This document shows positions 1-64,000 of a DNA stretch of 64,000 bases, in pieces. The translations under genes were made by a program, and so were the position numbers. Within the stretch, counting starts at the first letter, position 1; each line of letters opens with the position of its first letter. Location of the stretch: NCBI GenBank assembly GCA_964513645.1, contig CAZENF010000003.1:26425-90424 (forward strand), in the 5' to 3' direction. The notes under the pieces are model-generated. The model did no database searches, was not told the origin of the DNA, and saw only the letters and a program-made list of their open reading frames with translations. The DNA is from an uncultured Candidatus Saccharibacteria bacterium (lineage in GTDB: Bacteria > Patescibacteriota > Minisyncoccia > 2-02-FULL-40-12 > GWA2-44-9).

Positions 1-49
1 ATGGCAGGGAAGGGATGTTGCTACGGGAAAGGTTACTGAATCGGGACCA

Positions 50-841
50 TTGATAAAACTCCGCCATCCTTTATGGACAGATGTAAACCAACATGAAGAC
101 ATGCCGGTGATGGTGTTTACGCCGACCCAATGGTCTAAAGTTCAAAGCGAGAGTCTTGCTGTCGGCGCGGCACCTATTCCGCCGTCTCTACTCGGCCAAA
201 ACTCAAAATATATTCTCGCTCTGCCCGCCCGCTACAATTACGACTACAAAACCGGCTGGGAAGAGGTTGACCAACTGGTCCATACCCTCAAAGCATTTGA
301 ACCAACGACAAACAACCAAGCCGACACCTCAACCTGGAAAACCTACACCAACAGTCAGTACGGATTTAGTTTTATGTATCCTATGCTTGGAGTGGAGCAA
401 AAAATTGAAGTAGATAAGCCCTACGATAATGTAATAGCTAGTTTTAATTTAAAATATCGAGCAGCGGGGAAAGACTACTTTGCGGATGCCTATAGTATCG
501 GAGTCATATTAAATTCTGGTAATTTGTCGCTTGAAGATTATTATAACAATCATGAATGTCTAAAGCCATTGCTTGGTGAACAAATAAAGATTCATCAGAG
601 AGGAGATATCTCATGGGCTGGATATTTTGAGCCCGGTACATTGCCTTATCCGAGCGACGTTTTAGATAAATGTGGACCTATTGATTCCGTTGCAGATTTT
701 TTGAGTCCTTCAAAAAAGTATATTGTGAGAATATATTATCCCGGCGAAGATAATGAATTAGATCTATATGGTTATGATACGAACGAAAAAATCGATGCAC
801 TGACAGACCAAATCCTCTCCACATTCAAATTTACGAAATAG
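50..841 (+). CDS. hypothetical protein, paralog of 39049..39822 (shared DTSTWKTYTNSQYGFSFMYP block and C-terminal QILSTFKF)
   Basis: Intact 263-aa ORF. Its internal conserved block is identical to a block in ORF 39049..39822, and both end in ILSTFKF. No recognisable catalytic motif. Confidence 0.5.
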   Translation: MIKLRHPLWTDVNQHEDMPVMVFTPTQWSKVQSESLAVGAAPIPPSLLGQNSKYILALPARYNYDYKTGWEEVDQLVHTLKAFEPTTNNQADTSTWKTYTNSQYGFSFMYPMLGVEQKIEVDKPYDNVIASFNLKYRAAGKDYFADAYSIGVILNSGNLSLEDYYNNHECLKPLLGEQIKIHQRGDISWAGYFEPGTLPYPSDVLDKCGPIDSVADFLSPSKKYIVRIYYPGEDNELDLYGYDTNEKIDALTDQILSTFKFTK

Positions 842-917
842 TAGATAGTAGTATGTAGTATGGTTAAGAAATCAAAAAATCTCCTTAGGGAGATTTTTGA
901 TTTGATTTCTTATAGTT

Positions 918-1073
918 AGAACGTAGCTGGCTTGGTCAAGATTAAGGCAAAAGCGAGGCTTGCGAGGAGTCATACTAATGTATGATGACGAGCAAATGTA
1001 GCTTTTAACGAAAATATTGGCCAAGAGCTTACCCGCCAAATCTTTGGGCGGGAGCGGCCAGCAAGTTATAACA
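918..1073 (+). repeat. ~155-nt structured repeat element, copy 1 (second copy at 19591..19753)
   Basis: 5' AGAACGYAGCTGGCTTGGYCAAGATTRAGGCARAAGCGAG and 3' AGCTTYTAACGAAAATATTGGCCAAGAGCYTACC...GAGCGGCCAGCAAGTTATAA are shared between copies. The terminal AGCTGGC/GCCAGC and CTTGGYCAAG/TTGGCCAAG segments are complementary. Two internal hairpins differ in sequence but keep pairing (tcatac-taat-gtatga vs ccatag-tataa-ctatgg; cccgcc..ggcggg vs ccgct..agcgg). Copy 1 ends 1 nt from the RNase J stop codon. Confidence 0.6.
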
Positions 1074-3032
1074 CTAAACCTCGATGACTACAGGGAGTAC
1101 CATCGGCCGCCTCTGTGTCTTCTGGAACAGGAACAACCCTATCTGGTTACGAAGCTGGTCTTTGAGATAAGCGAAATTGGGTTCGTACATTCTCTGGCTC
1201 TCGACTATTTTTCTAACCCTTTTGCGGACTTCCATCAACATTTCTTTATTCTCTTTGAGGTAAATAAATCCACGGGAAATAATATCGGGACTGGCCATCA
1301 GCTTGTGGCCCTGGGGCCCATGCTGAACTAAGGCAATGATGACAAACATCCCGTCCTCGGCCAATATCTGCCGGTCGCGTAAAACAACGTTGCCGATATC
1401 ACCGACGCCTAAGCCGTCGACGAAAACGTAATCATCCGGAGCTTTGTCACGGTCGAACCACCAGCGATCTTTTTCGATGTGAACGATAGAGCCGTTATCG
1501 GCGATTATGGTGTTCTCGGGCAGAACGCCTTCTTCCTGACCCATCATGCCGTGATTTATCATCATAGAGTATTGGCCGTGAATAGGGAAAAAGAATTTGG
1601 GTTTCATAAGTTTTAACATCTGGCGGAGGTCTTCCTTGTTGCCGTGTCCTCCGGCGTGAACGTCGAGCATCTTGTAGTTCAAAACCTTGGCGCCGTTACG
1701 GTAAAGCTGGTCCTTCAGGAACTGAACGTCTTTCTCGTTGCCCGGAATGACCGAGGATGAGAAAACTATCGTGTCGTTCTTGAGAATACGGATATATTTG
1801 TGTTCGCCGTTGGCGATACGCATTAAGACAGCGTTGCCTTCGCCTTGGGCGCCGGTAACAACCGCAACGACCTTGTTGCGGGGATAGTTGTCTATCTCGT
1901 CCATTGAGATCTGGGTATCGCGGGCCATTTTTATATAGCCGAGCTTTTTACATATCTCAACGTTGGTTTTCATAGAATAGCCGTCGAAGACAACCTTCTT
2001 GCCGTATCTTTCGGCGATGGTGATTATCTGTTGGACGCGGTTGATAAGGGAAGCAAAGGTGCCCAAAATAAGCATGCCGGTCGCTTCCGAAATTATTTTA
2101 TCGAGATTGTCGGTGATGGCCTGTTCGGACAAAGAGTGGCCTTCATTCTCGGCGCCGGTGGAGTCAGACATCAGAACCAGAACGCCTTCTTCTTTGACCA
2201 TGCGTTGCATTTCTTCTATGTCTGCGGGTTTGTCGTTGACGGGGGTTTCATCGAATTTAAAGTCCGAAGTATGGACGACGTTGCCGATGGGGGTTTTGAT
2301 GACTATTTCAAGGTCATCAGGTATTGAGTGGTTGATGCGGAGAACTTTTACCGATAATTTATCCGAAACTTTGATTACTTCACCGGGATTAACGGTCATT
2401 ATGTCCACGGGTTTGCGGTCTTTAAACTCATCAAGTCGTTTCATCAGTATCGCACGGGTGAGAGGCGCGGCATAAAAATCCGGTTCTCCGATCTTATCAA
2501 GCATGAACGGCAGGGCGCCGATGTGGTCCATGTGACCATGGGTAAAGAACATGGCTTTGACCATATGTTCTCTGCCTTCGAGATATCCCGGGTTAGGGAT
2601 GATGAAATCAATGCCCGGCATTTTTTCATCGCCGAAACGGACTCCGGCATCAATCAGTATTATCTCATCATCGTACTGAATCGCCGACATATTCCGGCCT
2701 ACCTCGCCTAAGCCGCCGAAATGGACGATCTTAAGACCGCCGGTATCAGTACCGATCTCTCTTTGCTGTTCCTTGCGGGCTGTTTCCCGCAGAACTCTGA
2801 CATGTCTGACAACCGGCTTCATCCAACGGTCGCGCTGCGAACGCTGGAGCTTTCTCATATCCTTTTTATTGGGGTCTCTCGGACTCTGGTTGTCAGAGGT
2901 GCCTTGTGCGCGGCCTTCTCCGGCGTGGCGGGTATGATCCGCCGGCTGGCGTATGTGCAGAGCGTTATGGCTCCGGCCGTCCTGGTTGGACGGACGTCTC
3001 GGATGAGACGGTTTATTTCTTTGTTCTATCAC
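1074..3032 (-). CDS. rnj: ribonuclease J (metallo-beta-lactamase / beta-CASP RNase) with ~100-aa basic N-terminal extension
   Basis: HGHMDHIGALP (HxHxDH) metallo-beta-lactamase motif, a GGLGEVGRNM N-terminal core, and beta-CASP and RNase J C-terminal regions over 652 aa. The true start may be internal, because the first ~100 aa are low-complexity and basic. Confidence 0.85.
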   Translation of the reverse strand: MIEQRNKPSHPRRPSNQDGRSHNALHIRQPADHTRHAGEGRAQGTSDNQSPRDPNKKDMRKLQRSQRDRWMKPVVRHVRVLRETARKEQQREIGTDTGGLKIVHFGGLGEVGRNMSAIQYDDEIILIDAGVRFGDEKMPGIDFIIPNPGYLEGREHMVKAMFFTHGHMDHIGALPFMLDKIGEPDFYAAPLTRAILMKRLDEFKDRKPVDIMTVNPGEVIKVSDKLSVKVLRINHSIPDDLEIVIKTPIGNVVHTSDFKFDETPVNDKPADIEEMQRMVKEEGVLVLMSDSTGAENEGHSLSEQAITDNLDKIISEATGMLILGTFASLINRVQQIITIAERYGKKVVFDGYSMKTNVEICKKLGYIKMARDTQISMDEIDNYPRNKVVAVVTGAQGEGNAVLMRIANGEHKYIRILKNDTIVFSSSVIPGNEKDVQFLKDQLYRNGAKVLNYKMLDVHAGGHGNKEDLRQMLKLMKPKFFFPIHGQYSMMINHGMMGQEEGVLPENTIIADNGSIVHIEKDRWWFDRDKAPDDYVFVDGLGVGDIGNVVLRDRQILAEDGMFVIIALVQHGPQGHKLMASPDIISRGFIYLKENKEMLMEVRKRVRKIVESQRMYEPNFAYLKDQLRNQIGLFLFQKTQRRPMVLPVVIEV

Positions 3033-3158
3033 TTTCTTCTTGCTACAAATTACGAATAATTAGAGATATACGAATATAAGAGTCGTATGTCTACGAGTAA
3101 TTAGTAGAGTAAATTAACAATGGGTGAGGTAAGCAAATAAAATCGCTTAATTTCCCTG

Positions 3159-3242
3159 TGGGCGAGAGAGGATTTGAACCTCCAAGGGATTGCTCCCATA
3201 CGCTTCTGAAGCGTACGTGTCTGCCAGTTTCACCACTCGCCC
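3159..3242 (-). tRNA. tRNA-Leu (anticodon CAG), long variable arm, CCA not encoded
   Basis: Reverse complement folds as a cloverleaf GGGCGAG...CTCGCCC-A with anticodon loop TTCAGAA, a long extra arm GGGAGCAATCCCTTGG, T-loop TTCAAAT and an A73 discriminator. Confidence 0.8.
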
Positions 3243-3347
3243 AAAATAAAAATTTATAAAGTTCTCGGAGAATTAAGGCTATATTATTGAGATACTCACT
3301 ACGTTACTTACAGTATATCATGTTTCTGGGATTATTGCAATAGGGGA

Positions 3348-5174
3348 CTATTTCCAGACTCTTTTTGTGTTCATATACCAATTTTCAATATCGGCAAATC
3401 TTTCCGATGGTGTAGCAATGACCCTGTTTTCAGAACCTTTGATATTTTTGGACTGGCCATAAAGATAGTAGGGGCTGTAAAGGAACAGGGCTGGGATGTC
3501 ATCAATTACCTGTTTTTGAAATTCGTTATATTTTTCAAGCCGGTCCTGGGGATTTAAGGTTTGGCGAGCCTGTTCGAGAAGAGTGTCAGCGTTCTTGTTA
3601 TCATAAAGGGCCAGATTAAGTCCGGGGTCGTGTTTTTGAGATGAATGCCACAAACTGAACGGGTCGGGGTCGAGAGTGATTATCTCTCCGAAAAGAAGCA
3701 TGTCGTAATTTCGATCCTTAATCGCCTGTTGAAGGTCCGGGGTTTGGAGAACCTGGACAGTAAGGTCAATGCCGACCTCTTTCCATTGTTCTTTGAGTGC
3801 GTTCGCGGCGTTTATCAGTTCCGGCCAGGTCGAGGTCGTTATGGTAAAGGATAATTTTTGAGTGGTTGTTTTTTTATTCGAGGTCGATGATTTTATTAAA
3901 ACTCCTGAATCGTCTTTCTGTTCCCAACCGGCTTTCTGAAGACTTTGCGCGGCCAGGTCTTTATCATGGTTATATACGGTTATAAATTGATTGGCTCCGG
4001 TTATCGAAGGCAGGATAGGGGAGTCAACCGGGATACCATTGCCGTTAAGTATTTTTTGGATAAGGGCGTTTTTATCGGTTGCGTAAGACAAGGCCAGACG
4101 GACATTTTTGTCCGAGAGGAGCTTATTCTGATTCTGATTGAAGAACACGGCGAAATATCTCGGCATCAGCAGTTTTTCCATATTCAATCTTTGTCTGAAT
4201 TTTAGTTTTTCAATATTTTCGGGTGAAATAACACTTAAATCGGAAAATTCATTCCTGTTATAGCCGTTTATCATCTCATCCTCGGAGCCGTAGAATTTAA
4301 GGTCAACCTGTCCGATAAAGGGCTTGGTATCGTAAAAGTTATCATTGACAGAAAGCTCGTAAAGGCGGATTTGGCCTAAGGAATCTTTCTGGAACTTACT
4401 GAATTTATACGGCCCGGAACCGATCGGTCTAAGGTTGAGGTCGGAAAGGGCAAAGTTGATGGGCTTTATATTCTGCCAAAGATGTTCAGGCAGTATCGGT
4501 AAGGTTAAATTGTTCAGGAACTGGGCGTATTTATTTTTTAATTTTAAGACTAAAGTATGATCGTCGATCTTCTGGGTCTCGATGGTTTGCCAGTTTATCC
4601 TTTCGAAACTTCCGTAATCTGGATTTTGAGCCGTCTGGATAGTGAAGATGACATCGTCTGCTGTGACCGGTTCACCGTCTTGCCATTTCGCATTGTCTTT
4701 AAGATAGATGGTGTAATTAAGTTCGTCCGGAGAAATGTCATATGACCTCGCAAGGTCGGGCACCAACTGGCCGTCCTTGTTGTATTTAAGAAGTCCCGAA
4801 TATATGAGTTTGACCAGGTCTTTGTCCGCGTCGGATTGAGCAAGTAGGGGATTGATGTGTCTGGGTTCGCCGATAACTCCTTCTTGGATGCTTCCGCCGT
4901 ATGCGGCTACGGGTTTTGTGAAGTGATAATAGGTACTGAAAGGTATTGCCAATACAGAAATGACGGTCAGGACAATGAATCCGAATATGAAATAGCGTTC
5001 TTTAAAAGAAAGAACTTTCGGCAAGAGTTTGAGCTTGGCTTTAAGGATCCGGTTCTTGTTGGTCAGCGAACCTTTAATGCTGCCGCTGTGTTTTGAGTTT
5101 TTATTTTTTCCGTCATCGCCTTCAGTTAAAGGAGGAATGCCGAAAAAATCATCTAATTGCCTCTGTTTATCCAC
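3348..5174 (-). CDS. ABC transporter substrate-binding protein, family 5 (oligopeptide/nickel-type), membrane-anchored
   Basis: N-terminal TM helix followed by an SBP_bac_5-like core (PLLAQSDADKDLVKLIYSGLLKYNKDGQLVPDLARSY pattern), 608 aa. Confidence 0.65.
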   Translation of the reverse strand: MDKQRQLDDFFGIPPLTEGDDGKNKNSKHSGSIKGSLTNKNRILKAKLKLLPKVLSFKERYFIFGFIVLTVISVLAIPFSTYYHFTKPVAAYGGSIQEGVIGEPRHINPLLAQSDADKDLVKLIYSGLLKYNKDGQLVPDLARSYDISPDELNYTIYLKDNAKWQDGEPVTADDVIFTIQTAQNPDYGSFERINWQTIETQKIDDHTLVLKLKNKYAQFLNNLTLPILPEHLWQNIKPINFALSDLNLRPIGSGPYKFSKFQKDSLGQIRLYELSVNDNFYDTKPFIGQVDLKFYGSEDEMINGYNRNEFSDLSVISPENIEKLKFRQRLNMEKLLMPRYFAVFFNQNQNKLLSDKNVRLALSYATDKNALIQKILNGNGIPVDSPILPSITGANQFITVYNHDKDLAAQSLQKAGWEQKDDSGVLIKSSTSNKKTTTQKLSFTITTSTWPELINAANALKEQWKEVGIDLTVQVLQTPDLQQAIKDRNYDMLLFGEIITLDPDPFSLWHSSQKHDPGLNLALYDNKNADTLLEQARQTLNPQDRLEKYNEFQKQVIDDIPALFLYSPYYLYGQSKNIKGSENRVIATPSERFADIENWYMNTKRVWK

Positions 5175-5242
5175 TTTAGTAAGTTTAAAATTCTAAAATC
5201 GAAATCTGATATTCCTTTTAAAAAATTATCTTTAATTTTGAA

Positions 5243-5449
5243 TTAAAGCAGGAGCCGTACCATTGATATGCCCAAAAAGAGAACCGCCAAAACTATCGTA
5301 GCGTAAAATATGACCTTTTCGGCCCCTCTTTTGGTGCTGTATTCCATCATGCCCCCTCCAAAAGTCGATGACAAACCTGTTCCTCTCTGTTGAAGGAGAA
5401 TGGCGATTACCAATGATACGGATATCACAATTTGTACGTAAGTTAACAT
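5243..5449 (-). CDS. secG: preprotein translocase subunit SecG
   Basis: 68 aa with two TM helices and the LLQQRGTGLSSTFGGG glycine-rich loop typical of SecG. Confidence 0.7.
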   Translation of the reverse strand: MLTYVQIVISVSLVIAILLQQRGTGLSSTFGGGMMEYSTKRGAEKVIFYATIVLAVLFLGISMVRLLL

Positions 5450-5454
5450 GGTGT

Positions 5455-5847
5455 TTAGTCGAAAGCTTTAATAAGCCCCGAAATTAGCATATTTACAATG
5501 GTTATTGCTATTGTTGACCAGACAAGAGCCGTCAGGTCGGCAATAGTCATGAACTCGAATATATAATCAACTAACCATAAAATCAAGGCGTTGATGACGA
5601 GACTGAAAAGACCAAGGGTCAGTATTATGACCGGGAAAGATATGAATCTCAAGACAGGCTTAAGGATAAAGTTAAGCAGTCCCAGGATGGTACCGGCCAA
5701 GAGGAACTCTTTGATACCTCCGCTGAACTCGAATCCGGGCACGAACCTGTAGGCGGCATATAAAGCCGCCGAATTTCCTAAAATCCTTAGTAAGAAGCCG
5801 ATCATAGTTACAAATATCAGATTAACATTTTCGTGAGGAAAATTCAA
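5455..5847 (-). CDS. YvlD/DUF360 (phage holin 4_2 family) membrane protein
   Basis: 130-aa polytopic membrane protein with the ILTLGLFSLVINALIL pattern shared with B. subtilis YvlD-type proteins. Confidence 0.5.
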   Translation of the reverse strand: MNFPHENVNLIFVTMIGFLLRILGNSAALYAAYRFVPGFEFSGGIKEFLLAGTILGLLNFILKPVLRFISFPVIILTLGLFSLVINALILWLVDYIFEFMTIADLTALVWSTIAITIVNMLISGLIKAFD

Positions 5848-5855
5848 TTCGCCGC

Positions 5856-7148
5856 TTATTGTCTTAGGTATTTTGTATGACGGCGTCGGTAATGAGAGAT
5901 TGCAAAGCGGTGAGCTTCGGAGTCTATGCGGAGGATCAGGTTTCGTACTTCCGGCGGCACACCCGAAAGTAATATCGGCTCTTTTTTATTTTCAATCAAT
6001 ATCTTTTCTCCAATGTGTTTTTCGTTCTTTGTAACCGCTATTACGGGGATATTTTTGGCGGTAAATTTAGCGGCATTGAACTGGGCCTTGCCGCCGTCTA
6101 TTACCATAAGGTCGGGGGATTGCCATTCCGGGTGGCGGAACCGCCGCATCAGAACTTCCTGAAGCATGCCCGTGTCTCCGCCTTCTTCGAATATGATGTT
6201 GAATTTACGGTATTCGTTCTTGTCTGGATTCCCGTCAGTAAAAACCACCATTGCGCCGGTTGCATGACGGCCCTGGATGTTTGCGATGTCGTAGGATTCT
6301 ATCCGGCGCGGAATTCCCCTGATGCCGATGATATGGGCCAGTTTTTTTAAAGCACCGAGGTTTGTTTTATTGCTCGTTCTGTTGAGCGGAGAATATTTAT
6401 TATGGATTATTTGCGCGTTCAGGAAAACACGTTTAAGTTTTTCTATTTTATACTTCAGTTCCATTGCTTTCTCATATTCGTGTTTTTCCGAGATTTTCTT
6501 CATTTGCTTTTCAAATTCATTTATCAGCGAATCTTTTTTTCCGGAAAGTATGTCTCTAATGGCCAAGATGTTCTTTCTGTATCCTGGAAATTCAGAGCTC
6601 CTTTGGCTTCGTTCAGAATTGTCTTTTAAGCAACAAAACCCAGGACACTTGCCGATATGATAATTGAGGCAGTAGTTGTTATGGGGTTGTTTGCAGGTGC
6701 AGTATGGGAATATTTTACGGAGAAGTCGCAGGGCGGTTTTAAGAGCGTTGCCGTCGGTGAAGGGGCCGATAAATTCTGTATCCACATTTTTCAACGGCTG
6801 ATGCGTGATATAAAGTCTCGGGAATTTATCGTTCTTTATAGCAATGTAAAAATACTGCTTATCATCTCGGAGCATAATGTTAAAATCAGGCCTATATTTT
6901 TTAATATATTGAGATTCGAGGATAAGAGCCTCAATGTCGCTACCAGTTTCTATGTGGTCTATTTTTTCTGATTCGAGTATCATCTGTCTTAAGCGGGCGT
7001 CGGAAGTTTTAAGATAGTGATTTAACCGGTTCTTCAAATTCAAGGCCTTGCCGATATAAAGCGGTTTGTTTTTTGTGCTTTTGAATATATAAATCCCGGG
7101 CTTAACCGGCATTTTTTTAATTTCTTTCTTAAGTTTATCCCCGGTCAT
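5856..7148 (-). CDS. uvrC: excinuclease ABC subunit C (UvrC), short form lacking the C-terminal HhH domain
   Basis: N-terminal GIY-YIG (PGIYIFKSTKNKPLYIGKALNLKNRLNHY), a Cys-rich CTCKQ..CLNYHIGKCPGFC region, a UVR domain, and an RNase H-like endonuclease domain (ESYDIANIQGRHATGAMVVF). 430 aa. Confidence 0.75.
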   Translation of the reverse strand: MTGDKLKKEIKKMPVKPGIYIFKSTKNKPLYIGKALNLKNRLNHYLKTSDARLRQMILESEKIDHIETGSDIEALILESQYIKKYRPDFNIMLRDDKQYFYIAIKNDKFPRLYITHQPLKNVDTEFIGPFTDGNALKTALRLLRKIFPYCTCKQPHNNYCLNYHIGKCPGFCCLKDNSERSQRSSEFPGYRKNILAIRDILSGKKDSLINEFEKQMKKISEKHEYEKAMELKYKIEKLKRVFLNAQIIHNKYSPLNRTSNKTNLGALKKLAHIIGIRGIPRRIESYDIANIQGRHATGAMVVFTDGNPDKNEYRKFNIIFEEGGDTGMLQEVLMRRFRHPEWQSPDLMVIDGGKAQFNAAKFTAKNIPVIAVTKNEKHIGEKILIENKKEPILLSGVPPEVRNLILRIDSEAHRFAISHYRRRHTKYLRQ

Positions 7149-7248
7149 AGGAAGTGATTATAACACAGCTTCTCCTTATTGACTACGGCTTATTTTTATG
7201 TGAAAGTTTGTTTTATCTCTAATGTTCTTTTAAAGAGGGCAAAAGAAG

Positions 7249-8193
7249 GTGTCTAATTTTCTTAAGGTCTGTCTGATCTTGGCTTCGCTTATCTTATCGT
7301 CATGCGGACCTCCGCCAGTAGAGAATCCTTACCGCAAGGAAATGCGCTATGAAGGTCAGAGTTTCGATGTTCCGGTCGGGTTTTTAACAAGTGAGTGGCA
7401 CGGACAGGTGAGAATATTGGCTTCCGGATGGCTTATAGAAGGTGGTGAAGGAACTTTAATGAGCGCCAAACATTTTTCAGATGCTTTCATGAAAGATCTT
7501 CTCGACCTTGGTCCAAGCGAATGTAAGGCCTTTCTTAACCGAAAAGTTTACAGTTGTTTCGCAATCAGGGTTCCTTCGGTCAGAGATGCGGTCGTGCTTA
7601 AACTTCTTGATTATGGAAAAGAGCCGGTAGGCGCATACAGGATATCTTTGTCAAAACCAAAGATAGGGGATAAACTTCATATTCAGGGATTTCATCCTCA
7701 TCCGCCGGAAATAATCGAGTCAAATCTCAAGGACGGGTTTAAGGACGTTCAAATACCCATTCTTAAGAATTTCTATGAACTAAGAGGTAAGCAGTTAAAA
7801 AATACTGGTGAGGTTGTTTTTGATAACCTCGCAGCCACGGTCATTAAGCCGGACCCTGGGGCTCTGATAAACAATCGTCTCTTATTGCCCGAAGAAAAAA
7901 GGGAATCCCTTAAATATGAGAATGATTCATACATAAAGGTTCTGATGGACCATGATCACAAATTCTCTTTCGGAGGATTAAGCGGCGGAGTGGCTTTAAA
8001 CGATTCTGGTGAGGCCGTGGGGGTTATTACCGCCCAAGATATTCTAAGGTTCGACAGCGAAGAAAAGAAATCTAAGGACGAGCATCATAATTTTTCGATA
8101 ATTACCAGGAAAAACCAGAAGTTCGACATCATCTACATTACACCCATCGGTTCGGTTATGGATATTGTAAATTATGCCAGGCTTACCAGATAG
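7249..8193 (+). CDS. lipoprotein with trypsin-like (S1) peptidase-type C-terminal region
   Basis: Lipobox LILSSC, plus a GGLSGGVALNDSGEAVGVI segment that resembles the GDSGGP serine-protease active-site region. Confidence 0.4.
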   Translation: MSNFLKVCLILASLILSSCGPPPVENPYRKEMRYEGQSFDVPVGFLTSEWHGQVRILASGWLIEGGEGTLMSAKHFSDAFMKDLLDLGPSECKAFLNRKVYSCFAIRVPSVRDAVVLKLLDYGKEPVGAYRISLSKPKIGDKLHIQGFHPHPPEIIESNLKDGFKDVQIPILKNFYELRGKQLKNTGEVVFDNLAATVIKPDPGALINNRLLLPEEKRESLKYENDSYIKVLMDHDHKFSFGGLSGGVALNDSGEAVGVITAQDILRFDSEEKKSKDEHHNFSIITRKNQKFDIIYITPIGSVMDIVNYARLTR

Positions 8194-8200
8194 TTTTTGT

Positions 8201-8237
8201 CCCGCACTTAGCATGCTAAGAGCGGGATTTTTATTTT
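8201..8237 (+). terminator. rho-independent terminator
   Basis: Hairpin cccgcacttagcatgctaagagcggga followed by tttttatttt. Confidence 0.6.
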
Positions 8238-8299
8238 GACAGACTACGGTTTTTTAAGTATAGTTCCCGCAAAAGCTCATTGAAAAAGGAGCCTCTTGA

Positions 8300-9418
8300 A
8301 TGGCTATTTCTGATTTTCGTGAAGCGAGAAAATTAGTCGATCTTATTGAAGAACAGCCGAATAAATTTATTTTCGGGTGCAAAGGGCCGATATCTCATTG
8401 CGTTCTGGCAACGATTACGCCCATTCCGAGGGATGGTAAAAAGGGCAAGGAATATGCCCAGGCTCATGTTTATCTTTTGGACCGTCCCGGCCGAGGCAAA
8501 ACCGCGACCTTCAATTATTTAACTGCCGCTATTGATGCAAAATTGGGCAGAGTCGACGGACGTCCGGATACCATGCCTTCCGAGATCGTTGGTTACGAGT
8601 ACTGTGACAAACACAGCGGAGTGAGGACCTTATTTAAAGGCCCTATCCATAGCAATGTTTTTTATATGGATGAAATAAACAGAACGCCGCCCAAAGGACA
8701 GTCAGTTTTACTCGGCGCAATGGAAGGCGGTTATGTACTTATGAATGTTACTGACCCTGAAACCAAGACCAATGATTTTGTATCTTTTCCTCTTTATCCT
8801 ATCTCTAAGGACCCAGATGAAACGAGAATGTTTTATATCGTCTTTGCGACAGCGAATCCAATCGAGTTCGAAGGTACTTATCCTTTGTCCGAAGCCCAGA
8901 AAGAAAGGTTCACTTATTCTTTCCGGATGGGTTTGCCAAACCGGGAAGCCGAGAAAATGATTCGGGCCAAGAATGTTATCGGCAGAATTGCTGAACAGGT
9001 TATGGACTTGGACACCCTTCTCGAAATACAGGATTTGGTCAAACAAGTTGAACTATCTTCCGAAGCTTCCGAATACATTCAGCGGATAGTTGAAAATTCA
9101 AGGCCTTATTCCCAAGATGAAGAAGAATATGGCCGGACTATCAAGCGTCACGCCACCTCTGAACTTCTTGAATTCATCAACAATTATGTTACCAACGGAT
9201 GTTCACCGCGGAGAGATTTACACCTCGAAGCGGCAGCCAAGGCCTACCGTTTTCGATACGGTAAAGACGAAAGCCGGATTGCCGATGTCGACGATGTTAA
9301 GGCTGTTCTGCCTTTGACAACGGAACATGTGATCTTGCTCCAACCCAAATCGTTGGGAGATAATGTTACGACACGTAAAGTTGTTCAGAAGCTGATCGAA
9401 GGCACTATCGTGCCATGA
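8300..9418 (+). CDS. MoxR-family AAA+ ATPase
   Basis: Walker A-like RPGRGKT, and RTPPKGQSVLLGAMEG matching the MoxR NRAppktQsALLEAMqE signature. First gene of a Bat-like operon. Confidence 0.7.
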   Translation: MAISDFREARKLVDLIEEQPNKFIFGCKGPISHCVLATITPIPRDGKKGKEYAQAHVYLLDRPGRGKTATFNYLTAAIDAKLGRVDGRPDTMPSEIVGYEYCDKHSGVRTLFKGPIHSNVFYMDEINRTPPKGQSVLLGAMEGGYVLMNVTDPETKTNDFVSFPLYPISKDPDETRMFYIVFATANPIEFEGTYPLSEAQKERFTYSFRMGLPNREAEKMIRAKNVIGRIAEQVMDLDTLLEIQDLVKQVELSSEASEYIQRIVENSRPYSQDEEEYGRTIKRHATSELLEFINNYVTNGCSPRRDLHLEAAAKAYRFRYGKDESRIADVDDVKAVLPLTTEHVILLQPKSLGDNVTTRKVVQKLIEGTIVP

Positions 9419-10353
9419 AAGTAGATAATTTTAACTTCAATGACATCTTGTCGTCGTTGAACCATATCCGGGGCGGAATACCGGCCCTGAGATTGTCTTC
9501 CAGGATCAGACTCGGCGAGCATCGGAGCTTATTCTTTGGTCCGAGCTACGATTTTTTCGATATTCAGGAATACGATCCGGAGCGGGATCCTCCCAACCAG
9601 ATCATAAATTCTGTTGTCGGTCCGGATGAAGATATGGTATATGCGCGAAGATGTATCGAACAACATGAAGTCAAGGTCATGATAATGACGGACCTAAGTT
9701 CTTCGGTCGATGCCGGTATTGCCCTCATTAAGCGTCGAATGCTTCTCGAGGCAGTCGGTTTTGTCGGTGTTACCAGTACCCGTTATCAGGACCCGATCGG
9801 TCTGGTGGGTTTTACCGATAAGATCGTTCTGGACATGCCTTCAAGATGCGGCTCCAATAATTTTTATCATCTCCTCAAGAATATATATGATTATCTTGGA
9901 AATCCGCACGATTCCGCGAACAAGAAAGTAAGAAAAACAGATTTTTTCCTGGCCTTGGATTTCATCCGGCGGACACAGAACAAAAGATGTGTTATTCCGG
10001 TGATATCCGATTTTGTCGGATTCGATAAGGCGGCTGATTCTCATTTGTTGAGAGCCATCAGTTCGAAACATGAATTGATCTTCATATTCTTGGATGATCC
10101 TCTCGAGTTCCTCTCGGCCACCGGCTGGGGCTATATCAGGATCAAAGATATCGAAACTGGAACCGAATCGGTGGTTTCCAGAAGAAGACTGGTAAATATT
10201 GAAAAAGAGATAAGAGCTAAACGAAGAGAATTACGTATAAAGCTAAGAAGACTGGGTATTGATTCTGTAGTTCTTGAGTATTCAGATAAGGGCAGGCACT
10301 TCAACCGGCTGAGCAGATTTTTTCTGGCCAGACATAAATATCCTAAACGCTGA
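9415..10353 (+). CDS. DUF58-family protein (MoxR partner, vWA-like)
   Basis: 4-nt overlap with the MoxR gene. Size and position are typical for the DUF58 partner in MoxR/vWA operons. Confidence 0.45.
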   Translation: MKVDNFNFNDILSSLNHIRGGIPALRLSSRIRLGEHRSLFFGPSYDFFDIQEYDPERDPPNQIINSVVGPDEDMVYARRCIEQHEVKVMIMTDLSSSVDAGIALIKRRMLLEAVGFVGVTSTRYQDPIGLVGFTDKIVLDMPSRCGSNNFYHLLKNIYDYLGNPHDSANKKVRKTDFFLALDFIRRTQNKRCVIPVISDFVGFDKAADSHLLRAISSKHELIFIFLDDPLEFLSATGWGYIRIKDIETGTESVVSRRRLVNIEKEIRAKRRELRIKLRRLGIDSVVLEYSDKGRHFNRLSRFFLARHKYPKR

Positions 10354-10354
10354 A

Positions 10355-10381
10355 GGCGCATTGACACATGCGCCTTTTTTC
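10355..10381 (+). terminator. rho-independent terminator
   Basis: ggcgcat-tgacac-atgcgcc hairpin followed by tttttt. Confidence 0.6.
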
Positions 10382-10422
10382 ATTAAATTTTACCCAAGTA
10401 CTTTGATAAACAGGACGGATAA

Positions 10423-11514
10423 GTGAGATATAAAAAGCTCTCTTTGGCCTTGGTTATCCTCCTTGCCACTCCTTCTAATTTTTCAGCCCAGGAATTGTCC
10501 CCGATCATTGTCTACACTGGCAAACCGACTCCCAGTGTTGTCAAAACCGGTGAAGTTTTCAGGGTTAACTACCGTGTTGAATTCTTGAACACAGTCCTCA
10601 TTTACGAGGAACAAATGAAGCCGGACAGTCTGGCACTGGATAAAGTTGAAGCCGTTGGTCTTCAGGTAAATAAAACTTCGCTTCAGGATGACAAACTTGG
10701 TTCAAAAAATGTCTGGGATTTTGTTTACACTTTCAGGATAATCGATCCCGAAAAGGGAGAAAAAAAGATCCCGCCTTTTAATTTTTTGTGGCATGAAAAA
10801 CGTGCCGGCATGACGGATGAACAGGCCCGGGAGAAGGAATCTCCCAAAGAATTTCCAACCGAAGAAGTTATCGTGACTTATGTTTCCTCGATTGTGACTC
10901 CTCCGCCACTGGATATCCGCGACGAGATAAATTTCGAGCCGTTCGGGTTTAGCGGACAAAAACTTCGCCAATTCGGATATTCTACTCTTGGATTATCCGT
11001 GGTCGTCACTTTTATGATAGTTGTCAGTTTTCTAAGGTCTCCTAAAAGCAAGAGCATCAGAAAATTGAAACAGGAAATTGTTTTGGCCGAGGGCGGTGTA
11101 TTTACCGACCCGATCGACTGGAGTCTGACTCCGGAACAGGCCAGGAAAAATTTTCTCGAACAACTTTATCGCTGCCGCGACGTAAACTCTCTACGCTTAA
11201 AGGTCAGAACTCTTCTTTTCATCGAATTGCTTGATATGGGAGTTCCTGTGTCTTCGTCCGATACGCCTCGGGATATTTTGAACAGATTGAGCGCTCTGGA
11301 ACCGTCTCAAAAGAACAGGATGGGAAATAACTTTTTTTGGCTGAAAAATTTAACCGCCAAATTCGACTCCTATAACAAGGACTGGGAATCAAGGACACTC
11401 CTTACCGATCTTGAGAAGGAATCTTCAGAGCTTACCGACCTTGTCAGAAACATAGTCCACAAAAGCCGATTCAGCGCTTTTCTGGAAAGATTCAGGAGAG
11501 TAAAGAATGTTTGA
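10423..11514 (+). CDS. hypothetical secreted/membrane protein of the Bat-like operon
   Basis: Signal peptide and one internal TM helix. No catalytic motif recognised. Confidence 0.4.
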   Translation: MRYKKLSLALVILLATPSNFSAQELSPIIVYTGKPTPSVVKTGEVFRVNYRVEFLNTVLIYEEQMKPDSLALDKVEAVGLQVNKTSLQDDKLGSKNVWDFVYTFRIIDPEKGEKKIPPFNFLWHEKRAGMTDEQAREKESPKEFPTEEVIVTYVSSIVTPPPLDIRDEINFEPFGFSGQKLRQFGYSTLGLSVVVTFMIVVSFLRSPKSKSIRKLKQEIVLAEGGVFTDPIDWSLTPEQARKNFLEQLYRCRDVNSLRLKVRTLLFIELLDMGVPVSSSDTPRDILNRLSALEPSQKNRMGNNFFWLKNLTAKFDSYNKDWESRTLLTDLEKESSELTDLVRNIVHKSRFSAFLERFRRVKNV

Positions 11515-12655
11515 TCTCAACTCTTTAGCGAAATTGATAAAAACCGGTTGGGATAATTTTATCAGTACTGACATCAATCTGGTTAACTTTGGTTCAACCG
11601 GCCTCGCCCTTGGGGCAGGCCTTTTTATTTTGACGGTTTTGCTTCTGAAGCTTCTCGCGGGAAAAAACAAATTTACCCGCCTTGGTTCAGGGTACTCCAT
11701 CCCTAAATCCGGACAGCAAAGCTGGTTGGTAAAAATATTGTTTTTGGTGCCAAAATCTGTTTTTTCTTTGGCCGGCATGTTCATTCTGTTCAGCATTGCC
11801 GATCCTTATTTGCCCAGAACAAAGACAGAAACAACGAATGATTCACGGCAAAGGATAGACATGTTCGATGTCTCGATCTCTAAGGGCTGGGAATACGAAA
11901 GAACCGGTAAGTGTGCAGGCCAGATCGGCCGAGAATATTTCCTCGACTTTTTGAAAAGAAGAGAAGGTCAGAACGACAGCAAATCCCTCTGGCTTTTCGC
12001 TTCAGAGCCTTATAAGGTCACGGAGTTTATGACAGATGACGAGCTCTACTTAATGGAAGCTGAAGATGCGCCTTATATTAAAACCGATCCGGTCAGCGCT
12101 TTTCTTCCGGAAAACCATGAGAAAGGAGCACTGCTCGATATCATTGCTCCCAGAGATAGGATCGAGTTCAGAGAAAACGAAGGTGGAACTGATATGGCAA
12201 AAGCCATTGATGCCGCCCTGGCCTATTATCAGACTTCGGGTAATAAAACTTTAAGGTCAAAAGCACTGCTGATCGAAACTGATGCAGCCGCGGATGCTTA
12301 CCCGGAAAAACAGCTTCAGGAGCTCAAGAAAGGGAATATCAAGGTCTACTTCTTGTACATGAAGCCGAATAAAATTGGTGAGAACCAAGGTAATCGCGGA
12401 CGGAAGCTTTTGAATGCTGAAAAATTGCGGGACCAGGTTCAGCAATATGGCGGAAAATTTTACGATATCAAGGACAGAAAAAGTCTGGAAAACGCATACC
12501 GAGACATAGATCGTCTGGAAAAAACTTCCGGCACGACCGTGACCAGGGTGTTCAAGATATTTATTTATCAAAGGCCTCTTTTCATCGCGGTATTGCTGAT
12601 GATGCTGGCCATGGCCATGGGAATCTCTCTGTTAATATTTGAAGAAATTCCCTGA
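11507..12655 (+). CDS. vWA domain membrane protein (BatA-like)
   Basis: N-terminal TM helices, a vWA-like central region, a C-terminal TM helix, and 8-nt overlap with the upstream gene. Confidence 0.5.
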   Translation: MFDLNSLAKLIKTGWDNFISTDINLVNFGSTGLALGAGLFILTVLLLKLLAGKNKFTRLGSGYSIPKSGQQSWLVKILFLVPKSVFSLAGMFILFSIADPYLPRTKTETTNDSRQRIDMFDVSISKGWEYERTGKCAGQIGREYFLDFLKRREGQNDSKSLWLFASEPYKVTEFMTDDELYLMEAEDAPYIKTDPVSAFLPENHEKGALLDIIAPRDRIEFRENEGGTDMAKAIDAALAYYQTSGNKTLRSKALLIETDAAADAYPEKQLQELKKGNIKVYFLYMKPNKIGENQGNRGRKLLNAEKLRDQVQQYGGKFYDIKDRKSLENAYRDIDRLEKTSGTTVTRVFKIFIYQRPLFIAVLLMMLAMAMGISLLIFEEIP

Positions 12656-12672
12656 TAGAAATTCAAAACAAA

Positions 12673-12700
12673 AGCCTGTCGGAACAGGCTTTTTTGTTTT
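12673..12700 (+). terminator. rho-independent terminator
   Basis: agcctgt-cgga-acaggct hairpin followed by tttttgtttt. Confidence 0.6.
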
Positions 12701-12772
12701 ATAACGGGATTGACTACTTTTCAAGTTAATTCTATAGTCCAGAGCAGAACATTTAAATGAAAGGAGAGAATA

Positions 12773-13486
12773 ATGAGAAGAACCAAGTTATCTTGGGCCT
12801 TCTTTTTTGCCAAACTCTTCCTTACTTCGGTAACAGCTCTGGTGGTGTCTGTTATTTTTTTTAGAACCGCTGATTTCAGCAATCATGTCGAAAAATTCAG
12901 GTTTTATGTCCGGACCGGCGATACGGTTATGGAAAAACATGAACTGATCTGGTTCCATAATTTTTACGAATTTGCCAAAAGCTGGCACATGCAATCCTGG
13001 GTTGACCGCAATCTTTTTAAGGATAATTTATTTTATGAAACAGCCGATCTTTACCTGATCGGTGACTGGAAACAGGTTGTCAGTGAATTGAAAGATGAGG
13101 AGGACGATCTTCGGAGCTACCCTTACGGGAATGCCAAATTCCGGCAGGCTAAAGCGCAGTATTCGGAAGGTAAAAAGAAAGAAGCCTTGGACTTTGTTCT
13201 GACTGAAGTGGCCGCTGATTTCGAGAAAGCCTTGAGAAATTGTCTCGATGCCCGGCTTCCTTACGATTCCTGTTTTGATCGTGTCTGGAATTATGACCTT
13301 GCCACGAACAAACAAAATGCCGAAGAAGCTCTAAAATCTCCAAGGTCCCAGCCAAAATTTATCCTCGGACCTTTTAAAGGCAAAGAGCCGGCTCAGAAAG
13401 TTCCTGCCGATGGTCAGAAAAAATCCGGCACCGGTGTTGAAGGCGAAGAAGGAGCGGGTCCGCCAAGCCCCGGCAAAAGGCCATGA
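12773..13486 (+). CDS. hypothetical membrane protein (Bat-like operon)
   Basis: N-terminal TM helix and a Pro/Gly/Lys-rich tail. 4-nt overlap with the downstream vWA gene. Confidence 0.4.
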   Translation: MRRTKLSWAFFFAKLFLTSVTALVVSVIFFRTADFSNHVEKFRFYVRTGDTVMEKHELIWFHNFYEFAKSWHMQSWVDRNLFKDNLFYETADLYLIGDWKQVVSELKDEEDDLRSYPYGNAKFRQAKAQYSEGKKKEALDFVLTEVAADFEKALRNCLDARLPYDSCFDRVWNYDLATNKQNAEEALKSPRSQPKFILGPFKGKEPAQKVPADGQKKSGTGVEGEEGAGPPSPGKRP

Positions 13487-14679
13487 TCGAATATTTCAGA
13501 CAGAATGTTTATTTTACTGACCCCGTATTTCTAAAGCTTCTTATTCCGCTTTTGATTCTGACAGTTTTTTGGGCGGCAATTTCCGTTTTCAGGAGATTTT
13601 CGAGACCGGCTTTAACCCATGGTTCGCGTTATCCTTTTGTCGGACGGGCAAGTTTGTGGGGATTTTTCATCTTAGCCACATTTCTATCCGTCCTCGCTTT
13701 AGCTAAGCCGGTTTGGAACCAAAAGTTACCCGAATTAAGCAAGGGCGATATCGAAGTGATCATCGTCCTTGACCGTTCTTTGTCCATGAGAGCTGATGAT
13801 CTTGGCAAGCAGCGTTTGGAGATAGCAAAACGGGAAGCGTATAACATTGAATCAATGTTGACCCAAGGTGATAAAGCCGCTTTGTTCGTGTTCGGCAGCG
13901 ATACTCACCGTAAAATTTATCTGACCCCGAAATTTGAAAATGTTTTTCAAATGATGAATGGAGTCTATTTCCCTGACAGTCTGGAAGGGGAAAGCATGGT
14001 CTGGGATTCAGATTTTGTTTCAATGCTCGAAAAGATATTTACTTCTCTTGACCGCCAGGATTCCTATAATGAGAGAAAAGGAATTTTGTCTGGCCAAAGT
14101 AAAACCGCCCCGTATGTTCCTCAAAGAAGAGCGAACCGTATTGTCATCCTTTTTACGGACGGCGAGGATCAAGTTAAAACAAGTGCTGTCAATGATAAGA
14201 ACAATAGCAAATACGATTACAATAAACGATTGAACTCCGCTTTGGTCGAGTTCAGGAGACGTGGTCTAAAGATATATCCGGTTGGGGTTGGAACTGTCAA
14301 AGGTTCAACCTGGTTGTCTCTTCTTAACGGATATAAGAAGGGCAAAGATTTTCCTGAAAATCTTCCAAGTCAGTGGAAAGGTCAAACAACCAAGTTGGAT
14401 AAGCCGAGTCTGATGTTCTTGGCTCATTCAACCGGCGTTGAGATGAATGGTTATGTCTGGACCGTCGAGAACAGCGTTACCACGGTTAAGGAATACCTGA
14501 AAATAGCCGTCCGGTCCAACCGCAGAGAAAATATCGAGTTCGGCTTTTCGAATTCGGATCAAAAGCTCTGGCAACAGCTTCTTCTGGTTGCGGTATGTTC
14601 TTTGGCATTTGGAATATTTTTTCATCCTTTCTCAGGATTCTTGTCCCGCAGATCCCTCAAACTTAACAGAGAAAACTAA
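13483..14679 (+). CDS. vWA domain protein (BatB-like), membrane-anchored
   Basis: MIDAS motif in VIIVLDRSLSMRADD (DxSxS) with two flanking TM segments. Confidence 0.6.
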   Translation: MIEYFRQNVYFTDPVFLKLLIPLLILTVFWAAISVFRRFSRPALTHGSRYPFVGRASLWGFFILATFLSVLALAKPVWNQKLPELSKGDIEVIIVLDRSLSMRADDLGKQRLEIAKREAYNIESMLTQGDKAALFVFGSDTHRKIYLTPKFENVFQMMNGVYFPDSLEGESMVWDSDFVSMLEKIFTSLDRQDSYNERKGILSGQSKTAPYVPQRRANRIVILFTDGEDQVKTSAVNDKNNSKYDYNKRLNSALVEFRRRGLKIYPVGVGTVKGSTWLSLLNGYKKGKDFPENLPSQWKGQTTKLDKPSLMFLAHSTGVEMNGYVWTVENSVTTVKEYLKIAVRSNRRENIEFGFSNSDQKLWQQLLLVAVCSLAFGIFFHPFSGFLSRRSLKLNREN

Positions 14680-14706
14680 CCCCGCTTTTAAAAGCGGGGT
14701 TGACTT
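14680..14706 (+). terminator. rho-independent terminator
   Basis: ccccgctttt-aa-aagcgggg hairpin followed by ttgacttt. Confidence 0.55.
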
Positions 14707-14759
14707 TATTATTGTAACAAATTATTATACCGATAGTTGCTCTTTTAACAGGTTCTCAA

Positions 14760-15134
14760 GTGAAAAATTTGATCATCCTTTCAAGTTTTTTTGCCGTCAG
14801 TTTGGGATTGTTCACTTTAAAGCACAACCTTAAGAGTGATCCGGTTCTCATCCCTTCTTCACCCATTGTTTCGGCTCAGGTTTCGTACCTTAGGCCTGAA
14901 ATAAGTACATCCACTACTTTTGAAGCCGGACAGGCGCCGGCCGATACGAAAGAATGTGAAAGGCCGAGTAAAGACAATCCCGACGTCGGGGCTCACGACA
15001 AAAATCGTGTCGGCTGTACTTGCCAGAGAAAGTGCGCAAACGGCCAGCCGATCGAAAATTATGAAGCCGGCAAATCATGCAAGAGCCATTGCCATCCCGA
15101 CAAGTGTCATTGTCCCGACCCCTGTAAAACATAA
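14760..15134 (+). CDS. small secreted Cys-rich protein
   Basis: Signal/TM N-terminus. C-terminal CTCQRKC..CKSHCHPDKCHCPDPC cysteine/histidine cluster. Confidence 0.4.
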   Translation: MKNLIILSSFFAVSLGLFTLKHNLKSDPVLIPSSPIVSAQVSYLRPEISTSTTFEAGQAPADTKECERPSKDNPDVGAHDKNRVGCTCQRKCANGQPIENYEAGKSCKSHCHPDKCHCPDPCKT

Positions 15135-15141
15135 CTGTTCA

Positions 15142-15192
15142 ATGTCCGCCTAAGCGGACATTTTATTAATAAAAAAGCCCCGAAGGGCTTTT
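15142..15192. terminator. bidirectional terminator pair between convergent genes
   Basis: atgtccgc-ctaa-gcggacat + ttttatt, then aaaaaagcccc-gaa-gggctttt. Confidence 0.6.
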
Positions 15193-16699
15193 AATCGTAT
15201 AAACCGAAAGTGAACACATCTGAACCGGCAACTAATGATATGTATTGCCGTCCGTCTACCAAGTAAGTGACCGGCGATGAAAATATCGGCCGGCCGAGGT
15301 TGAATTTCCACAACTCCTGCCCGGTCACTGAATTCAGGGCGACCATATAGCCCATTCCGTTTCCGGTCAGAACAATATTGCCGTCAGTGCTTAGAACACC
15401 GGCCGCCATTATTGTAGAACCTGAAACGGGATAGTCCCAGACCGTATATATTTTTTGAGCCGATACGTACAGAGCTTTCAGGTGAAAATCATTCGGAGTA
15501 TTTACGCAGCCCTCGAGGGCCATTACATAAAAAATTCCGGAAGTCGGATCAAATGAAGGAGCCATCCAGTTGGTTGCTCCCCAGATGGGAGGACAGGTTG
15601 TGCCGTCGGCGGTCCATTTTATCTTCCGGACAAAGGATTTTGATAACACAAGTTTTTGGTTTGTTCGTTCAAAGAGATAAAATATTCCGTTGCGGTTGGC
15701 CTGCATCGTGGCGTTAATTTTGTCCGGACCTGAACCTAAGTCTGCCAGAACAAGCGGCTGGTTCGCATCCCAGTCATAGGGCATCTTAGTGTTAAATTTG
15801 AACTCATTTTTTAGTGTTCCGTTTCCGGGATTAAGGGCGACGATACTGTTGTCGTGTGAATTTTTTTCCTGGACGGATATATTTTGTCCTTCAGCCAAAA
15901 GGCCGACCGGCCAGTAGAGTAAATTTTTCATTGGGTCATAACTCCCGGTCATCCAGGTCGGAGCACCTCTAAACTGTGTTTTTTCGGGCAGTGTCCAGAA
16001 TCTCCAGAGCTCATCGCCGTTTATAGTTGAAAAAGCGCTGACAAATCCTCTCGAACCTTTATTATCATTTGAAACACCGGTAATTACAGAGCTGTTAATA
16101 ACGAGAGGGGCGGAAGTGGAATAATAACCCAATGTGGTGTCAGCATATTTTTTCTGCCATTTTAAGTTGCCGGTTTTTCTGTCGAGAGCAACGAGTTGGC
16201 AGTCACTGGTTGAGAAAAAAACAGTGTTTCCATAAAGAGCGGCGCCGCGGTTGATACCGGGACTTCTTTTTTCGTAAGCCTGCCAGCGCCAAAGCCAGTT
16301 ACCGGTCTTTGCGTCCAGGGCATGAACTTCATTTGCAGCAGTTACGTACATGATACCTTTATAGACAATAGGTGAGGACCTTAAATTTGTGTCAGCGGGA
16401 GTTATCTTATAGCTCCATTTGGGTATAAGCTTTTTTATGTTTTGTTCATTGATCTGTTTAAGAACACTGTGATGTCGAGCTTCATAATCACCGTGATATA
16501 AAAGCCAGTCGCCGTTCCCCGGACTTTCCAACAGATCCTTGGTTGTAATTTCGGAGGATGTTATTTTGACGTTTTGAGTGAACCAGTTTTTGGTGCTCTT
16601 AACGTCGGGCGGGTCATTGTTCAACGCCGCTCCTTTGTCGAACATTAAAAAAATAATCAGCAAAATTGAACCGAAGATGCGCATAGAATGCCTTTTCAA
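15191..16699 (-). CDS. PQQ-like beta-propeller repeat protein (BamB/YfgL-like fold), secreted
   Basis: Signal peptide. Repeated hydrophobic-W/Y..G propeller blades (HALDAKTGNWLWRW, LVALDRKTGNLKWQ, MVALNSVTGQELWKF). Confidence 0.6.
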   Translation of the reverse strand: MKRHSMRIFGSILLIIFLMFDKGAALNNDPPDVKSTKNWFTQNVKITSSEITTKDLLESPGNGDWLLYHGDYEARHHSVLKQINEQNIKKLIPKWSYKITPADTNLRSSPIVYKGIMYVTAANEVHALDAKTGNWLWRWQAYEKRSPGINRGAALYGNTVFFSTSDCQLVALDRKTGNLKWQKKYADTTLGYYSTSAPLVINSSVITGVSNDNKGSRGFVSAFSTINGDELWRFWTLPEKTQFRGAPTWMTGSYDPMKNLLYWPVGLLAEGQNISVQEKNSHDNSIVALNPGNGTLKNEFKFNTKMPYDWDANQPLVLADLGSGPDKINATMQANRNGIFYLFERTNQKLVLSKSFVRKIKWTADGTTCPPIWGATNWMAPSFDPTSGIFYVMALEGCVNTPNDFHLKALYVSAQKIYTVWDYPVSGSTIMAAGVLSTDGNIVLTGNGMGYMVALNSVTGQELWKFNLGRPIFSSPVTYLVDGRQYISLVAGSDVFTFGLYD

Positions 16700-16777
16700 T
16701 GAACGTGGCCTGAAAATAATACAAAATTACCAATTTGTCAAATTTCTTTTCCGGCCCAATAGCTCTATATTGTTTTT

Positions 16778-17764
16778 ATGACGTATCTTCGAAACTCGAT
16801 CTTAGCGACCATTGTCTATTATGATGTTTTTGAGCACCCCTTAACTCTGGTTGAGGTGCATAAGTTTCTAATAAATCCGGCCAGAATATCTAAAGTTGAA
16901 GGTCTCGGAGATATTAGTCTTGTCAGTATTGCCCGAGAGCTTGAATATCTGTCGGATTCAAATGTGATAGGCCGCAGGAACGGTTTTTATTTTTTAAAAG
17001 GTAGAGACCGGCTGTATGAATTGAGAATGGAGAGGGACCTCATTGCGGCTATGAAGTGGAAGAAGCTTGTCCGTCTGGTTCGGTTTTTGGCGCTTGCTCC
17101 CTATTTGAGAGGGGTTTTTGTTTCCGGTTCCATGGGTGTCGGTAACACTGACCCCAAAAGCGATTTCGATCTTCTTATCATCGCGAAGGCCGGCAGACTT
17201 TATACCTGCCGACTGTTTTTGTGGCTGATAAGTTCTATTTTGGGCGTAAGAAGAAAAAAAACAGAAAAATCCGCTCCGGATAAATTATGCTTTAATCATT
17301 ATATAACTGACACCAATCTGACCCTCGCTCACGAAAGTATTTTTAATGCCCAGACCTATATAAACTTAAAGCCGGTAATGGTGCCTCTTGAAACAATCGA
17401 TAAATTTTATGCCTCGAATCTATGGCTGAACAACTACATATATAATTTTAATCCTCAAAAAGAATTTATAGATAAAACGGTCCGGAATAATTTATTTTTC
17501 AGATCTCTGTCACGCGGATGCGAGAAGTTGTTGGATGTGTCTTTTGGAAGTTTTGCGGAAAAAAATTTCCGTGAACTTCAGAAAAAAAAGATAGTTTCCG
17601 ACCCGGTCACGTATCGTCCCGGCGGCAGAATAGTTTTTAATGACCAAGAGTTGGAGTTCCACCCGGCGTCCTTTGAAAGAATTGTTTTAGAGGAATATAA
17701 AAAAGGTCTCAGAAAAATGGGTATTGTTTCTTTTATAGATGAAAAAGACTCCGGACTTTCTTGA
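16778..17764 (+). CDS. nucleotidyltransferase-fold (Pol beta superfamily) protein
   Basis: GSMGVGNTDPKSDFDLLII matches the GS..x(n)..DxD minimal nucleotidyltransferase motif. Confidence 0.4.
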   Translation: MTYLRNSILATIVYYDVFEHPLTLVEVHKFLINPARISKVEGLGDISLVSIARELEYLSDSNVIGRRNGFYFLKGRDRLYELRMERDLIAAMKWKKLVRLVRFLALAPYLRGVFVSGSMGVGNTDPKSDFDLLIIAKAGRLYTCRLFLWLISSILGVRRKKTEKSAPDKLCFNHYITDTNLTLAHESIFNAQTYINLKPVMVPLETIDKFYASNLWLNNYIYNFNPQKEFIDKTVRNNLFFRSLSRGCEKLLDVSFGSFAEKNFRELQKKKIVSDPVTYRPGGRIVFNDQELEFHPASFERIVLEEYKKGLRKMGIVSFIDEKDSGLS

Positions 17765-17785
17765 TATTGCCAATTCTCCTCCAAA

Positions 17786-19123
17786 TTGTATGATTCCTGG
17801 ATAAGGACCTTTACAAACGGAGAAGCACAGGTGAGAACCAAGAAGCTCCATGTTTTGTTATTTGTCTTTGTTTTGACTCTCTTCTGTCAGTTGTCATTGG
17901 CTCAAGAAAAAGTCATAACCTCTATCGAAAAGGTAGAGCATCAGCTTACTCTCGAGGAAAAAAAGGAACTTGATCTTAGAAAAATCGACCTAATGATGAA
18001 AGTAATGAAGATGAATGACTTAGACGATGTCAGACGTTTGCATGACTTTATGTCTCTTTCGGAAATGCTCGGAGAGATGTATGTTGATCCGAAATCTTCG
18101 TCGGATCTCTATAAATTAGGGATGATCGGCATGGTCGGCGGTCTCGACCCTTACAGTAATTTATTTTTTGATGATGACGCTCGGTCTGTTTCAAGAAGTC
18201 TTACCGGGGAACCTGAATTTTACGGTATCGGCATCCAGATCATCAGTTATGGAAAGAATATTTTTGTTACGGATGTTACTGAAAATTCTCCGGCTGAAAA
18301 AGCGGGATTGAAACAGGGCGATGTAATCCTTAAAGTAAACAACAAAGATACATTTGGAATGAGTGTCCAAGGAATCTCTGATTTGGTTAAAGGTAACGAA
18401 GGTACACTCGTTTCTCTCGAGATACGAAGTCTGCGCCGTCAAAAACCGGTTACAATCAATATTGTCAGGGCTAAGATAACGAGCGCCAGTGTTGCCTACA
18501 AAGACCTCAAAGACGATATGGCCTATATTAAGGTCAGCGCCTTTGTTACCGAAACTCCGGCACGGTTTTTGGAAGCTTTGAACAGGGCTTCTGACAAAAG
18601 GGGAGTTGTTATTGACCTTCGGAATAACGGCGGCGGAATGGTGGTCTCAGCTCTTAAGATGATCGGTTATATGATCGGACCGGCCAAAACGGCAATGATC
18701 TTGAAGACGCGGACTGACACACCTGCTTATCCGACCCCGAACGACGACAATACCCCGGTCAAACTTAGGGGTAAGGTCGCTGTCCTGATAAATAACGGCT
18801 CTGCTTCAGCTTCAGAGATACTCGCCGGCGATTTGAAATATTACCGTGCTGCAACTTTGGTCGGAGTGAGGACTTTTGGCAAAGCCACCGCCCAGGACTA
18901 TCTGGCTCTCGACCACAACAATCCCCATGACTTCAAGGACTCCACCTTACTTATCGGATATACGATGGGGAGATTCGAACTACCCGACGGTTCCAACATT
19001 ACCGGTAAAGGTGTTGCGCCGGATGTCGAAGTTGAACAGCCCGATGATTTTAAATTCTACGAATACAGAACCAAGCGTGACCTTCAGTTCATGAAGGCGC
19101 TCGAAATTCTGAAGCACAGATAA
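17786..19123 (+). CDS. ctp: S41 family C-terminal processing peptidase
   Basis: Signal peptide. PDZ domain (GIGIQI..TENSPAEKAGLKQGDVILKVNN). S41 catalytic region (VVIDLRNNGGGMV; VLINNGSASASEILAG). Confidence 0.8.
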   Translation: MYDSWIRTFTNGEAQVRTKKLHVLLFVFVLTLFCQLSLAQEKVITSIEKVEHQLTLEEKKELDLRKIDLMMKVMKMNDLDDVRRLHDFMSLSEMLGEMYVDPKSSSDLYKLGMIGMVGGLDPYSNLFFDDDARSVSRSLTGEPEFYGIGIQIISYGKNIFVTDVTENSPAEKAGLKQGDVILKVNNKDTFGMSVQGISDLVKGNEGTLVSLEIRSLRRQKPVTINIVRAKITSASVAYKDLKDDMAYIKVSAFVTETPARFLEALNRASDKRGVVIDLRNNGGGMVVSALKMIGYMIGPAKTAMILKTRTDTPAYPTPNDDNTPVKLRGKVAVLINNGSASASEILAGDLKYYRAATLVGVRTFGKATAQDYLALDHNNPHDFKDSTLLIGYTMGRFELPDGSNITGKGVAPDVEVEQPDDFKFYEYRTKRDLQFMKALEILKHR

Positions 19124-19148
19124 TCCCGTTTTTACGGGATTTTTATTT
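19123..19148 (+). terminator. rho-independent terminator
   Basis: atcccgt-tttt-acgggat followed by ttttattt. Confidence 0.6.
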
Positions 19149-19161
19149 GGTCCAAAACCTA

Positions 19162-19215
19162 TTGACATTAATTTCGCAGCGGCTATAATTAGCACTTAGA
19201 CATTGGGACTGCTAA
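19162..19215 (+). promoter_or_regulatory. sigma70-type promoter (TTGACA-16-TATAAT) overlapping a CIRCE-like HrcA operator upstream of groES
   Basis: ttgaca at 19162-19167 and tataat at 19184-19189. TTAGCACTT-N9-GACTGCTAA at 19189-19215 matches the CIRCE consensus TTAGCACTC-N9-GAGTGCTAA with one mismatch per arm. Confidence 0.6.
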
Positions 19216-19288
19216 TTTGGGCTTGTAGATTCGGTTTTTAGGTTCAGGTCTTAACTGAACATAAAAACAAAACCTAAAGCGTGGAATT

Positions 19289-19573
19289 ATGATCAAACCA
19301 TTATCTGACCACATACTCCTTGAACCCTTAAAGGAAGAAAGAAAAAAGGGCGGCATTATCTTGCCGGACACAGTAGATAAGGAAAGGTCCGAAAAAGGTA
19401 AAGTTGTTGCGGTTGGTCCCGGCAAAATGAACAAAGAAGGCAAAAGGATTCCGATGGAGGTCAAAAAAGGCCAGACAGTATTATTTAAAAAATACAGCCC
19501 CGACGATATCAAAGTCGACGGCAAAGAATATTTAATTATCCGCGAGGAGGATGTCCTGGCGGTCTTGGACTAA
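19289..19573 (+). CDS. groES: co-chaperonin GroES
   Basis: 94 aa. [11 protein letters not shown]...GGIILPDT...GKVVAVGPG pattern. Confidence 0.9.
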
Positions 19574-19590
19574 ATTAACTTAAAATAATT

Positions 19591-21401
<1,811 letters not shown>

Positions 21402-21415
21402 AATAGAAGAAAATT

Positions 21416-21442
21416 AAAAACGGCTTTTAGAAAGCCGTTTTT
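21416..21442. terminator. bidirectional terminator
   Basis: aaaaacggcttt-tagaa-aagccgttttt between convergent genes. Confidence 0.6.
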
Positions 21443-22124
21443 ACATTTTTAGTCCGAAATTTAGGAAAAAAGAAGGTGAATGAAGCCATTTGCCAATATG
21501 TGAGTATTCTATTGTGTCATTTTTTATCTCATATTTGTCCAAACCGATCTTCATCATGTCGTCTGTAATTCCTGTCTCAAAAATGAATTTTGAGGTCCTT
21601 TTTGCAATCCCTATTCCCGCGGACGGATAGAGAACCGCATTGTGAGGCATTCCTATGAACGGAATAGTTGAATTTCTTACCGCGTATGTATGCTCGTACG
21701 ACAAATAGTTATCGCTGCCTTCTCTGAAGTTGGTTTTGTCAAAGGACGATGAGGCCAATCCCCAGATAGTCCCGCCATTTGCTTTTATTTCAAGATTCTT
21801 GAATTTAAAACTTCGAAAAACTTTAAATCTCAATATTTGTCCGGAATCAATATAGGCGATATCACTTTTAGAATAGCCGACTGACCAACCCGATATTTTC
21901 ATATGAGGAGTGTCAAAGTAATTCTCGATCTCTATGTTAAGACTGGGAAATTTGAAATCGAAGTCAGAAACTCCACTTTTTTCAAAGGCAGGTCCAAATT
22001 TCAGATATAGTCCGCCGCTATCGTTAACATTTTTCCGTAAAACATCTTCTTGGGAAAAAACATTCTTCGGTAAAATTAAAATTACCGCTGTGATTGCGAT
22101 GCAGAGATTTTTCATCTTAGTCAT
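21441..22124 (-). CDS. hypothetical secreted protein
   Basis: Signal peptide, beta-rich composition, no motif recognised. Confidence 0.35.
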   Translation of the reverse strand: MTKMKNLCIAITAVILILPKNVFSQEDVLRKNVNDSGGLYLKFGPAFEKSGVSDFDFKFPSLNIEIENYFDTPHMKISGWSVGYSKSDIAYIDSGQILRFKVFRSFKFKNLEIKANGGTIWGLASSSFDKTNFREGSDNYLSYEHTYAVRNSTIPFIGMPHNAVLYPSAGIGIAKRTSKFIFETGITDDMMKIGLDKYEIKNDTIEYSHIGKWLHSPSFFLNFGLKM

Positions 22125-23044
22125 TTTCCGGCCAAGACTTTAAATAGCGGGCTTTTTGCGTAATTTGGATATTGATAAGGATTCATTATAAGACTGAATC
22201 CGGAATCATTTCCGCTATCGCCGCCCCACAGGGTGTACCAGTAAATTCTTTCCGGGCGTAAATAGTTTCTTATCTCGTCGTAAGTATGCTGGACGTATGA
22301 TATTTGTTCGTTTGGATCAGCGGTTCCCGTCTCTGTAACCCAGACTCTATAACCGCCCAGACGGTCGTTGATAATACCCGGATATGACACGAGTGTTGCG
22401 CTCGAATAGACGTTCACGGCGATTATTAAATTATTAGGCGACATCGATGTTAGGCCGAGATCCGCCATTTTAGAAAGTTCATTCGGCCCATAGATTCCGG
22501 ATCCGAAAGTAGACTGCGTCAGCAACACTCTGTCCGGATAGTTTACCCGGACAAAGTTATATACTTTTTTCAGGACGGTCATATATTGTTCAATACTCAT
22601 TCTGGGTCCGGAACTCGGCAATATGGTAGTTATCTCGTTGCCTATCTGGAAGTAGCGGATTTCAGGATAAGCGGAAAAGATATTGCTGATATCCTGTTCG
22701 ATATTGTCATCGAAAAGATAGTAATTATCTATGAGTCCTAAGACCTCAATACCCATAGAATTGAACATTTTCGTATAAGGGTTATTGAGCCCATATGCTC
22801 GTTTATCAATTTCTATCCGCACACCTCTTAACATCCCGTTACTAATGAGGGCGGTTGTTGCATCACGATAGGCGCTCTCAACTCCACCCGGAGTGTGAGC
22901 GTTAATGTAGGGAGACCATTGCGGCAAATTTAGGGTTGAGCCTGGTCCGGTTAGGTTGGAAATGCCTTTACTCCCACACCCCGTTAAGGATATAAGCAGT
23001 ATGGCAGTAAGAAATGTTAAGAGTTTCCTCATCTTTATTTCCAC
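22121..23044 (-). CDS. lipoprotein, putative clan GH-A glycoside hydrolase (TIM barrel)
   Basis: Lipobox LTGCGS. IGNEITT (NE acid/base-like) and VWVTETG (TE nucleophile-like) spaced as in GH-A enzymes. Family not assignable. Confidence 0.4.
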   Translation of the reverse strand: MEIKMRKLLTFLTAILLISLTGCGSKGISNLTGPGSTLNLPQWSPYINAHTPGGVESAYRDATTALISNGMLRGVRIEIDKRAYGLNNPYTKMFNSMGIEVLGLIDNYYLFDDNIEQDISNIFSAYPEIRYFQIGNEITTILPSSGPRMSIEQYMTVLKKVYNFVRVNYPDRVLLTQSTFGSGIYGPNELSKMADLGLTSMSPNNLIIAVNVYSSATLVSYPGIINDRLGGYRVWVTETGTADPNEQISYVQHTYDEIRNYLRPERIYWYTLWGGDSGNDSGFSLIMNPYQYPNYAKSPLFKVLAGK

Positions 23045-23169
23045 ACTCTATTTTAAGGTGCTTTTGTGCTTTTATACTAAAATTTAATCAAAAGTCAAGT
23101 CAAAATAAAAAGCTCTTTCCATATTTTTATTTTGACTTTCCGCTAAACCGGGTCTATAATTAACTGATT

Positions 23170-23724
23170 ATGGGTATTATTTATATATTTATTGCGATTT
23201 TCGGTCTGGTTGTTTTGTGGTTGGCCGGTTCATATAATGGTCTGGTCCGTTCTCGGAACAGGGTCAAAGAATCCTGGTCCGATATCGACGTCCAATTAAA
23301 ACGCCGTCACGACCTGATTCCTAATTTGATAGAAACGGTCAAAGGTTACGCTGCGCATGAAAAACAAACTTTAGATGCGGTCATCCAGGCCAGAGCCAAA
23401 GCAATGTCGGCCGGCAGTTTAGCCGACAAAGGTCAGGCCGAAAATATGCTCTCCGGGGCGTTGAAAAATCTGTTTGCCTTAGCCGAAGCATATCCGCAAC
23501 TTCGCGCCGTCGAGAGCTTTTCAAAATTACAGGATGAACTTACCGATACGGAAGACAAGATCCAGGCTGCTAGACGCTTCTATAACTCGAACGTTATGGT
23601 CTTGAACAACAAGATAGAAATGTTCCCGACCAATATCTTTGCCAGCTCGTTCGGGTTTGAAAAAGCTGAATTCTTCCAGCTTGATGATAAAGCGGAACGC
23701 GAACCCGTGGCGGTTAAATTTTAA
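23170..23724 (+). CDS. lemA: LemA family protein
   Basis: N-terminal TM helix then SYNGLVRSRNRVKESWSDIDVQLKRRHDLIPNL, diagnostic of LemA. Confidence 0.8.
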   Translation: MGIIYIFIAIFGLVVLWLAGSYNGLVRSRNRVKESWSDIDVQLKRRHDLIPNLIETVKGYAAHEKQTLDAVIQARAKAMSAGSLADKGQAENMLSGALKNLFALAEAYPQLRAVESFSKLQDELTDTEDKIQAARRFYNSNVMVLNNKIEMFPTNIFASSFGFEKAEFFQLDDKAEREPVAVKF

Positions 23725-24119
23725 AACATTAGCAAACTTTATATTTTTGACTCGGACCGGATGTCCAAAGTTTCCAGCGAACTTTGGCATCCTATACTCT
23801 CGACATTTTGTAAAACACCTATTTATTGTCAATAACTATCTCGCCCATATTTCTTAATGTGGCCTATTGCAGCTTAGTCGCGCTGATGGGCCGCAAAGAA
23901 ATATAGGGCTCGATGGTATTGACCAAGAGATTGTTACGCACAATCTCTTGGTATTTGATGAGCCAAAATGCCTGCGAGAATTTCCTCGCTAAAAATATAA
24001 AGTTTGCCAATTAAATAACCCCTCCAATTTTATAAATCTTAACAATAAAATTGAAGGAGTCCTTTTAATTTAACTATTTGTCCGAAGGAATAAAGTAGGT
24101 CGAGAAATTAAAAGGACGA

Positions 24120-25031
24120 GTGAATATGAATTTATATCAACAACAAGATTCAAATGTCAGGAAGACGTGGTTACTTATAACCGGGTTTTTGGTTATGATA
24201 ATCGGTTTCGGCTGGCTGTTCAGTTATGCGTACAATGCGCCCCAGATATTATATTTCGCCGTTTTTATAAGCGTGGGAATGAACATTGTTTCGTATTGGT
24301 ACTCGGACAAGATCGCCTTAGCGATGTCAGGAGCAATGCCGGTTGAAAGAGCCGGCAACGAAGAGCTTTACCGGATAATCGAGAACCTTTGTATCACCGC
24401 CGGTTTGCCGGTGCCTAAAATTTATGTGATAGGTTCTGAACAGATAAATGCTTTTGCGACCGGCCGCGATCCGCAACATGCTTCAATTGCGGTGACTCGG
24501 GGCGCTTTGGTTAAATTAAATCATGCCGAGCTTGAAGGAGTCATCGCTCACGAAATGTCCCATGTTGGGAATCGTGATATCCTTGTCTCGACCGTGGTTG
24601 TGGTCTTGGCCGGATTGATAGGCGTTCTGGCCGATTGGTTTTTGCGGATAAGCTTCTGGGGAGGTTTTGGTGGAAGGCGCAGTCGTGAGGAAGGGGAGGC
24701 CGGGACCATCGTGATGGCAATCGGTCTGATTGCCGCTATTTTGGCGCCCATTGCCGCAACCTTAATCCAGCTTGCGGTCTCGCGAAAGAGGGAATTTTTG
24801 GCTGATGCGTCTGGTGCGCTTTTGACCCGCTATCCGGAGGGACTCGCGAGTGCGCTTGAGAAAATAGAACATGACCAGGCGCCGATGCAGACCGCTTATA
24901 ATGCGACGGCCCATCTTTTCATTGCCAATCCTTTCAAGGGCAAAGATGCCGGACACTGGATAGCCAAATTATTCTCGACCCATCCGCCGCTCGAAGAAAG
25001 GATAAAAATTCTCCGAGAAATGGAAAAATAA
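24120..25031 (+). CDS. htpX: zinc metalloprotease HtpX (M48)
   Basis: TM helices, HEMSHVGNRD (HExxH), and the M48/HtpX C-terminal region ending FSTHPPLEERI. Confidence 0.85.
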   Translation: MNMNLYQQQDSNVRKTWLLITGFLVMIIGFGWLFSYAYNAPQILYFAVFISVGMNIVSYWYSDKIALAMSGAMPVERAGNEELYRIIENLCITAGLPVPKIYVIGSEQINAFATGRDPQHASIAVTRGALVKLNHAELEGVIAHEMSHVGNRDILVSTVVVVLAGLIGVLADWFLRISFWGGFGGRRSREEGEAGTIVMAIGLIAAILAPIAATLIQLAVSRKREFLADASGALLTRYPEGLASALEKIEHDQAPMQTAYNATAHLFIANPFKGKDAGHWIAKLFSTHPPLEERIKILREMEK

Positions 25032-25284
25032 AAACCGCTCTCGCGGTTAATTTGCCTTTTTCTTGGACAGTTCTTCTTTTAGGACTTTTTTAAGTTCGTG
25101 GCCTTTTTCAAGACGGTCTCTGATTCTTTTCTTTGTTTCCTCGTCGAGCTCGTTCGCTTCCCGGTGTTTCTTACCGTCGGCCACCAAGCCCTCCTCGTCG
25201 TATCGACGGTTTATATTATCTTATAAAATCTCAAAAGTCAAAGATTGAAAAATGGCTTCAAAACTGGTAGAATTATATAAATTT

Positions 25285-25374
25285 TGGAGAGGTCGCATAG
25301 TGGTCTAGTGCGGTTGCTTGGAGAGCAACTGTAGGAGCAATCCTACCGCGAGTTCGAATCTCGCCCTCTCCGCC
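25285..25374 (+). tRNA. tRNA-Ser (anticodon GGA), CCA encoded
   Basis: GGAGAGG...CCTCTCC-G-CCA acceptor with G73, anticodon loop TTGGAGA, long variable arm TAGGAGCAATCCTA, T-loop TTCGAAT. Confidence 0.8.
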
Positions 25375-25516
25375 AAAATTGAAAATCGAAAATTGAAGCG
25401 TCCTCAATCGCATATTTCAAATGTCGAATCGGGGCAACAAAGGGTTGATGTTGTCGAACTTCAATTTTTTGCGAAGATTTATAATAAAGACATTAACTAC
25501 TTTATAAAATAGAGCT

Positions 25517-26488
25517 ATGGAAAACGAACAAATGCCAAAGAAAAGTTTTTGGGGTGACAAAAGATTTTTGTCCGCAAATATTGCGTTAGTTTTGGGTATA
25601 CTCGCAATACTTAGTGGGGTGGGCAGTCAAACAAGTGGCGGAGCATACGAAGGTGCCGGCGAAATGGGTTGGATTTTAGTAATAGGATCATTTGCTTTGA
25701 AATCCGCAAAGAAAAGAAATCTTGGCTTGGTTCAATCCACTAACACAAGAAAGGTTTTAGAAATTGTTGGAGTCTTGGGTTCTTTGGGAGTTTTATATCT
25801 TTATAACCAATTTGCTGGACTTCAAAATATTATCGCTCATCCATTACCGATTGTCGCTGCTGTATTCATCTTAACTTCTTATCTTGTAATAGTTTATAAA
25901 AACTTTTTTGGTGAGGATAAAAAGAAAAGACTAATTCTCGGTTCAGCTTGTTTCTTACTCCTTTTCTTTGCAATTTTCTATTCACTATATTTTCTAAATA
26001 CTTCCCGCGGGCAGGGTTCCGGTGATTCTTGGGGGTTATATACAGCGCAGGATAATAGTTTTAGTGTCCTGTTACCAAGTCAGCCAAAATATGAACAGAA
26101 AAATTACAAGGCTGGAGTAGACTCACAAATTTCCTACACTCAAGATTTGTGGACAGCAGATATGGGCTCAGCTCAATACACTATTGAAAGTTTTGAAATT
26201 CCACAAAATGCATTTGATTTTTCTTCCCCGCAGGCAAATCAGGTTTTATCAGCTTTAGCTGAAGGTTCAATCAAAAAGATTGAGGGAGCAACAGTAACAT
26301 CAAAAACCGATTCAACTTTTCGTTCTTACCCAGCAGTCGATGTCGAGGGAGGAAATTCTAGCATAGCCGTTAAGGGTAGATTCTTTAACGTAGGGCAAAA
26401 GGTATTTGGAATTTTTGTCTTGTACCGCAAGGAATTGCCGATCAGCGATTCTGAATATTCTAGATTTGTTGATTCTTTTCGGCTTTAA
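25517..26488 (+). CDS. hypothetical polytopic membrane protein with C-terminal soluble domain
   Basis: Four or more TM segments, then a ~150-aa hydrophilic domain. No motif recognised. Confidence 0.4.
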   Translation: MENEQMPKKSFWGDKRFLSANIALVLGILAILSGVGSQTSGGAYEGAGEMGWILVIGSFALKSAKKRNLGLVQSTNTRKVLEIVGVLGSLGVLYLYNQFAGLQNIIAHPLPIVAAVFILTSYLVIVYKNFFGEDKKKRLILGSACFLLLFFAIFYSLYFLNTSRGQGSGDSWGLYTAQDNSFSVLLPSQPKYEQKNYKAGVDSQISYTQDLWTADMGSAQYTIESFEIPQNAFDFSSPQANQVLSALAEGSIKKIEGATVTSKTDSTFRSYPAVDVEGGNSSIAVKGRFFNVGQKVFGIFVLYRKELPISDSEYSRFVDSFRL

Positions 26489-26489
26489 G

Positions 26490-27188
26490 ATGGACGATAA
26501 TAGCGAGCCAATCAAAAAAGAAATCGGTGGAATGAAACTCCCCGATGGCATAGCCATCGGCCCTTTGTATTTCAGTAAAGACGGAAAAACAGCGAGCGCA
26601 CTTATGATGCAACCTGCCATAATTCCTTTTGATTTTAGCGTCACAAACGCTCTTAACCGCTTGAATAAGACATCATTGCCGATTGATGAGTTTCAAACAG
26701 AGTTTAATTCTTTAGTCGGCAACCTTGTTGCTGATACTTTGATCTATTTTCAAAATAGGATTAAACCAATAGTTCAAGGTGGTGCTGGTCATTTCAATGA
26801 TATGGGCGACTGTCTTAGGGAGTATAAAAAAGTTGGGATTGAAATTGAAAATATGTGCGATTTTGATTTTCTTAAATCGCTTAGTGATGTTCGCGGAAGG
26901 AAACAGCATAGTGACCGCCGATATGATGCAGATAATACAATCAACGGTGTGTCTTACGATACAATAGAAAAACTCCGAGAACTCACTAACAAAGTCAAAA
27001 AAGAAATTCATGATTTTGACGGCAAACTTGCCCTCACTCATAAAGACTACGATGTAAAAGTAACTCAAACTCCAAACAGTACTTCAATCGAATTTACAGC
27101 ACTTAATCACGCATTTGATTTAACGAGAGGTGGAAAAGTTGTACCTCCAAAACCAAAACCACCGACTGATTCAGAAACTTCGGCATAA
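26490..27188 (+). CDS. hypothetical protein
   Basis: ORF track gives 26406..27188. The internal Met (MDDNSEP) at 26490 directly follows the upstream stop and is the likelier start. Confidence 0.35.
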   Translation: MDDNSEPIKKEIGGMKLPDGIAIGPLYFSKDGKTASALMMQPAIIPFDFSVTNALNRLNKTSLPIDEFQTEFNSLVGNLVADTLIYFQNRIKPIVQGGAGHFNDMGDCLREYKKVGIEIENMCDFDFLKSLSDVRGRKQHSDRRYDADNTINGVSYDTIEKLRELTNKVKKEIHDFDGKLALTHKDYDVKVTQTPNSTSIEFTALNHAFDLTRGGKVVPPKPKPPTDSETSA

Positions 27189-27196
27189 AGGGAGCA

Positions 27197-27240
27197 ATCC
27201 CCGCCGTTTTTAGGAGATATTATAAAACGGCGGGGATTTG
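27197..27240. terminator. long hairpin terminator (15-bp stem)
   Basis: aatccccgccgtttt / aaaacggcggggatt with an 11-nt loop. Confidence 0.5.
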
Positions 27241-27379
27241 TGCGCGCACTGGGACGGTGGGGCAAGGCGCAAAGGTCATTCATCAAAATCCTGTGGATTT
27301 TCTCCGACATAGTTTCGAACTTCGTCCAATACACACCGCACCTTTTGTCTTTAATTAAAATTTCCGATACAATTCCTAT

Positions 27380-27844
27380 ATGCTAAGAATGAACTCAAAG
27401 GCGCCGGAATTCTCTTTGCCTGACCAGAATGGCAAGATGCACAGACTCTCTGATTATAAGGACCGGTGGGTCTTGGTCTATTTTTATCCTAAAGACGACA
27501 CTTCCGGTTGTACCAAGGAAGCGTGCGTCCTTCGGGATAATTTACCTGATTTTAAAAAGCTCGATTGCGTGATTCTCGGTATCAGCGTTGATTCTGTCAA
27601 AAGCCATGATAAGTTTGCCAAAAAGTACGGATTGAATTTTGCGTTGCTGGCGGATGAGGAAAAAGACGTCGTGACAAAATACGGCGCCTGGCAGAAAAAG
27701 AAATTTATGGGCAAGGAATATATGGGAATCAAGAGGATGTCGTATTTGATAGATCCGGACGGCAAAGTCGCTAAGGTTTATTCCGATGTTAAGCCGGCTG
27801 AACATGCACTTGAAGTTTTAAACGATCTCAAGTCTTTGGAATGA
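27380..27844 (+). CDS. bcp: peroxiredoxin Bcp (thiol peroxidase, AhpC/TSA family)
   Basis: YPKDDTSGCTKEAC peroxidatic-Cys motif. 154 aa. Confidence 0.85.
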   Translation: MLRMNSKAPEFSLPDQNGKMHRLSDYKDRWVLVYFYPKDDTSGCTKEACVLRDNLPDFKKLDCVILGISVDSVKSHDKFAKKYGLNFALLADEEKDVVTKYGAWQKKKFMGKEYMGIKRMSYLIDPDGKVAKVYSDVKPAEHALEVLNDLKSLE

Positions 27845-28860
27845 GAACCAAGCTTCTCGTCATCGGTCTGTTACTTCTCGGAGCTTATCTCTTAATTTTT
27901 CATATTGAATTTTTGTGTTCGAGACTGCCCAACAAGCTCGGCTGTTTCGAGGGTAATTTAAAATTCAGGACAGACTTTATTAGCCTTGATAACGGCAAGA
28001 AATATCTTGCCGGGCTCAACGACGATAAATATCTTACTTTCGGCGAGTGCCATACTCTGGCTCATCAGCTTGGTCACTGGGCGGTTGATAAAGGCATCGG
28101 GATGGTCGAAGCAATGGAACAGGGCAGTGCTTTTTGCGGCTGGGGATTTTTTCACGGAGTTTTAGAAGGCCTTTTCGGCGAAGGCGGCGGGCATGGGAAA
28201 ATATCGGTTGAGGATGCATTTAAAACTTGCGATAAGATTAACAAGGATGACCGCCTCCGGGTTTTTAACTGTTTTCATGCTCTTGGCCATGGGTTTTTTG
28301 CGGTTGATGAGAATTTGAAAAATTCCCTGAACCGATGTGATATCAGCGCCGCCGCATTAACCCAAGGGTTTTGCTATGATGGAGTTTTTATGGCTCAAAC
28401 TTTTTCGGAGGCCGAAGAAGCGCCTGATAAATTAAAAAAAACAGAAAATCTATTGTCGGTCTGCGGCAACTTGGCGGGTAAAAGCCGGTTATATTGCTAT
28501 TGGCGGTATGTTCCGATAGATGTTTTTACGGATGAAATGGTCCTGCCGTCCGAGGATATTATCAATTCTGTTTCTATAAAAATTCCAAACGAAATGCGGC
28601 CGATCTTCTGGAATGGTTTTGGCCGTGAACTCGAGAGCCGTTTTGCCGGAGATGAAAATATTATAACTAAAACCTGTAATTGGGCAGGGGATTATAGAAT
28701 AGATTGTGTCGAAGGTGCGGCGATGCACATGCTTTTCTTCGATCTGGGCGGTACTTCAAGACCGGATAAGTTATGCCGTCGGGCATTATCGGATAAATAT
28801 GTCGATACTTGTGTTAGTGATATAAATGCATCTCTATATCCAGGTCCATTTTCAAATTAA
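27841..28860 (+). CDS. hypothetical membrane-anchored Cys-rich protein
   Basis: N-terminal TM helix. 4-nt overlap with bcp. Many Cys/His. Confidence 0.4.
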   Translation: MRTKLLVIGLLLLGAYLLIFHIEFLCSRLPNKLGCFEGNLKFRTDFISLDNGKKYLAGLNDDKYLTFGECHTLAHQLGHWAVDKGIGMVEAMEQGSAFCGWGFFHGVLEGLFGEGGGHGKISVEDAFKTCDKINKDDRLRVFNCFHALGHGFFAVDENLKNSLNRCDISAAALTQGFCYDGVFMAQTFSEAEEAPDKLKKTENLLSVCGNLAGKSRLYCYWRYVPIDVFTDEMVLPSEDIINSVSIKIPNEMRPIFWNGFGRELESRFAGDENIITKTCNWAGDYRIDCVEGAAMHMLFFDLGGTSRPDKLCRRALSDKYVDTCVSDINASLYPGPFSN

Positions 28861-28866
28861 GGATTT

Positions 28867-29472
28867 TTGTGTACACTTTTCACGGCAGTTCTTTATAGAG
28901 GAAATTCAGTGATAGAAAGTAGTCCAACGATCCGTATCTACAGCCGGATGATAAGTTATGCCCTTCTCGGTTATCAGGACCTCGACAAAACCGAACATCT
29001 TCTTTTTGACGGCGCATTGCGGGCCAGACGTAATGCCCAGGCGCCCTATTCCCACTATCATGTCGGAGCCGCGGTATTAAATGAAAAGGGGACGATAAAT
29101 ATCGGATGTAATGTCGAAAGGGCGAATTGGACGGCTACGACTCATGCCGAACAAAACGCGATTGACTCGATGGTAACCTGGGAGGGTTCTGTAAAAATAA
29201 AAAAATTGGCTTTTATCGGCGGACCGAAAGATTCGGAACCGGAAATTCTTAAGGCGGCAGTTCCTAAAGATTTTTATCAGTTCGTTGAAATACCCGTTCC
29301 CTGTGGCCACTGTCTTCAGATAATCTGGGAAAACTGTCATGGCGACGATTCTGCCCAACTGTACTCATACTCATCCGTGCTCGAATGTTTCTGCCGGATA
29401 AATATCGGCGATGCGTTTCCGTTCAAATTCGGCCCCAAAGACTTAGATATTGATTATTCAAAATTTAAATAA
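28867..29472 (+). CDS. cytidine/deoxycytidylate deaminase family protein
   Basis: HAEQNAI zinc-ligand motif plus PCGHCLQ (PCxxC) of the CDA fold. Confidence 0.55.
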   Translation: MCTLFTAVLYRGNSVIESSPTIRIYSRMISYALLGYQDLDKTEHLLFDGALRARRNAQAPYSHYHVGAAVLNEKGTINIGCNVERANWTATTHAEQNAIDSMVTWEGSVKIKKLAFIGGPKDSEPEILKAAVPKDFYQFVEIPVPCGHCLQIIWENCHGDDSAQLYSYSSVLECFCRINIGDAFPFKFGPKDLDIDYSKFK

Positions 29473-29503
29473 ATCCCCGCTTGGAGCAGGGATTTTTATT
29501 TTA
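29472..29503. terminator. bidirectional terminator
   Basis: aatccccgc-ttgga-gcagggatt followed by tttttatttt. Overlaps the stop codon of the convergent gene. Confidence 0.55.
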
Positions 29504-30425
29504 TATTATTACGGTCAAGAAAATCTTTTACGTCTTTTGCTGAAAGAGCTATGGTAAAATTATAACCGTCGGAACTCATAACGGTAATTCCGATCAGTTC
29601 TCCGTTCCGATTGAAAACTGGACCGCCGGAATAACCAGGTTCGGCGTGACCTCTCAAGGTATATCTTTTATTCATACCGCGTCCTACGGATTCGTGAATA
29701 TCGTTTATGGAAACTATCTCACTTTTAAATACATAACGGAATACTCCGTCCTGGCTCAGCAATGTGCCGGTGGTATACGTCTCGGTACCGAGATCGGATT
29801 TGTCCGTCAGCTTCTGAGATAATGTCAGGATTTTGAAAGTAAAGTCTCCTTGGACATTAGACTCGATAGCATCTTTCATGGTACCAGGCGGAACCTGAAG
29901 AACCATGATATCCGGATCGGCTTGATCGGCACTATAAACCCGCAGGTTTAAAGGAATTCTGAAGATCTCACTTCTTTCAGGAAAAACTATTCCGAATATT
30001 TCGTAACTGTACGTGGCGGTAATGCCGGCTTCTTTGTCTTTTTTGGTCTGTTCCTGTATTTTTTTGAACGGTTCACTAAGGACGTGTCTGGCCGATATTA
30101 CAACGCCTGGCTTAATAAAGCTGCCATTACCCATCGCAGTAAAAAGTGCGACCCGGTCTTTGTCTTTTTCTTTTTCATAAAAGTTGATGAGGATAACTAT
30201 ATTGTTGAAGTGTGCCTGGTAGACCGCGTCAGGCAGCGGCTCGTCCGCGATAATAACATCTTTTCCGTTGAGACGCTCGGTTCGGTTGTGCGAGTTTGGC
30301 TGTCCATAGACAGGCCGGTATGTAAGTAAAAATATGATCAGTAACGGTAAAAACCTATTAATTTTCACGACGCCACCTCTTTTTAAAGAGCCGACTTTTG
30401 CATAAAAAAACGGAGTTAATGCCAA
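29496..30425 (-). CDS. trypsin-like (S1/S1C) serine peptidase, secreted
   Basis: Signal peptide. Catalytic-Ser region GHAEPGYSGGPVFNRNGELIGI (GxSGGP-like). Confidence 0.55.
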   Translation of the reverse strand: MALTPFFYAKVGSLKRGGVVKINRFLPLLIIFLLTYRPVYGQPNSHNRTERLNGKDVIIADEPLPDAVYQAHFNNIVILINFYEKEKDKDRVALFTAMGNGSFIKPGVVISARHVLSEPFKKIQEQTKKDKEAGITATYSYEIFGIVFPERSEIFRIPLNLRVYSADQADPDIMVLQVPPGTMKDAIESNVQGDFTFKILTLSQKLTDKSDLGTETYTTGTLLSQDGVFRYVFKSEIVSINDIHESVGRGMNKRYTLRGHAEPGYSGGPVFNRNGELIGITVMSSDGYNFTIALSAKDVKDFLDRNNIK

Positions 30426-30635
30426 AGTCCCTGCCCGGTTCGGTCGGGCCTACTTTAGGGATAGAGTCGGCATGCTCCGCGGATGCAAGAGTCACTTGCC
30501 CTTTCCTTTCCGAGTATTAAAGCCAGTCTATTATACTTAATAATTTAGGCAATCGGGGGTGTTGATATGTCTTGACTGGGGTTGTTTATAGTGTCATTCT
30601 TGCCGTAAATTGATCTTTACCAATCAGGAGACCCC

Positions 30636-33600
30636 ATGCGGAGGAGTTCTGTTTTTGTATCTGTTTTTTTACTGCTTATTTTGTTTTCTCTGCCCGTTTA
30701 TGCTCAATATGGCAAGAACTCTGTTATTTGGGAAAAAACCGAATGGCATTTTTACCAATCCGAACATTTTGATTACTACATTACGATGGATGTTAAGGAA
30801 GATGTCATTCAGCCTCACTTTAATTCTTTAGTCGAGCATCTCGAAGCTTCTTATGAAAATCTTAGCTCAAGTCTCGGCCAAGACCTTAAGCGTAGGCCTC
30901 TGGTAATTGTAACCCGGACCCACAGCCAGTTCGAAGCTTTGCCGATAGGCGATCCGTTCATGTCTGAAGGCGTTGGTGCTTATGCCATGCCGCGCGGCTC
31001 GCGTCTTCTACCCGGTTCCGAACTTCTTCTTGTTGTTAAACCTGACTTTTTGCCGGTTCTTAACCGGACCATTTATACCCACGAGCTGACCCATATTTTC
31101 CAGTTCGACATGGTTGGTGGAAATATGCTTAGCCGGGCGATGAATTCTGGACCCGAACCGTGGCTTTATGAAGCTACGGCCGAGTATAAGGCCAACCGTT
31201 TCGCGCCTTATACCCGCGATGACATAAGAAAAATGACCCAGCGGGTTGCTGCGGCCAACATCAAAAATCCCCAGATCGGTGGTTTGCCGACCCTCGAAAT
31301 GTGTCAGGAAGGCCAGGCCAATCCTTACGCGGAATGTGAAATGGTTTTTGAATTTTTGGATGCGCGCTACGGTCCTAAAAAGGTCGACGAGTTCATCGTT
31401 AATCTTTTCAAGAACCGCAGGTTGAATTTTATGGGATTGTTGGAAGAAATTTCTAAAGGCGAGTTTTCAAGCCGTGAAGCGTTTGACCGCGCTCACCGCG
31501 ACTATTGGACCTCGCGTTATTCGGAGGATTCTCTCAAAAGGCCTCAGCCTTACAACGATACTTTAAGCGTAAAAGGGCGTCAGGTTCTCAAAAGACCTAA
31601 TGTTTTCCCTTTTATGTCGCCAGTTGTTTCGCACGACGGCTATATTGCTTTTCTGACCTATAACCGGAAATACGGCATTGTCGTTGCGACGGCCAAGAAT
31701 TTGCCGCGCGAAGATCCGCCTTTCATTCCCCGTGAAAAAAGGAAGAAGCAGTGGATGTTCGGCCAAAAAACCATTTCTGAAGTTCAGGAAGTGAACATCC
31801 TGACCGGATTTGTTCCGCCCAAGCCGTACGAATATATTGTTTCCCAGGAAATGGAAACCTGGCCTTTCAATGGTTCAGACCTTGATTGGTGGCAGGATCA
31901 TGACTGGGTCGAAATGATTAAATATGCAAAAGAAAAGATCAATCTTGAAAAAAAGAAATATGTTCAACTTGAGGACGAAGCCAAAAGCGAGAAGAAAGTT
32001 TTCAATCTAGAGCAAGTATCCCGTGAGATTGCCAAGGCCGAGGAAACTCTCGCCGAACTTTACAAGACCCGCAACGTTAATCTTATAGCTTTCTTTGCCC
32101 GATATAACCGGGATCATGCTCTGTTCATTCTCGATGTTAATGCAAAAAAACTCTCAAAACCCATTGAAATACCGCTTGACCAAGGTTTTTCACCCAAGTT
32201 CAGTTCTGACGGCAGGACCATTTATTTTTCGGCGGCCAAGAATATTGACCGCGATATCTATTCCATTGATCTCAAAACTCACGAGACAAAAAATCTTACC
32301 CAAGGCGGAGTATTCAACAGCGCTCCGGCAATATCACCCGACGGGCATTATCTGGCTTATGTCAGTTTTGTCGGCGATTTCCAGAAAATTTTTATCCTGG
32401 ACACAACGACCGGAACAAAAAGCCAACTGACCTACGGACGGTACAACGATAATTCTCCGAGCTGGTCGTCTGACGGTTCGCGATTGGTCTACACTTCTGA
32501 CGAGAAAGACAATATCTGGAATTTGTACACCCTTGATCTCGGTTCTTTGGCTGTAAAGCAGTGGACCGATTTCTACGGCGGTGTCTTTATGCCGGTTTTT
32601 GTCCCCGGTGAGAATGACCGGGTGGTCAATTCGGTCTTTTTCGAGACCGATCAGTATCACAATTTCATTTTCCCGAATTTCAAGTTGTTTGATGATGTTC
32701 TGAAGGAACCTCTCCGGACAGAGAATGTTCAGGATAAGGATTCGAACCTGAACATGCAGCTTGCTTTCCGACCGGAAACCACGGTTGGCCGAGAGATAGA
32801 CCAAAGACAGCTCGACCATCCTCAAGAGCCGCCGTCCCGGTGGCAATTCCATGGGAGCAATGTCAGTTTAGGCACAAGTACTTACTGGGGAGCTTTCGCC
32901 TTTTCCCAGGTCATGGTCCAAGACCTCCTGGCTCACCGGACTCATTCCGGACTTTTCGCCTCGAATGGAGATTTCAAGTACTACGACTATACTTACATCG
33001 ACCAGTCACAGCGCTGGGCTAAGGCCCTGAACTTTAACTATTCCCAGTATCCGCTTTATTACGTTTACTATAACTTCCAGGGCCAGCAGCCGCAGTATCC
33101 AAGCGCTGATCCGAAGAATACCTCAAACCAGACGATTCTGAACAACACCTGGCAACAGGAGCTTAGCGCTACTTTATTCACCCAATACCCGTTTAACAAA
33201 TGGGAGCGGGTTGAATTAGGTATCCGTCCGCACAAACTTAATTACCTCATACCTTTTGAAATATCGTCCGATGACCGGCCGAACGTGCCGCCCATCGACC
33301 TTCAATTCTACGACTATTTCAAAAATGCCGGTGGTAAGTCCAATCTTGGTCTGACCGCGGCTTACGTCCACGATACGGTGCTATATAACCGGGATGCCGG
33401 ACCGTTGAACGGTACGGCTCTGCGCGGACAGATCGAATTCGGTTTGCCTCTGGATAAAGTCTCGCCAAGCTATACCAGCGCCTCGGTTGATGCCCGTTGG
33501 TATCATCAGCTTGCCGGTAGCGCCTTAGTTGCCGCCAGGTTTGCCGGTATGTCGAGTAGCCGTCCGAACGGAGATTTTATCCTCTTGGGCGGTACCGATA

Positions 33601-33908
33601 CTTTGACCGCTTATCCTTACTTCAGTGTCGCCGGCAATCAGGTTGCCTACGGCAGGGGAGAACTGCGTATTCCTTTTGCCGACCTTATTCTGGGCGGAGT
33701 TGTTCCGGTCGGGATTCGAGGCACGGTTTTCGGCGATGCCGCAAAATTAAAATTCACCGAAAGTGTGTTTCCGGCCCAGACCGAGTGGTCATACGGGTTC
33801 AGTCTACAGACGAATTTATTCTTACCCATGAGTTTTGAATGGGCCAGAACCAAGTTCGCACCTAACAACTGGACTTTCAATTTCCGCATCGGAGTTTGGG
33901 GTTTCTAA
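30636..33908 (+). CDS. large secreted multidomain protein: HExxH region + TolB-like beta-propeller repeats + C-terminal beta-barrel-like domain
   Basis: Signal peptide. YTHELTHIF (HExxH). PD40/TolB-like repeats (PKFSSDGRTIYFS, PAISPDGHYLAYVS, PSWSSDGSRLVYTS). Aromatic-rich C-terminal third ending ...FRIGVWGF (terminal Phe, as in OMP beta-barrels). Confidence 0.5.
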   Translation: MRRSSVFVSVFLLLILFSLPVYAQYGKNSVIWEKTEWHFYQSEHFDYYITMDVKEDVIQPHFNSLVEHLEASYENLSSSLGQDLKRRPLVIVTRTHSQFEALPIGDPFMSEGVGAYAMPRGSRLLPGSELLLVVKPDFLPVLNRTIYTHELTHIFQFDMVGGNMLSRAMNSGPEPWLYEATAEYKANRFAPYTRDDIRKMTQRVAAANIKNPQIGGLPTLEMCQEGQANPYAECEMVFEFLDARYGPKKVDEFIVNLFKNRRLNFMGLLEEISKGEFSSREAFDRAHRDYWTSRYSEDSLKRPQPYNDTLSVKGRQVLKRPNVFPFMSPVVSHDGYIAFLTYNRKYGIVVATAKNLPREDPPFIPREKRKKQWMFGQKTISEVQEVNILTGFVPPKPYEYIVSQEMETWPFNGSDLDWWQDHDWVEMIKYAKEKINLEKKKYVQLEDEAKSEKKVFNLEQVSREIAKAEETLAELYKTRNVNLIAFFARYNRDHALFILDVNAKKLSKPIEIPLDQGFSPKFSSDGRTIYFSAAKNIDRDIYSIDLKTHETKNLTQGGVFNSAPAISPDGHYLAYVSFVGDFQKIFILDTTTGTKSQLTYGRYNDNSPSWSSDGSRLVYTSDEKDNIWNLYTLDLGSLAVKQWTDFYGGVFMPVFVPGENDRVVNSVFFETDQYHNFIFPNFKLFDDVLKEPLRTENVQDKDSNLNMQLAFRPETTVGREIDQRQLDHPQEPPSRWQFHGSNVSLGTSTYWGAFAFSQVMVQDLLAHRTHSGLFASNGDFKYYDYTYIDQSQRWAKALNFNYSQYPLYYVYYNFQGQQPQYPSADPKNTSNQTILNNTWQQELSATLFTQYPFNKWERVELGIRPHKLNYLIPFEISSDDRPNVPPIDLQFYDYFKNAGGKSNLGLTAAYVHDTVLYNRDAGPLNGTALRGQIEFGLPLDKVSPSYTSASVDARWYHQLAGSALVAARFAGMSSSRPNGDFILLGGTDTLTAYPYFSVAGNQVAYGRGELRIPFADLILGGVVPVGIRGTVFGDAAKLKFTESVFPAQTEWSYGFSLQTNLFLPMSFEWARTKFAPNNWTFNFRIGVWGF

Positions 33909-33915
33909 ACTCTTA

Positions 33916-33947
33916 AAGGCCTTCATTTAACGAAGGCCTTTTAAATT
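33916..33947 (+). terminator. rho-independent terminator
   Basis: aaggccttc-atttaac-gaaggcctt followed by ttaaatt. Confidence 0.55.
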
Positions 33948-34008
33948 GACAGTGTCTTTCGGCGGTGTATATTTACATTAATCAGAGGTTCTTTTAAAAA
34001 GAGGTTTT

Positions 34009-34662
34009 GTGGTCAAATTACTCTTATTTTCCTTTATGGTTATGACCTTTATTTTGCCGTCAAAAACTTTCGGTCAGAGTGCTGACAGGCCTGATATAAG
34101 CGGCTGGGATATGGTCAGTGAAAGACAGCTCGAATTTAGAGCTAATGACTATACCACCGTTTTTGTTGGTCTGGTTAGAGAGTACCGGGATCCAGAGAAC
34201 GAAGATGTGCATGTGCAGATATTTAACCGGCACATAGTTTTGGTCTCAGAAAGACCGAGAGAAGATGCTACCGATCCTAATTACGGAAGGTCGGCTTTGA
34301 CCCTTGGTTCTGGAACAAATTTTCATCTGAAGCGGCAGCAGGATGCGTTGGAAAGAGTTCGGAAATCTGTCGATCCGGTCGCTTATATCCGCTGGCAAGT
34401 AACACATGACGAGCGTTCCGGCCAGGATTTTCTAACTGGAAAAGTTGAGTCGTGGCTTTTGGACCAGGGCAACAATTGGGTCTATGCTCCCGGTACGAAG
34501 ATAACCGAAGCTCCTCTTACCGAGCCTTCAAAGATAGACCCGAAAAAGACGGTCATTGTCGGTCTAAGGCTTTCTCTCGGCCGTTCCATCCACCTTTTGC
34601 GTGCTGATCAAAACGATCTCCTGGCGCTCGAGGTCAGAAGGAAGGCTTCAAATGCCAAGTAA
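34009..34662 (+). CDS. hypothetical secreted protein
   Basis: Signal peptide. No motif recognised. Confidence 0.4.
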   Translation: MVKLLLFSFMVMTFILPSKTFGQSADRPDISGWDMVSERQLEFRANDYTTVFVGLVREYRDPENEDVHVQIFNRHIVLVSERPREDATDPNYGRSALTLGSGTNFHLKRQQDALERVRKSVDPVAYIRWQVTHDERSGQDFLTGKVESWLLDQGNNWVYAPGTKITEAPLTEPSKIDPKKTVIVGLRLSLGRSIHLLRADQNDLLALEVRRKASNAK

Positions 34663-35935
34663 GCGTTTTGGTTTTCTGATGACCTTTTTCTTTTTCGTCT
34701 CGGCTGTTTTGGCCGGGGCTCAAGGCAGGAATACGGATATTCCTCCTGATATACCCGAATATTTTTTGCAGCGCTACGGCCACTTTGTTCTCAAGAATGA
34801 GTACAAGGCGATCGAGAAACTGGATAAAAAACTTAAAGATCTGGACAAACATCATGCTTCGGATATAGAGAAAGCTCCATTCTTGACTGAACGAGAGAAG
34901 CTTATAAAAGAGTTTTGGGACAAACGTGATATTGATCCGTCAACGCCTGAAAATGAGTTCAAGGCCATGGTCGATGAACGCATAGATGATATTGCCGAGG
35001 AAAGATATTTTTCCCATCCGGATACAATGGGTCTGCTTTTCAGATCAAACGACGGTTATCACGGAGCGATGGCCAAGGTTTACCTTCTCCACGGTAATCC
35101 GGACGCTATTTCGGTCATGCCCCAGTCAAATTATTTCAGCGATATGATGTTGTGGCTTTATATGGACAAAGAAAGAGGCAGTATCAGATTTGCATTCTTG
35201 TTCTACAGGCGGAGGAACTTAGGCGGTTACATGTTACTTAACCAGGACTCATATCGTATGGATCCGTGTCAGGCGGTGAACGAAGTTATGCTCATGCCGA
35301 CCTTTTCTTTGCAGGGCTGTACTGAGGAAATACTGAATGCTCTTAATCAGCTTCAGATTGCTCAAACCAGTGACAACACTCCAGGTTATGTGTTCGCCTG
35401 GGCGCTTTCTAATTTTTCCCAGGATCCTTCCATTATGCAGGGCCAGGCTCTTGAGCCGCCTCTGCCTGCAACGGCCGCAATTCAGGGCTTAAATTCGAGA
35501 GTTGTCGGAGAAGCGGCGCCTTCAGTCAGCGGCGGAAAAACATTTAAGCCGGTCTTGGCAGAATGTCCGATGTGTAATTCGATGATACCGACATATATTT
35601 CGCTGAAAGATATGAACCTCTCCGTTGCCCAGAAAGATCTCGACTGGTCTGTACCGGAAGAGAGTAAGATCAAGGCCGATCTGAATTTAACAGTAATTAT
35701 AGAATTTCTTGGTGATAAGTCCGCCAAACCTTTAATTTTTGACAACAACGTAACTATCACCGGGTCCAAAGATTTCCTCGATAAAAATCCTGCCCACAAT
35801 CTAAAAATTCCTCTCGGAAACAAGGCCGAACTGGCTTCCGTTCCCGCCGGAAATTACCGGGTCTACATATATTTAAAAAATAATCTGACCAATAAATATA
35901 CCGCTTTGATGATAGAAAAATTTGTTAAGCAATAA
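34652..35935 (+). CDS. hypothetical secreted protein
   Basis: ORF track start is 34601. The Met at 34652 (MPSKRFGFLMTFFFFVSAVLAGAQG, a signal peptide) is the likelier start. Confidence 0.4.
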   Translation: MPSKRFGFLMTFFFFVSAVLAGAQGRNTDIPPDIPEYFLQRYGHFVLKNEYKAIEKLDKKLKDLDKHHASDIEKAPFLTEREKLIKEFWDKRDIDPSTPENEFKAMVDERIDDIAEERYFSHPDTMGLLFRSNDGYHGAMAKVYLLHGNPDAISVMPQSNYFSDMMLWLYMDKERGSIRFAFLFYRRRNLGGYMLLNQDSYRMDPCQAVNEVMLMPTFSLQGCTEEILNALNQLQIAQTSDNTPGYVFAWALSNFSQDPSIMQGQALEPPLPATAAIQGLNSRVVGEAAPSVSGGKTFKPVLAECPMCNSMIPTYISLKDMNLSVAQKDLDWSVPEESKIKADLNLTVIIEFLGDKSAKPLIFDNNVTITGSKDFLDKNPAHNLKIPLGNKAELASVPAGNYRVYIYLKNNLTNKYTALMIEKFVKQ

Positions 35936-35959
35936 ACCCCTTTCAGGGGTTTTATTTTT
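35935..35959 (+). terminator. rho-independent terminator
   Basis: aacccc-tttca-ggggtt followed by ttatttttc. Confidence 0.6.
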
Positions 35960-35992
35960 CAATAATTCTGTGTTAAATTTACGCTATAATCT

Positions 35993-37807
35993 ATGAGCGA
36001 TAACATCTCTCAAATTAAAGAACGCCTGAATGTAGTGGACGTCATTTCGGGTTATATAAAGGTCCAGAAATCGGGGGTTAATTTTAAGGCCCGATGCCCT
36101 TTTCATAACGAGAAAACCCCGTCATTTTATATTTCTCCCGAACGTCAGATCTGGCATTGTTTTGGTTGTCAGAAGGGCGGAGATGTTTTCGGCTTCGTTA
36201 AGGAAATAGAAGGAGTCGAATTTCCTGAAGCCCTAAGGATGTTGGCCCAGAAGGCCGGTGTTAAGTTGCATAACTTTGATCCTTCGATAAAAGATAAAAA
36301 AGCGGTTCTCTACGAGATAACCGAAGTTTCCGCAAAGTTTTTTGAAAAACAGCTTCATCATTCATCGGTCGGCAAAAAAGCTTTTAACTATCTCAAAGAA
36401 AGAGGAATGTCTGAAGATACCATCACAGAATTCCGTCTCGGTTTTGCCCCGGATGACTGGCATGGATTGTCTAATTTTTTGCGTGATTGCGGTTATCAAG
36501 AAAAAGATATCGTTGAGTCTGGTTTGGCTATAAAAAAAGAGACCGGTGGCGATATTTATGACCGGTTCCGTTCGAGAATAATTTTTCCAATAGCCGATAT
36601 TCATGACCAGGTCGTGGGTTTTACTGGACGGGTGTTTGAATACGCCAAGACGCCCGAATTTCCCGGCCACAAAGCCGTTGAACCGGGAGCGAAATATATT
36701 AATACACCCCAGACCTCAATCTATGACAAAAGCCGTGTGCTCTACTGTCTGAACAAGGGAAAAACCGAGGCCCGGCAGGCAGACCGCTGCCTACTTGTCG
36801 AAGGCAATATGGATGCTATAATGTCATATCAAGCCGGAGTCAAGAACGTAGCTGCTACCTCAGGTACAGCCCTTACTCCGAGTCACCTGCAACTTTTGCA
36901 GAGATACACAAGTAACCTTGATTTTTGCTTCGATACTGACCAGGCCGGACTAGTCGCCACCAGGCGGGGATTGGGACTGGCTCTAAGCCAGAATTTAAAT
37001 GTTAAAATAATCCCCCTTAAAGATCCGGACTGTAAAGATCCTGCCGACTATGTTAAAAAGTTCGGTGAGAAGTGGCAGGAATTGGTTAAAACGGCTAAGC
37101 CGGTAGTAGATTTTTATTTTGAAAAGTTGAGTTCCGAGTTTGACCTGGCAAGCGTTGAAGGCAAAAAAGCCGTCATTGCCTCGCTCGGCCCCCTTATCCG
37201 GCGTTTGACCAGTCGGGTTGAACGTTCGCATTGGATATCCAAATTAGCCGTCGCTTTTAAGACCAAAGAAGACGCGATTGAAGCGGATATATTATCGGCA
37301 AAGGATGACCTCGATGTTTATATTGCCGACCAGCCCAAAAAAATTTCCGAACAAAAAGTTCCGGAGGTCAAACCGGTCGGGGATATGCTTCTCGAAGCTT
37401 TGCTTGCCGTTATTATCCGGAAGCCATTGTTGTTCAAAGATCATTTACCGGAATTAAGACCCGAATTGCTTAACGGACCGACTGCCGACATTGTAAGTGA
37501 AATTAAAAAAACAAATCTTGATAATTTCAAGTTCGGAAAATTTTCTGAAAGATTCGAGAATGCCGAGAAAATGCATCTCGAGTTTTCCTATCTGAAGGCC
37601 CAGGAATTTTTATCAGATTTCAGTGATGAAGACCTTGTGGCCGAATTCAATAATATCAGGAACAAACTTGAAAGACGGGCGCTGTCGGTTCAGCTGGCCG
37701 GACTCGAGTTCGATATCAAAGCGGCCGAAGCTGGAAAAGATAAAGTACGCTTGGCTGTGCTTTTGAAAGATTTCGACAAATTAGCCAAAGACCTGAATAA
37801 AAATTAA
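35993..37807 (+). CDS. dnaG: DNA primase DnaG
   Basis: CHC2 zinc finger [37 protein letters not shown] region ([15 protein letters not shown]). 604 aa. Confidence 0.9.
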
Positions 37808-37817
37808 TTTAAAAAAT

Positions 37818-39020
37818 TTGAAAAAGAATAAAAATAAAAAAGCTTCTAAGAAGCCAGCCAAGAAAAAGGTCAAAGCCTCCAAACCTAAGAAGGTCAAAAA
37901 ACTTAAGAAAGTTAGTAAGACGAGAGAGGCTTCGCCTAAAAAGTCGCCTATCACTGAAGGTCAGGTTTTGGCTTTGATAGAAAAAGGCAAACACCGGGGC
38001 TTTGTCACTCAAGCCGAAATAATCAATACTTTTCCCAATCTTGAAAAGGACATTAAAGGCCTCGAAGGATTATATGATCGTCTTGAAGCTTCGAACATAA
38101 ACATCATTGAATCCGGTCAGGTTTTTCATGAGGAAAAGGCGAGAGAGTATGATGAAAAGAAAAAAGTCGAACTGGAACTTGAAGAGGCCTCGACCTCGGA
38201 CTCGGTCCAGATGTATCTTCGTGAAATAGGTAAATACGCTCTTTTGTCGAGTGAAGAGGAAGTAGAATTGGCCAAAAGGATAGAGAAGAACGACGAAGCG
38301 GCCCGTCACAAACTGGCGCTTTCAAATTTGCGTTTGGTTGTTTCTATTGCCAAAAAATATGTCGGCCGTTCGCCGAATCTGACATTACTTGATTTGATAC
38401 AGGAGGGGAACATCGGTTTGTTCAAAGCGGTTGAAAAATTCGATTACAAGCGTGGTTATAAATTTTCGACTTACGCCACCTGGTGGATACGGCAAGCCAT
38501 TACGCGTGCCTTGGCTGATCAGGGCAAAACCATCCGTATCCCGGTTCACATGGTTGAGACGATAAATAAATACCAGCAGGTTGTCCGGCGTTTGGTCCAG
38601 GACCTGGGCCGCGAACCGTTGCCGGAAGAAACAGCTGCCGAAATGGGTGTTGAAGTCGACAAGATAAGATATATCCAGAAGATTTCCCAGGACACCGTTT
38701 CTCTTGAAGCACCGGTGGGCCAGGACGATGAAGACAGCGCTCTTGAAAGTTTTATTCCTGATGAAGACACCATCACGCCTTCAATGGCTACCGCGCGTAA
38801 AATTCTCAAGACCCATTTGCAGGAGATAATCAATGACCTGACTCCAAGAGAGCAGAAAATTCTCGATATGCGTTTTGGTCTGACTGACGGCGTGACCCAC
38901 ACTCTGGAAGAAGTAGGCAAGGTCTTCACCGTCACCCGCGAACGTATCAGGCAAATCGAAGCCAAGGCTCTCGAAAAAATCAGGCAACACCATAAGGTAG
39001 AGAAGCTAAAAGGATACTAA
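37818..39020 (+). CDS. rpoD: RNA polymerase sigma factor RpoD with Lys-rich N-terminal tail
   Basis: Region 2 ([40 protein letters not shown]) and region 4.2 ([24 protein letters not shown]). Directly downstream of dnaG, the classic MMS operon. Confidence 0.9.
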
Positions 39021-39048
39021 AAATATTCTTTTAATTTTGGTATAATGT

Positions 39049-39822
39049 TTGGATATGGACAATGAAATGAACTTTGCGGAGCCGGCAGGGGAAGGACCAG
39101 GATCGGAAATGCCGGAAATTCCACCTCACTTATCCGTCCCTCATTGGGTAATTGTTTCTATGACCATTATTGCCGTCATCGGCTACTTTATGGTTTCTTA
39201 TGTTTATGCCCTTTGGCCTTTCGGCAGTCTTCTCCCTCCTTTGCCGCCCCTTAGTCCGGTCACTAATATCGGTTCTGTGCCTTATTACACTCCTTATCCC
39301 GAAGAATCTCTCGGTGTTGATATAACTCCTTCTCCAACTCCCGGAATGTCCGACACCTCGACCTGGAAAACCTACACCAACAGCCAGTACGGGTTTAGTT
39401 TTATGTATCCGGGGGATTGGATTGAGGATAAAATTGGCTCAGATGGCGAAGTAACTTCACTTTCTAGTCCAGAAACAATTAAAGAGCGTAAAAATTGTGT
39501 TGAGGGTTGTGGCCCGGACATATCCTTTAATTATCATTTGAATATTAGAGATCTTCGGGATGTTAAATATAATGGTGTTAAGGCTCAAACCCTCTACGAT
39601 TATGTACATTCTGGAAATGGAGCTATTATAAATGTTGAACCGATTATAATATCTGGCCAGAGTGGTTTCGATATGGTTTATGCAGGGGAATCTGGTGTCT
39701 ATGCTATCTTAATTCAAAAAGATAGCCATATTTACGAAATAATTTTCGATAATGCTTTTGATAAAAATCAATTAAGTACAACCGATAACCAAATCCTCTC
39801 CACCTTCAAATTCATTCAATAA
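39049..39822 (+). CDS. hypothetical secreted protein, paralog of 50..841
   Basis: Pro-rich N-terminus with a TM helix, then the shared DTSTWKTYTNSQYGFSFMYP block and C-terminal ILSTFKF. Confidence 0.5.
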   Translation: MDMDNEMNFAEPAGEGPGSEMPEIPPHLSVPHWVIVSMTIIAVIGYFMVSYVYALWPFGSLLPPLPPLSPVTNIGSVPYYTPYPEESLGVDITPSPTPGMSDTSTWKTYTNSQYGFSFMYPGDWIEDKIGSDGEVTSLSSPETIKERKNCVEGCGPDISFNYHLNIRDLRDVKYNGVKAQTLYDYVHSGNGAIINVEPIIISGQSGFDMVYAGESGVYAILIQKDSHIYEIIFDNAFDKNQLSTTDNQILSTFKFIQ

Positions 39823-39874
39823 AGAAGCAAAACTCTTTTATCTCGCAGACCGTCTTTTTTCGAGCGGCTACAAT

Positions 39875-39995
39875 ATTAGAATTAATTGAAAATTAAGTTA
39901 TCCAACAAATTTGAGAGGAGTTCCACCGCCATATTGGCGGATATACAGGACGACGAGGCTCAAATTTATTAACTTAATTGAGATTAATTCTAATA
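39875..39995. repeat. ~120-nt near-perfect long hairpin (nested inverted repeats)
   Basis: attagaattaattgaaaattaagtt ... aacttaattgagattaattctaat as outer arms. Inner caaatttgag/ctcaaattt and ccgccatattggcgg stems. Confidence 0.5.
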
Positions 39996-40090
39996 TTTAG
40001 CCACGAAGACAAAAAGTAGGTCAAGAAATGAAAGAGCTTTGCGAGCCAATCCTACTTGTATGACTTTCCTACTTATGTTAGCATGCCTTC

Positions 40091-40336
40091 ATGATTCCTA
40101 AGACTCACAAATCTCATCTCTTTTACGGAACAACCACTATTGGCGAGAAAGGCCAGACGGTCATTCCGGTTAAAGCCCGTGAAGCAATGGGTATGAAAAA
40201 AGGGGAACAACTGCTCGTTTTCGGCATGGGTCATGAAATGCTCGTTTTTTCAAAGCTTTCTAATCTCGAAAAATTAGCCAGCCATTTGGAGGATAAATTA
40301 AGAGGTTTAAGGAAGATAATTAAGAAAAAGAAATAA
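40091..40336 (+). CDS. AbrB/MazE/SpoVT-family DNA-binding protein
   Basis: TTIGEKGQTVIPVKAREAMGMKKGEQLLV looped-hinge-helix pattern. 81 aa. Confidence 0.55.
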   Translation: MIPKTHKSHLFYGTTTIGEKGQTVIPVKAREAMGMKKGEQLLVFGMGHEMLVFSKLSNLEKLASHLEDKLRGLRKIIKKKK

Positions 40337-41139
40337 TGGAGAATATAATCGAAGCACAACATTTAAGCAAAAAATTCAACGGCTTTACGGCCGTTGATCA
40401 TATTTCCTTTGAGGTTAAAAAAGGGGAGATTTTTGCGTTCCTCGGCCCTAACGGCGCCGGCAAGTCAACAACTATAAAGATGCTGACGACCCTGCTTCAT
40501 CCGACCGATGGCCATTTGAAGCTCGATGGTTACGATCCGGTCAAAGACCCGACCTCTGTCAGGCGTTCATTTGGAATTGTTTTTCAGGACCCGAGTCTGG
40601 ATGACGAACTGACCGCTTTTGAGAATATGCAGTTCCATGGAGTTTTGTATGGCATTTCTAAAGAGCTTGGCGAGAAAAGAACGGAAGAACTGTTAAAAAT
40701 TGTTGAACTTTGGGATAGGCGGAATGACCTGGTCAAACAATTTTCGGGCGGAATGAAAAGACGACTCGAAATAGCCCGCGGTTTGCTTCATCATCCGAAG
40801 ATATTGTTTCTGGACGAGCCGACCCTGGGACTTGATCCGCAGACCCGCAATCATATGTGGAACTATGTTAAAAATTTGAACAACACCGAAGGCATAACCG
40901 TTTTCTTCACCACTCACTATATGGAGGAGGCAGAAAAAATAGCCCAGAGAATTGCAATTATTGACCACGGCAAGATAGTAGCTTCAGGAACTTCACAGGA
41001 TTTGAAAGCTTCGACCGGGACCCAAACTCTCGAGGAAGCGTTCCTCAAACTTACCGGCAATACTATGCGCGAAGAGGAGTCGAGCGCGGTGGACCATTTG
41101 AGAATGGGTGCAAGGATGTGGAGAGGTCAGCGAAGATAA
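40336..41139 (+). CDS. ABC transporter ATP-binding protein (ABC-2 exporter type)
   Basis: Walker A GPNGAGKST, signature FSGGMKRRL, Walker B ILFLDEPT. Confidence 0.85.
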   Translation: MENIIEAQHLSKKFNGFTAVDHISFEVKKGEIFAFLGPNGAGKSTTIKMLTTLLHPTDGHLKLDGYDPVKDPTSVRRSFGIVFQDPSLDDELTAFENMQFHGVLYGISKELGEKRTEELLKIVELWDRRNDLVKQFSGGMKRRLEIARGLLHHPKILFLDEPTLGLDPQTRNHMWNYVKNLNNTEGITVFFTTHYMEEAEKIAQRIAIIDHGKIVASGTSQDLKASTGTQTLEEAFLKLTGNTMREEESSAVDHLRMGARMWRGQRR

Positions 41140-41897
41140 ATTTTAAATATATGTCGACAATATACATACTTTGGTTAAGACAATTAAAAAGATACTTCCG
41201 TTCAAAGTCGAGGATAATCGGTTCTTTGGGGCAGCCGTTGTTATTCCTTCTCGCCTTGGGTTACGGCTTCGGCCCTGTTTTCCAGAAAGCCGGCCAGGGA
41301 AGTTATATTCAATTCCTGGCGCCGGGTGTTATCGGGATGGGTATAATTTTTACCGCGATATTTTCAGGGATTGAAATAATCTGGGACAGACAATTCGGTT
41401 TTTTGAAAGAAACTCTCGTGGCACCGGTTTCCCGTTTCAATATTATGCTTGGCCGGACGATGGGCGGAGCGACGGTTGCCACCTTCCAAGGGATAATAGT
41501 TTTTATCCTGGCATTACTGGCCGGTTTTCGTCCGATAAGCTGGGTTATGGCGCCCTTGATAATCCCGGTCATGTTTCTGGTGGCTTTGCTTTTTACCGCT
41601 TTAGGCACCGCGATTGCCTCACGTCTCGAAGATATGCAGGGTTTTCAGCTGATAATGAATTTTTTGGTAATGCCCTTGTTTTTCCTTTCGGGTTCTCTGT
41701 TCCCTTTGAGCGGTTTACCTGCTGCAATATTGATCGTTGCTAAAGCTGACCCGCTTTCCTACGGAATAGACTCTTTCAGGGGAATTCTTCTAAATTCTTC
41801 TCATTTTGGCCTGTCCCATGATCTGGCAATTCTTACTGTTGTTACTTTTTTGTTCATCTGGGTCGGCAGTTATTTATTCTCAAAGATACAGGTCTGA
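41118..41897 (+). CDS. ABC-2 family transporter permease
   Basis: Six predicted TM helices. 22-nt overlap with the ATPase gene. Confidence 0.7.
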   Translation: MERSAKINFKYMSTIYILWLRQLKRYFRSKSRIIGSLGQPLLFLLALGYGFGPVFQKAGQGSYIQFLAPGVIGMGIIFTAIFSGIEIIWDRQFGFLKETLVAPVSRFNIMLGRTMGGATVATFQGIIVFILALLAGFRPISWVMAPLIIPVMFLVALLFTALGTAIASRLEDMQGFQLIMNFLVMPLFFLSGSLFPLSGLPAAILIVAKADPLSYGIDSFRGILLNSSHFGLSHDLAILTVVTFLFIWVGSYLFSKIQV

Positions 41898-41947
41898 CAA
41901 TTGGACTTATACTCCGGGCTACTTTGTAATATAATTAATGTATAGAA

Positions 41948-43540
41948 ATGCCTTGGTATAAAAAGAAAAAATGGTGGGCGGTTATGGCTGTTGCGGCGTT
42001 TGTCGTACTCTATTTCGGGTTTTTCCGTTCAGCCAAAAAACCGACTTATGAAATGATAACCTCAAAAAGAGGCGACCTGGTTCAGGAAGTCAGTGTAACC
42101 GGAAGAACAAAACCGGCGCAGTCCGTTGATATGCAGTTTGAGGCGTCCGGCCGCGTTGCCGCAATAAACTACAAGGCCGGAGACAAGATTAAGGCCGGAA
42201 CGGTTATCTTAAGTCTCGACAACCAAGATTTGAAAGCGCAGGTTCTCGAAAAAGAAGGCGCTCTCGAAGCCGCTAAAGCCGATCTGGATAAAACGATAAA
42301 GAACTTTAATTCTCTTAATGACTCCAATTTGTCGACATCTTTAAGAACCTCGCTTCAGAATGCTCAATCCAACCTCGATCAGGTTCAGAAAAAAGCCGCC
42401 GGTGATCTGGCGACCAAATATAATTCCGCTTTTAACATGATGCGCGAGGGGATAACCCAACTCGACAGTGGTTCGATCGTGCTCGAGAATATGAGGACTA
42501 CTTACTTCAGCGTCATTACGACCTGGAATTCCGCCATCCAGGATTATCAGAAGAATGTTGCCAGTTATGTTTCCCAGGCACGGAGTGCTTTTCCTGGTAT
42601 TGATCAGGCGAATATAACCATAAACACGGATTCGTACAATCAGATAGATGCTTCGCTGCAAAAACTTACGGTTGCCTGCCAGTATTTAACTTCGGCCTAC
42701 GGATATATCCAGGATATAATTCAGGGTCCGGGCCAGGTTTCATCAACCGACCGCACTACTATAAATACAGAAGCATCAACGATGGCCTCGACTCTTTCGG
42801 ATATTTCAAGCGCAGGTCGGGCGGTGGCGGACCAGAAAATTTTAAATGATAAAAATGTTTCCGATGCCCAGGCACAGCTCGCTTCAGCCCAGAGCGCATT
42901 TCCGACCCAGGAAGATATTGCTCAGAAAAATGCGGCGGTAAAACAAGCCCAGGCCGCGCTCTTGGCAGCCCAGGCCCAGCTTAACAACTCTCTGGTCATT
43001 GCACCTTTTGACGGAGTTGTCGGTAAGATCGATGTCGATCTCGGCCAGACTGTAAATTCATCCACCATCGTGGCTTCAATGATATCCTCGGCCGGTTACC
43101 AGCTTGAAGCCGATATTACGGAAGTTGATATATCCAAGCTTCATGTCGGAGAAAGCGCTGTCTTCACTCTGGACTCCTACGGTCAGGAAGTTAAATTTAA
43201 CGCGAAAGTAACTGCAATCGATACTTCCGAAACAGTTATCGAAGGGGTGACGACATATAAAACAACTCTTGATCTTGCCGATGCGGCCAACTATGATATC
43301 CGTCCTAATATGACCGCCAATATCGATGTTGAAACCGCGAGGAAAGCCGATGTTATCTCGATACCTCAAAGAGCGGTTATAACCAAGAACGGCGTAAAAC
43401 TTATCCGGATATATCATGGCGCCAAACTTCCGCTTGAAGAAAGATCAGTTCAGCTCGGTATCACCGGTAAGGACGGCTATGTTGAAGTTGTCAGCGGTCT
43501 GTCCGAAGGCGAGCAGGTTATAACATTTGTAACCAATTAA
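41948..43540 (+). CDS. HlyD/MacA-like periplasmic adaptor (membrane fusion protein) with long coiled coil
   Basis: N-terminal TM helix, biotinyl/lipoyl-like beta hairpins flanking a long Ala/Gln-rich coiled coil, C-terminal beta-barrel region. Confidence 0.65.
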   Translation: MPWYKKKKWWAVMAVAAFVVLYFGFFRSAKKPTYEMITSKRGDLVQEVSVTGRTKPAQSVDMQFEASGRVAAINYKAGDKIKAGTVILSLDNQDLKAQVLEKEGALEAAKADLDKTIKNFNSLNDSNLSTSLRTSLQNAQSNLDQVQKKAAGDLATKYNSAFNMMREGITQLDSGSIVLENMRTTYFSVITTWNSAIQDYQKNVASYVSQARSAFPGIDQANITINTDSYNQIDASLQKLTVACQYLTSAYGYIQDIIQGPGQVSSTDRTTINTEASTMASTLSDISSAGRAVADQKILNDKNVSDAQAQLASAQSAFPTQEDIAQKNAAVKQAQAALLAAQAQLNNSLVIAPFDGVVGKIDVDLGQTVNSSTIVASMISSAGYQLEADITEVDISKLHVGESAVFTLDSYGQEVKFNAKVTAIDTSETVIEGVTTYKTTLDLADAANYDIRPNMTANIDVETARKADVISIPQRAVITKNGVKLIRIYHGAKLPLEERSVQLGITGKDGYVEVVSGLSEGEQVITFVTN

Positions 43541-44272
43541 ATGCCAGGCGAAGATAACAAAATAATCAATATCCGTGGTCTCGAAAAGATATACGGAGAC
43601 GACGGAAGCGAAACTCCCGCACTTCGCGGGGTTTCTTTTGATATTCACAAAGGTGAATTTTTGGCGATAATGGGACCCTCCGGTTCCGGTAAATCAACCC
43701 TTCTCCACATTCTCGGTTTTTTGGACCGTCCAACTGGCGGCAGTTATATTTTTGAAGGCCGGGACATGAACAGTTATGACGATAATTCTTTGGCCAGTCT
43801 CCGTAACAAAAAATTCGGATTTATTTTCCAGGCATTCAATCTTCTGGCCAAAGCCAGCGTACTTGAGAACGTTAAACTTCCGCTGATGTATGCGGATATT
43901 CCGGAATCTCGTCAGAACGAGATGGCGACCAAAGCCATCGAAATCGTCGGTCTCACTAACCGTATAAATCATGAGTCGGGGAAATTATCGGGTGGTGAGA
44001 AACAAAGGGTTGCTATTGCGCGTGCGCTGGTCAATGATCCGGAAGTGATTTTTGCCGACGAGCCGACCGGCAATCTCGATTCAAAATCAGGCGGGCAGGT
44101 GATGGAATTTATAGAAAATCTGCACGACCATGGCCACACCGTCATCCTTATCACCCACGAAACTTACACCGCAGAATATGCCGAAAGGATAATTAAATTA
44201 AAGGACGGCGGGATTGAAAGCGATGAAAAAGTTATCAGCCGTCATCATCAGGGCGAAAGCTTCAGAAAATAA
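43541..44272 (+). CDS. MacB/LolD-type ABC ATP-binding protein
   Basis: GPSGSGKSTLL, LSGGEKQRVAIARAL, IFADEPTGNLD. Confidence 0.85.
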   Translation: MPGEDNKIINIRGLEKIYGDDGSETPALRGVSFDIHKGEFLAIMGPSGSGKSTLLHILGFLDRPTGGSYIFEGRDMNSYDDNSLASLRNKKFGFIFQAFNLLAKASVLENVKLPLMYADIPESRQNEMATKAIEIVGLTNRINHESGKLSGGEKQRVAIARALVNDPEVIFADEPTGNLDSKSGGQVMEFIENLHDHGHTVILITHETYTAEYAERIIKLKDGGIESDEKVISRHHQGESFRK

Positions 44273-45510
44273 TGACCATACGCAATACATTCAAAACGGC
44301 GGTCAGAGGTCTTACGAGCCACCGGTCGCGTTCAATGCTGACGATCTTAGGCATTGTCATCGGCATTACCGCCATCATGATCGTTATGGCGGTCAGCCAG
44401 GGCGCTAAGGACCTCATTCTTTCCCAGATCCAGGGCCTGGGTTCACAGACGATAATTGTCCGGGCCGGACGCGAGCCGCGGGGACCTTCGGATTTTACTT
44501 CGATATTTACAACTTCGCTTAAAGATCGGGAAGTCGAAGCTTTAAAAAATCCGGCTCTTGTCCGAGGAGTAGTTGCGGTTGCGCCGAATGTTGTCGGTTC
44601 CGGGACGGCGGTTTATAACAGTCAGACCAAAAACGCGACTCTTTTGGGCACTACTCCCGACATTCTTCAGGCTCTTCAGATATCTCCACGCTATGGTACT
44701 TTTATCGACCAGAACGATGTTCTGGGCCGGACAAGTGTTGCGGTAATAGGCTATCAGGTCAAACAGGATCTTTTCGGTGATTCGGATGCGGTCGGGGAAA
44801 ATATAAAATTTTATAACCGGAGTTTTAAGGTCATCGGTACTTTTGATAAGATCGGTCAAATCGGCGCTTTTGATATGGACAACACTGTTGTTGTACCGGC
44901 TACGACAGCTAATCAGTACCTTTTGGGTGCCGACCACTATACCGTGATAATGGTCAGGGTGAGTTCGGAAAAAATAGTTGAACAAGCCGCTGATGATATC
45001 CGCCAGACCTTACGTGAACTCCATAACATAACCGATCCTGACAAGGACGATTTCTTTGTTGCGACTCAAGCTGACCTCGCAGCCAGAGTCGGGACAATCA
45101 CCGGAGTTTTATCCGCGCTCCTATTGTCGGTTGCGGCAATTTCATTGGTTGTAGGAGGTGTCGGTATCATGAACATCATGCTTGTTTCAGTGACCGAAAG
45201 AACTCGCGAAATAGGTTTACGCAAAGCGGTCGGAGCCACGACGGGGGACATTCTGAAACAATTCCTTTTTGAATCAGTACTTCTAACCAGTACCGGCGGA
45301 GTGGTTGGCATAACTTTGGGCGCGATACTTTCTTTTTTGATGTCGATAGTTTTGACCCAAGCACTCGGAGTTAACTGGCATTTTGCTTTTCCTGTTGAAG
45401 GAGCTTTAATCGGGTTCGGGGTTTCAGCCGTGGTTGGACTTGTCTTCGGCCTTTATCCGGCCAGGCAGGCATCTCAAAAAAGTCCTATCGAAGCTCTTCG
45501 CTACGAATAA
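44272..45510 (+). CDS. FtsX-like ABC permease (MacB permease type)
   Basis: N-terminal TM helix, large periplasmic domain, C-terminal 3-TM FtsX domain (GVGIMNIMLVSVTERTREIGLRKAVGAT). Confidence 0.8.
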   Translation: MTIRNTFKTAVRGLTSHRSRSMLTILGIVIGITAIMIVMAVSQGAKDLILSQIQGLGSQTIIVRAGREPRGPSDFTSIFTTSLKDREVEALKNPALVRGVVAVAPNVVGSGTAVYNSQTKNATLLGTTPDILQALQISPRYGTFIDQNDVLGRTSVAVIGYQVKQDLFGDSDAVGENIKFYNRSFKVIGTFDKIGQIGAFDMDNTVVVPATTANQYLLGADHYTVIMVRVSSEKIVEQAADDIRQTLRELHNITDPDKDDFFVATQADLAARVGTITGVLSALLLSVAAISLVVGGVGIMNIMLVSVTERTREIGLRKAVGATTGDILKQFLFESVLLTSTGGVVGITLGAILSFLMSIVLTQALGVNWHFAFPVEGALIGFGVSAVVGLVFGLYPARQASQKSPIEALRYE

Positions 45511-45537
45511 AAAAATCCCCCAGAAGGAGGATTTGTT
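45511..45537. terminator. bidirectional terminator
   Basis: aaaaa-atccccc-agaa-ggaggat-ttgtt between convergent genes. Confidence 0.5.
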
Positions 45538-46134
45538 CTATTCGGGCAAACTATGACAGGTTCGGCATCTTGCTTCGTAAATATTTTCACCGCCGACGAC
45601 GACGGCATCTTTTTTGTCGCCGGCTTTATAATAGGTCATTTCGGCGCTCGGCGGCCACTGGCGGCATTTGAAACAAACAGCCAGCATTTTGTCGGTCCGG
45701 TGGGACATTGCCATGAAGTGCGGCATCGGTCCGAAAGGGTCGCCTTCGGAGGTCATATCGAGTCCTGAAATTATTATCGTCAGGCCGTGGTAAGGTTTAA
45801 ATGCCATCAGCATTTTCACAAGCTCGACGAATTTTAAATCAAAAAATTGGCCTTCATCCATGGCCAAAATATCTGGTTTATGGGATTCGAGAAGGGTGAG
45901 CACCTGTTCAGGTAATTCGACCGGGAAAGCTGGAAAGTCCGAGAATTTTTCGAATTCAGTGTCGTCGTGGTTCTTTTTTCTGCGCGAATAAATTTCACGT
46001 CCGCAGCGGGTATCTCTGACCGGTTTCAAGACCAGAGGCTTTTTCTTGGCATGCATTGCAACGTTTAGACGTCGTATCAATTCTTCAGATTTGCCTGAAA
46101 ACATCGGTCCGGTAATGACTTCCAACCGTGCCAT
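45538..46134 (-). CDS. tdk: thymidine kinase
   Basis: MARLEVITGPMFSGKSEELIRRL P-loop. C-terminal zinc ribbon CxxC...CxxC. Confidence 0.9.
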   Translation of the reverse strand: MARLEVITGPMFSGKSEELIRRLNVAMHAKKKPLVLKPVRDTRCGREIYSRRKKNHDDTEFEKFSDFPAFPVELPEQVLTLLESHKPDILAMDEGQFFDLKFVELVKMLMAFKPYHGLTIIISGLDMTSEGDPFGPMPHFMAMSHRTDKMLAVCFKCRQWPPSAEMTYYKAGDKKDAVVVGGENIYEARCRTCHSLPE

Positions 46135-46192
46135 GGTTTTGCCCCGCCCATGGTTAAAAGTGCTTCATATATTTTATCACCAAATTCTATAG

Positions 46193-46750
46193 TTACAAGT
46201 TGTTGGTCTGTTCACGGCCGGTCGAGAGTTTTTTGACCTCGCAATTCGCCCATAATCCGAGGTTTGCAGTTTTGGCCGACAATTCAGCCGAACTGAATTG
46301 TTCTGACTTTGAGGTGTCAGGTGCGTATTTGTAAGCAAAAGCAAAACCGCCTTTGACCAATTCTAAATTTACAAAAGTTCCGTCCGAAAGGTAAACATAA
46401 CCGAGCCAGCGACCGTATTTGTCCTGTCCGGAAATGTCTTTATAAAAAGTTATATATTTTCCTTCAACGAGTTTTCTGTTCTCTTCGGCCGCTTCTTTGG
46501 CGTAGCATTGGACCGGTTTGCGTGGGTCAACTTCTTCTGGCGTATCAATCCCGACGTAGCGTAGACGTTCTCCGTTCATGAGTTCGACAGTATCTCCGTC
46601 GACGGCTTTGAGGACCTTTATCGGTCGGCCGTATTCGGCTTTAACTGAACGGTCGTACACCAGAGCGGTCCCGCCGGGGCCGGCTTTATGGTAGGCCGAA
46701 AGAGCGATGAGGGTCAGACCGGCGATAAGATAAATTAGTTTTCTTTTCAT
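46193..46750 (-). CDS. thermonuclease (SNase-like) family protein, secreted
   Basis: Signal peptide. GDTVELMNGERLRYVGIDTPE matches the staphylococcal nuclease core. Confidence 0.8.
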   Translation of the reverse strand: MKRKLIYLIAGLTLIALSAYHKAGPGGTALVYDRSVKAEYGRPIKVLKAVDGDTVELMNGERLRYVGIDTPEEVDPRKPVQCYAKEAAEENRKLVEGKYITFYKDISGQDKYGRWLGYVYLSDGTFVNLELVKGGFAFAYKYAPDTSKSEQFSSAELSAKTANLGLWANCEVKKLSTGREQTNNL

Positions 46751-46751
46751 T

Positions 46752-47249
46752 CTATTTTAAGGTCCACCATCGGACCAGAATGACACCGAGTGCTATCAAA
46801 ATCTGGTAGGTGATACCCGGTAAGGGCTTGTGGTCAAGGAATGTTTTCGAATGTATCCAGACGTGGAAACGCTGAAGAGTTGCTATCGGTTCGTGGCGCC
46901 ATTTCCAGTAAACAAATTGAAGCGGGTCGGGGAGTATTCCGCCGACAACTCCTGCGACGATTATCCAAAAAGGAACGTTTAACCAGCTGAACACCAGATA
47001 AGAAACGGCCAAGCCAAGAAAAGCATCAAGGCCAATATTGAAAAGGTCCCGGTAAAACTGGCGGTTAATGAGCATGTCTTCAGCCATCATGTCCTCTTCT
47101 CTGACAAAAGAACCGACCGGATAATGCCAATGAGGTATCATGTCGGCGACGAAGTGACTGCCAAAAGCAACTGAAAAAGCAAGCACTGGGTGGTTGGGAA
47201 ATAAACTTGCCGCTGCGGCTCCTATTACTGCATGGGTACTTAAAACCAT
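46752..47249 (-). CDS. membrane-bound metal-dependent hydrolase-like protein (DUF457/YdjM-like)
   Basis: His-rich TM protein (HAVIGAAAASLF...HFVADMIPHW). Confidence 0.4.
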   Translation of the reverse strand: MVLSTHAVIGAAAASLFPNHPVLAFSVAFGSHFVADMIPHWHYPVGSFVREEDMMAEDMLINRQFYRDLFNIGLDAFLGLAVSYLVFSWLNVPFWIIVAGVVGGILPDPLQFVYWKWRHEPIATLQRFHVWIHSKTFLDHKPLPGITYQILIALGVILVRWWTLK

Positions 47250-47313
47250 AAGTAGGTATGATTATAACTAAAAAAACACCGTTTGTCGATGTTTTCTTAG
47301 TTTTTAGCCTTGC

Positions 47314-47763
47314 TTATTGTCCGGTTAATTCACTGGCTGAATTTGCACTGTCGGTTACGTTTGACGAACCCCGGCAGGATTTAACTGCTGACCGGAAAGT
47401 TGTCCAGGCCGAGTTGCGGGATGTCCTCCAGGTCTTGGAAGCGCTTTTTGCGGAAGTAGAAAAATTCAACCACGCAGCTCTAATGGCTGACCGTATCGAT
47501 GAGGTCGTGACGTTCTGATAGGCCGTCTGAAGGGCTGTTGTGCGGGCGGTGTAGGCCGACCCTATGGCCTGGGCATAAGTTCCGAAAGCCGAGTCTATCG
47601 CGGCTTCTCTCGTGCTGACCGCGGCGGCGACACAGGCTATGATTGCCGGATTTGGCGTGGCTTTTGGAGACGGGGTTGTTGAAGTTGAGTCTTTGGCCAG
47701 TACCGTCAGACCGGAAGCCATTATCACTGCAGCCATGGATAACCCTAAAATTTTATTGCTCAT
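47314..47763 (-). CDS. hypothetical secreted Ala/Ser/Thr-rich protein
   Basis: Signal peptide, low-complexity. Confidence 0.35.
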   Translation of the reverse strand: MSNKILGLSMAAVIMASGLTVLAKDSTSTTPSPKATPNPAIIACVAAAVSTREAAIDSAFGTYAQAIGSAYTARTTALQTAYQNVTTSSIRSAIRAAWLNFSTSAKSASKTWRTSRNSAWTTFRSAVKSCRGSSNVTDSANSASELTGQ

Positions 47764-47866
47764 TTTTATTAAAAGTTTTAATTATTTTTTTCGACCCTAT
47801 TATATTACGTATTATACAACATTTTCGGTGCCATTCAAAAAGGCAAATAAAAACCGCTTTCGCGGT

Positions 47867-48298
47867 TTATCCGATATTTATTAAAAGCAGGATGCCGGTA
47901 ATTATCGTACCGGTCGCTGCTATTAGGCAGTTTTTAGCAATCCATCCGTGGAGTCGGGGGTGCTCAAGACCAGTAACTAAAAACTTGGCGGTTACGAATG
48001 TGCCACAAAAAGCGACATTAAAAAGTTCGTGAACCCAGAAAAGATGGCTGTGATAATTGGGGCCCGGAATTTTCTGAAGTCTTATCATGATCTCGGTAAA
48101 CACAACTAAGGCGATAGTGGTGACCATTACGGCGTTGCCGAAGAATGTATGATATTTAAACCAAATGTAGCTTGCCGTGTTTGAATATTCCGGGTCGACA
48201 TTGAAGGACCTGGATATTTTGAGCATGCGTCCACAGAAAGCGGTGCCCACCAGAGAACAGACCATTAATACCAGCAAGGTATGAAGGATAAAGAGCAT
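47867..48298 (-). CDS. hypothetical 4-TM membrane protein
   Basis: Hydrophobicity pattern only. Confidence 0.4.
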   Translation of the reverse strand: MLFILHTLLVLMVCSLVGTAFCGRMLKISRSFNVDPEYSNTASYIWFKYHTFFGNAVMVTTIALVVFTEIMIRLQKIPGPNYHSHLFWVHELFNVAFCGTFVTAKFLVTGLEHPRLHGWIAKNCLIAATGTIITGILLLINIG

Positions 48299-48360
48299 TT
48301 GAATCTTTTAGTTGTAAAAGAGATATAAAATTATGTTAAATAAATTTATCCAATTTAGCA

Positions 48361-48397
48361 AGTAAAAACCGGAGCCCCGCCACAGGCGGGGCTCCGG
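48361..48397 (-). terminator. strong GC-rich hairpin terminator
   Basis: ccggagccccgcc-aca-ggcggggctccgg (13-bp stem) with a T-run on the minus strand. Confidence 0.65.
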
Positions 48398-48411
48398 TTG
48401 GTCCTTTTTAA

Positions 48412-49266
48412 CTACGGCGTTGGTGTCGGAGTAGGGGTTACAATCGGCGTGGGCGTCGGAGTCGGCGTAGCCGTCGGCGTTGGTGTCGGAGTAGGAGTAG
48501 CCGTCGGCGTTGGCGTTGCAGTAGGTGTAGGGGTTGCTGTTGGGATTGGCGTTGGTGTTGCCGTCGGGACGGGAGTCGCGGTTGGGACAGGGGTGGCTGT
48601 CGGAGCCGGTGTTGCCGTTGGAACTGGTGTTGCTGTTGGGGTCGGGGTCGGGGTCGGACTGTTTAGACAGCGGTTTTTAGGCAGTTTAAGGTCATGAGGA
48701 TTTATATTGTGAAGGGCCATCAGGATTCCTTTCCGGGCTGCGTTCTGGGCTTCGGGACTCATGCCATCATAAGCGGCAAGAATTGCCTTGTAAGCCGCAA
48801 TCGGGTCGGAGGTACTGTCGCATATCGGCTTTTTAGGAAGAGTTTCAACCCAGGCAAGTAAAGTGGACATGGCCGAGTTTATCGCATCGATATATGTCTG
48901 TTTATCCGAAGCGCTCATGGTGCCTGGCGCGCGAATCGCTTCTTCGTAGGATTTTACAGCTTTAAAAAGAGCGCCGTAGTATTTTTTCTCGTCGGAACTA
49001 TTTATATCTTTCAAAACTTGCCCGATGTCTTTGCCATGAAAGAATTTTGCTCCTTCATTATCAACCGGACGTCCGAACGACGCCATATATACCTGATTTA
49101 AAGTATTATCATCGACTCCTTGACTGACTCCCTGGTTGTTCTGGTCTTCTGAATCATGGGCGGATGCCGATGGAATATAATTTCGGGCCATTATGAGGCC
49201 GGACATAACTCCGACCGACAGAACGGCGACCATTGTTATTATTGTTATTTTTTTCGATATATACAT
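48412..49266 (-). CDS. hypothetical membrane-anchored protein with C-terminal Pro/Thr-rich repeat tail
   Basis: N-terminal signal anchor, ~190-aa globular domain, then ~80 aa of ([12 protein letters not shown]) repeats. Confidence 0.5.
48418..48690. repeat. tandem degenerate hexanucleotide-multiple repeats encoding the PT linker
   Basis: ggcgtcggagtaggg / gttggtgtcgga units repeated ~15 times. Confidence 0.7.
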
Positions 49267-49440
49267 TTGTACTGACTGTAGCCGTGTTTGTTTATAAAAC
49301 CAGCTCTGCTAGTTTTAGCTCAAAAACAAGGCTTTTTATAGTGTTTTACATACTTAAGACGAGACGACCGGGTGAATATTACACAAAAACGGTCCAACAA
49401 AAAAGAGGCACTTTTGAACCCCTTTTTTGTTCAGAGATAT

Positions 49441-49746
49441 TTATTGCTGATAATAGTACCAGTTTTGGCCGTTGCCCATCATGTTGTTGCCTTGCATCAT
49501 CCGCGCTCCGCCCTGCATCATATTGCCGTCATAACCTCGGTAGTAATTTCTGAATTCGGCTTTAAATTCACCGACCTTAACTCCGATACAGAAAACAATC
49601 ACAAATGAAACTAAGCAGAAAAGAATTTTAAGCATATAGTGCTTGCGCCAGTGATAACCGCCGTGCATCCCGCCTGACCAACCTTTGCAGGACGGGCAGG
49701 CGCACCAACTCTCTCCTCCGCCGTTTTTGTTTTGTTCGTCCGTCAT
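49441..49746 (-). CDS. hypothetical small membrane protein with Gly/Met/Gln-rich tail
   Basis: CxxC..C N-terminus, one TM helix, MMQGG repeats. Confidence 0.35.
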   Translation of the reverse strand: MTDEQNKNGGGESWCACPSCKGWSGGMHGGYHWRKHYMLKILFCLVSFVIVFCIGVKVGEFKAEFRNYYRGYDGNMMQGGARMMQGNNMMGNGQNWYYYQQ

Positions 49747-49834
49747 AGTATTTAAATTTTTTGTTAAATTTTAACTCGACCCTTTTGTAATTGTATCACA
49801 AAAATTAATTTATGTTCAAAAGAAAACCGGCATC

Positions 49835-50041
49835 TTAAGAGCCGGTATCGGGCCAATGGTCAAGAGCCATTTCGGTTTGGATGGAGGTAAGAGCATTGGT
49901 TTTAAGGTTTCTCAACCTGGCTAAACATTCAGACTTATTTAACAAAAAACTCTGGCCGCTTAATGGGTCTAAGAATTCAGCATAAACATTCTGACCGATA
50001 GTCTTGTAGCCAAGAAAGTTAACCTGTGCCTGATAATCCAT
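49835..50041 (-). CDS. hypothetical small protein
   Basis: ORF only. Confidence 0.25.
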   Translation of the reverse strand: MDYQAQVNFLGYKTIGQNVYAEFLDPLSGQSFLLNKSECLARLRNLKTNALTSIQTEMALDHWPDTGS

Positions 50042-50187
50042 GTATGATGCATATAAAGCAACTTCCTAATCTATAATCTTGTAAAATCTGTCTTGTCAAT
50101 TATGATTTTCGGGTTCTATTTCCCGGGTTGAATTTAATTTATTTTTTAGGTAGAATAATTATTGTAATTTGTATATTCCGAAACGGG

Positions 50188-50208
50188 CCATTGAGCTACG
50201 CCGGAATA
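50188..50208 (-). repeat. 21-nt inverted copy of the 5' end of the downstream tRNA gene
   Basis: ccattgagctacgccggaata is the exact reverse complement of tattccggcgtagctcaatgg at 50417..50437. Confidence 0.7.
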
Positions 50209-50419
50209 AGAATTCCGGGGCTCTCCAATAAGGGTGGGCAAGTAGCGAAATGGGCGAAATACAAATGTCTTTGTATTTCGCGGGTTTTTCAGCAGAAAAA
50301 CCCAAGTTTTCAAAAAATAAGCGACGGCGCAATTTTTTGAAAAAGCGGCTCAGTCCTGAGCGTGAGCGAAGGACATCCGCTCTGCCATGCTATCCGGAAT
50401 AAAAATTGAAAATTTTATA

Positions 50420-50680
50420 TTCCGGCGTAGCTCAATGGTAGAGCGGCTCCCTGTGAAATGAATCGCAGCTTTCCATCGAAAGGTGGATTGAAACACTTCG
50501 GGATATCGGTGAAGCCCTAATTCGAAAGAATGGGTAATACCGAGGGAACCCGCAAGGGGCACCGTAGAGACTAGATACCGAAGCACCCTTTTTGGGGTGA
50601 TGATATAGTCCACACCATACGAAAGTATTGGGCAACGTGTAAGGAGATGGTTCCAGGTTCGAGTCCTGGCGCCGGAGCCA
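50420..50680 (+). tRNA. intron-containing tRNA, best fit tRNA-Asn(GUU)
   Basis: 5' exon 50420..50453 (TCCGGCG-TA-GCTC-AATGGTA-GAGC-G-GCTCC-CTGT). 3' exon 50640..50680 (TAA-GGAGA-TGGTT-CCAGG-TTCGAGT-CCTGG-CGCCGGA-G-CCA). The spliced anticodon loop CUGUUAA, U1-A72 and G73 fit Asn. Thr(UGU) is the alternative if the splice site is read 2 nt upstream. Confidence 0.7.
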
Positions 50681-52228
50681 AGAAGGATGAACATCTGCGG
50701 AAGCAGGTGTTTTTCCTTTATTAGCTATGTTTTTTGCCGGTTCGAAAGTGGAATTCAGCTTTGGCATCCACTCTGCCAAAAATTCGAACGCAAATGTGTA
50801 ATTTGCGCTTATTTTATCTGCATCCAATGTAAGGTTCGAAAATACATAGCTCAACAGCAACCGGCGGTCCTCAACAGTCGCTTTCTCGCTCTGATAAATC
50901 TGCTTGGCTTTCAACGCGAGCTCGTGAATGGCAAAGCCAGCGGCATAGTATTGCGTGTTTGATTGGTCGAGCTTTCCGAGCTTCTCGAGGATGTTTTCTT
51001 TCTCTTCTGTGTATTCTTTGAATTTGCGCTCATAGAATTCCGGCGCAATCTTGCCGTCTATCTTATCCTCGTAGATTGCTTCCAAGCGGCGCTGAATGCG
51101 CTCTGACTGCGTTACAAGCTCGCGCTTCTGTGCCTCGTAGTAATTTATTTCTTCGGCGTGGCTCTCTTTGAGCGCCTTCTCGAGCAAGCGCAACACACGC
51201 TCATTCTTGGGCGCTACGCCATCGAAGAATGGAAAGAGTTGTTCTTCCACCTTCTCCTGTCTGATGGTCCCTTTTCGTGGGCAACCCTTGTAGTGATTGC
51301 AGTCGCCATACCAGTGGCCTTTCTTGGTATACCAAGTGATAGTGCCACCACAGTCGAGACATTGGACCTTTGCTTTGAACACAGGCAGATGCTTTCGATA
51401 TACAGGGGCTTTGAGTTTCCTTGCGAGCTTTGCCTGCACTTCTTCGAACAGCTCTCTTGAGATTATCGGCTCATGTTCACCCGGATAGATTTCATCTTTC
51501 CATCGGACCTTGCCGTAATAGAAAGGGTCTGAAAGCAAATCGTGCATCCTGCTTTTTCCAACCTTGCCGCCATTTCGGTTTCTCAATCCTTCCTTATACA
51601 TCGTGTCAACGAGAGAGTGCGTTGAATGATTGCCTGAAGAATATAGCTCGAACATTCTGCGGATGTATGGCGCCTTCTCCGGGTCAATGAGATGAATCCG
51701 GTGCCCCTTGTCTCCGTCCGACTTATAACCAAGCGGCGGTTTCGTTGGCAGCCATCCCTGTGCCAATTTTTCTTTCTGTCCTTTCTTCACTTCTTCGGAG
51801 AGGTTGTTGGTGTAGAAGCGAGCAATAGCAACTTTCATATCCCAAACCAAATTTTCGTGGGCCCGGGTGTTTTTGTTCAATACGAAATTCTCTTTTACAA
51901 AGTGAACCTCGCGCTTCGGGTCCGCTTTCACCCAGTCATCAATCGTGCTGGCGTCTTTCAGATTTCTTGTAAGGCGGTCAATCTTTTCACAAGCGATGAT
52001 GTGGACCTTGTGCTTCTCGGCATACTGCATCATTTCGTTGAGAGATTTGCGAATCTGTTTACCGCTTGCCGATTCAGTTATCTTGTAAACTTTCGGGACT
52101 ACAAAACCATGTCTGTCCGAGTAGTCCTTGAGCAGCTTTTCCTGCGCTTCCAATGAATAGCCGGTTTCTTCCTGTTCTTTGGAAGAGACACGGCAGTATA
52201 TGAGTGATTTTTGAGTAGTTATTTCCAT
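50432..52228 (-). CDS. large serine recombinase (resolvase/invertase catalytic domain + recombinase domain + zinc ribbon + coiled coil)
   Basis: N-terminal LIYCRVSSKEQ and KIDRLTRN catalytic-Ser motifs, and the CLDCGG...CNHYKGC zinc ribbon. The last ~85 codons of the ORF are antisense to the tRNA 3' exon and intron, so the true C-terminus is uncertain. Confidence 0.8.
   Translation of the reverse strand: MEITTQKSLIYCRVSSKEQEETGYSLEAQEKLLKDYSDRHGFVVPKVYKITESASGKQIRKSLNEMMQYAEKHKVHIIACEKIDRLTRNLKDASTIDDWVKADPKREVHFVKENFVLNKNTRAHENLVWDMKVAIARFYTNNLSEEVKKGQKEKLAQGWLPTKPPLGYKSDGDKGHRIHLIDPEKAPYIRRMFELYSSGNHSTHSLVDTMYKEGLRNRNGGKVGKSRMHDLLSDPFYYGKVRWKDEIYPGEHEPIISRELFEEVQAKLARKLKAPVYRKHLPVFKAKVQCLDCGGTITWYTKKGHWYGDCNHYKGCPRKGTIRQEKVEEQLFPFFDGVAPKNERVLRLLEKALKESHAEEINYYEAQKRELVTQSERIQRRLEAIYEDKIDGKIAPEFYERKFKEYTEEKENILEKLGKLDQSNTQYYAAGFAIHELALKAKQIYQSEKATVEDRRLLLSYVFSNLTLDADKISANYTFAFEFLAEWMPKLNSTFEPAKNIANKGKTPASADVHPSWLRRQDSNLEPSPYTLPNTFVWCGLYHHPKKGASVSSLYGAPCGFPRYYPFFRIRASPISRSVSIHLSMESCDSFHREPLYH
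50454..50639 (+). ncRNA. group I self-splicing intron (small IC3/Azoarcus-like) in the tRNA anticodon loop
   Basis: R-like CCGTAGAGACTAGATACCG and S-like GATGATATAGTCC elements form P7 (AGACUA/UAGUC). Q-like ACCCGCAAGG and P-like AATTCGAAAG elements. P1 can form between exon CUGU and intron GCAG with the U.G pair at the splice site. P2 ccatc-GAAA-ggtgg. Omega G precedes the 3' exon. Confidence 0.7.
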
Positions 52229-52390
52229 AAATGCACGAAAGGGACAGCTATGGTTGACCCAATTCCGCGCTCCCGAAGGATTGCCTCACTGGCATAGCTG
52301 CCCCTTTCGGGCAACGAGGCAATAAAAAAATTCGGGGCGTAATCGGAAACCGGGTCAACGAATATATCATAGCATTTTTCAGAGTAATTC

Positions 52391-52744
52391 TCAAATCAAT
52401 CCCTTTATTTTATAAGCAAGTTCGACAAACTTGCCGCGGATTACAAAGTCCGGTATGACCATAAACTGTCCGTTCTCATCGGAATGGAATTTTACGGCCT
52501 CCAACCCCTGTCTGTGAATTGATAATAACTTTTGGTCCGGTAGAAAATCCTGTGTAAGCAACTGAAACCCCATACTTTCCGTGAGCTTCTGTGGAGTTTT
52601 TGCTGTCTTCGGCGAATAGCCACATTTACGCATTGCTGCACCAACATTCCCACCATTATGTAGGATTTCTGCAAGTGCGAGTTTCTGCTTTATTGTGCCT
52701 TTTATCTGATATTTCATAGGTTTATTTCCACCAAAATCCACCAT
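52391..52744 (-). CDS. phage terminase small subunit-like HTH protein
   Basis: NGGNVGAAMRKCGYSPKTAKTPQKL resembles the Terminase_2 N-terminal HTH (g.n.teAa..aGYs.ktA). Confidence 0.4.
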   Translation of the reverse strand: MVDFGGNKPMKYQIKGTIKQKLALAEILHNGGNVGAAMRKCGYSPKTAKTPQKLTESMGFQLLTQDFLPDQKLLSIHRQGLEAVKFHSDENGQFMVIPDFVIRGKFVELAYKIKGLI

Positions 52745-52752
52745 TTTTACTA

Positions 52753-52980
52753 TCAGCGCATCCTGTATTTTTTAGCCATTCTTCTACGCATCTTGGATAA
52801 TTCGAATTCACGCATTGCTAACTGCACACTTTTGACGAATCTATCTTCCGGAGAAGATTTACGAGTAATGGGTCTTATCTTCTTTATTGGATTGGATTTG
52901 ATAGTTTTCATTGTTTCTGTAATTTTCTTTATATTTCTTTGAATTTCTTTGGACAAAGTTTCGTTCGGAAAACCGAACAA
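52753..52980 (-). CDS. hypothetical small basic protein
   Basis: ORF only. Lys/Arg-rich. Confidence 0.3.
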   Translation of the reverse strand: MFGFPNETLSKEIQRNIKKITETMKTIKSNPIKKIRPITRKSSPEDRFVKSVQLAMREFELSKMRRRMAKKYRMR

Positions 52981-52985
52981 GGTTA

Positions 52986-53495
52986 TTACGGCGGCCGAAA
53001 CATTGTCATCTTTTTTGCCAAATTCACTCTACCCCTTTGCACATTTGCTTGTTCTTGCCTCCGAACAAGTTGTTCGTCAGTTGGAACAATAAGTTTTGGC
53101 AGATGAACAAATTGTTCGGCTTCGTAGATATTCTTTCGTCCTTTCTCGAATATCCACAGATAATGAACAAGTGTTTTTCCACGACCTCTTTTTACGAATC
53201 CTTTGTTTTCCAAACCTGCCAGAGTTACCTGCAATTTGCCTATAGACCAGTTTATTTCCTTACGGAGCTCTCGAATGGTTGCAAAAACTATCGCGTAATT
53301 TTCCTTTTGCCTTTTATCCCAACCTGCTTCCTGAACCAGTAAAAGGTAGAGGACAGTTTCATTCTCATTGAGGAGTTTCAACAATGCCGGCAGGATATAC
53401 CTATACTGTAGAAAGAAACCTGTTTTTTTCATCATAGTCATTTTTGTTCTTCTCTCGGTAGTGAATTCTCGCCAGTAAATCAAAGTAACCGACAA
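52986..53495 (-). CDS. winged-helix protein, possibly replication initiator/replisome-organizer-like
   Basis: LLLVQEAGWDKRQKENYAIVFATIRELRKEINWS...LENKGFVKRGRG pattern. The start is probably internal (MMKKTGFF). Confidence 0.35.
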   Translation of the reverse strand: MSVTLIYWREFTTERRTKMTMMKKTGFFLQYRYILPALLKLLNENETVLYLLLVQEAGWDKRQKENYAIVFATIRELRKEINWSIGKLQVTLAGLENKGFVKRGRGKTLVHYLWIFEKGRKNIYEAEQFVHLPKLIVPTDEQLVRRQEQANVQRGRVNLAKKMTMFRPP

Positions 53496-53598
53496 GATTT
53501 TTCGTAATTTCAGCCACTTCGCCCAGCGTCAAATCCTTCCCATAATCTTCTTTGAGAATCTGCTGCATTTCACGGATTGTCGCTTCGCTAATAGCCAT
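53401..53598 (-). CDS. hypothetical small protein
   Basis: ORF only. Overlaps the upstream ORF's annotated start. Confidence 0.25.
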   Translation of the reverse strand: MAISEATIREMQQILKEDYGKDLTLGEVAEITKNLVGYFDLLARIHYREKNKNDYDEKNRFLSTV

Positions 53599-53600
53599 AA

Positions 53601-53858
53601 TTACTCCCGGGCGTAAAGCCGGGCCTTGATAGTCCGTAGGGCTCCAAAATAGGCCTGCGGTTCGACCTTGATTCCACCGCGCCAGTATTCGTTCACCACT
53701 TCCTCGAGCTTGCTGTCCTGCTGGAAAACAAACTCGGCCTTGCGAGGATTCTGTCTTTCAATGGCTTCAAGAGGATGCGACAGCAAAATAACCGCTGCCA
53801 GTCCGAGGTCGGCGGTTGAGTAGAATTTTTCTTGTCGCGCTTCTTTTTTCATAGTCAT
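53601..53858 (-). CDS. hypothetical small protein
   Basis: ORF only. Confidence 0.3.
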   Translation of the reverse strand: MTMKKEARQEKFYSTADLGLAAVILLSHPLEAIERQNPRKAEFVFQQDSKLEEVVNEYWRGGIKVEPQAYFGALRTIKARLYARE

Positions 53859-53937
53859 TGATAATCAAAAAACCTGCATCTTTATGATTGCAGGTTCGAC
53901 TTCCGGGCGACATGTTCTTTTATTTGGACTACATAAA

Positions 53938-54702
53938 TTACACAGAGTTTCCTTTACTCATTCGTCTCACGATAGTGCGCAAGGTTTCTTCGCCAACTTT
54001 TTTACCAGTTTCCTTGCTGATGATTTCGGCTATGGCTGCATATTTATTTCTGTAATTACTGACCTGTTTCTTGAGCTCCGAAGCGTCCATAAAGGAATGG
54101 CGTTGCCATGCTCGGTAAATTCCTTTGTGGCGCTCTTTTTTGTCTTTGGAATATCCACGCACTCGAGATTCTTGATGGCCAGCCATCATCATTCGCATTA
54201 GCCCATATTTGGTCCGATAGATGGACTTGAAGTAAGTCAATACTGCCTTTTCCGGCAGGTCGGGACTTATAACGAACAGGGCGCCTTCGGGGTAATCTTT
54301 TTTCAAATTAGCTAACTCTTTTTCGCCAACTGTGTTCAAACTATGCGCAGAAATCCCAAACGGCGTGCGAGCCATTATCTCTTCAGCTTCTTTGCGGTCA
54401 CCGACAATGTAAGACGAAATGAAAACTGTAAAATCGCCGGAATCAAATTGCAAATTCCCGAATTGGTTTTTTATGATAGTAGAGCCCATGTCTGCCAATT
54501 TCAAGCAAGCATTGCGATACTTCTTTTTGAATTTTGGAAGTGTCTCCACATACCACTTTCCGCTATCGCGGATGTTCTCGAATCCTTCTCGCGGTATTGA
54601 AAAAAGACCGCGTTGGTTGCGAACCTCCAAAAGAAAGAGTGAGTTGGATTCCAAGCGCTCCAAAAGTTTGGAGTATCTCGATTGTTTCATTTTCATTGTC
54701 AT
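53938..54702 (-). CDS. hypothetical protein
   Basis: 254-aa ORF. No motif recognised. Confidence 0.35.
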   Translation of the reverse strand: MTMKMKQSRYSKLLERLESNSLFLLEVRNQRGLFSIPREGFENIRDSGKWYVETLPKFKKKYRNACLKLADMGSTIIKNQFGNLQFDSGDFTVFISSYIVGDRKEAEEIMARTPFGISAHSLNTVGEKELANLKKDYPEGALFVISPDLPEKAVLTYFKSIYRTKYGLMRMMMAGHQESRVRGYSKDKKERHKGIYRAWQRHSFMDASELKKQVSNYRNKYAAIAEIISKETGKKVGEETLRTIVRRMSKGNSV

Positions 54703-54844
54703 TCTTACTTGTAAAATAGCAATTTTATGGCTTTATCTCAACTCAAAACGGCATTGAAAAAACTCTCGGGAATTGATAAGATGAAATTGCACAACTGAAT
54801 AAAGCTCGTGAGAGCAGGACCTACAACCCTCGGTAACCATCCCG

Positions 54845-55315
54845 GTGGCATGGTCTCAAAGTCGGATAAGGCGCAGAGAACCCGTCATGTGGTTGCCTTA
54901 TCCGCCTTATCGGGAAACCGGTAAGTCCACGAAAGTGGAGACCCGTGGCGGGCTTTGTGCGTTCTGCGGACCGCCCGGGCGTTCGAGATTCAATCTCACG
55001 CCCATGAAAAAACTACCATCAAGAGACAAAGTATTTTGGAAAAACTTTTTCTACGCACTTTTGATATTTCTGTTTGCCGTAGTAATTTTCACTGTTGAAA
55101 ATAATGCCACTGGTGATGCTCCTACCCCTTTGAGATTCTCTGATTTCACTTCAACGCTTGGACTGGTTGGATTCTTTGCGATAATCGCATGCTGTTATTT
55201 CGTAGCCATGCGATTTGTTCGCTCAAAAAAGATAGACGAGTTTGTTGAAAAGAAGGGACTCACTTACCAAGCGTTCAGAGAAAAATACGGAGAGTTTTTG
55301 GACTACATAGATTGA
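54845..55315 (+). CDS. hypothetical membrane protein
   Basis: Two TM helices. The true start is probably internal (MKKLPSRDK). Confidence 0.3.
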   Translation: MAWSQSRIRRREPVMWLPYPPYRETGKSTKVETRGGLCAFCGPPGRSRFNLTPMKKLPSRDKVFWKNFFYALLIFLFAVVIFTVENNATGDAPTPLRFSDFTSTLGLVGFFAIIACCYFVAMRFVRSKKIDEFVEKKGLTYQAFREKYGEFLDYID

Positions 55316-55416
55316 AAAAATAAACCTTGAGCTATGTGATGTAAGATAAGGGGGTGCGGCTGCCGTATGGCAACCTTTTTATTTTTGTTGTAAACTTATG
55401 GTAAGTCGGTATTTTT

Positions 55417-55617
55417 ATGAAACGAAAGCCGAAGAATAGCAAAAATCAGACCTCGCACGATGTTTTGACATTGAAAGAAGCGTGCGAGTTATTGAATTGT
55501 CATCCAAATACACTTCGTAATTGGGACAACAAAGGTGTGCTGCGAGCAATAAGGTTTGGTAGTCGTGGGGACCGGCGCTACCGCAAGCAAGATATTTTGA
55601 AGCTGATAAAAAAATAA
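55417..55617 (+). CDS. excisionase-family (HTH_17/MerR-like) DNA-binding protein
   Basis: LTLKEACELLNCHPNTLRNWDNKGVLRAIRFGSRGDRRY is typical of Xis-type HTH. Confidence 0.55.
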   Translation: MKRKPKNSKNQTSHDVLTLKEACELLNCHPNTLRNWDNKGVLRAIRFGSRGDRRYRKQDILKLIKK

Positions 55618-55624
55618 GAGCTAT

Positions 55625-57337
55625 ATGGCACGCAAAATAAATTACGACAACTGGTCAAGAGAAGAATTGGAAAAGGAGCTTCGCCGCTTGAAAGAGACGA
55701 AGTATGGTCTTGTTTGGCATCGAGACCTTCCCGAAGAAAAGATTGATGTGCTTATCAATCCCGATGCTCGCACGCCAAATGAAATGTTCCCGAACGAGAT
55801 GGCAGGCAAACCATTTCCAGTTTTGAAAGAAGCAAAATCGAAAGAGGTCAACGGAGATAAAGATAAGCGAATCAACTTGCTTATCGAGGGAGATAATTTT
55901 CATTCACTCGCCGTTCTCAACTTTTCTCATCAAGAAGCGGTGGACCTGATTTACATCGACCCCCCTTATAACCGAGGTGTGAAAGGTGGCAATGATTTCC
56001 GCTATAACGACAAATTTATTGATAGCGAAGACCCTTTTCGGCACAGCAAATGGCTTTCCTTTATGGAAAAAAGGTTGAAGCTGGCAAAGAATTTGATGAA
56101 AGCAACAGGCGTTATTTTCATCAGCATTGACAATACAGAGCAAGCGCCACTGCGCTTACTGTGTGATGAAATTTTTGGGGATAAGAATTTCGTTGGCACT
56201 TTGATTTGGAGAAAAAAAGAAGGTGGCGGCCAAGCTGACGCATATTTTGTTACCGAACATGAATATGTTTTGGCCTACGCAAAGTCCGATAAGTTTCAAT
56301 GGAAGGACGAAGAAATTCCAGTTGATGAAGCGGAATACAACAAGGAAGACGATGAGGGTAAATTCACAGCCGTAAAGTTGGCGAAATGGGGCAACACCGC
56401 TCGAAGAGAGGACCGCCCAAAGATGTATTTCCCTATAAAGTCCCCGGATGGCAAAAATGTTTATCCCATTGCACCCGATGGTGGTGATGGGCGCTGGCGT
56501 GTAGGCAAAAAACGGATGGATATGTTGGTTGAGAAAGACCTTGTTTATTGGCAACAGAAAAATGGCAAGTGGATACCCTACGAGAAGATTTATTTTGATG
56601 GTGATGAAGTCAAGAAAATAAAGGAGAGAAGTATTCTGTTTGACCTTGCCACAACCGCTGACGGAACCAATGAGCTTACGGAAATTTTCGGTAAGAAGGA
56701 TATTTTCGAAAACCCGAAACCAACAGAGCTCATCAAATTCTTTCTCCGTTATGGTGCGGACACTAATGCTGTTGTGCTGGATTTCTTTGCTGGTTCCGGC
56801 ACCACCGGCCAAGCGGTAATGAAAGCAAACCAAGAGGACGGCGGTAATCGCCAATTCATACTGTGCACCAATGACGAGAATGGTATTTGCACGGAAGTTT
56901 GCTATCCACGCCTCAAGAAAGTTATCAAGGGATACAAAAATCCCAAGAATAAAAATGTCGATGGTCTTGGTGGTAATTTGAAATACTTCACTTGCGACTT
57001 CGTAGAAGCAGAGCCAACGGACAGGAATAAAAGAAAGTTGGTCAACGAATCAACGGATATGCTTTGCATCCGAGAGAATGCTTTTGAGTTGGTGCAAGAT
57101 GGGACTGACTTCAAGATTTTCAAGAACGGCGCAAAGTATCTTGGTATCGTCTTTCACGAGGATGCTATTGATGATTTCAAAAAGGCCATAAAGAAAATGG
57201 ACGGCAAATTCAATGTGTATGTGTTCTCGCTGGGAGATGACCCACACGAGAAGCAGTTTATGGATGTAAGAGAAAAGGTCGCTCTCTGTGCCATACCGGA
57301 GGTCATCTTGAAGGTGTATAGAGAGATTTTCAAATAA
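55625..57337 (+). CDS. mod: Type III restriction-modification Mod subunit (beta-class N6-adenine DNA methyltransferase)
   Basis: Motif IV LIYIDPPYN early, motif I LDFFAGSGTTG late (beta order). 570 aa. Immediately followed by res. Confidence 0.8.
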   Translation: MARKINYDNWSREELEKELRRLKETKYGLVWHRDLPEEKIDVLINPDARTPNEMFPNEMAGKPFPVLKEAKSKEVNGDKDKRINLLIEGDNFHSLAVLNFSHQEAVDLIYIDPPYNRGVKGGNDFRYNDKFIDSEDPFRHSKWLSFMEKRLKLAKNLMKATGVIFISIDNTEQAPLRLLCDEIFGDKNFVGTLIWRKKEGGGQADAYFVTEHEYVLAYAKSDKFQWKDEEIPVDEAEYNKEDDEGKFTAVKLAKWGNTARREDRPKMYFPIKSPDGKNVYPIAPDGGDGRWRVGKKRMDMLVEKDLVYWQQKNGKWIPYEKIYFDGDEVKKIKERSILFDLATTADGTNELTEIFGKKDIFENPKPTELIKFFLRYGADTNAVVLDFFAGSGTTGQAVMKANQEDGGNRQFILCTNDENGICTEVCYPRLKKVIKGYKNPKNKNVDGLGGNLKYFTCDFVEAEPTDRNKRKLVNESTDMLCIRENAFELVQDGTDFKIFKNGAKYLGIVFHEDAIDDFKKAIKKMDGKFNVYVFSLGDDPHEKQFMDVREKVALCAIPEVILKVYREIFK

Positions 57338-57341
57338 ATTT

Positions 57342-59573
57342 ATGTGGATTGAATTCAAAGATTATCAAGAAAAAGCCATTGTCAAATTGAAGCAAGAGGT
57401 CAATGACCTCTTGGAGGCCGATGGTAATAAAATTTGCATATTCAAAGCTCCGACCGGCTCCGGTAAGACACTGATGATGGCCGAGTTTTTGAAGCGCCTT
57501 ATTGATTCGAGAATTGACGACAAGAAGTTTTCTTTTATTTGGATTGCTGTGAACAAGTTGCATGACCAAAGCCGCAATAGCTTGAAAAAATACTATGAAC
57601 CACTTGGTATTGCTCTCAAGTGTTCTTATTTCGATGACTTGGATGACCGAAAAATTGGTCCGAATGAAATCCTATTTTTGAACTGGGCAAGCATCAACAA
57701 GAAAGACAATGTGTATGTTCGAGAAAATGAACGAGACAACAACCTCTCGAATATCATTGCACGCACCAAAGAAGAAGGTCGGTCAATCATTTTGATAATT
57801 GATGAGAGCCATCGAAATGCAGAAACAGAAAAATCAAAAGAGCTTATTGATGACATTGGCCCGAAAATCACCATAGAAGTTTCAGCTACGCCGCAGCTCA
57901 AGGGAGTATTTCGTGGTGTGGAGGTTGAACTCAAAGCCGTAAAGGATGAGGGAATGATAAAGAAAGAGGTTGCAATCAACCCGGGATTTGAGACCCTCAA
58001 ACTCGATAAAAAACTTGCTGACAAAACAGCCGATGAAATTGTTGTTGAGGCCGGATTGAAAAAGCGCCTTGAGCTCGCCAAGCAATACGCAGCCGAGGGG
58101 TCAAATGTGAACCCACTCACGCTTATTCAGATACCGGATGCTCGTGCCGGATTGGATAAGAAAGACGCTGTGATTCAGCTTCTTGCTAAATATGGAATTA
58201 CGACAGAGAACGGCAAGCTGGCAATTTATTTGTCCGACAAAGACAACAAGGTCAACCTTGAGAACATAGAGAAAAATGAAAACGAGGTTGAGGTGATGAT
58301 TTTCAAACAAGCCATTGCTGTGGGTTGGGATTGTCCCCGTGCTGCAATCTTGGTGTTATTCCGCGAGTGGAAGAATGTGGTTTTCTCGATTCAAACTATC
58401 GGACGCATTATGCGCATGCCGGAGCACCACCACTACAACAGCTCGGAGCTCAACATGGGCTATGTATACACGAGCTTGAGCGACATCGGTATCGCAGAGG
58501 ATATTTCAAGAGAATACATCACTGTTTTTGAGGGCAATAGGCGTAAGGATTACAAAAACATTGACCTCGCCTCTGTTCACTCAAAACGCTTCCGAGAAGA
58601 AACTCGATTGTCATCTGACTTTGTGCCGATATTTTTCAAAGCAGCAGATGAATTGAAATTGAAAAAGAGCATCTCGCTCAAGCACAGCATCGTAGATACC
58701 AAGCTCATTGCAAGCGGCAAAATTACAGATGTAGATAAAGAGGCAAAGAGTATTGAAAAGAAAGGCACGCTGGATATACCAAAGAATGAAGTCGAGCTAC
58801 AAAATGCCTTCGACTACTTCGCTCGAGAAAATCTTGCTCCCTTTGCACCGGAACTACGCTCGATAAAGCGTATCAATGATTCTATCTATCGTTTCTTCGA
58901 TAAAGAATTCAAAATGGGTGTTGATGAATGGCCGAAGGTGCAAGCAGTGGTCTTGGCAGAGGAAAATCGGCAGAAAATGGTTGATGTTATCAATCGTGCA
59001 AAGGAGCTCTACCAAGATGTTGTTGGTAGAGGTAAACAAGAGTTGGTTGAAAACGAAGAGCCGTGGAATGTGCCGGAGACCATCAACTACAACCTGACCT
59101 TCACGAAGAAAGATTATAAGAAATCAATTATCCAGCCATACTACGCAAGGACAGGCAATGGCAACCTCGAGCTATTCGAAGAAGACAGCGACATCGAAGT
59201 GGACTTTATTGCCTACTTGGAAAAAGCAAAACAAGTGAAGTGGTGGTTCAAGAATGGCCGACAGGATGGCTCATATTTTGCCGTGCCATACACCGAAAAT
59301 GGCATTGAGAAGCCCTTCTATGTCGATTTCGTTGTAATGCTCTCTGACGGCAAAATAGGCCTGTTTGACACGAAGGGTGGCATCTATGCCAAGACGGCCA
59401 AAGAGCGCGCCGAGGGCCTCGCTGCCTATATCGAAAATGAGAATAAGCACGGCAAGAAGTTGCTTGGCGGTATCGTGCTGAAAGACAAAGGTAGCTGGCG
59501 ATACAGCGATAGCAAGAAATACTCTTACGACCCCAAAGACCTTACCAAGTGGAAGTTTTTGGACCTCAACTGA
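57342..59573 (+). CDS. res: Type III restriction enzyme Res subunit (SF2 helicase + C-terminal PD-(D/E)xK nuclease)
   Basis: Helicase motif I FKAPTGSGKT and motif II IIDESHR. C-terminal EVDF...LEKAK nuclease-like motif. 743 aa. Confidence 0.75.
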   Translation: MWIEFKDYQEKAIVKLKQEVNDLLEADGNKICIFKAPTGSGKTLMMAEFLKRLIDSRIDDKKFSFIWIAVNKLHDQSRNSLKKYYEPLGIALKCSYFDDLDDRKIGPNEILFLNWASINKKDNVYVRENERDNNLSNIIARTKEEGRSIILIIDESHRNAETEKSKELIDDIGPKITIEVSATPQLKGVFRGVEVELKAVKDEGMIKKEVAINPGFETLKLDKKLADKTADEIVVEAGLKKRLELAKQYAAEGSNVNPLTLIQIPDARAGLDKKDAVIQLLAKYGITTENGKLAIYLSDKDNKVNLENIEKNENEVEVMIFKQAIAVGWDCPRAAILVLFREWKNVVFSIQTIGRIMRMPEHHHYNSSELNMGYVYTSLSDIGIAEDISREYITVFEGNRRKDYKNIDLASVHSKRFREETRLSSDFVPIFFKAADELKLKKSISLKHSIVDTKLIASGKITDVDKEAKSIEKKGTLDIPKNEVELQNAFDYFARENLAPFAPELRSIKRINDSIYRFFDKEFKMGVDEWPKVQAVVLAEENRQKMVDVINRAKELYQDVVGRGKQELVENEEPWNVPETINYNLTFTKKDYKKSIIQPYYARTGNGNLELFEEDSDIEVDFIAYLEKAKQVKWWFKNGRQDGSYFAVPYTENGIEKPFYVDFVVMLSDGKIGLFDTKGGIYAKTAKERAEGLAAYIENENKHGKKLLGGIVLKDKGSWRYSDSKKYSYDPKDLTKWKFLDLN

Positions 59574-59574
59574 T

Positions 59575-60354
59575 ATGAATTCATTCAAAGACATTGCATA
59601 TCAAATCTTGCAAGAAGCGGGCAAACCTCTTCACAGCAAGGAAATAACAAAAATCGCTCTTGAGCGTGGCTGGTTGAAAACTGCGGGTAAGACACCGGAG
59701 GCCACCATGAACGCTCAAATCGTGGTAGACATCAATGCGAAGAAAGATGCCTCAAGGTTTGTAAAAACTGCGCCATCAACATTTGGTATCAACCCGAGCC
59801 CCACCCTACAAGTGAAAGCGGCTGACAAGGTGAAAGTTTTTGAAGCCCCTCGTTTGGAAAAGAAATGGAAAGTTTCTGCAAATATCTCGACCAAACAGAA
59901 AGGAGATATTGCCGAAGCTCGCATTGCAGAGCTCATCACTTTGTATGGCGATACCACTTTGTCATGCTACAAACCAATTTCTGATGACGAAGGGATTGAC
60001 CTTATCGTGAAAGAGAAAGGTAGTTTGCGGACAATGTATATCCAAATCAAAAGTCGCTTTGGAGATAATCCGGACGATATTTTCACAGCAACCGCAAAAG
60101 CAGGCACACTTGCAGACAATTACTCGATGGCCATAGTGTTTTGCTTTTTCGACACCGAAGAAGGCGATGTATGGGACTTTGTGTGGTTTGTGCCGGCACC
60201 GGATTTTATCAAGATGGCCAATAAGTTGGATGGTGGAAAGATGTTTGGTTTTGTTGCTGGCCGACAAAAGAAAGAATCAAACAAGTGGGACCAGTATTTG
60301 ATTGATAAGCGAGATTTGGCAAATGCCATTCTCGCTCAAATGAAACGGATATGA
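59575..60354 (+). CDS. HARE-HTH domain protein fused to a PD-(D/E)xK nuclease-like domain
   Basis: N-terminal DIAYQILQEAGKPLHSKEI...TPEATMNAQIVVDI...RFVKTAPSTFGI fits HARE-HTH. C-terminal AEARIAELI / DDEGIDLIV / YIQIKS fits E...D...QxK. Confidence 0.5.
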   Translation: MNSFKDIAYQILQEAGKPLHSKEITKIALERGWLKTAGKTPEATMNAQIVVDINAKKDASRFVKTAPSTFGINPSPTLQVKAADKVKVFEAPRLEKKWKVSANISTKQKGDIAEARIAELITLYGDTTLSCYKPISDDEGIDLIVKEKGSLRTMYIQIKSRFGDNPDDIFTATAKAGTLADNYSMAIVFCFFDTEEGDVWDFVWFVPAPDFIKMANKLDGGKMFGFVAGRQKKESNKWDQYLIDKRDLANAILAQMKRI

Positions 60355-61025
60355 TTCAATTCGACTTTGTAAAAATGCTCTGGCCGCTGTGGGTGCTTAT
60401 AGGAGTGCTTGTAGTTACTCGCGTTGTTATTGAAGTGGTCATACCTGACCTTTTTCATAGTTGGCAAAACCGAAGGAAGTTTCGTGCAGGAGAGAAATGG
60501 CGTTCTGATAGAGAGCTCTTACAGTGGCTCCGCGGCATGAAGCCGGCAGAGTTTGAGGATTATATTGCCGACCTCTTTTCTCGTTTGGGATATAAGACAC
60601 AAGCCACTGGTAAATCACACGATGGAGGCATTGATGTTATTGCAGAGAAAGACGGCAAGACAAGCTATATTCAATGCAAGAAATTCATCACTCAAGAGGT
60701 TACTGTTGGAGCGGTCCGAGATTTCTACGGCGCTTTGGTTGACCATGTGGGTAATGGCAAAGGTTATTTCATCACTACAAATAAATTTACCCTTGAGGCC
60801 GAGAAATTCGCCGAGGATAAGCCGATTGAGCTCGTAGATGGGTTTGACCTTGTTCGCTATATCCGCATGACAAATAAAGATACCGAGACCCTGAAAACTA
60901 TCCAAACAACACCCACTAAATGCCCGGAGGATGGTGGCACGCTTGTAGAGCGCACAGGTAAATTCGGAAAATTCTTGGGTTGCTCAAATTATCCAAAGTG
61001 TCGTTATACCGCGGCAATCAAATGA
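60351..61025 (+). CDS. membrane-anchored Mrr-type restriction endonuclease catalytic domain with C-terminal topoisomerase-type C4 zinc ribbon
   Basis: N-terminal TM helix. Mrr_cat pattern (FEDYIADLFSRLGY...SHDGGIDVIAEKDGKTSYIQCKKF...VRDFYGAL...GYFITTNKFT). CPEDGG...CSNYPKC zinc ribbon. Confidence 0.65.
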   Translation: MIQFDFVKMLWPLWVLIGVLVVTRVVIEVVIPDLFHSWQNRRKFRAGEKWRSDRELLQWLRGMKPAEFEDYIADLFSRLGYKTQATGKSHDGGIDVIAEKDGKTSYIQCKKFITQEVTVGAVRDFYGALVDHVGNGKGYFITTNKFTLEAEKFAEDKPIELVDGFDLVRYIRMTNKDTETLKTIQTTPTKCPEDGGTLVERTGKFGKFLGCSNYPKCRYTAAIK

Positions 61026-61026
61026 C

Positions 61027-62688
61027 ATGGAAAAAGATTTTTTATTGTTCAATGATTTTTTCAAAAAATTTGATGAGCTTGGAAAAGGAGAATGGATAAC
61101 CGCTTACTCATCGAACGACAGAGATAACCCAAAAGAGTGGGCCACTTTTTTCTGCGCCCTTGTTTCCAATAGCCACATTGAGAAGTCCTTGAAAGACCCA
61201 TCGTGGGATTTGACCATTGGTAGAGGTTTGCCCGGCTTTTCTTTTACATGGAAAGATGGCAAACAAATAGGTAGTTATTCAAAGATTGCAGATGAAGGTA
61301 TAGAGCCGCTCGTGATGAGTCGAAGTTTTCATGGAATGAAAGATGGTTACTGGGAGGTTTCGGAAGAATTTCGCTATTACTTCAACCTCTACGAAGACAA
61401 AAGAAATAACAAATTTATTTTGATTGATGATAATGGGGATGATGAAGATGTAATTTCAATGTCAGAGAATGAAATAAGAATCAAAACCCGTCTTATCAAA
61501 GAATTTGCGGCTGCCAAAAAGATGCACCTTGCCATATTTTTTGATTTCATCAGATTTTCCCCGAAAACCATTGAAGAATTGGACATCAAGGAATACCACG
61601 AGCATAAAACAGGCGCGGACTTCGTGTATTCAATCGGTGCAAGGAATTGGGATGGATTCGGAGAAGATGGCAGAAAATCAAATGGTTTTCTGATGGGCAA
61701 GAAGCTAATCCCCGGTCTGAAAGATTTTGCTCCAAAAATGTTTGATTACGAGAATAAACAGTATGCAGATTTCGCTATTGGTGTTGATGAGAATGGAAAA
61801 GAAATAAATTTCACTTCTGACGAAGAGAAGTTGGCTAACTACTTCGGAAAAAATAAAGGTGCCCCACTTTATGTAACTCCAGTATTTTTCAAGAAAGAAG
61901 TGCTATCAAAATACTACTCGCAGCCAGAAAAATACTCGGTTGAAGATGGCTACCTGCGTTGTGGAGGCATGTGGGGCTTGCGAATGGATGATAATCACCC
62001 GAATTTTGTTATGGTATTTCTCGGTGATTTGGGGCACTTGTCCTACAAAGAGCAGCTCTATTGGAAAGGTTTCAATGTGGCCACAAAAGAAAAGATAAGC
62101 TACACCGCTTTTACGAGAAGTTTTGAAGGTCAATTTTCAGACCCAGAAAACCCTGCCTTATTTTTCAAACAAAAACTTGATTCCTTCCAGAAGGAGTGGG
62201 AGAAAAAATTTGCTTGGAAACTTTTCCGCCCATTATCTCAAGGTGATGAACATCATCTCAAGACACTGCGAGTGCCTTTGACAAACGAACAAAAAGAGTT
62301 TGATGAGCAAATTCTTTCGCTAACAAAAGTTTTTATAGATTCACTCAACGAACAAGAATTGGCGAAAGGACTGGTATTGAAAGACGGTGCAAAGGGCCTT
62401 GATAAGTTGGAAGTGTTTTTTCAGTCCAAAAATGTAAGATTTCGCGGCATGATTGAATTTTTGCGTGACCTACAAGAGTTGAGGTCAACAGGCGTTGCTC
62501 ATCTGAAAGGCAGTAAATACGATAAAATCAAGACAACTTTTGGTATTGGCCAAAAGGACTTGTCCAAAGTTTTCGTTGATATTTTAGTAAACTGTATAAC
62601 CACAATGAATTCTTTGGAAAATCATTTTGTTCAAAAGGATGAACATTTGAAAGCTGTCCCCGGTATATCATCAGACAAGAGCCAATAG
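61027..62688 (+). CDS. hypothetical 553-aa protein with C-terminal HEPN-like Rx5H motif
   Basis: ELRSTGVAHLKG near the C-terminus. Translationally coupled to the upstream genes (2-nt spacing). No other motif recognised. Confidence 0.4.
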   Translation: MEKDFLLFNDFFKKFDELGKGEWITAYSSNDRDNPKEWATFFCALVSNSHIEKSLKDPSWDLTIGRGLPGFSFTWKDGKQIGSYSKIADEGIEPLVMSRSFHGMKDGYWEVSEEFRYYFNLYEDKRNNKFILIDDNGDDEDVISMSENEIRIKTRLIKEFAAAKKMHLAIFFDFIRFSPKTIEELDIKEYHEHKTGADFVYSIGARNWDGFGEDGRKSNGFLMGKKLIPGLKDFAPKMFDYENKQYADFAIGVDENGKEINFTSDEEKLANYFGKNKGAPLYVTPVFFKKEVLSKYYSQPEKYSVEDGYLRCGGMWGLRMDDNHPNFVMVFLGDLGHLSYKEQLYWKGFNVATKEKISYTAFTRSFEGQFSDPENPALFFKQKLDSFQKEWEKKFAWKLFRPLSQGDEHHLKTLRVPLTNEQKEFDEQILSLTKVFIDSLNEQELAKGLVLKDGAKGLDKLEVFFQSKNVRFRGMIEFLRDLQELRSTGVAHLKGSKYDKIKTTFGIGQKDLSKVFVDILVNCITTMNSLENHFVQKDEHLKAVPGISSDKSQ

Positions 62689-62846
62689 CTGACTAACTTG
62701 GCTTATTACAAGGTCAGGAACAGGCACGGCTCTGGACCAATCGTAAGTTCGAAACGCGTGCTGCCATGCGAGCAAGACAAGACAGCTTTAGAACTTTACA
62801 AAATACAGCCAAAGCGGTATTTTGTTTATAGTTTTTAAGGGAGAGA

Positions 62847-63149
62847 GTGTATATGAACAGATCCTTAAATCTTGGTAAGCAGAATCAGTATAGAGAGATT
62901 TACCTTGAAGTGCATCGAAGAATGGTTGCTTGCGGCCTTGAAAGAGAGAGTTTGGCAGCAATGGCAAGGGCTCTACAACACGAACTCCTGTGTCCGAGTG
63001 ATACGATATCAAATGCTAAACCTCTTGAAGTTATAATGAGAGCCGTTACTGCAGTTCTTGAGGGAGATCCTGAATCAGCAAATTATATAAAGGAAAAACT
63101 AATTTTAGGTGGTAATGATTTATTAAATGATTTACCTAATACCGACTAA
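62847..63149 (+). CDS. hypothetical protein
   Basis: ORF followed by a terminator. Confidence 0.3.
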   Translation: MYMNRSLNLGKQNQYREIYLEVHRRMVACGLERESLAAMARALQHELLCPSDTISNAKPLEVIMRAVTAVLEGDPESANYIKEKLILGGNDLLNDLPNTD

Positions 63150-63165
63150 CGTCGGTTTTTATTTT
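63141..63165 (+). terminator. rho-independent terminator
   Basis: accgac-taa-cgtcggt followed by ttttatttt. Confidence 0.6.
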
Positions 63166-63223
63166 GCTCGAGACGTGTTGGAGAGTAAAAATAAACAATA
63201 GCTTAAAAACCCTCCTTAAAACA

Positions 63224-63250
63224 AAATCCCTGTACGGGGATTTTATTTTT
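63224..63250. terminator. hairpin terminator for the convergent helicase gene
   Basis: aaaatccc-tgtacg-gggatttt flanked by T-runs. Confidence 0.5.
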
Positions 63251-63260
63251 TGGAAATTGT

Positions 63261-63998
63261 TTACCTCGACCTGCTCCTTCTCCAGCGGGGAGGGCCTTTT
63301 CGTAAGTAGCTGTTGCGTCCGAATCTTTTAGGAGGTGCATCTGATAGGAATGTCTGGCCGCCATGAGATTTTACCGGAATTTCTTTTCTAACTAACCGTT
63401 CTATGTCCCGAACATCACGTTTTTGGTCGGGCATGGCAAATGAAATGGCTTTTCCGCTGTCTCCGGCTCTGCCTGTCCGGCCGATCCGGTGGACATAATC
63501 CTGCACATTATCGGGTAATTCAAAATTTATTACCATTTTAATTCCCCGGACATCTATGCCACGGGCGGCAATGTCAGTGGCGACTAAAATACGATATGCG
63601 CCGGATTTGAATCCTGACATCGCGGCCATTCTCTGGCTTAGTGAGCGGTCTGAATGAATTTCGACTGCTTTGTAGTGCATGTCCTGGAGGGCTCCGCAAA
63701 CTTTGCGGGCGCCATGACGGGTGCGCGTGAACAATAATACTTGCCCGGGATTTTCTTCCAGAATTTTTAAAAGTAAAGGAAACCTGTCTTGTTTTTGAAC
63801 CAGAAATATTTCCTGGTCAACCAATTCGGCTGCAGTTCCGGCCGGAGCAACTTCAACCCGGACCGGCGAGGTCATATATGCGGCGGATATCTTAACTATC
63901 TCACTGGGCATGGTAGCCGAGAACAACATTGCCTGACGCTCTTGAGGTATAAGACTGAATATTTTTCTTATTTGAGGCTCAAAGCCGATATCAAGCAT
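63261..63998 (-). CDS. DEAD-box RNA helicase, C-terminal part (N-terminus lies beyond the window end)
   Basis: Motif VI HRIGRTGRAG and a basic C-terminal tail. The ORF is open at the window edge. Confidence 0.8.
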   Translation of the reverse strand: MLDIGFEPQIRKIFSLIPQERQAMLFSATMPSEIVKISAAYMTSPVRVEVAPAGTAAELVDQEIFLVQKQDRFPLLLKILEENPGQVLLFTRTRHGARKVCGALQDMHYKAVEIHSDRSLSQRMAAMSGFKSGAYRILVATDIAARGIDVRGIKMVINFELPDNVQDYVHRIGRTGRAGDSGKAISFAMPDQKRDVRDIERLVRKEIPVKSHGGQTFLSDAPPKRFGRNSYLRKGPPRWRRSRSR

Positions 63999-64000
63999 AC

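Follow-up and report, generated by a model that had tools for sequence, protein, structure and literature searches.

CPR bacteria (Patescibacteria) account for a large share of bacterial diversity and, to our knowledge, almost nothing is known of their non-coding RNAs or of gene expression from their tiny, packed genomes. A stretch of 64,000 nt from one such genome (analysed as a whole and called the window below) carries two copies of an element of about 155 nt, and the question that they raise is the one that the original prediction had left as a pair of options: a structured RNA, or a MITE-like repeat. As detailed below, the evidence fits both of these combined, and not one of them alone.

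Two copies of one closed fold in the window

Both predicted copies are present on the + strand, with true spans (916-1072 and 19589-19753) that reach 2 nt further 5' than had been proposed. The 5' and 3' blocks that they were said to share are exact between them, and two blocks of 23-25 nt occur exactly twice each in the window (vs 0 in 100 shuffles). The description of the element as two-copy holds within the 64-kb window (a CM search with the filters off found no third one), though not elsewhere, where the family is large. On the + strand, CM R1 scored copy 1 at 159.5 bits and copy 2 at 158.9 bits, the respective scores on the - strand being 16.9 and 18.9 bits. The MFE amounts to -58.4 kcal/mol (z -5.9) for copy 1 and to -65.8 kcal/mol (z -6.3) for copy 2, with 0/200 shuffles as good in either case; the - strand folds less well (-44.4 and -60.6 kcal/mol, respectively).

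All pairings listed in the original prediction were reproduced by folding both copies: the end helix GCUGG/CCAGC, the long-range helix CUUGGYCAA/UUGGCCAAG (in which the wobble of copy 1 is U936.G1020), the compensated central hairpin (UCAUAC/GUAUGA in copy 1 vs CCAUAG/CUAUGG in copy 2) and the 3' hairpin, paired in both copies (CCCGCC/GGCGGG vs CCGCU.../...AGCGG). Beyond that list, one further compensated pair was found in P3 (AAAAGC/GCUUUU vs AGAAGC/GCUUCU). The parts of copy 1 and its surroundings are as follows:

875..898, no strand assigned: bidirectional terminator-like hairpin that stops 17 nt short of copy 1
916..1072, + strand: copy 1 whole, closed three-way-junction fold (CM R1, MFE)
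916..922, + strand: P0 5' strand UUAGAAC; partner strand 1065-1071 (GUUAUAA), one G.A mismatch
926..930, + strand: P1 5' strand GCUGG, pairs with 1058-1062 (CCAGC)
931..939, + strand: P2 5' strand CUUGGUCAA, pairs with 1017-1025 (UUGGCCAAG), U936.G1020 wobble included
940..949, + strand: 5' half of the internal-loop module, GAUUAAGGCA, with near-invariant AGGC
949..1006, + strand: distal arm, with P3 at 949-954/1001-1006
960-963/992-995, + strand: arm helix UUGC/GCAA
964-968/987-991, + strand: double tandem G.A module, GAGGA/GACGA
969-975/980-986, + strand: arm hairpin
1006..1016, + strand: 3' half of the internal-loop module, UAACGAAAAUA, with near-invariant AACGAA
1027..1055, + strand: P4, variable 3' hairpin (GCU..CCCGCC-loop-GGCGGG..AGC)
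1074..3032, - strand: RNase J gene, convergent with copy 1, stop codon at 1074-1076

Within the internal-loop module of copy 1, AUU (941-943) pairs with AAU (1013-1015) and G946 with C1009. Copy 1 abuts the RNase J stop, as had been noted, 2 nt separating its end from the stop codon (1074-1076, - strand), and it is antisense in the RNase J 3' UTR (the identity of the gene was confirmed by Pfam). Since the hairpin at 875..898 is common to RNase J and to the + strand gene at 50-841, copy 1 is placed between the RNase J stop and its terminator; no promoter is visible in the sequence near it. In four relatives whose RNase J is 81-92% identical, the RNase J 3' flank holds a full copy in 0/4, a 92-nt remnant in one (L119) and, in one close relative, a different closed structure in the same slot. 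A conserved RNase J adjacency was accordingly rejected, the RNase J loci that were looked up directly being without a full copy; the copies in L005, L052 and L058 adjoin an FtsX-like gene, and those in L020 and L083 another gene. Copy 1 is probably a tolerated passenger.

Copy 2 lies inside an operon, with the following parts and neighbours:

19162-19189, + strand: perfect sigma-70-type promoter TTGACA-16-TATAAT, upstream of groES
19189-19215, + strand: CIRCE-like operator, upstream of groES and after the promoter
19289..19573, + strand: groES, stop codon followed after 15 nt by copy 2
19589..19753, + strand: copy 2 whole, fills the groES-groEL spacer (CM R1, MFE)
19599-19603, + strand: P1 5' strand, pairs with 19740-19744
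19604-19612, + strand: P2 5' strand, pairs with 19691-19699
19613..19622, + strand: 5' half of the internal-loop module, GAUUGAGGCA (3' half at 19680-19690)
19622..19680, + strand: distal arm, with P3 at 19622-19627/19675-19680
19636-19641/19661-19666, + strand: tandem G.A module, GACUGA/GAAGGA
19643-19649/19653-19659, + strand: arm hairpin
19706..19739, + strand: P4, variable 3' hairpin, long form with internal bulge
19755..21401, + strand: groEL, with 1 nt between copy 2 and its ATG

For the groES-element-groEL unit, no promoter-like site other than the one at 19162-19189 was found, and the groES-groEL spacer holds nothing promoter- or terminator-like. As there is one promoter (with CIRCE) before groES and none in the spacer, copy 2 would be co-transcribed with its neighbours. 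No Shine-Dalgarno precedes groEL at normal spacing. Among eight relatives the spacer element is present in two, the six element-free spacers consisting of 1, 1, 26, 49, 70 and 129 nt of unrelated sequence.

An uncatalogued family of intergenic repeats

The search for more copies in other genomes, which the original prediction had proposed as a check, returned 105 CM matches in database scans, equal to 81 non-redundant contexts, so that the family has at least this many non-redundant members. Nearly all matches derive from Patescibacteria MAGs (Yanofsky- and Wildermuthbacteria) and from groundwater metagenomes, and the family appears, as far as sampled, to be limited to Paceibacteria-type CPR (Yanofsky-, Wildermuthbacteria and relatives). 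It is a family of uncatalogued structured intergenic repeats of ~130-220 nt (typically ~155 nt). In Rfam 15, the whole window yielded only LOOT and two tRNAs at the gathering threshold, each copy alone gave only chance-level partial hits at E<=10 (SNORD44, 13.8 bits; L31 leader, 17.3 bits), and the larger variants and related loci were likewise without a match, which bears out the earlier remark that the element was not recognised as a known riboswitch or ribozyme class. The small self-cleaving ribozymes (hammerhead, twister, twister-sister, pistol, hatchet, HDV-like) gave no match at E<=10, and the CUGA/UGAUGA strings that might recall a hammerhead core in some copies form tandem G.A pairs instead. 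A tRNA-like element was dismissed as well, ARAGORN and Rfam finding only tRNA-Leu (3158-3242) and tRNA-Ser (25286-25375) in the window. The same holds for an association with phages (viral contigs are without a match, except for one chance 19-mer) and for a coding uORF: the 8-9-codon frame of the arm is missing from short variants, and the frame that reaches the terminal UAA runs through the variable P4. Full-text searches of the literature found no description of this element.

Strand-specific covariation and a near-invariant loop

The consensus fold is a closed three-way junction, the ends of which are closed by P0 and P1. Along its long irregular arm lie an internal loop, near-invariant as AGGC/AACGAA, and two tandem G.A motifs (read as sheared), and the variable 3' hairpin (P4) is the remaining junction branch. 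In an alignment of 35 sequences, 98.5% of cells pair and double changes occur at 21/43 pairs (vs 10.1 +/- 1.6 in shuffles, 0/500), while slid controls of the same 35 sequences have double changes at 1-6 pairs. With 85 distinct sequences (alignment A3, which was fitted to the model and is thus biased towards the structure of the model) double changes are found at 40/43 pairs vs 22.8 in shuffles; all 8 pairs of P0 and P1 covary (P0: e.g. UAGGAC/GUCCUA, UAGAC/GUCUA), double changes being present at all 5 pairs of P1. The AUU/AAU helix of the internal-loop module is fully compensated (UCC/GGA in L111, UUC/GAA in copies that were not selected by the search pattern), and the central pair of the G.A module (column 51-78) swaps between C-G, G-C and U-A. 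As the metagenome search pattern demanded exact loop sequences, the invariance of the loop rests on a smaller unbiased set. In 12 copies not chosen by this pattern, the AGGC/AACGAA core is kept.

At paired columns, G.U outnumbers A.C by 82:7 among sense copies and by 51:8 among convergent ones. On these comparative grounds, one strand is demonstrably selected to fold as RNA, and the strong, strand-specific covariation in the larger alignment substantiates the earlier suggestion of a fold under selection. A conserved aptamer-like domain with covariation, of the kind that riboswitches possess, is present.

MITE-like genomic behaviour

The other half of the original alternative was equally upheld, as copies are dispersed, occur in both orientations, are present or absent at orthologous sites and have deletion derivatives. 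Within 62 copies we counted 37 in sense orientation (relative to the neighbouring gene), 21 convergent (34%) and 4 others; their density is 2 in the 64 kb of the window and reaches 4 in 8 kb (L072). The element has the size of a MITE (130-220 nt), is non-coding and without a conserved ORF, its ends are paired through P0 and P1 in the manner of terminal inverted repeats, and its presence varies at two orthologous sites (the groES-groEL spacer and the RNase J 3' flank). The derivatives comprise one of 38 nt made up of P0 and P1 only and a short form without the central hairpin; inverted pairs occur in L061 and L072, and P4 has been swapped between copies with ~90% identical flanks (L025 vs L090, with L041 having the same P4). 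As a candidate target-site duplication, TA stands at both ends of many copies, yet no clean filled/empty pair was found and, TA being self-complementary, such flanks are indistinguishable from a 2-bp extension of P0. An autonomous IS with the same termini (TTAGAACGCAGCTGGC...GCCAGCAAGTTATAA, which would bound any cognate IS) was not seen: across ~0.7 Mb of loci, there were no two separated termini with an insert between them. Judged from the loci compared, the genomic behaviour is like that of a MITE of ERIC/Correia type. A release-factor gene that seemed to be split by the element (L007) proved not to be so, the upstream ORF being rpmE and not a release-factor N terminus.

Gene boundaries and initiation signals

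In 34/37 sense copies an ATG is found at -1 to +3 from the 3' end of the element, and the copies with such a flush ATG have no Shine-Dalgarno at normal spacing; in L061, where an 18-nt spacer separates the element from the gene, a GGAGG is present. Of the 51 ORFs of the window, only about 8 show an SD-like motif; in many, a TATAAT precedes the ATG by 6-11 nt, so this genome appears to be largely leaderless or SD-less. The genes downstream of the element encode GroEL, DnaK, EF-G, NusG, HU, MreB, RuvA, TsaD and PriA, as well as the ribosomal proteins L9, L11, L13, L27, L31 and S18; with chaperones, ribosomal proteins, replication, cell shape and sugar metabolism all represented, they lack the functional coherence of a riboswitch regulon.

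The 5' side of the element lies 0-200 nt from its neighbour, unlike the flush 3' side, and many copies (about 13) begin 0-18 nt after a co-oriented upstream stop codon. Several sources of an initiation signal were tried and rejected. An internal promoter for a leaderless downstream gene would have to use the sole -10-like hexamer (TATAA, at the 3' end), which is 1-3 nt from the ATG, whereas in the clearly leaderless genes of the window this hexamer is 6-11 nt away; P4 being variable, the element has no conserved -35 either. As for a hidden Shine-Dalgarno, the purine-rich GGAG(R)G stands 17-25 nt before the ATG and type A copies do not conserve it, and the 65 flanks gave no sharp positional signal for a fixed promoter upstream of the element. 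At one locus (L090), the reverse complement of the 5' end of the element forms a -35-like TTGGCC 17 nt from a TATAAT in the flank, in front of a divergent leaderless gene, a counterpart to the promoters that Correia elements can donate.

A structured repeat as a proposed marker of cistron boundaries

We consider that the element is an ERIC/Correia-like structured repeat that is co-transcribed with its neighbours, the RNA fold of which is selected, and which marks the downstream cistron; to this reading as a whole we give about an even chance. The mechanism (co-transcription, loop docking and a cistron boundary) is one that we infer from sequence. A trans-acting factor, most likely a protein, would dock at the conserved loop and, in sense orientation, the module would mark where the downstream cistron begins on its 5' side. 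If the RNA is cut by an endonuclease or stabilised at the base of the closing helix, or if reinitiation takes place across this helix, an SD-less gene may start 0-3 nt after the element, which probably affects the processing or the initiation of the downstream gene. About one third of the copies are antisense/convergent and retain these strand-specific features all the same, which does not sit well with a function that is purely cis-acting in sense orientation at every locus.

Among known systems, ERIC elements share with the family their scale (~130 nt), imperfect palindromy, position in transcribed intergenic regions in either orientation, tens to hundreds of copies, presence or absence between strains, and long and short forms. 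Wilson and Sharp are said to have described, in 2006, compensatory changes in ERIC that suggest selection at the RNA level. The differences are that ERIC comes from another phylum and forms a simple long hairpin instead of a branched three-way junction, and that the CPR element has an asymmetric conserved internal loop with tandem G.A modules and a 3' end that regularly lies directly against a start or stop codon. Correia elements (a Neisseria MITE) are similar in length (~100-200 bp), in their paired termini with TA at both ends and in standing often immediately upstream of genes (co-transcription, for the CPR element, being our reading), and they differ from the CPR element in that the conservation of the latter peaks in the internal loop, not in terminal repeats, and in its strong strand-specific covariation. 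Neither the ERIC core nor the Correia terminal repeat matched the window within 3 mismatches. Correia and ERIC alike are co-transcribed, serve as substrates of RNase III or RNase E and can change how neighbours are expressed: RNase III cuts Correia hairpins at the terminal repeats, Correia elements can also donate promoters, and ERIC orientation affects mRNA fate via RNase E (PMC10969869).

A more specific form, which we put forward as tentative and rather unlikely, has the element as a factor-binding 'punctuation' RNA, located where two cistrons meet or, at the 5' end of the transcript, ahead of the first one, with a related version in which the loop would sense a global signal and so gate about 20-40 housekeeping genes. 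Cleavage, or else ribosome transfer, would be guided by the closing helix to a point 0-3 nt from the next AUG, and operon-internal genes would become leaderless-type messages in bacteria largely without Shine-Dalgarno-led initiation. In mitochondria, the excision of tRNAs that punctuate the transcript leaves leaderless mRNAs, and the element may represent a bacterial counterpart spread by a MITE-like mechanism. It shares with mitochondrial tRNA punctuation and with the t-elements of plant mitochondria a compact folded RNA 0-3 nt from the next AUG; it is not tRNA-like, and the likeness is one of layout only.

The family has unusually strong comparative support while being absent from Rfam, and may occupy tens of junctions per genome (extrapolating from 2 copies in 64 kb), many of the occupied junctions directly preceding GroEL, DnaK, EF-G, NusG and ribosomal-protein genes for which other initiation signals cannot be seen. 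Should the RNA turn out to set the 5' ends of mRNAs or to gate initiation, it would constitute a lineage-specific layer of gene expression and open a way to study the translation of operon-internal genes in bacteria rich in leaderless messages.

Competing explanations

The fold could, in principle, belong to a regulon of leaders dedicated to cis regulation (each a 5' leader of riboswitch-like or protein-binding kind, or an intercistronic aptamer), in which the closing helix occupies ~17 nt before the AUG and a ligand or protein bound to the loop would stabilise P1/P0 and gate ribosomes, giving global control of housekeeping genes, while convergent copies would control antisense transcripts. 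As in T-box and ribosomal-protein leader regulons, a structured domain with covarying helices and a near-invariant loop core stands 5' of many genes, and the 3' strand of its closing helix overlaps the translation-initiation region, abutting the ATG in 34/37 sense copies. The same genes are occupied in different lineages by different architectural types (recurrent sites being mreB, hup, nusG, rplK, rpmA, rpmE and ruvA, together with the 3' ends of dnaB and ftsX), and copies on single contigs are diverse (L028, L072), so that they would be old paralogues and not a recent burst. We nevertheless regard this regulon as unlikely: its genes are functionally heterogeneous, 21/62 copies (one third) have no sense gene downstream, orthologous occupancy is variable (the element is absent from 6/8 groES-groEL spacers and decayed or absent beside RNase J in relatives), derivatives without the whole conserved arm persist flush with the ATG (L081), and no terminator or other recognisable expression platform was seen, although the 3' strand of the closing helix ends 0-3 nt before the AUG. 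No greater probability is assigned to a purely selfish MITE without a host RNA role, whose transposition machinery would recognise the folded single strand or both termini and whose flush gene boundaries would reflect insertion into very short spacers at TA sites. Paired termini with TA..TA flanks in many copies, the two orientations, presence/absence polymorphism, remnants, the termini-only derivative, inverted pairs and the other closed element that fills the RNase J slot of a close relative all speak for it; moreover, empty groES-groEL junctions read TAA-T-ATG, which would make an insertion there flush on both sides. It accounts poorly for conservation that peaks in the mid-arm internal loop and not at the termini, for P0/P1 sequences that vary freely provided that pairing holds, for tandem G.A modules and conserved G.U pairs (typical of RNA-protein platforms), for essential, highly expressed genes that tolerate the element on their ATG with no other initiation signal, for the missing transposase partner (~0.7 Mb of loci) and for a 5' side at 0-200 nt from the neighbour where the 3' side is flush. 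Were it correct, the family would still be a clear case of a MITE-like element under RNA-type structural selection in CPR, and a useful marker for strain typing and assembly problems.

Two further explanations take the element as a unit of its own, at the RNA or at the DNA level. A multi-copy family of small-RNA genes with their own promoters, matured at the base of P0 like tRNA genes and acting in trans or in an RNP (the downstream genes riding on their transcription), agrees with the closed fold, the paired ends, the lack of a spacer after the 3' end, the AT-rich 5' flanks with -35/-10-like hexamers at some loci (L076, L019) and the same strand-specific features in both orientation classes. 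It is very improbable given that the 5' flanks contain no positionally fixed promoter, that about 13 copies start 0-18 nt past a co-oriented upstream stop codon, that no promoter is seen for copy 2 itself or for copy 1, which follows a terminator by 17 nt, and that the peripheral domains are highly variable. Least credible of all, and in our view hardly tenable, is a DNA-level recombination site, i.e. an attC-like folded single strand recognised by a tyrosine recombinase. With integron attC sites the element has in common an imperfect palindrome in which structure is conserved over sequence, ends in ..AAC (5') and GTT.. (3'), and stop codons that overlap the terminal box (in the convergent class). 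The R''/R' consensus (RYYYAAC/GTTRRRY) is absent from most copies, only AAC/GTT being conserved (typically TTAGAAC and GTTATAA), orientation is mixed, and copies sit in housekeeping operons (rpsG-fusA, nusG-rplK, groES-groEL, yebC-ruvC) and not in cassette arrays; furthermore, the large arm (95 nt) with its conserved loop has no attC counterpart.

Two homologous copies of an undescribed element

The two stretches flagged by the original prediction proved to be real and homologous, as they align continuously from TTAGAACG to AAGTTATAA. The features of the window that bear on them are:

916-1072, + strand: copy 1; its 3' end lies 2 nt before the stop codon of RNase J (the predicted abutment, with the RNase J identity confirmed)
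19162-19215, + strand: groES promoter (TTGACA-16-TATAAT, a perfect sigma-70 consensus) followed by a CIRCE-like inverted repeat/operator
19589-19753, + strand: copy 2; it occupies the groES-groEL spacer, with its 3' end 1 nt before the groEL ATG

Two blocks of 23-25 nt are each present exactly twice in the window and absent from all shuffles. On the + strand both copies fold into the same closed branched structure (-58.4 kcal/mol for copy 1 and -65.8 kcal/mol for copy 2; z ~ -6; equalled by 0/200 shuffles), and both fold more poorly on the - strand. Every compensatory difference that had been claimed between the copies is present, and a further one (A-U to G-C) was found in helix P3. A covariance model derived from 35 full-length 'type A' sequences, run on the window with filters off, recovered exactly two copies, each with a + strand score of 159 bits, as compared to 17-19 bits for the reverse strand. 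The finding is real and beyond chance.

Neither copy matched Rfam 15 at the gathering threshold (the whole window yielded one LOOT RNA and two tRNAs only) and, in agreement with the original prediction that no known riboswitch or ribozyme class could be recognised, each copy searched alone at E<=10 returned fragments at chance level only. Furthermore, ARAGORN detected no tRNA-like fold at either copy, and full-text literature searches retrieved no description of the element. The repeat nevertheless extends well beyond the two copies: a 19-mer search across GTDB, with one genome for each species, recovered nine true relatives, all in Patescibacteria MAGs (hosts including four Candidatus Yanofskybacteria, one Wildermuthbacteria and two unclassified), 83 metagenome loci (mostly Rifle and Hainich groundwater) were retrieved with a gapped pattern that used both loop strands as anchors, and the same covariance model gave 105 matches, representing 81 non-redundant contexts, in the collected loci. 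The window's GroES and RNase J are 84-92% identical to Yanofskybacteria proteins. The element constitutes a structured-repeat RNA family of CPR bacteria that is new with respect to both Rfam and the literature searched.

Architecture of the element

The fold is a three-way junction closed by P0 (UUAGAAC/GUUAUAA) and P1 (GCUGG/CCAGC), which carries P4 (the variable 3' hairpin of the element) and a long arm composed, in order, of:

P2 (CUUGGYCAA/UUGGYCAAG)
a G.A mismatch
a 3-bp helix (AUU/AAU)
a purine-rich internal loop containing a lone G-C pair
P3
a short helix
two tandem sheared G.A pairs with 1-2 Watson-Crick pairs between them (GACGA/GAGGA, GAGGA/GACGA or GACUGA/GAAGGA)
a terminal hairpin

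In 'type B' relatives both P1 and the junction are different and one small hairpin is added, and larger variants have bigger 3' domains. Most family members contain, on the 3' side of the central arm, an in-frame mini-ORF of 8-9 codons (AUG/GUG ... UAA; 975-1008 and 19657-19682 in the window), the frame of which is conserved; it is missing from short variants and is probably a side effect of the helices having fixed lengths. In three loci from other (marine) metagenomes (L038 1723-1805; L057, - strand; L087 1978-2061) both loop strands (GAUUGAGGCA / AACGAAAAUAUU) occur in hairpins that have unrelated helices and lack P0, P1 and P4, and the distribution of the loop module may be wider than that of the full element.

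Covariation and strand of selection

Covariation, which the original prediction had proposed to check in a larger alignment, is extensive: among 35 sequences 98.5% of cells are paired and double changes affect 21 of 43 pairs, as compared to 10.1 +/- 1.6 in shuffles (0/500 reach 21) and 1-6 in slid registers. With 85 distinct sequences the count rises to 40/43 (22.8 in shuffles), in an alignment that leans towards structure because it is model-fitted. As the metagenome search pattern fixed the loop sequences, loop invariance must be judged on the unbiased, model-found copies; in these, AUU/AAU is replaced by UUC/GAA or (in L111, from Yanofskybacteria 44_12b) by UCC/GGA, both fully compensated, and AGGC and AACGAA are almost invariant. 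At paired columns G.U outnumbers A.C by 82:7 in sense copies (downstream gene co-oriented) and by 51:8 in convergent ones (neighbouring gene ending towards the element). Taken together, these data show that the fold is selected on one strand, and that the best-conserved nucleotides are those of the internal loop and not of the termini.

Position relative to genes and transcription

Within 62 evaluable full-length copies, 37 are followed by a co-oriented ORF with its ATG at -4 to +9 nt relative to the 3' end (-1 to +3 in 34 of them, mode +1), 21 face a convergent ORF with its stop codon at -6 to +2 nt, and 4 are arranged otherwise (among them L061, with an 18-nt spacer containing GGAGG). The downstream genes identified by Pfam encode GroEL, DnaK, EF-G, NusG, HU, MreB, RuvA, TsaD, PriA, MetK, GalT, a release factor, a sugar transferase and ribosomal proteins L9, L11, L13, L27, L31 and S18, and none of them has a Shine-Dalgarno (SD) sequence at normal spacing. 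The 5' side is not flush with its neighbour: in ~13 cases a co-oriented stop codon lies 0-18 nt upstream, and these copies are therefore operon-internal, in ~6 a divergent start lies 13-19 nt away, and for the remainder the distance reaches ~200 nt.

In locus L007 the release-factor gene that follows the element (1078-1233, - strand; rpmE upstream) encodes only 247 aa and its PCRF match begins at profile position 100, so that it seems to be without the N-terminal domain. At L090, L025 and L055 the opposite strand of P2, P1, P0 and flank reads TTGGCC-17 nt-TATAAT-8 nt-ATG, plausibly an outward promoter for a divergent leaderless gene downstream of dnaB.

A crude survey of the window found SD-like motifs in ~8/51 long ORFs, and the TATAAT-like boxes located 6-11 nt before many ATGs (e.g. 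7148-, 23170+, 39055+, 47249-, 16778+) suggest that this genome makes frequent use of leaderless mRNAs. An SD-less leader of ~75 nt separates the CIRCE-like repeat from the groES ATG. Since a promoter precedes groES and the groES-groEL spacer has no promoter- or terminator-like sequence, copy 2 is almost certainly transcribed in sense orientation within the groES-groEL mRNA. Copy 1 is situated between the RNase J stop and a bidirectional terminator, which is 17 nt upstream of it, and no promoter for it was found at the locus; the transcript that is certain to be produced is the reverse complement, as RNase J 3' UTR, and the + strand would arise only through read-through.

Variable occupancy and exchange between copies

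The groES-groEL spacer is occupied in the window and in L111 (there by a 130-nt form without the central hairpin); six other relatives have unrelated AT-rich sequence (1, 1, 26, 49, 70 and 129 nt). Downstream of RNase J, no full copy was found in four relatives (RNase J 81-92% identical). One of these loci (L119 3002-3093, - strand; RNase J 81% identical) keeps, flush with the stop and in the place and orientation of copy 1, a 92-nt remnant with P0 and a P4-like hairpin, the long arm being missing. In L117 (3136-3290, - strand) the same slot, with the same terminator beyond, holds a closed GC-rich structure (~137 nt; GCGAGGGCUGUUGCC...GGCAAUAGCCCUCGC; -66 kcal/mol, z -3.1) that is unrelated to the element and directly adjoins the RNase J stop. 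It matches nothing in Rfam and may represent a further repeat family. Moreover, a 38-nt hairpin comprising only P0, P1 and junction AGAGCG separates a YebC-like gene from ruvC and directly adjoins the ruvC ATG (L081 2466-2503, + strand). Inverted back-to-back pairs occur at L061 and L072, including in the rpsG-fusA spacer, which in L003 holds one copy only, antisense. Two copies at the 3' end of dnaB (L025 and L090) have flanks ~90% identical and entirely different P4 hairpins, and the P4 of L025 recurs at another locus (L041), which indicates exchange between copies. TA at both sides of many copies fits a TA duplication and, equally well, an extension of P0. A search of the collected loci revealed no autonomous partner, and the element was not detected in viral contigs. 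In a close relative, an ORF with a faint LAGLIDADG_3 match (L116 301-963, + strand) immediately precedes RNase J.

Interpretation

The element is non-coding, dispersed in both orientations, variably present, probably co-transcribed and paired at its ends, and the data are best accommodated by a structured intergenic repeat of the ERIC/Correia type, members of which are known to be cleaved by RNase III or RNase E and to alter the expression of neighbouring genes (PMC10969869). It differs from them in the strength and strand specificity of its RNA-type constraints, in its conserved internal loop, and in a 3' end flush with the start codons of essential genes for which no other initiation signal is present. 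We infer that the internal loop may be bound by a trans-acting factor, and that in sense copies the closing helix could set the beginning of the downstream message or the initiation site, possibly through processing or stabilisation at its base, or alternatively by bringing an upstream stop codon or transcript 5' end beside the AUG. The proposal of a structured RNA or MITE-like repeat with a fold under selection is borne out by covariation, one-strand constraint and variable occupancy.

A pure regulon of riboswitch-like leaders is unlikely, as site occupancy is variable, one third of the copies are convergent and arm-less derivatives exist. We regard a purely selfish DNA element as equally improbable, given that conservation resides in the internal loop instead of the termini and that essential genes tolerate the flush insertion. 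Stand-alone sRNA genes, for which consistent promoters would be expected and were not found, are a very improbable reading, and an attC-like site, the least credible, is contradicted by the box consensus and by the genomic context.

The LOOT RNA of the window (RF03000; 54818-54939, + strand) scores 62.6 bits against a gathering score of 46.4, and the mechanical ORF overlapping it (54887-55315) is probably spurious.

Follow-up and report, generated by a model that had tools for sequence, protein, structure and literature searches.

Williams (2020; bioRxiv 10.1101/2020.01.27.920355) raised the number of intron types in bacterial tRNA genes from 4 to 21, a set that includes, as stated by Nakagawa et al. 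(mSystems, January 2026; PMC13011429), the type Asn.4Ug, which stands for tRNA-Asn interrupted between anticodon positions 35 and 36. The latter authors described group I introns at 35/36 in tRNA genes of Patescibacteria, where 95 complete genomes yielded 15 cases in tRNA-Asn, 3 in tRNA-Asp and 1 in tRNA-Tyr, using E < 1e-4 as the survey criterion rather than the gathering score. Two of these introns, one from tRNA-Asn and one from tRNA-Asp, were shown to self-splice precisely in vitro, a G-to-C exchange of the terminal base serving as control and the tRNA-Leu(UAA) intron as positive control; sequencing of the spliced products showed the 35/36 junction. The published introns are 184–894 nt long; an endonuclease gene is absent from most of them, an HNH-like ORF being present in four, and standard tools mis-annotate the genes, with ARAGORN and tFind calling Thr(tgt) for many.

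With this in mind, we analyzed a 64-kb stretch of DNA, referred to as the window, in which we find, with a probability of roughly 0.93, a tRNA-Asn(GUU) gene with a 185-nt group I intron, devoid of an endonuclease gene, inserted into its anticodon loop between U35 and U36. The intron is a further example of an already published arrangement: it shares with the Patescibacteria 35/36 introns the host tRNA and the site after U35, as well as the U preceding the 5' splice site, the G at the end of the intron and the guide GCAG. The initial annotation of this locus had considered tRNA-Asn and the 35/36 position an unusual host and insertion site. This view has been overtaken, as 35/36 introns of tRNA-Asn had been mapped in 2020 and were shown to self-splice in 2026 (PMC13011429).

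The closest published relatives can be named individually. An 18-nt core, CCGTAGAGACTAGATACC, is common to the window and to the introns of GCA_030583765.1 (Asn; Paceibacteria), GCA_023898525.1 (Asp) and GCA_016699995.1 (Tyr), and the tRNA-Asn intron of GCA_030583765.1 shows the window's architecture. It is also the nearest published intron, compared to which the window intron is 20 nt shorter (185 vs 205 nt), mainly in P6, P8 and P5. The window sequence has no string match among the 22 Patescibacteria tRNA introns in the tables of PMC13011429. The introns tested in vitro (GCA_016700035.1 Asn and GCA_001029755.1 Asp) are not the closest relatives of the window's compact form, and the Asn introns of GCA_016699245.1 and GCA_016700315.1 differ from it by extra sequence between P7 and P8, such that a profile of the compact family matches their 3' part only. 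A further likeness exists to the cyanobacterial and plastid tRNA-Leu(UAA) intron, a self-splicing group I intron that also interrupts the anticodon loop and has its splice site after a U, yet differs in its site (34/35), its host tRNA, its greater length and its classification as IC3. The Nostoc tRNA-Leu(UAA) intron has a length of ~250 nt.

The split tRNA-Asn gene and its splice register

The gene lies on the forward strand. Its 5' exon (50421..50454; TCCGGCGTAGCTCAATGGTAGAGCGGCTCCCTGT), with TCCGGCG at the start and CCCTGT at the end, comprises the acceptor strand, the D arm, the anticodon stem and loop positions 32–35 (CUGU), U35 at 50454 being the last base ahead of the 5' splice site. The 3' exon (50640..50680; TAAGGAGATGGTTCCAGGTTCGAGTCCTGGCGCCGGAGCCA), which starts with TAAGGAGA and ends with CGCCGGAGCCA, provides U36, A37, A38, the anticodon stem, the variable loop, the T arm, the acceptor strand, G73 and CCA. 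Joined at 35/36, the exons form a cloverleaf of 75 nt, which ARAGORN recognizes as tRNA-Asn(gtt); its anticodon loop is CUGUUAA, its discriminator base is G73, and the CCA end is encoded in the gene. The full-length best matches of the joined exons among annotated phage records are all tRNA-Asn genes, at identities of up to 82.7%. Host tRNA and insertion site are hence those given in the initial annotation, which however had placed the intron at 50454–50639 with a length of 186 nt. With these coordinates, the joined product has only 74 nt and its loop only 6 nt. Since the loop CUGUUAA requires the 5' exon to end at T50454, the intron, which has no ORF of its own, spans 50455..50639 and measures 185 nt. 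Directly 3' of the CCA, a consensus scan indicates a terminator-like hairpin with a T run (50689..50720, forward strand).

Conventional tRNA prediction does not recover this gene. ARAGORN with default settings reports only a tRNA-Leu and a tRNA-Ser in the window and misses the split tRNA-Asn gene, and with option -i it mistakes the locus for a tRNA-His(gtg) interrupted by an intron of 171 nt. Taken at face value, the latter output, which is also obtained for the related loci L025 and L086, would mean a tRNA-His(GUG) with an intron after 37/38 that is spliced by proteins in the archaeal manner. We consider this reading practically negligible: it needs a long and irregular 3' half, the body of the exons corresponds to tRNA-Asn, what lies between them is a complete group I ribozyme, and no family member comes out as His under the rules for the U•G pair and the terminal G among the matches listed. 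Indeed, tRNA-His(GUG), which is the fourth tRNA with a loop starting CUGU, does not occur as a host among these matches. A second tRNA-Asn was not found within the 64-kb window by ARAGORN in default mode, by ARAGORN -i or by a further search of the window.

The family to which the intron belongs is large. The exact 18-mer core is present at at least 120 loci in species-representative genomes, nearly all of them Patescibacteria MAGs. Parsing these loci for a U ahead of the 5' site, a G ahead of the 3' site, a loop of 7 nt, an anticodon, and T and acceptor stems revealed, among the matches listed, 83 loci that, like the window, are tRNAs split after U35. Their hosts are tRNA-Asn (38, including the window), tRNA-Asp (29) and tRNA-Tyr (17) and their introns measure 180–274 nt, again among the matches listed; in many of the related Asn introns of this set, an HNH-like ORF lies on the 5' side of the ribozyme core.

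This family also bears on the splice register. Splicing two bases upstream, i.e. after U33 with G50637 as terminal G, would generate the anticodon UGU (Thr), and ARAGORN accepts the resulting 75-nt product as tRNA-Thr(tgt). ARAGORN -i gives the same Thr(tgt) for many of the related loci that we fetched, as ARAGORN and tFind do for many published relatives (PMC13011429). Nevertheless, this register appears very improbable. In P1, U33 pairs with A and not with G, and the invariant U•G pair is located at U35. Furthermore, among the matches listed, the terminal G required by the upstream register is a G in only 61 of 82 parsed relatives and covaries within P9.0, whereas the terminal G of the 35/36 register is a G in all 82. 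The exon body matches tRNA-Asn genes, and it is the 35/36 junction that was sequenced for the relatives spliced in vitro (PMC13011429).

Fold and covariation of the intron

The insert had initially been annotated as a group I intron, and this identification is borne out by two covariance models and by covariation. The Rfam model Intron_gpI (RF00028), with which a cmsearch had been suggested as a check, matches the locus end to end (model positions 1–253) with 47.9 bits and, in a search of 341 nt, an E-value of 2.3e-11. The match thus exists, but it is visible only in E-value mode with the region searched on its own: the score falls ~2 bits short of Rfam's curated gathering threshold of 50, at which the intron is not reported, and a standard Rfam scan therefore leaves it out. 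Model R1, a covariance model for which 28 relatives but not the window were used, gives a single match on the whole 64 kb, which covers the model in full length at 50449–50642 with 163.2 bits (E 1.2e-45). Model R1 has full-length matches in all 84 sources, and the window falls inside the range of 131–202 bits spanned by the 83 relatives. Folding of the precursor compared to shuffled sequences yields z = -3.1.

We placed the helices by hand in window coordinates and obtained a complete group I fold, which consists of P1 with a U•G pair at the 5' splice site, P2–P9, P9.0 and a terminal G; all helices of the core are intact and made of standard pairs. The elements listed in the initial annotation, namely R and S, a GAAA-capped P2, a U at the 5' splice site facing GCAG, and an omega G, are all present. 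P1 is formed by 50451–50456 (CUGUGA) and 50463–50468 (UCGCAG), where the internal guide GCAG (50465–50468) pairs with CUGU of the anticodon loop and the wobble U50454•G50465 marks the 5' splice site. Across 29 relatives, the first four pairs of this helix (C-G, U-A, G-C and U•G) do not vary, and the fifth shows covariation (AU/CG/GC); the U•G pair is found in 24 of 24 aligned relatives with letters at this place, and the guide GCAG in 80 of 82 family members among the matches listed. P2 (50472–50477 with 50482–50487) is closed by a GAAA loop and shows compensatory changes in six of six pairs. P3 (50496–50501, CUUCGG, with 50578–50583, CCGAAG) is paired in 100% of cells, and four of its six pairs covary.

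P4 (50506–50511 with 50538–50543) encloses P5 and P5a; it is likewise 100% paired, and its outer pair switches between A-U and U-A. The outer pair of P5 (50515–50517 with 50532–50534) switches between G-C and C-G, and P5a (50520–50523 with 50528–50531) carries a GAAA loop. P6 (50544–50545 with 50562–50563) is followed by P6a (50549–50551 with 50556–50558) with a GCAA loop. The P6 domain comprises 13 nt, compared to a median of 22, and is the second-shortest among 82 relatives in the matches listed. The R element, CCGTAGAGACTAGATACCG (50562–50580), and the S element, GATGATATAGTCC (50599–50611), form the core matched by RF00028 and contain P7, in which 50567–50573 (a G, a bulged A, and GACUA) pair with 50606–50611 (UAGUCC); G50569-C50610 is presumed to be the guanosine-binding pair. 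P8 (50584–50588 with 50595–50599, CACCC/GGGUG) is of a short form without the 11-nt receptor motif, and four of its five pairs covary. P9.0 (50612–50613 with 50637–50638), where a C-G pair is replaced by U-A in 10 of 29 sequences, encloses P9 (50615–50620 with 50625–50631; GAAA loop, one bulged U) and positions the terminal G at 50639, the last base of the intron. A convincing P10 pairing with the 3' exon was not seen in the hand-placed structure.

Comparison within the family confirms this fold. In a MAFFT alignment of 29 short introns, 86.6% of cells are paired, compared to 35–44% with slid partners, and both partners of a pair have changed in 222 cells, compared to 39–75. The variable hairpins P5a, P6a and P9 are misaligned by MAFFT (49–64% paired); this is resolved in a model-based alignment, in which P9 covaries. 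That alignment, which comprises 88 introns and is biased towards model R1 because it was fitted to it, has 95.3% of cells paired and compensatory changes in 34 of 41 pairs. P3, P4, P5, P6 and P8 are paired in 90–100% of cells with many compensatory changes. RNAalifold, blind to the hand assignment, recovered P2, P3, P4, P5, P6, P8 and P9. P7 is invariant in all relatives and hence provides no covariation information; together with the first four pairs of P1, which never vary either, it has sequence conservation as its only support. Altogether, the exons, the fold, the covariation and the membership in the family are demonstrated by this analysis.

Given this fold, splicing would follow the group I pathway. 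Transcription would run through 50421–50680 and end at the hairpin 50689–50712, and the intron would fold into P1–P9. The guide GCAG would then pair with C32–U35, U35 (50454) forming the U•G wobble at the 5' splice site, and an exogenous guanosine held in P7, at the presumed pair G50569-C50610, would attack after U35. Next, the terminal G (50639), placed by P9.0, would occupy the guanosine site, and the freed 3'-OH of U35 would attack after G50639, so that U35 and U36 would be joined to give the loop CUGUUAA in a 75-nt tRNA. From the relatives tested experimentally, we infer that this copy is probably expressed and catalytically active.

As activity is deduced by analogy, one may ask whether the intron has decayed, the locus being a tRNA-Asn pseudogene with a ribozyme relic and the cell relying on another copy. 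Its P6 domain, second-shortest in the family, and its P8 devoid of the receptor motif (both among the matches listed) would fit such decay, as would the mobile DNA adjoining the locus. Yet none of the core helices is broken or contains non-standard pairs, neither the U•G wobble nor the terminal G nor the P7 sequence has been lost, and the score of 163 bits lies within the 131–202 bits of the 83 relatives. Moreover, relatives of 180–186 nt with equally short elements exist in several lineages, and the window holds no second tRNA-Asn. We thus regard decay as very improbable.

Size and subgroup of the compact introns

The intron owes its shortness to a minimal P6 domain together with a short P8 and P5. 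Among the matches listed, six of the 82 family members measured have 185 nt or less, and the shortest has 180 nt. The initial annotation had expected the intron to rank among the smallest group I ribozymes. With 185 nt, it is near the minimum of the family, yet it is neither the smallest nor exceptional within it, as relatives of 180, 181, 184 and 185 nt are present.

The subgroup is a matter of two diverging lines of evidence. The initial annotation had assigned the intron to the Azoarcus/IC3 type. In contrast, the subgroup covariance models of PMC13011429 classify no Patescibacteria tRNA intron as IC and 25 of 28 introns at 35/36 as IA. The window intron lacks P7.1/P7.2, the hallmark of IA: the helix inventory contains neither, and there is no room for them, as the 32 nt between the strands of P7 are all taken up by P3' and P8. 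The subgroup labels in that study are unstable; in its Table S5, four similar Bacillota tRNA-Arg(UCU) introns are typed once as IB3 and three times as IC3.

Several features of the window intron agree with an IC3 layout, namely the presence of P2, the absence of P5abc and of P7.1/P7.2, and a GNRA loop on P9. IC3 bacterial tRNA introns, such as that of Azoarcus and the tRNA-Arg(UCU), Leu(UAA) and Bacillota_A tRNA-Asn 35/36 introns labelled IC3 in Table S5 of PMC13011429, share with the window intron a compact P1–P9 fold, a simple P5 and GNRA loops on P2 and P9, and their sequences in P4, P6, J6/7-P7 and J8/7 are highly similar to those of the window intron. Consistently, an nhmmer profile of the compact family scores IC3-labelled tRNA introns with 13–54 bits across the core, on a small, hand-picked panel that does not constitute a classifier. 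These values include a Bacteroidota Arg(UCU) IC3 intron (54 bits) and a Bacillota_A Asn 35/36 IC3 intron (38 bits), both matched over almost the entire core, and the same profile gives 11.5 bits for an IB2 intron and 8.3 bits for an intron labelled IA1. Larger Patescibacteria Asn introns reach 22–25 bits, in their 3' part only.

The likeness to the Azoarcus intron has its limits. In the Azoarcus structure, tetraloop receptors in P5 and P8 dock the loops of P9 and P2, respectively. The Azoarcus intron resides in a different host tRNA, tRNA-Ile(CAU), and at a different site, after position 36. Furthermore, P8 of the window intron has no 11-nt tetraloop receptor, unlike the IC3/Azoarcus-like pattern. 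P5 of the window intron contains a variant receptor-like motif (CCUAAU/AAUGG), which has no counterpart in its P8; among the matches listed, receptor-like motifs occur in P8 of 19 and in P5 of 31 of the 82 relatives. Helix inventory and profile similarity look IC3-like as judged from the sequence, which would fit the initial assignment, but the published typing of Patescibacteria introns as non-IC speaks against it.

Mobile DNA at the locus and implications

The window is a piece of bacterial chromosome, with genes for GroEL, DnaG, a sigma-70 factor, RNase J and an ABC transporter; the sigma-factor gene, a neighbour of the tRNA gene, has ~71% DNA identity to Parcubacteria loci. Judged by this gene and by the intron's relatives, almost all of which are CPR MAGs, the window most likely derives from a member of the Patescibacteria. 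An RNA of the LOOT family (RF03000, 62.6 bits) is found at 54818–54939; after it come a methylase and a helicase that together resemble a type III restriction-modification system.

Directly downstream of the tRNA gene, on the reverse strand, lies the ORF of a large serine recombinase (52228..50432; 598 aa). Before it stops in the D loop, this ORF crosses the terminator, the 3' exon and the entire intron in antisense orientation. In principle, the conservation of the region could hence be that of a protein, the C-terminus of the recombinase being under selection. The frame is indeed open across tRNA and intron up to its stop in the D loop, and homologues of the recombinase gene adjoin tRNA-Asn in 8 further loci, but in no Asp or Tyr locus, among the matches listed. 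However, an antisense stop occurs 8–16 codons into the tRNA in five of six parsed recombinase-bearing relatives and in most others too. As the frame closes within ~16 codons of the tRNA in most relatives, the long read-through in the window is accidental. Besides, the substitutions are those of compensatory base pairing and not codon-like, both matched Pfam domains lie within residues 10–270 of the 598, and a C-terminal STFEP motif, common to one relative in a comparison at the DNA level, is located ~30 residues before the frame enters the tRNA. Selection on the protein is thus a highly improbable cause of the conservation.

On the other side of the gene, 209 nt upstream, a perfect inverted copy of 21 nt (50188–50208) corresponds to tRNA positions -3 to +18 (50418–50438). 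Orphan 5' tRNA fragments similar to this one are found in three relatives, in one case flanking a GIY-YIG-like ORF. No second copy of the tRNA 3' end, as a possible far end of an integrated element, was detected within the window. It is conceivable, though unlikely on present evidence, that mobile DNA repeatedly docks at the intron-bearing tRNA-Asn gene in these bacteria: large serine recombinase genes abut and overlap the 3' end of this gene in at least nine genomes, and orphan copies of its first ~20 nt are located upstream in four. In that case, such elements, and not homing endonucleases, might help to spread the intron-containing allele between lineages.

Another far-reaching proposal, which we likewise consider unlikely, concerns the subgroup: the compact lineage (180–210 nt, with the 18-mer core, in Asn, Asp and Tyr hosts) may be structurally of the IC3/Azoarcus type. 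If true, this would be at odds with the report that IC does not occur among the tRNA introns of Patescibacteria (PMC13011429), and the compact introns would be among the smallest natural group I ribozymes.

In summary, this example leaves the knowledge of group I introns and tRNA biology unchanged, and its significance lies mainly in annotation. Because neither tRNA finders at default settings nor a standard search with Rfam detect the gene, the genome would seem to be without a tRNA-Asn and its completeness would be scored too low, a point on missed split tRNA genes that has already been made in PMC13011429. The locus adds one more very short, endonuclease-free member of 185 nt to a family that is a possible source of minimal natural ribozymes.

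A large serine recombinase at the tRNA-Asn gene

The tRNA-Asn gene of the window is met by a convergent reading frame of 598 aa (50432-52228, minus strand), which matches the Pfam families Resolvase and Recombinase and encodes a large serine recombinase. The ORF first crosses the terminator and the 3' exon in antisense, then the whole group I intron, and its TGA stop codon falls inside the D loop. This 81-codon antisense read-through is not kept in the relatives. [quoted passage not shown] The recombinases at tRNA-Asn suggest a family of integrative elements that uses this gene.

Three plus-strand genes lie further along the window, encoding an N6/N4 DNA methylase (55625-57337), a ResIII/helicase protein (57342-59573) and a protein combining HARE-HTH and PD-(D/E)XK domains (59575-60354). 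Together they look like a type III restriction-modification module, which the recombinase element may carry as cargo. Downstream of the recombinase there is also a full-length LOOT RNA (Rfam RF03000; 54818-54939, plus strand), scoring 62.6 bits vs a gathering score of 46.4.

Orphan tRNA fragments and the wider neighbourhood

Positions 50188-50208 and 50418-50438 form a perfect 21-nt inverted repeat, the first arm being an orphan, inverted copy of positions -3 to +18 of the tRNA-Asn gene that lies 209 nt upstream of the real gene. Between the two arms sits a terminator-like hairpin (50254-50281). Mobile-element activity may have left this repeat as a scar, or it may mark an invertible segment. 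Three relatives carry orphan copies, in direct orientation, of the opening ~20-30 nt of the tRNA-Asn gene with the intron; these lie upstream of the gene, at -177 (L109), at -147 (L071) and at both -361 and -60 (L059) from the tRNA start; in L059, a GIY-YIG-like ORF lies between an orphan fragment and the intact gene.

In several relatives (L048, L082 and L118), dnaG and the sigma-70 gene are found within ~1-3 kb of the intron-bearing tRNA-Asn. In the window 11.4 kb separate this pair (35993-39020) from the tRNA gene, a stretch that contains ABC-transporter and thymidine kinase genes. A 284-aa ORF on the minus strand (48412-49266), whose N-terminus is signal-like and whose C-terminal part holds a long run of TPTPTATP repeats, gave no Pfam match.

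The wider intron family

The 18-nt core also occurs in introns of MAGs from outside Patescibacteria, namely L032 (Bdellovibrio) and L062 (Bdellovibrionales), which score 106-111 bits with the covariance model built from 28 relatives; the host of L062 looks like a tRNA-Leu(UAA). Several other matches are labelled "Gammaproteobacteria", "Bacteroidetes" or "Ignavibacteriota", which may reflect binning or labelling errors, or transfer.

In many related tRNA-Asn introns (L096, L120, L018, L097, L081, L078, L038, L047, L049, L066 and L037), the sequence directly 5' of the ribozyme core resembles the end of an HNH endonuclease ORF, with a C..NCH motif, in place of the tRNA 5' exon. Members of this ribozyme family thus also occur with an endonuclease, a form described from four genomes (PMC13011429).

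Furthermore, some of the genomes harbour a second group I intron, which the model matches more weakly, at 31-73 bits (L076 7501-7681, L058 4775-4980, L061 7299-7499, L080 6914-7099, L106 3680-3862, L045 5043-5226, L006 2044-2238 and others). Judged from their flanks, the hosts of these second introns are tRNA-Thr(GGU)-like and CAU-anticodon tRNAs. Some Thr introns have been termed "divergent" (PMC13011429), and the second introns fit a kinship of those Thr introns to the Asn/Asp lineage.

Follow-up and report, generated by a model that had tools for sequence, protein, structure and literature searches.

The large serine recombinase (LSR) integration modules of the phiC31, Bxb1 and A118 type, which belong to temperate phages and integrative elements, combine a resolvase catalytic domain, a recombinase domain and a zinc ribbon, insert through a very short core without leaving a long duplication, and are accompanied by a small co-conserved partner gene that could encode the directionality factor. 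Tyrosine integrases, not serine ones, usually target the 3' end of tRNA genes. Such an end is also the target of phage Mx8, a complete tailed phage with a tyrosine recombinase, Int. For this phage, PMC6070905 (citing Tojo 1996 and Magrini 1999) places attP inside the part of the integrase gene that is translated; after integration the gene has a new 3' end and altered activity. The 'suicidal' tyrosine integrases of the SSV1, pTN3 and pT26-2 type likewise contain the attachment site in the integrase gene, which integration splits into two inactive halves, one at each end of the element; according to the review PMC8371274, they are known only in Archaea. Defense islands and defense-carrying mobile elements (P4-like satellites, PICIs, and integrative elements with restriction-modification hotspots) share a different trait, a variable restriction-modification or nuclease slot between conserved backbone genes.

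The locus described here, in a window of 64,000 nucleotides (the whole stretch of DNA that was analyzed), combines features of each. Comparison with 82 related loci, whose recombinases are 50-73% identical, places the ends of the element at 50679 and 62773, for a size of 12,095 bp. It is very probably an integrative element seated at the 3' end of tRNA-Asn(GUU), with attP within its recombinase gene, so that integration splits that gene, and with two divergent transcription units. It resembles the LSR modules in its recombinase domains, its 4-5 nt core, the lack of a long duplication and a small partner gene, and differs from them in targeting a tRNA 3' terminus, in having attP inside the recombinase frame (integration removes 33 codons and fuses antisense tRNA), and in an attP arm that looks like a tRNA 3' end with 5 extra bases between its GGAC and TCGAAC blocks. 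To our knowledge, loss of the 3' end of its own gene upon integration has not been described for any LSR. Unlike Mx8, this is a small element without virion genes, known by its sequence and served by a serine recombinase; unlike the SSV1-type halves, that bacterial recombinase is shortened by no more than a 33-aa tail, with all of its recognized domains retained. Cargo varies between sister elements, as in other defense-carrying elements, but the Patescibacteria host, the unrelated backbone and the LOOT RNA that heads the cargo operon set the element apart from P4 and the PICIs. Sequence evidence establishes which genes are present, the family to which the element belongs, its two junctions, the division of the recombinase gene and the association with LOOT.

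Junctions and the split recombinase gene

The proposed host is a Patescibacteria chromosome (Paceibacteria, near Yanofskybacteria), into which the recombinase would have inserted the element at the extreme 3' terminus of tRNA-Asn(GUU). The tRNA gene (50421-50680, + strand) is host DNA and represents the attB side. ARAGORN misses it because a group I intron (50455-50639), located between anticodon positions 35 and 36, splits the anticodon loop. The intron scores just below the gathering score of Rfam Intron_gpI (47.9 vs 50 bits), and the U·G pair of its P1 helix involves U50454. Related genomes have copies without the intron that read CTGTTAA (...CCCTGT/TAAGGAG), which specifies the anticodon GUU and hence Asn. 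The 3' end of the gene recurs as an exact match in 24 Patescibacteria genomes. As predicted, the element is flanked by chromosomal genes: to its left DnaG, sigma-70, ABC/MacB, thymidine kinase and SNase, to its right a DEAD-box helicase. GC content shows no marked discontinuity.

Both junctions contain GAGC: in attL at 50675-50678, comprising the last acceptor bases, the discriminator and C74 of the tRNA, and in attR at 62770-62773, with host DNA from 62774 onward. The same core (GCTC/TGCTC) is common to both junctions in at least 18 related integrated loci. Since it spans only 4-5 nt, the crossover has been located by comparing loci instead of from a long repeat, and the predicted site lies within the 4-nt core at 50675-50678. 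The original prediction of an integrated mobile element beside a tRNA is borne out; its span of 50420-62700 needs slight correction, since the tRNA on the left belongs to the host and the orphan recombinase piece on the right lies beyond. Among the 82 relatives, a convergent tRNA is almost always found 54-63 nt past residue 499 of the recombinase; it is mostly tRNA-Asn, with Gln, Asp, Lys, Glu and Ser also represented. A terminator scan detects an element-borne hairpin followed by a T-run (50689-50712, + strand) inside the recombinase reading frame. An equivalent hairpin is kept at the same position in all related junctions and is predicted to act as terminator for the tRNA. A 12-nt direct repeat (50683/62635) and a 13-nt inverted repeat (50709/63087) also occur near the ends of the element.

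The attL form of the recombinase (50432-52228, - strand) has 598 aa and matches Pfam Resolvase, Recombinase and Zn_ribbon_recom as well as the phrog_95 integrase (4.7e-85), in agreement with its initial designation as a serine recombinase. All domains are intact, as is the catalytic-serine motif CRVSSKEQ. The element-encoded part ends at 50679; the final 83 codons come from the tRNA and its intron, read in antisense. In relatives, the integrated recombinases terminate at an in-frame TAA within the anticodon loop of the tRNA; in the window this stop is lost because of the tRNA intron, hence the 83-aa nonsense tail. The missing 3' end of the gene, 33 codons and a stop (62671-62772, - strand; LAWQHAFRTYDWSRAVPVPDLVISQVSQLLALV), lies orphaned at the far end of the element. 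More than 20 related elements have this conserved peptide, always 33 codons long, at their far end, and the base changes in this block are those of a coding sequence (one copy, for instance, has TCC for Ser where another has AGT). Four attP-form contigs (L048, L061, L062 and L079) encode intact recombinases of 546-572 aa that end, in frame, with the peptide, at the place taken by the tRNA in integrated copies. In the reconstructed attP, the window pieces fuse in frame (...VHPSW/LAWQ...), agreeing with these real intact genes. A library of 1.84 billion proteins yields 37 short ORFs with the tail peptide, nearly all terminating in it. None of the four attP-form contigs is a closed circle, and they could be tandem-array junctions; either way, the gene parts would be contiguous before integration.

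These features fit a scheme in which attP is situated inside the recombinase gene, 33 codons ahead of its stop, and integration splits the gene. The main part would remain by the tRNA and gain a tail from the antisense tRNA strand, while the last 33 codons would end up 12 kb off, at the opposite end of the element; excision would rejoin the orphan tail in frame at 50679 and rebuild a 550-aa gene. By analogy with Mx8, the C-terminal swap may alter the activity or direction of the recombinase.

Backbone, LOOT RNA and cargo

The genes of the proposed leftward backbone operon are all on the - strand and end with the recombinase. The first encodes a 254-aa protein (53938-54702) whose sole homologue among 5.8 billion proteins is its copy in L121, a sister element in another genome (81% identity). 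The 85-aa DUF5659 protein that follows (53601-53858; Pfam, 1.3e-7) is present in 16 of the 82 related loci. Homologues of the next, 65-aa protein (53401-53598) accompany the recombinase in 54 of the 82, at a median distance of 134 nt upstream, which makes it a candidate recombination directionality factor. The next gene product was predicted to be a winged-helix, replication-like protein, and it does match phrog_186 (DnaD-like helicase loader, 2.8e-8) and phrog_428 (3e-6), and weakly also the Pfam TrmB wHTH; it is a candidate replication initiator or loader. Its start is more likely the ATG at 53441 (gene, 52986-53441) than the listed TTG at 53495. Two small proteins complete the unit. The single match of the 75-aa basic protein (52753-52980, identified as an ORF only), to Pfam DUF5889, is sub-threshold (E 0.008; 16.7 bits vs a 27.1-bit cut-off). 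The 117-aa HTH-like protein (52391-52744), directly upstream of the recombinase, matches no Pfam, PHROG or NCBIfam model; its counterpart in L121 is 64% identical and in the same position. Most of the original gene list stands (recombinase, winged helix, HTH and defense block), but the TerS-like label of this protein is unsupported.

The proposed rightward operon, on the + strand, is headed by a LOOT RNA (54816-54943; Rfam RF03000, 62.6 bits vs a gathering score of 46.4). The match is full-length, with the same helices as the Rfam family, and scores 98.9 bits with a model of its own; 27 of 31 pairs covary among 22 copies. A promoter-like sequence, TTGAAA-17-TAAGAT (54754-54782), precedes it by ~30 nt. 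LOOT is present in 21 of the 41 related loci that have at least 5 kb of upstream sequence and is divergent from the recombinase in 19 of these 21, almost always heading cargo (it is on the same strand in L085 and L088). Rfam describes it as an sRNA gene and nothing more, and no description of its genomic context was found in the available literature; here this hitherto orphan RNA family is associated with one family of integrative elements, in which its position and orientation are fixed. It may control the rightward operon or the life cycle of the element.

Next in order are a 103-aa membrane protein (55005-55315) with two hydrophobic segments in its translation, and a small DNA-binding protein of HTH_17/MerR type (55417-55617; Pfam 8.7e-12, PADLOC mad1 3e-9) with homologues beside mod/res in locus L038. 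The latter had been called Xis-like. The HTH is confirmed; as to function, it is probably a restriction-operon regulator or an excisionase, the regulator being as likely because the gene heads a restriction operon. The ~7 kb of defense genes that had been predicted are recognizable as such. The Type III-like DNA methyltransferase, Mod (55625-57337; Pfam N6_N4_Mtase 1.2e-39, PADLOC MTase_III 2.3e-93), is paired with a restriction subunit with a ResIII/DEAD helicase (57342-59573; Pfam ResIII 6.9e-20, PADLOC REase_III 1e-19) that is short (743 aa), matches Type III models in part only, and has a nuclease-like C-terminus with a weak match to NCBIfam BPTD_3080. The distal part would provide two more PD-(D/E)XK-type nucleases and a HEPN-like protein. 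One nuclease (59575-60354) joins a HARE-HTH (3.2e-21) to a PD-(D/E)XK domain (PDDEXK_5, 2.3e-5, just below the Pfam cut-off); the other (60351-61025) is of the Mrr family (Pfam Mrr_cat 6.4e-30 and Zn_ribbon_Top1 2.1e-14; PADLOC PDC-S02 and mREase_IV) and has a membrane segment at its N-terminus and, at its C-terminus, a zinc ribbon of the topoisomerase type. The most distal gene encodes a 553-aa protein (61027-62688) that has no match in any of the libraries searched. It belongs to a large unannotated family (>1000 homologues, all of them without a Pfam match) and has a C-terminal helical domain with a HEPN-like R-x5-H motif, in which H492 is invariant and R486 nearly so; its AF2 model (pLDDT 83.8) yields weak Foldseek matches to HEPN toxins. 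The cargo may shield the host from phages.

Relatives and alternative explanations

L121 is inserted at a tRNA-Gln and has a different recombinase (44% identity). Its backbone is 57-81% identical, and it has LOOT, the membrane protein (58% identity, same place) and the 553-aa protein (74-76% by blastp/tblastn over 172-185 residues, same distal position) in common with the window element; the middle cargo differs. One sister element carries purM-purL instead of defense genes. The cargo of 18 relatives is mostly restriction-modification, chiefly methyltransferases, ResIII and HerA, and the replication genes of the family backbone (rolling-circle Rep, Prim-Pol, CHC2 primase, Zot) are of plasmid or inovirus type. 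The intact recombinase of L061 is followed by a TrwB-like coupling protein, a mobile-element context. Members of the family are integrative elements of plasmid- or inovirus-like character, 7-12 kb in size, that reside in Patescibacteria.

The notion of a satellite- or PICI-like element, which would excise and replicate only upon infection by a helper virus and be packaged or exported by that helper (e.g., an inovirus-like relative), draws on the 12-kb size, the integrase at a tRNA, the replication-like winged helix and the absence of virion genes; the Zot and rolling-circle Rep of some family members imply filamentous-virus machinery within the family that could help. It is nevertheless unlikely: packaging, capsid-redirecting and primase-replicase (pri-rep) modules were not detected, no helper phage was identified, the 117-aa protein whose HTH had been likened to small terminases matches no terminase model, and the TrwB-like protein in other relatives points to conjugative mobilization rather than packaging. 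The suggestion that the element is what remains, as a defense island, of a once-complete temperate phage stripped of its structural genes can cite the phage-type integrase and DnaD-like PHROG matches, the excisionase-like HTH, and the listing of two relatives in IMG/VR. As originally predicted, the tested ORFs of the element include no structural or terminase family; what makes decay from a phage extremely improbable is that terminase, portal, capsid and tail families are equally absent from 93 cargo ORFs of the 18 related elements, that complete elements bounded by both junctions measure only 7.4-12.1 kb, that the genes are tightly packed without pseudogene remnants of virion genes, and that the orphan recombinase tail is intact.

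The remaining alternative is a fixed chromosomal defense island that no longer moves and whose recombinase is a domesticated or dead remnant. Neither an empty site nor an excised circle was found for this particular copy; a conserved helicase is only 77-82% identical in the closest genomes, where it has different neighbors, in a gene order unlike that of the window. This rearrangement and the 83-aa nonsense tail that the tRNA intron imposes on the integrated recombinase would suit immobility. A uniform gene order at the locus in related genomes, which would have counted against the original reading, is not seen: of 24 species-level genomes that share the 3' half of the tRNA-Asn, only 6 have any adjacent serine recombinase and none has the cargo of this element. 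A fixed island is very unlikely, given the intact recombinase domains and catalytic motif, the intact orphan tail that is in frame for rejoining, L121 at another tRNA of another genome, and the many independent insertions and attP-form copies in the family as a whole.

A recombinase gene divided by integration

The window enzyme beside tRNA-Asn is a large serine recombinase (LSR): a resolvase catalytic domain (Pfam Resolvase, 6e-23, residues 10-158, with the catalytic serine motif YCRVSSKEQ seen in translation) is followed by the Recombinase domain (PF07508, 4.7e-18) and then by a zinc ribbon (PF13408, 0.0015, under its cut-off), and the phrog_95 integrase matches residues 3-499 at 4.7e-85. 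The ORF is 598 aa long, and conservation ends near residue 500; its final 83 codons lie on the antisense strand of the tRNA gene and of the intron that interrupts it. In relatives that reside at an intron-less tRNA-Asn, the recombinase frame also enters the tRNA and stops there at a TAA in the antisense of the anticodon loop, with tails that read ...LRRQDSNLQPTP before the stop. This stop is absent from the window frame because the intron removes it. Where a host lacks the intron, an integrated form of roughly 529 aa is expected.

When metagenomes were scanned with recombinase residues 1-499, 80 related loci at 50-73% identity came to light, and IMG/VR added two. In almost all of those with enough sequence, a convergent tRNA gene starts 54-63 nt past the equivalent of residue 499; tRNA 3' ends are thus the habitual target of this recombinase group. 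The target is mostly tRNA-Asn(GTT), with tRNAs for Gln, Asp, Lys, Glu and Ser also represented. A more distant serine recombinase occupies the same position in 6 of 24 species genomes sharing tRNA-Asn, and a Yanofskybacteria relative (L117) likewise has a serine recombinase beside this tRNA, which is thus an integration hotspot in this Patescibacteria lineage.

The far end of the element was less readily placed. Repeat searches found no true junction: two candidate ends, the direct repeat AAGGATGAACAT (12 nt; 50683/62635) and an inverted repeat of 13 nt (50709/63087), were dropped once a conserved far-end block revealed the junction. Repeats of 12-13 nt also arise by chance in several control loci, and no fragment of a tRNA 3' end is present at the right end of the element in the window. 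It was the in-register alignment of the far ends of related loci that located the block, which more than 20 of them share with the window and which codes for a peptide whose length is constant, at 33 residues following a leucine (consensus LAWRDSFRTFDWxKAxPxPELxxSQIxQLLALV and stop). Substitutions within it are synonymous or conservative (a serine is TCC in one copy and AGT in another), and the block is coding sequence.

In four contigs (L048, L061, L062 and L079) the 33-codon peptide is in frame with the recombinase, for totals of 555, 546, 565 and 572 aa, respectively, and occupies exactly the place that the tRNA takes in integrated loci; L061 runs on into a TrwB-like coupling protein gene. 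These are attP-configuration copies, with the recombinase gene intact. Both junctions are found in at least 18 integrated loci, with a common core GCTC/TGCTC and a spacing of 7.4-12.1 kb. In the window, the attL and attR cores (GAGC in the tRNA sense) lie at 50675-50678 and 62770-62773, which places the element at 50679-62773 (12,095 bp), with the orphan recombinase tail, identified by its match to the far-end block, on the minus strand at 62671-62772. The two window pieces of the recombinase join in frame to make a 550-aa protein ending ...ADVHPSW/LAWQHAFRTYDWSRAVPVPDLVISQVSQLLALV (the slash marks the joint). The junctions predicted from the mapped ends are ...GGCGCCGGAGC/AAGACAAGACAGC for the empty site, attB, and ...GCCATGCGAGC/CAAGAAGGATGAAC for attP. 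[quoted passage not shown] That the window junctions have only GAGC in common is compatible with attP x attB recombination by way of a 2-nt crossover, with no long repeat.

Among 1.84 billion representative proteins, the 33-aa peptide was found in 37 short ORFs (42-108 aa), nearly all terminating in it; such ORFs are what gene callers would yield at the far ends of such elements. In IMG/VR, two degenerate DNA patterns for the tail peptide have no matches, and the two recombinase relatives found there both end at the recombinase. The attP arm resembles the tRNA 3' end (TGGCTC...GGAC...TCGAAC) with the addition of five bases ahead of TCGAAC, which shift the reading frame from ...DSNL to ...DSFRT. 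In structures of large serine recombinases on DNA, the attP half-sites are ~5 bp longer than the attB half-sites; the five extra bases of the attP arm fit these longer half-sites by resemblance.

Two further observations concern the far ends of relatives. The recombinase-tail block is doubled, its copies ~1-2 kb apart, in three contigs (L048 at 11546 and 12692; L059 at 1209 and 2777; L087 at 1681 and 3518), which suggests tandem or successive insertions, or leftover tails. In L071, a 21-nt copy of the tRNA-Asp 3' end (344-364) with a terminator after it stands outside the element, 120 nt beyond the far-end junction; the copy looks like the trace of another element that had inserted earlier at this tRNA.

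Backbone and cargo of the element

The original prediction of an integrated, defence-carrying element is supported by the tRNA-adjoining recombinase, the mapped ends and the restriction/nuclease cargo, and its gene list is essentially right, agreeing with the window ORFs and their HMM matches; the label "TerS-like" for a 117-aa HTH-like protein is unsupported, no HMM matching that protein. The genes form two divergent sets with the LOOT RNA (RF03000; 54818-54939), a feature that the original prediction did not include, between them. The leftward set, on the minus strand, comprises the LSR, the 117-aa protein, a 75-aa protein, a DnaD-like winged-helix (wHTH) protein, a 65-aa protein, DUF5659 and a 254-aa protein (no library match). 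The rightward set, on the plus strand, comprises HTH_17/MerR, a Type III methyltransferase, a ResIII helicase-nuclease, a HARE-HTH/PD-(D/E)XK protein, an Mrr-type nuclease with a zinc ribbon and a 553-aa protein.

As to the class of the element, a satellite- or PICI-like element and a degraded prophage had both been proposed, on the ground that structural and terminase genes are missing. Missing they are: no structural or terminase family is found among the window ORFs. The absence extends to the relatives, where 93 cargo ORFs beyond LOOT, sampled from 18 loci, contain no terminase, portal, capsid or other virion families; together with the lack of terminase, portal, capsid and tail in the window, this argues against a degraded prophage. 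The PICI and satellite genes sought in the window element (small terminase, capsid-size redirection, pri-rep) are not found either, and it has no primase, only the DnaD-like wHTH protein. No helper is known for this host, and a satellite is retained as a reading of low probability. Inovirus-type Zot and rolling-circle Rep are absent from the window element as well; among the 82 related loci, Zot is present in 5 and a rolling-circle REP_ORF2-G2P in 20. When the ORFs of these 82 loci are clustered and then annotated, the 65-aa protein accompanies the recombinase in 54 and DUF5659 in 16, and replication functions prove to be interchangeable (rolling-circle Rep, CHC2 zinc-finger primase, NrS-1-like primase-polymerase, or Prim-Pol with AAA_25). 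The commonest families in the 93-ORF cargo sample are N6_N4_Mtase (5), ResIII (3), Eco57I (2), HerA/DUF87 (2), C5 methylase and RE_endonuc, and homologues of the window methyltransferase (Mod) and ResIII protein (Res) stand at the same position in two relatives, L038 and L041. Backbone and cargo, taken together, define a family of small plasmid-/inovirus-like integrative elements, often with restriction-modification, and not decayed tailed prophages. In Patescibacteria, a group in which little is known of mobile DNA and defence systems, the family provides small mobile elements with mapped ends.

The 254-aa protein has one homologue only, which led to a sister element (L121; GCA_964444765.1, contig CAYUID010000002.1). 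The 254-aa, DUF5659, 65-aa, 117-aa, membrane and 553-aa proteins of the two elements are 57-81% identical, and LOOT is also present in L121. The L121 recombinase, in contrast, is only 44% identical to its window counterpart and sits at tRNA-Gln(CTG), and the restriction genes are replaced by purM and purL (large type, 1274 aa), which lie at 673-5784 between the membrane-protein and 553-aa genes. The comparison shows that modules are exchanged and that a cargo slot exists, and it suggests that, in this sub-lineage, the 553-aa gene is conserved at the distal position. The purM-purL segment, with a GC content of 0.54 compared with ~0.41 for element and host, is probably metabolic cargo, a chimeric assembly being the alternative. 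Another element, in the Yanofskybacteria relative L117 (14598-21221; also in L118-L120), stands at an intron-containing tRNA-Asn with a 26% identical recombinase and the same layout, in which DnaD_N wHTH and 273-aa proteins are followed by a divergent LOOT; its cargo includes a GP3_package (small-terminase-like) protein.

The window Mod is a Type III-class N6/N4 methyltransferase (PADLOC MTase_III, 2.3e-93; Pfam N6_N4_Mtase, 1.2e-39). Res, separated from it by a 4-nt gap, has ResIII and Helicase_C domains; it is short and matches Type III models in part (REase_III models over residues 150-388 only, 1e-19, with a C-terminal BPTD_3080 match far below cut-off), and the adjacent genes would constitute a Type III-like pair. 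The HARE-HTH/PD-(D/E)XK, Mrr-zinc-ribbon and 553-aa genes follow one another with abutting or overlapping start and stop codons, which indicates a single operon.

Over 1000 homologues of the 553-aa protein (61027-62688), 50-73% identical to it and all without annotation, occur in Patescibacteria and some archaea. The protein matches nothing in Pfam, PADLOC, PHROGs or NCBIfam, and PDB sequence searches give a single insignificant match each (E 0.73 and 0.42). The AF2 model is confident (pLDDT 83.8) and helical at the C-terminus; its fold has no convincing neighbour in PDB or BFVD. An R-x5-H motif in the C-terminal helical domain is conserved over 59 sequences, R486 being nearly invariant and H492 invariant, and Foldseek matches to HEPN toxins are weak (probabilities 0.23-0.77, E 0.2-0.6). 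The protein is a putative HEPN-type effector to which no defined family is assigned. Its homologues elsewhere stand alone, next to GmrSD, a Type I system and Hachiman, or by AbiEii in a mobile element; the one in L004 is a single-gene insertion after a tRNA. A pairing of the HTH protein with the 553-aa protein, such as L002 shows, was rejected, the two HTH proteins having no specific relationship. An unannotated protein family with a HEPN-like motif, recurrent in defence neighbourhoods, is thereby brought to notice.

LOOT RNA and a possible switch

The window LOOT is a member of RF03000 over the whole model (62.6 bits against a gathering score of 46.4, model positions 1-121 covered). An Rfam scan of 10 related loci finds LOOT in 5; a covariance model of our own, built from six copies, finds it in 21 of the 41 loci whose sequence extends 5 kb or more upstream of the recombinase, as well as in L117 and L121. 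Across 22 copies, 94% of cells pair, with compensatory changes in 27 of 31 pairs; in none of 500 shuffles does the covariation score or the share of paired cells reach that observed, and slid controls are ~30-40% paired. In nearly every case LOOT and the recombinase module are on opposite strands, and LOOT heads the cargo operon. The exceptions, with LOOT on the recombinase strand, are L085 (5866-5992) and L088 (2637-2767), possibly rearranged elements. In the window, LOOT starts ~30 nt past a promoter-like site (TTGAAA-17-TAAGAT with an extended TG), and no terminator was found between it and the membrane-protein gene, which favours LOOT as a leader at the 5' end of the rightward transcript or as an RNA processed from it. 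That LOOT controls the cargo operon in cis, or is an immunity-type RNA, is hypothesis only. Within an incomplete coverage of the literature, the discovery paper included, no description of the genomic context of LOOT was retrieved; for this orphan Rfam family the present elements provide a first genomic context and a concrete hypothesis.

A bolder reading, tentative and on balance rather improbable, is that remodelling of the recombinase upon integration constitutes a built-in directionality or commitment switch, with LOOT as a regulatory RNA gating the cargo or late operon. Integration into tRNA 3' ends would be driven by the episomal 550-aa recombinase, which has the conserved LAW...LLALV tail. 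After integration the enzyme, its tail swapped for residues encoded by the antisense of the tRNA, would be inactive, excision-prone or dependent on the 65-aa protein as a partner; LOOT, belonging to the same element family, would gate the cargo or late operon. Function is what we infer here, be it defence, the directionality switch or the role of LOOT. Serine integrases are major tools of genome engineering, for which choice of direction is a central question; a natural family whose integration rewrites the C-terminus of its own enzyme would offer a directly testable new control principle.

Integrases that alter their own genes are known from two sources. In myxophage Mx8, attP lies inside int and integration alters the integrase gene (PMC6070905); the archaeal "suicidal" integrases also alter their own genes by integrating, a property that a recent review considers exclusive to Archaea (PMC8371274). 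All of these are tyrosine integrases, whereas the window enzyme is a serine recombinase. No report was found of a serine recombinase whose integration alters its own gene, in a literature coverage that is incomplete, so that this is absence of evidence only. The present family would widen the notion of "self-splitting" integrases past the archaeal tyrosine enzymes. The locus gains in value from three results: split-gene integration mapped for a serine recombinase, the tie of LOOT to these elements, and a family of mobile elements in Patescibacteria that has a cargo slot.

The tRNA-Asn target and its surroundings

The predicted tRNA beside the recombinase is real: tRNA-Asn(GUU) occupies 50421-50680 on the plus strand, though ARAGORN does not call it in the window; brute-force splicing with ARAGORN was uninformative, many false introns being accepted. 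A 185-nt group I intron (50455-50639) splits the anticodon loop between positions 35 and 36; its score with Rfam Intron_gpI is 47.9 bits, just below its gathering score of 50 (E 1e-9), and the P1 U.G pair is assigned to U50454. A scan with the tRNA 3' half, one genome per species, found it in 24 genomes of Patescibacteria (Nomura-, Adler-, Yanofsky-, Jorgensen- and Liptonbacteria and Minisyncoccia). Intron-less copies in these related genomes read CTGTTAA, which identifies the tRNA as Asn(GUU); about half of the 24 have an intron at the identical site and the remainder are intron-less. The window tRNA-Asn is an otherwise intact tRNA, precisely interrupted by a group I intron.

The rest of the window contains DnaG, sigma-70, ABC transporters, MacB, thymidine kinase and SNase, and the view of the flanking genes as chromosomal holds. 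The right-flank DEAD-box helicase is 77-82% identical to helicases of Yanofskybacteria-like genomes. In the Yanofskybacteria-like relatives L117-L120 (77% identical helicase), MacB and helicase genes are adjacent and co-oriented; those of the window (45510-63261) are 17.7 kb apart and convergent, with thymidine kinase, SNase, several small secreted proteins, the tRNA and the element between them. These differences of spacing and orientation show the window neighbourhood to be rearranged. A strict empty site was not found, the relatives of the helicase at 77-82% identity having a different gene order. Exact look-ups of window proteins mostly returned no record; the sole Logan contig found is identical to the window and ends inside the tRNA, and the contig from SRR12313479 is identical to window 49182-50447.

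Just outside the right end of the element, a 98-aa ORF (62853-63149) with its own ribosome-binding site and terminator has no family match and no exact copy on record; it is either a host gene or a relic. Upstream of the tRNA, at a distance of 209 nt, lies a perfect 21-nt inverted copy of the tRNA 5' end with 3 upstream bases (50188-50208, matching 50418-50438), adjoined by a 28-nt direct copy of the tRNA upstream region that is 82% identical (50153-50180, matching 50397-50424). These copies may be what is left of a tRNA 5' end that was rearranged or duplicated, or they may form an invertible segment. Directly to the left of the tRNA region, a gene at 48412-49266 codes for a 284-aa secreted protein with a long terminal Thr-Pro repeat (TPTPTATP...).

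Follow-up and report, generated by a model that had tools for sequence, protein, structure and literature searches.

The window, meaning the whole stretch of 64,000 nucleotides that was analysed, includes an island of approximately 13 kb with a Type III restriction-modification (R-M) operon. The left edge of the island is marked by a large serine recombinase gene (50432-52228, - strand; Pfam Resolvase, Recombinase and Zn_ribbon_recom), small ORFs with no assigned function occupy the region from 52.4 to 54.7 kb, and a chromosomal DEAD-box helicase gene begins at 63261, past the operon. All operon genes lie on the + strand. The first encodes a small DNA-binding protein of the HTH_17/MerR type, a probable controller (55417-55617; Pfam HTH_17, E 8.7e-12; PADLOC mad1, E 3e-9), whose homologues precede Type III or methyltransferase (MTase) operons that end in geneA (described below) in five loci. 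It is followed by mod (55625-57337), an N6/N4 DNA methyltransferase gene (Pfam N6_N4_Mtase, E 1e-39; PADLOC MTase_III, E 2e-93), and by res (57342-59573), which encodes an SF2 helicase with a C-terminal PD-(D/E)xK nuclease (Pfam ResIII, E 7e-20; PADLOC REase_III, E 1e-19). The adjoining of an N6/N4 Mod to a Res with both of these domains identifies the pair as a Type III system. Of 12 Res proteins that were aligned, 11 keep the C-terminal F-Y-V-D ... D-T-K motif, and Res therefore has a nuclease of its own.

Three further ORFs follow res, and their positions in the ORF list tally exactly with those originally predicted: geneA (59575-60354, 259 aa), geneB (60351-61025, 224 aa) and geneC (61027-62688, 553 aa). 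Only 1 nt separates res from geneA (TGA-T-ATG), geneA and geneB overlap by 4 nt (ATGA), and geneB and geneC are again 1 nt apart (TGA-C-ATG), which bears out the expectation that all three probably form one operon with res; between the operon genes, no terminator-like sites were found beyond the level of shuffled sequence. Each of the three genes has approximately 1,000 or more homologues, and they are therefore real genes and not chance ORFs. The GC content of geneC (38.7%, versus 43-45%) suggests that it was acquired separately.

The geneA and geneB families

The geneA product consists of a HARE-HTH domain at residues 3-71 (Pfam PF05066, E 3.2e-21, 75.9 bits versus a gathering score of 25.9), a variable linker and a nuclease-like region at residues ~101-259. 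HARE-HTH domains are common to human ASXL proteins as well. The HARE-HTH half of the predicted fusion is thus clear, and the PD-(D/E)xK-like half is supported by E114, D142 and Q157-x-K159, which are unchanged across 20 homologues, although the PDDEXK_5 score of 24.9 bits is slightly below the gathering score of 26.1. A search for a relative of solved structure returned none. Members of the family are approximately 253 aa long and share 75-85% identity, with homologues found in both Bacteria and Archaea.

Across 84 loci, geneA is a recurrent last gene of restriction operons, whether Type I, BcgI-like, Type II MTase, Type III or GmrSD, and the gene directly 5' is on the same strand, with a gap that is typically -4 to +6 nt. 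The upstream neighbour is an R-M gene in about 48 of 74 loci (~65% of those with an upstream ORF), and in 6 further loci of the 74 it is HEPN_AbiU2 (4 loci) or GmrSD (2 loci), in contexts with no methyltransferase. When the upstream genes are clustered by BLAST, HsdS/HsdM-like proteins account for 19 loci, Type III Res for 14, N6_N4 MTases for 9 and D12 MTases for 6, the last cluster including two 229-aa members without a match to the D12 reference. In 34 of 80 loci geneA has on its 3' side a hairpin element that is GC-rich and conserved, and contigs often end there.

Two roles for geneA were considered and set aside. It does not replace a missing Res nuclease, because Res keeps its own motif. 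Nor is it the cognate Type II restriction endonuclease (REase) of an adjacent MTase, since near-identical copies are preceded by unrelated MTase classes, Type I S subunits, Type III Res, GmrSD and AbiU2. Fusions of HARE-HTH to an REase-fold domain have been tied to R-M systems by comparative genomics (Aravind & Iyer 2012, as cited by PMC4738411 and PMC10853773), and PMC4738411 links HARE-HTH to systems that modify N6-adenine. The predicted geneA architecture and its R-M linkage resemble these fusions, as does the discrimination of modified DNA predicted for them, geneA included; geneA differs from them as a short and extremely conserved terminal rider, which is also found behind GmrSD and AbiU2 where there is no methyltransferase. 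Most likely, geneA works as an endonuclease in its own right and, like Type IV enzymes, discriminates between modified and unmodified DNA.

The original description of geneB, as an Mrr-type catalytic domain with an N-terminal membrane helix and a topoisomerase-type zinc ribbon, holds in all three elements, and only its "C4" label has to be dropped. Mrr_cat (PF04471, E 6e-30) covers residues 60-170, in which D91, D95, Q108 and K110 are invariant and form a D...Q108-C-K110 active site. Zn_ribbon_Top1 (E 2e-14) covers residues 190-223, and here the ligands are C191, D194, C211 and C217, a C-D-C-C ribbon with CPEDGG where the family has CPxCGG. The transmembrane (TM) segment lies at residues ~13-31, and Kyte-Doolittle hydropathy averaged over 19 residues peaks there at 1.9-3.0 in 18 of 18 homologues. 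An R/K cluster follows the hydrophobic segment, so that by the positive-inside rule the nuclease is predicted to be on the cytoplasmic side.

PADLOC matches geneB to mREase_IV and PDC-S02, and the likeness to Mrr and other Type IV enzymes extends to the D...QxK catalytic site. Unlike Mrr, the 224-aa geneB product gave no Pfam match to the Mrr_N winged-helix reader, and the TM helix and the zinc ribbon occupy its N- and C-terminus, respectively. Its homologues, examined in five distinct contexts, are mostly solitary. Three of these contexts are R-M or defence neighbourhoods and two lie amid housekeeping genes (RNR, ThrRS, AlaX-like); no relatives were found on IMG/VR viral contigs. It is most likely that geneB is a stand-alone Mrr-type nuclease acting on DNA near the membrane.

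The geneC family

Searches of Pfam, NCBIfam, PHROGs, PADLOC and PDB sequences, the last both by single sequence and by profile, returned no family for geneC. The protein nevertheless belongs to a large, cross-domain family without annotation in the databases searched, comprising at least 2,479 clusters at 50% identity with a fixed architecture of approximately 540 aa. Members are found in Patescibacteria, in DPANN and other Archaea, and in Pseudomonas, Rhodococcus, Nostoc and Streptomyces.

Two domains can be distinguished. The N-terminal domain (residues 1 to ~364; 61027-62118) is β-rich and a putative sensor, and has one clear fold-level neighbour, SeAvs3, which senses phage proteins; the view that this part of geneC has no recognisable domain therefore stands at the level of sequence and fails at the level of fold. 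By exclusion, the SeAvs3 region that is matched would be the β-rich, terminase-binding C-terminal sensor (PMC13601566). No ATPase domain was found in Pfam searches, and the central STAND NTPase is absent. An identification with Upx was rejected, as Upx proteins are ~1,200 aa in length and have a C-terminal nuclease (PMC13601566).

The C-terminal helical domain (62119-62688) is a putative, HEPN-like RNase effector with a conserved E424-F-D426 motif and the predicted Rx5H motif, R486-x5-H492 (R486-S-x-G-x-A-H492). The latter is well conserved, the histidine being invariant and the arginine present in 26 of 27 sequences and replaced by lysine in one, and the nearest solved folds of the domain, after SeAvs3, include HEPN toxins. 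In its helical C-terminus and Rx5H motif geneC resembles HEPN proteins such as HepT, AbiU2, AbiJ, PrrC and RloC. It differs from them in matching no HEPN profile (none at E<=10 in Pfam for 27 of 27 aligned members, and none in PADLOC or NCBIfam) and in its 360-residue β-rich domain, which is new at the sequence level.

Members of the geneC family are solitary genes of defence islands, with Type I R-M, GmrSD and AbiEii as neighbours across phyla, and Type I genes lie nearby in 5-6 of 33 loci. This placement recalls PrrC in the prr hsd locus, but PrrC and RloC have an N-terminal ABC-type NTPase that geneC lacks, and only the R-M linkage and the HEPN-like motif are common to them. HepT has an MNT antitoxin as its partner, unlike geneC: a search around geneC for a recurring neighbour, or for a small ORF that might encode an antitoxin, found none, the only clusters being antisense ORFs within geneC itself. 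IMG/VR viral contigs contained no relatives of geneC. A Pseudomonas syringae homologue (WP_007250370.1, from pPma4326F), which is not mentioned in bioRxiv 10.1101/2023.03.28.534373 or its supplements, is the first cargo gene of a GMT island, and GMT cargo is described in that paper as rich in defence genes. In P. aeruginosa, a geneC homologue adjoins CBASS, and one family member is fused to a PNP_UDP_1 domain. Some homologues are situated amid housekeeping genes, and at one locus an HTH_17 gene, unrelated to the one at the head of the present operon, lies upstream of the geneC homologue.

Co-occurrence of the three genes

No match to geneA or geneB at E<=1e-3 was found in the flanks of geneC in any of 35 loci, the upstream flank being at least 1.5 kb in 27 of these and at least 0.7 kb in 30. 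From the side of geneA, geneC was found in 0 of the 33 loci (among the 84 overall) with at least 2.5 kb of downstream sequence, and a full geneB in 0 of the 53 with at least 0.7 kb. The five geneB contexts contain neither geneA nor geneC. In the nearest Type III relatives (Res 36-49% identical), mod and res are followed by geneA alone or by OLD, DUF2130 and geneB. The complete arrangement is seen again in two short contigs from metagenomes, which are 100% identical and come from the same organism. The sole geneB-type match near geneA is an ORF consisting of the zinc ribbon only.

The original prediction had joined the three genes in one defence module, and would have been given up if they occurred independently and never together elsewhere; that is what these 35 geneC loci, 84 geneA loci and five geneB contexts contain, and the module is largely refuted on its own terms. 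Its companion claim, that no named system is matched, is upheld: PADLOC reports no named multi-gene system for the three genes. The proposed system does not merit an entry of its own in defence catalogues.

Interpretation of the locus

The locus is probably a composite defence operon in which independent rider genes provide parallel layers of defence, and not a co-evolved module. A Type III R-M system, comprising the HTH controller, mod and res, would have been carried by an integrative element of the serine-recombinase type, and the 3' end of its operon would have gained three rider cassettes, each consisting of a single gene without a promoter and each mobile independently of the others. The riders would be expressed by translational coupling across the observed junctions, co-transcription being presumed. 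Tight translational coupling is to be expected of a true module as well. In such an operon geneA would act autonomously, its HARE-HTH reader directing a small PD-(D/E)xK nuclease that discriminates modification, and would be a habitual occupant of the ends of restriction operons of any type. The TM helix of geneB would keep an Mrr-family nuclease on the cytoplasmic face of the membrane, with the zinc ribbon binding DNA, and geneC would act as a single-chain sensor-effector, in which the β-rich domain senses an infection cue and the HEPN-like domain then cuts RNA through its Rx5H motif, leading to growth arrest and abortive infection.

A single integrated module of all three genes, in which the HTH as DNA sensor, the two nucleases and the HEPN effector rely on the Type III system and back it up in a modification-dependent way or by abortive infection, would account for the single operon formed with res, for the defence-type domains present in every gene and, though within one organism, for the recurrence in two contigs; given the zero co-occurrence in other sampled contexts, the different gene content behind the closest Res relatives and the deviating GC content of geneC, it is very improbable. 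A narrower dependence, in which geneB and geneC remain independent riders and geneA alone is an accessory, non-autonomous subunit of the R-M system encoded 5' to it, is unlikely. It agrees with the position of geneA, which is translationally coupled directly behind an R-M gene in most loci with an upstream ORF, and with the N6-adenine R-M linkage of HARE-HTH already cited. Such a subunit might be a methylation reader that recruits or licenses restriction, or a nuclease that completes the destruction of DNA in which the R-M system has made nicks or cuts. The partners, however, range from HsdS and a BcgI-like S subunit through two unrelated MTase classes and Type III Res to GmrSD and HEPN_AbiU2, and as geneA is ~80% identical throughout, this variety argues against a specific protein-protein partnership. 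One D12-x-N6N4 R-M unit, moreover, occurs both with and without geneA, and the GmrSD and AbiU2 contexts offer no methyltransferase.

It is also rather improbable that some of the genes have no part in defence, geneB being a housekeeping membrane nuclease, which in small-genome organisms may serve in DNA uptake or nucleotide scavenging, and geneA a selfish cassette similar to a homing endonuclease and resident at operon 3' ends. The two housekeeping contexts of geneB favour such a role, as do, for geneA, its extreme conservation across domains of life, the 3' hairpin with its frequent contig breaks and the resemblance of its nuclease domain to PDDEXK_5, a family that includes an intron-encoded endonuclease. 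Against this, the predicted topology places the geneB nuclease in the cytoplasm and three of its five contexts are R-M or defence neighbourhoods, while the geneA loci were found to share no common upstream target sequence and their linkage is overwhelmingly with restriction genes rather than with random operons.

The composite operon of independent riders has its closest counterpart in defence islands such as the immigration control region of E. coli K-12 (mcrBC-hsdRMS-mrr), where R-M genes are likewise clustered with nucleases of the Mrr type and others that depend on modification and with abortive-infection genes, as independently exchangeable components on a mobile element. As there, the three riders would work in parallel and not as a joint machine, although a lineage-specific functional interaction among them may exist; the present locus differs in that all genes are packed into a single operon, coupled in translation and headed by a Type III system, with unusual rider families. 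If this is correct, the 3' ends of R-M operons in uncultured, small-genome lineages would collect interchangeable, promoterless, coupled riders, and genes in that position would offer a guilt-by-association route to new defence genes. As an unusually conserved nuclease with a HARE-HTH, geneA could help to reveal the DNA feature that this domain reads.

It is possible, if doubtful, that the geneC family is a new single-gene antiphage system, in which a β-rich domain related to the terminase-binding C-terminal sensor of Avs1-3 is joined directly to an RNase of the HEPN type and the intervening STAND NTPase is missing; geneC would then be a minimal pattern-recognition protein for abortive infection. 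Reuse of an Avs sensor outside STAND proteins has a precedent, Dsr1 and a HEPN-like protein both carrying one (bioRxiv 10.64898/2026.01.04.697583), but that sensor is from Avs7, whereas the neighbour of geneC is SeAvs3 and the region concerned is assigned by exclusion. The predicted sensor-plus-HEPN mechanism is directly testable, since homologues occur on plasmids of cultivable Pseudomonas and Rhodococcus.

The operon and its island

GeneA (59575-60354, 259 aa), geneB (60351-61025, 224 aa) and geneC (61027-62688, 553 aa) lie on the + strand at the 3' end of a Type III mod-res operon, and the ORF listing places all three exactly where the original prediction had them. The operon is headed by an HTH_17 gene (55417-55617), followed by mod (55625-57337) and res (57342-59573), the latter directly upstream of geneA. 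The res/geneA and geneB/geneC junctions read TGA-T-ATG and TGA-C-ATG, respectively, geneA and geneB share an ATGA overlap, and a consensus scan detected no excess of terminators or promoters within the block. The layout therefore fits one translationally coupled operon.

This block sits within an island of ~13 kb, with a large serine recombinase gene (50432-52228, - strand) as its left boundary; to the right, the chromosomal DEAD-box helicase gene resumes at 63261. A full-length LOOT RNA match (Rfam RF03000; 54818-54939, +; E 5.6e-10, 62.6 bits with the gathering score at 46.4) precedes the HTH_17 gene by ~480 nt and extends over the start of an ORF at 54845-55315. At the island's left edge, a group I intron-like match (RF00028; 50445-50631, +; E 7e-11, 47.9 bits and so just short of the gathering score, 50) lies beneath the 3' extension of the serine recombinase ORF. 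The translated tail of that ORF contains ...RRQDSNLEP..., a string of the kind associated with read-through of tRNA-like sequence. ARAGORN found no tRNA between 40000 and 64000; the site may be an intron-containing tRNA acting as an integration site.

Separate occurrence of geneA, geneB and geneC

The three genes had been proposed to form a single defence module, the defining feature of which would be co-occurrence, and this was not observed. Among 35 geneC loci (upstream flank of at least 0.7 kb in 30 and at least 1.5 kb in 27), tblastn at E <=1e-3 detected no homologues of geneA, geneB, mod or res. GeneC was absent from all 84 geneA loci (79 distinct), where the one geneB match was confined to the Zn ribbon (residues 172-224) and fell in a 112-aa ORF. 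Neither geneA nor geneC was present in five distinct geneB contexts. The only further co-occurrence of all three was in two loci from the same organism (L036 and L037), which are 100% identical. The sampled genes therefore occur independently and are together only in this organism, the pattern that the original prediction had itself set down as speaking against a module; its assignment of defence-type genes to one operon survives, and the module does not.

Most likely, the locus is a Type III R-M operon in which three independent riders, accessory genes at the 3' end, have accumulated. The lower GC content of geneC (38.7% versus 43-45%) fits its separate acquisition. One of the five geneB contexts is a related operon, mod-res-OLD-DUF2130-geneB, which geneB closes and in which Res is 36% identical to that of the window; this arrangement, with an OLD-family gene (AAA_15 + TOPRIM), is seen in L129-L131 (e.g. 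GCA_027423055.1 DAICAH010000002.1). The different riders on these related Type III systems mark the 3' end of such operons, in this Res lineage, as a cassette-collecting site for varied accessory genes. The ensemble belongs to no named multi-gene system, and would work much as an immigration-control region or defence island does. The main value of the locus lies in geneC and in the rider behaviour of geneA.

The nuclease-like riders geneA and geneB

GeneA was described as a HARE-HTH fused to a PD-(D/E)xK-like domain. The HARE-HTH is clear (E 3e-21), and the PDDEXK_5 match, at 24.9 bits, falls just below the gathering score; the candidate catalytic residues E114, D142 and Q157-x-K159 are invariant across 20 aligned homologues, in which the linker is the sole variable region. 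The 923 homologues, 75-85% identical, span Bacteroidota, Patescibacteria, Pacearchaeota and Methanosarcinales. GeneA is nearly always the terminal gene of a same-strand operon, typically -4 to +6 nt from the preceding gene. Classed by BLAST cluster, that gene is Type I HsdS/HsdM-like at 19 loci, BcgI-like M+S pairs included (of three cluster representatives scanned, one matches Pfam Methylase_S), a Type III Res at 14, an N6_N4 MTase at nine, a member of a D12 MTase cluster at six, HEPN_AbiU2 at four and GmrSD at two. The gene after geneA is variable.

Comparative genomics has tied fusions of HARE-HTH with REase-fold domains to N6A-modifying R-M or Dnd systems, and they were proposed to discriminate modified DNA (PMC4738411, PMC10853773); the identity of the modification that HARE-HTH reads is disputed (PMC11037411). 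GeneA belongs to this already predicted class. It could be the cognate Type II REase of the adjacent MTase, or a subunit dedicated to the R-M system, but near-identical copies are found behind MTases of unrelated classes, behind Type I and Type III systems, and even behind GmrSD or AbiU2 genes that have no MTase. An autonomous, Type IV-like endonuclease is therefore favoured over both. A role as surrogate nuclease for Res was ruled out, because Res in the window retains its own C-terminal PD-(D/E)xK motif.

In another Type III Res, 45% identical to that of the window (L111:3429-5675), the motif reads F-D-P-H-G instead of F-D-T-K-G and the catalytic Lys is apparently lost; geneA still comes next. 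Directly after the geneA stop codon, 34 of 80 loci (within L045-L106, e.g. L054:8757-8860 and L064:4776-4880) carry a conserved GC-rich element of ~100 nt (GGCGGCGCGCCAG-loop-CTGGCACGAAATTCGGCGGCGG...GAGGGCGGGC...GCCCGCCCGAGC), whatever the upstream operon type. Its first hairpin shows compensatory changes, and eight of these loci matched no Rfam family at the gathering threshold. Many contigs end in or just past the element, which may therefore be a multi-copy repeat or a site of recombination; it is absent from the window. A second, distinct conserved sequence (…TCTTCTACCCTTGTTTTTCGAAAAAC…) is found 3' of geneA at eight loci with differing upstream operons (L089, L092, L102, L103, L105, L116, L118 and L119).

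GeneB, predicted to join a TM helix, an Mrr catalytic domain and a C4 zinc ribbon, is an Mrr-family nuclease without the Mrr_N reader, and thus a variant Mrr. It matches Mrr_cat (E 6e-30) and Zn_ribbon_Top1 (E 2e-14), and in PADLOC only generic models (mREase_IV, PDC-S02 and the ZorD nuclease domain); D...Q-C-K, its catalytic residues, do not vary in the alignment. A segment at the N-terminus is hydrophobic in all 18 homologues compared (Kyte-Doolittle 19-residue maximum 1.9-3.0), and the Arg/Lys cluster after it predicts a cytoplasmic nuclease domain. The "C4" label does not hold for the window copy, the ribbon of which is C-D-C-C, with Asp as second ligand (CPEDGG; 60921-60935, residues 191-195). 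CPxCGG is the usual reading among the aligned family members, and one homologue, P0273, shares the Asp variant. The 1,065 homologues have a common architecture. Two of the five contexts are among housekeeping genes, and geneB may have a housekeeping role; one lies 3' of an Eco57I/MmeI-like MTase and another ~4 kb from an EcoRI-MTase/GmrSD pair. A stand-alone Mrr-type nuclease is favoured, which would be tethered at the inner membrane face and carry a DNA-binding Zn ribbon.

GeneC, a candidate sensor-effector

GeneC has no match in Pfam, NCBIfam, PHROGs, PADLOC or PDB sequences, whether the single sequence or a profile was used, and 27 family members gave no Pfam match even at E <=10. The predicted Rx5H motif is present and conserved (L-R486-S-x-G-x-A-H492-x-K-G), with H invariant and R in 26 of the 27 sequences. 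An AF2 model built from these 27 sequences (pLDDT 80.8) is β-rich in its N-terminal part (~residues 1-350) and helical in its C-terminal part (376-535). Foldseek agreed with this picture, returning the phage-protein sensor Avs3 (E 9e-3) and HepT (6m6u and 7bxo, probability 0.8-0.9) as neighbours. More than 1,000 homologues are close, and 2,479 clusters at 50% identity are reached at E <=1e-3. A ~540-aa architecture is common to the top 150 representatives, the sole variant being P0416 (857 aa), which has an added C-terminal PNP_UDP_1 domain of the nucleoside phosphorylase superfamily (residues 632-836, E 4e-12).

All-against-all clustering of neighbours identified no conserved partner, and no conserved small ORF flanks the gene. 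Recurrence is limited to Type I hsdR (five loci), hsdM (four) and hsdS (three). A Pfam census of two genes on either side found R-M genes (Type I, R.HinP1I, AlwI and an N6_N4 MTase) mixed with an integrase and housekeeping genes. Across phyla, geneC has Type I R-M, GmrSD and AbiEii neighbours, which support a defence role. The favoured reading is a single-chain sensor-effector, with an N-domain that would detect a cue of infection and a HEPN-like domain that would act as an RNase. There is a precedent for an Avs sensor in STAND-less proteins, a HEPN-like one included (bioRxiv 10.64898/2026.01.04.697583), and it concerns the sensor of Avs7. As a putative sensor-plus-HEPN protein, geneC would be a new variation on the single-protein abortive-infection theme; it is unannotated in every library searched.

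Homologues also occur in cultivable bacteria. One, 38% identical (L135; Pseudomonas syringae pv. maculicola ES4326 plasmid pPma4326F, 137914-139494), holds the first cargo position behind the gamma-mobile-trio genes gmtY, gmtZ (VPA1269-family) and gmtX; defence genes are enriched among the cargo of GMT islands (bioRxiv 10.1101/2023.03.28.534373). Another, more distant (L137; P. aeruginosa pWTJH6), adjoins a CBASS operon that carries SAVED, nucleotidyltransferase, ThiF-like and MPN genes. Rhodococcus homologues adjoin DUF4238 or toxin-antitoxin genes.
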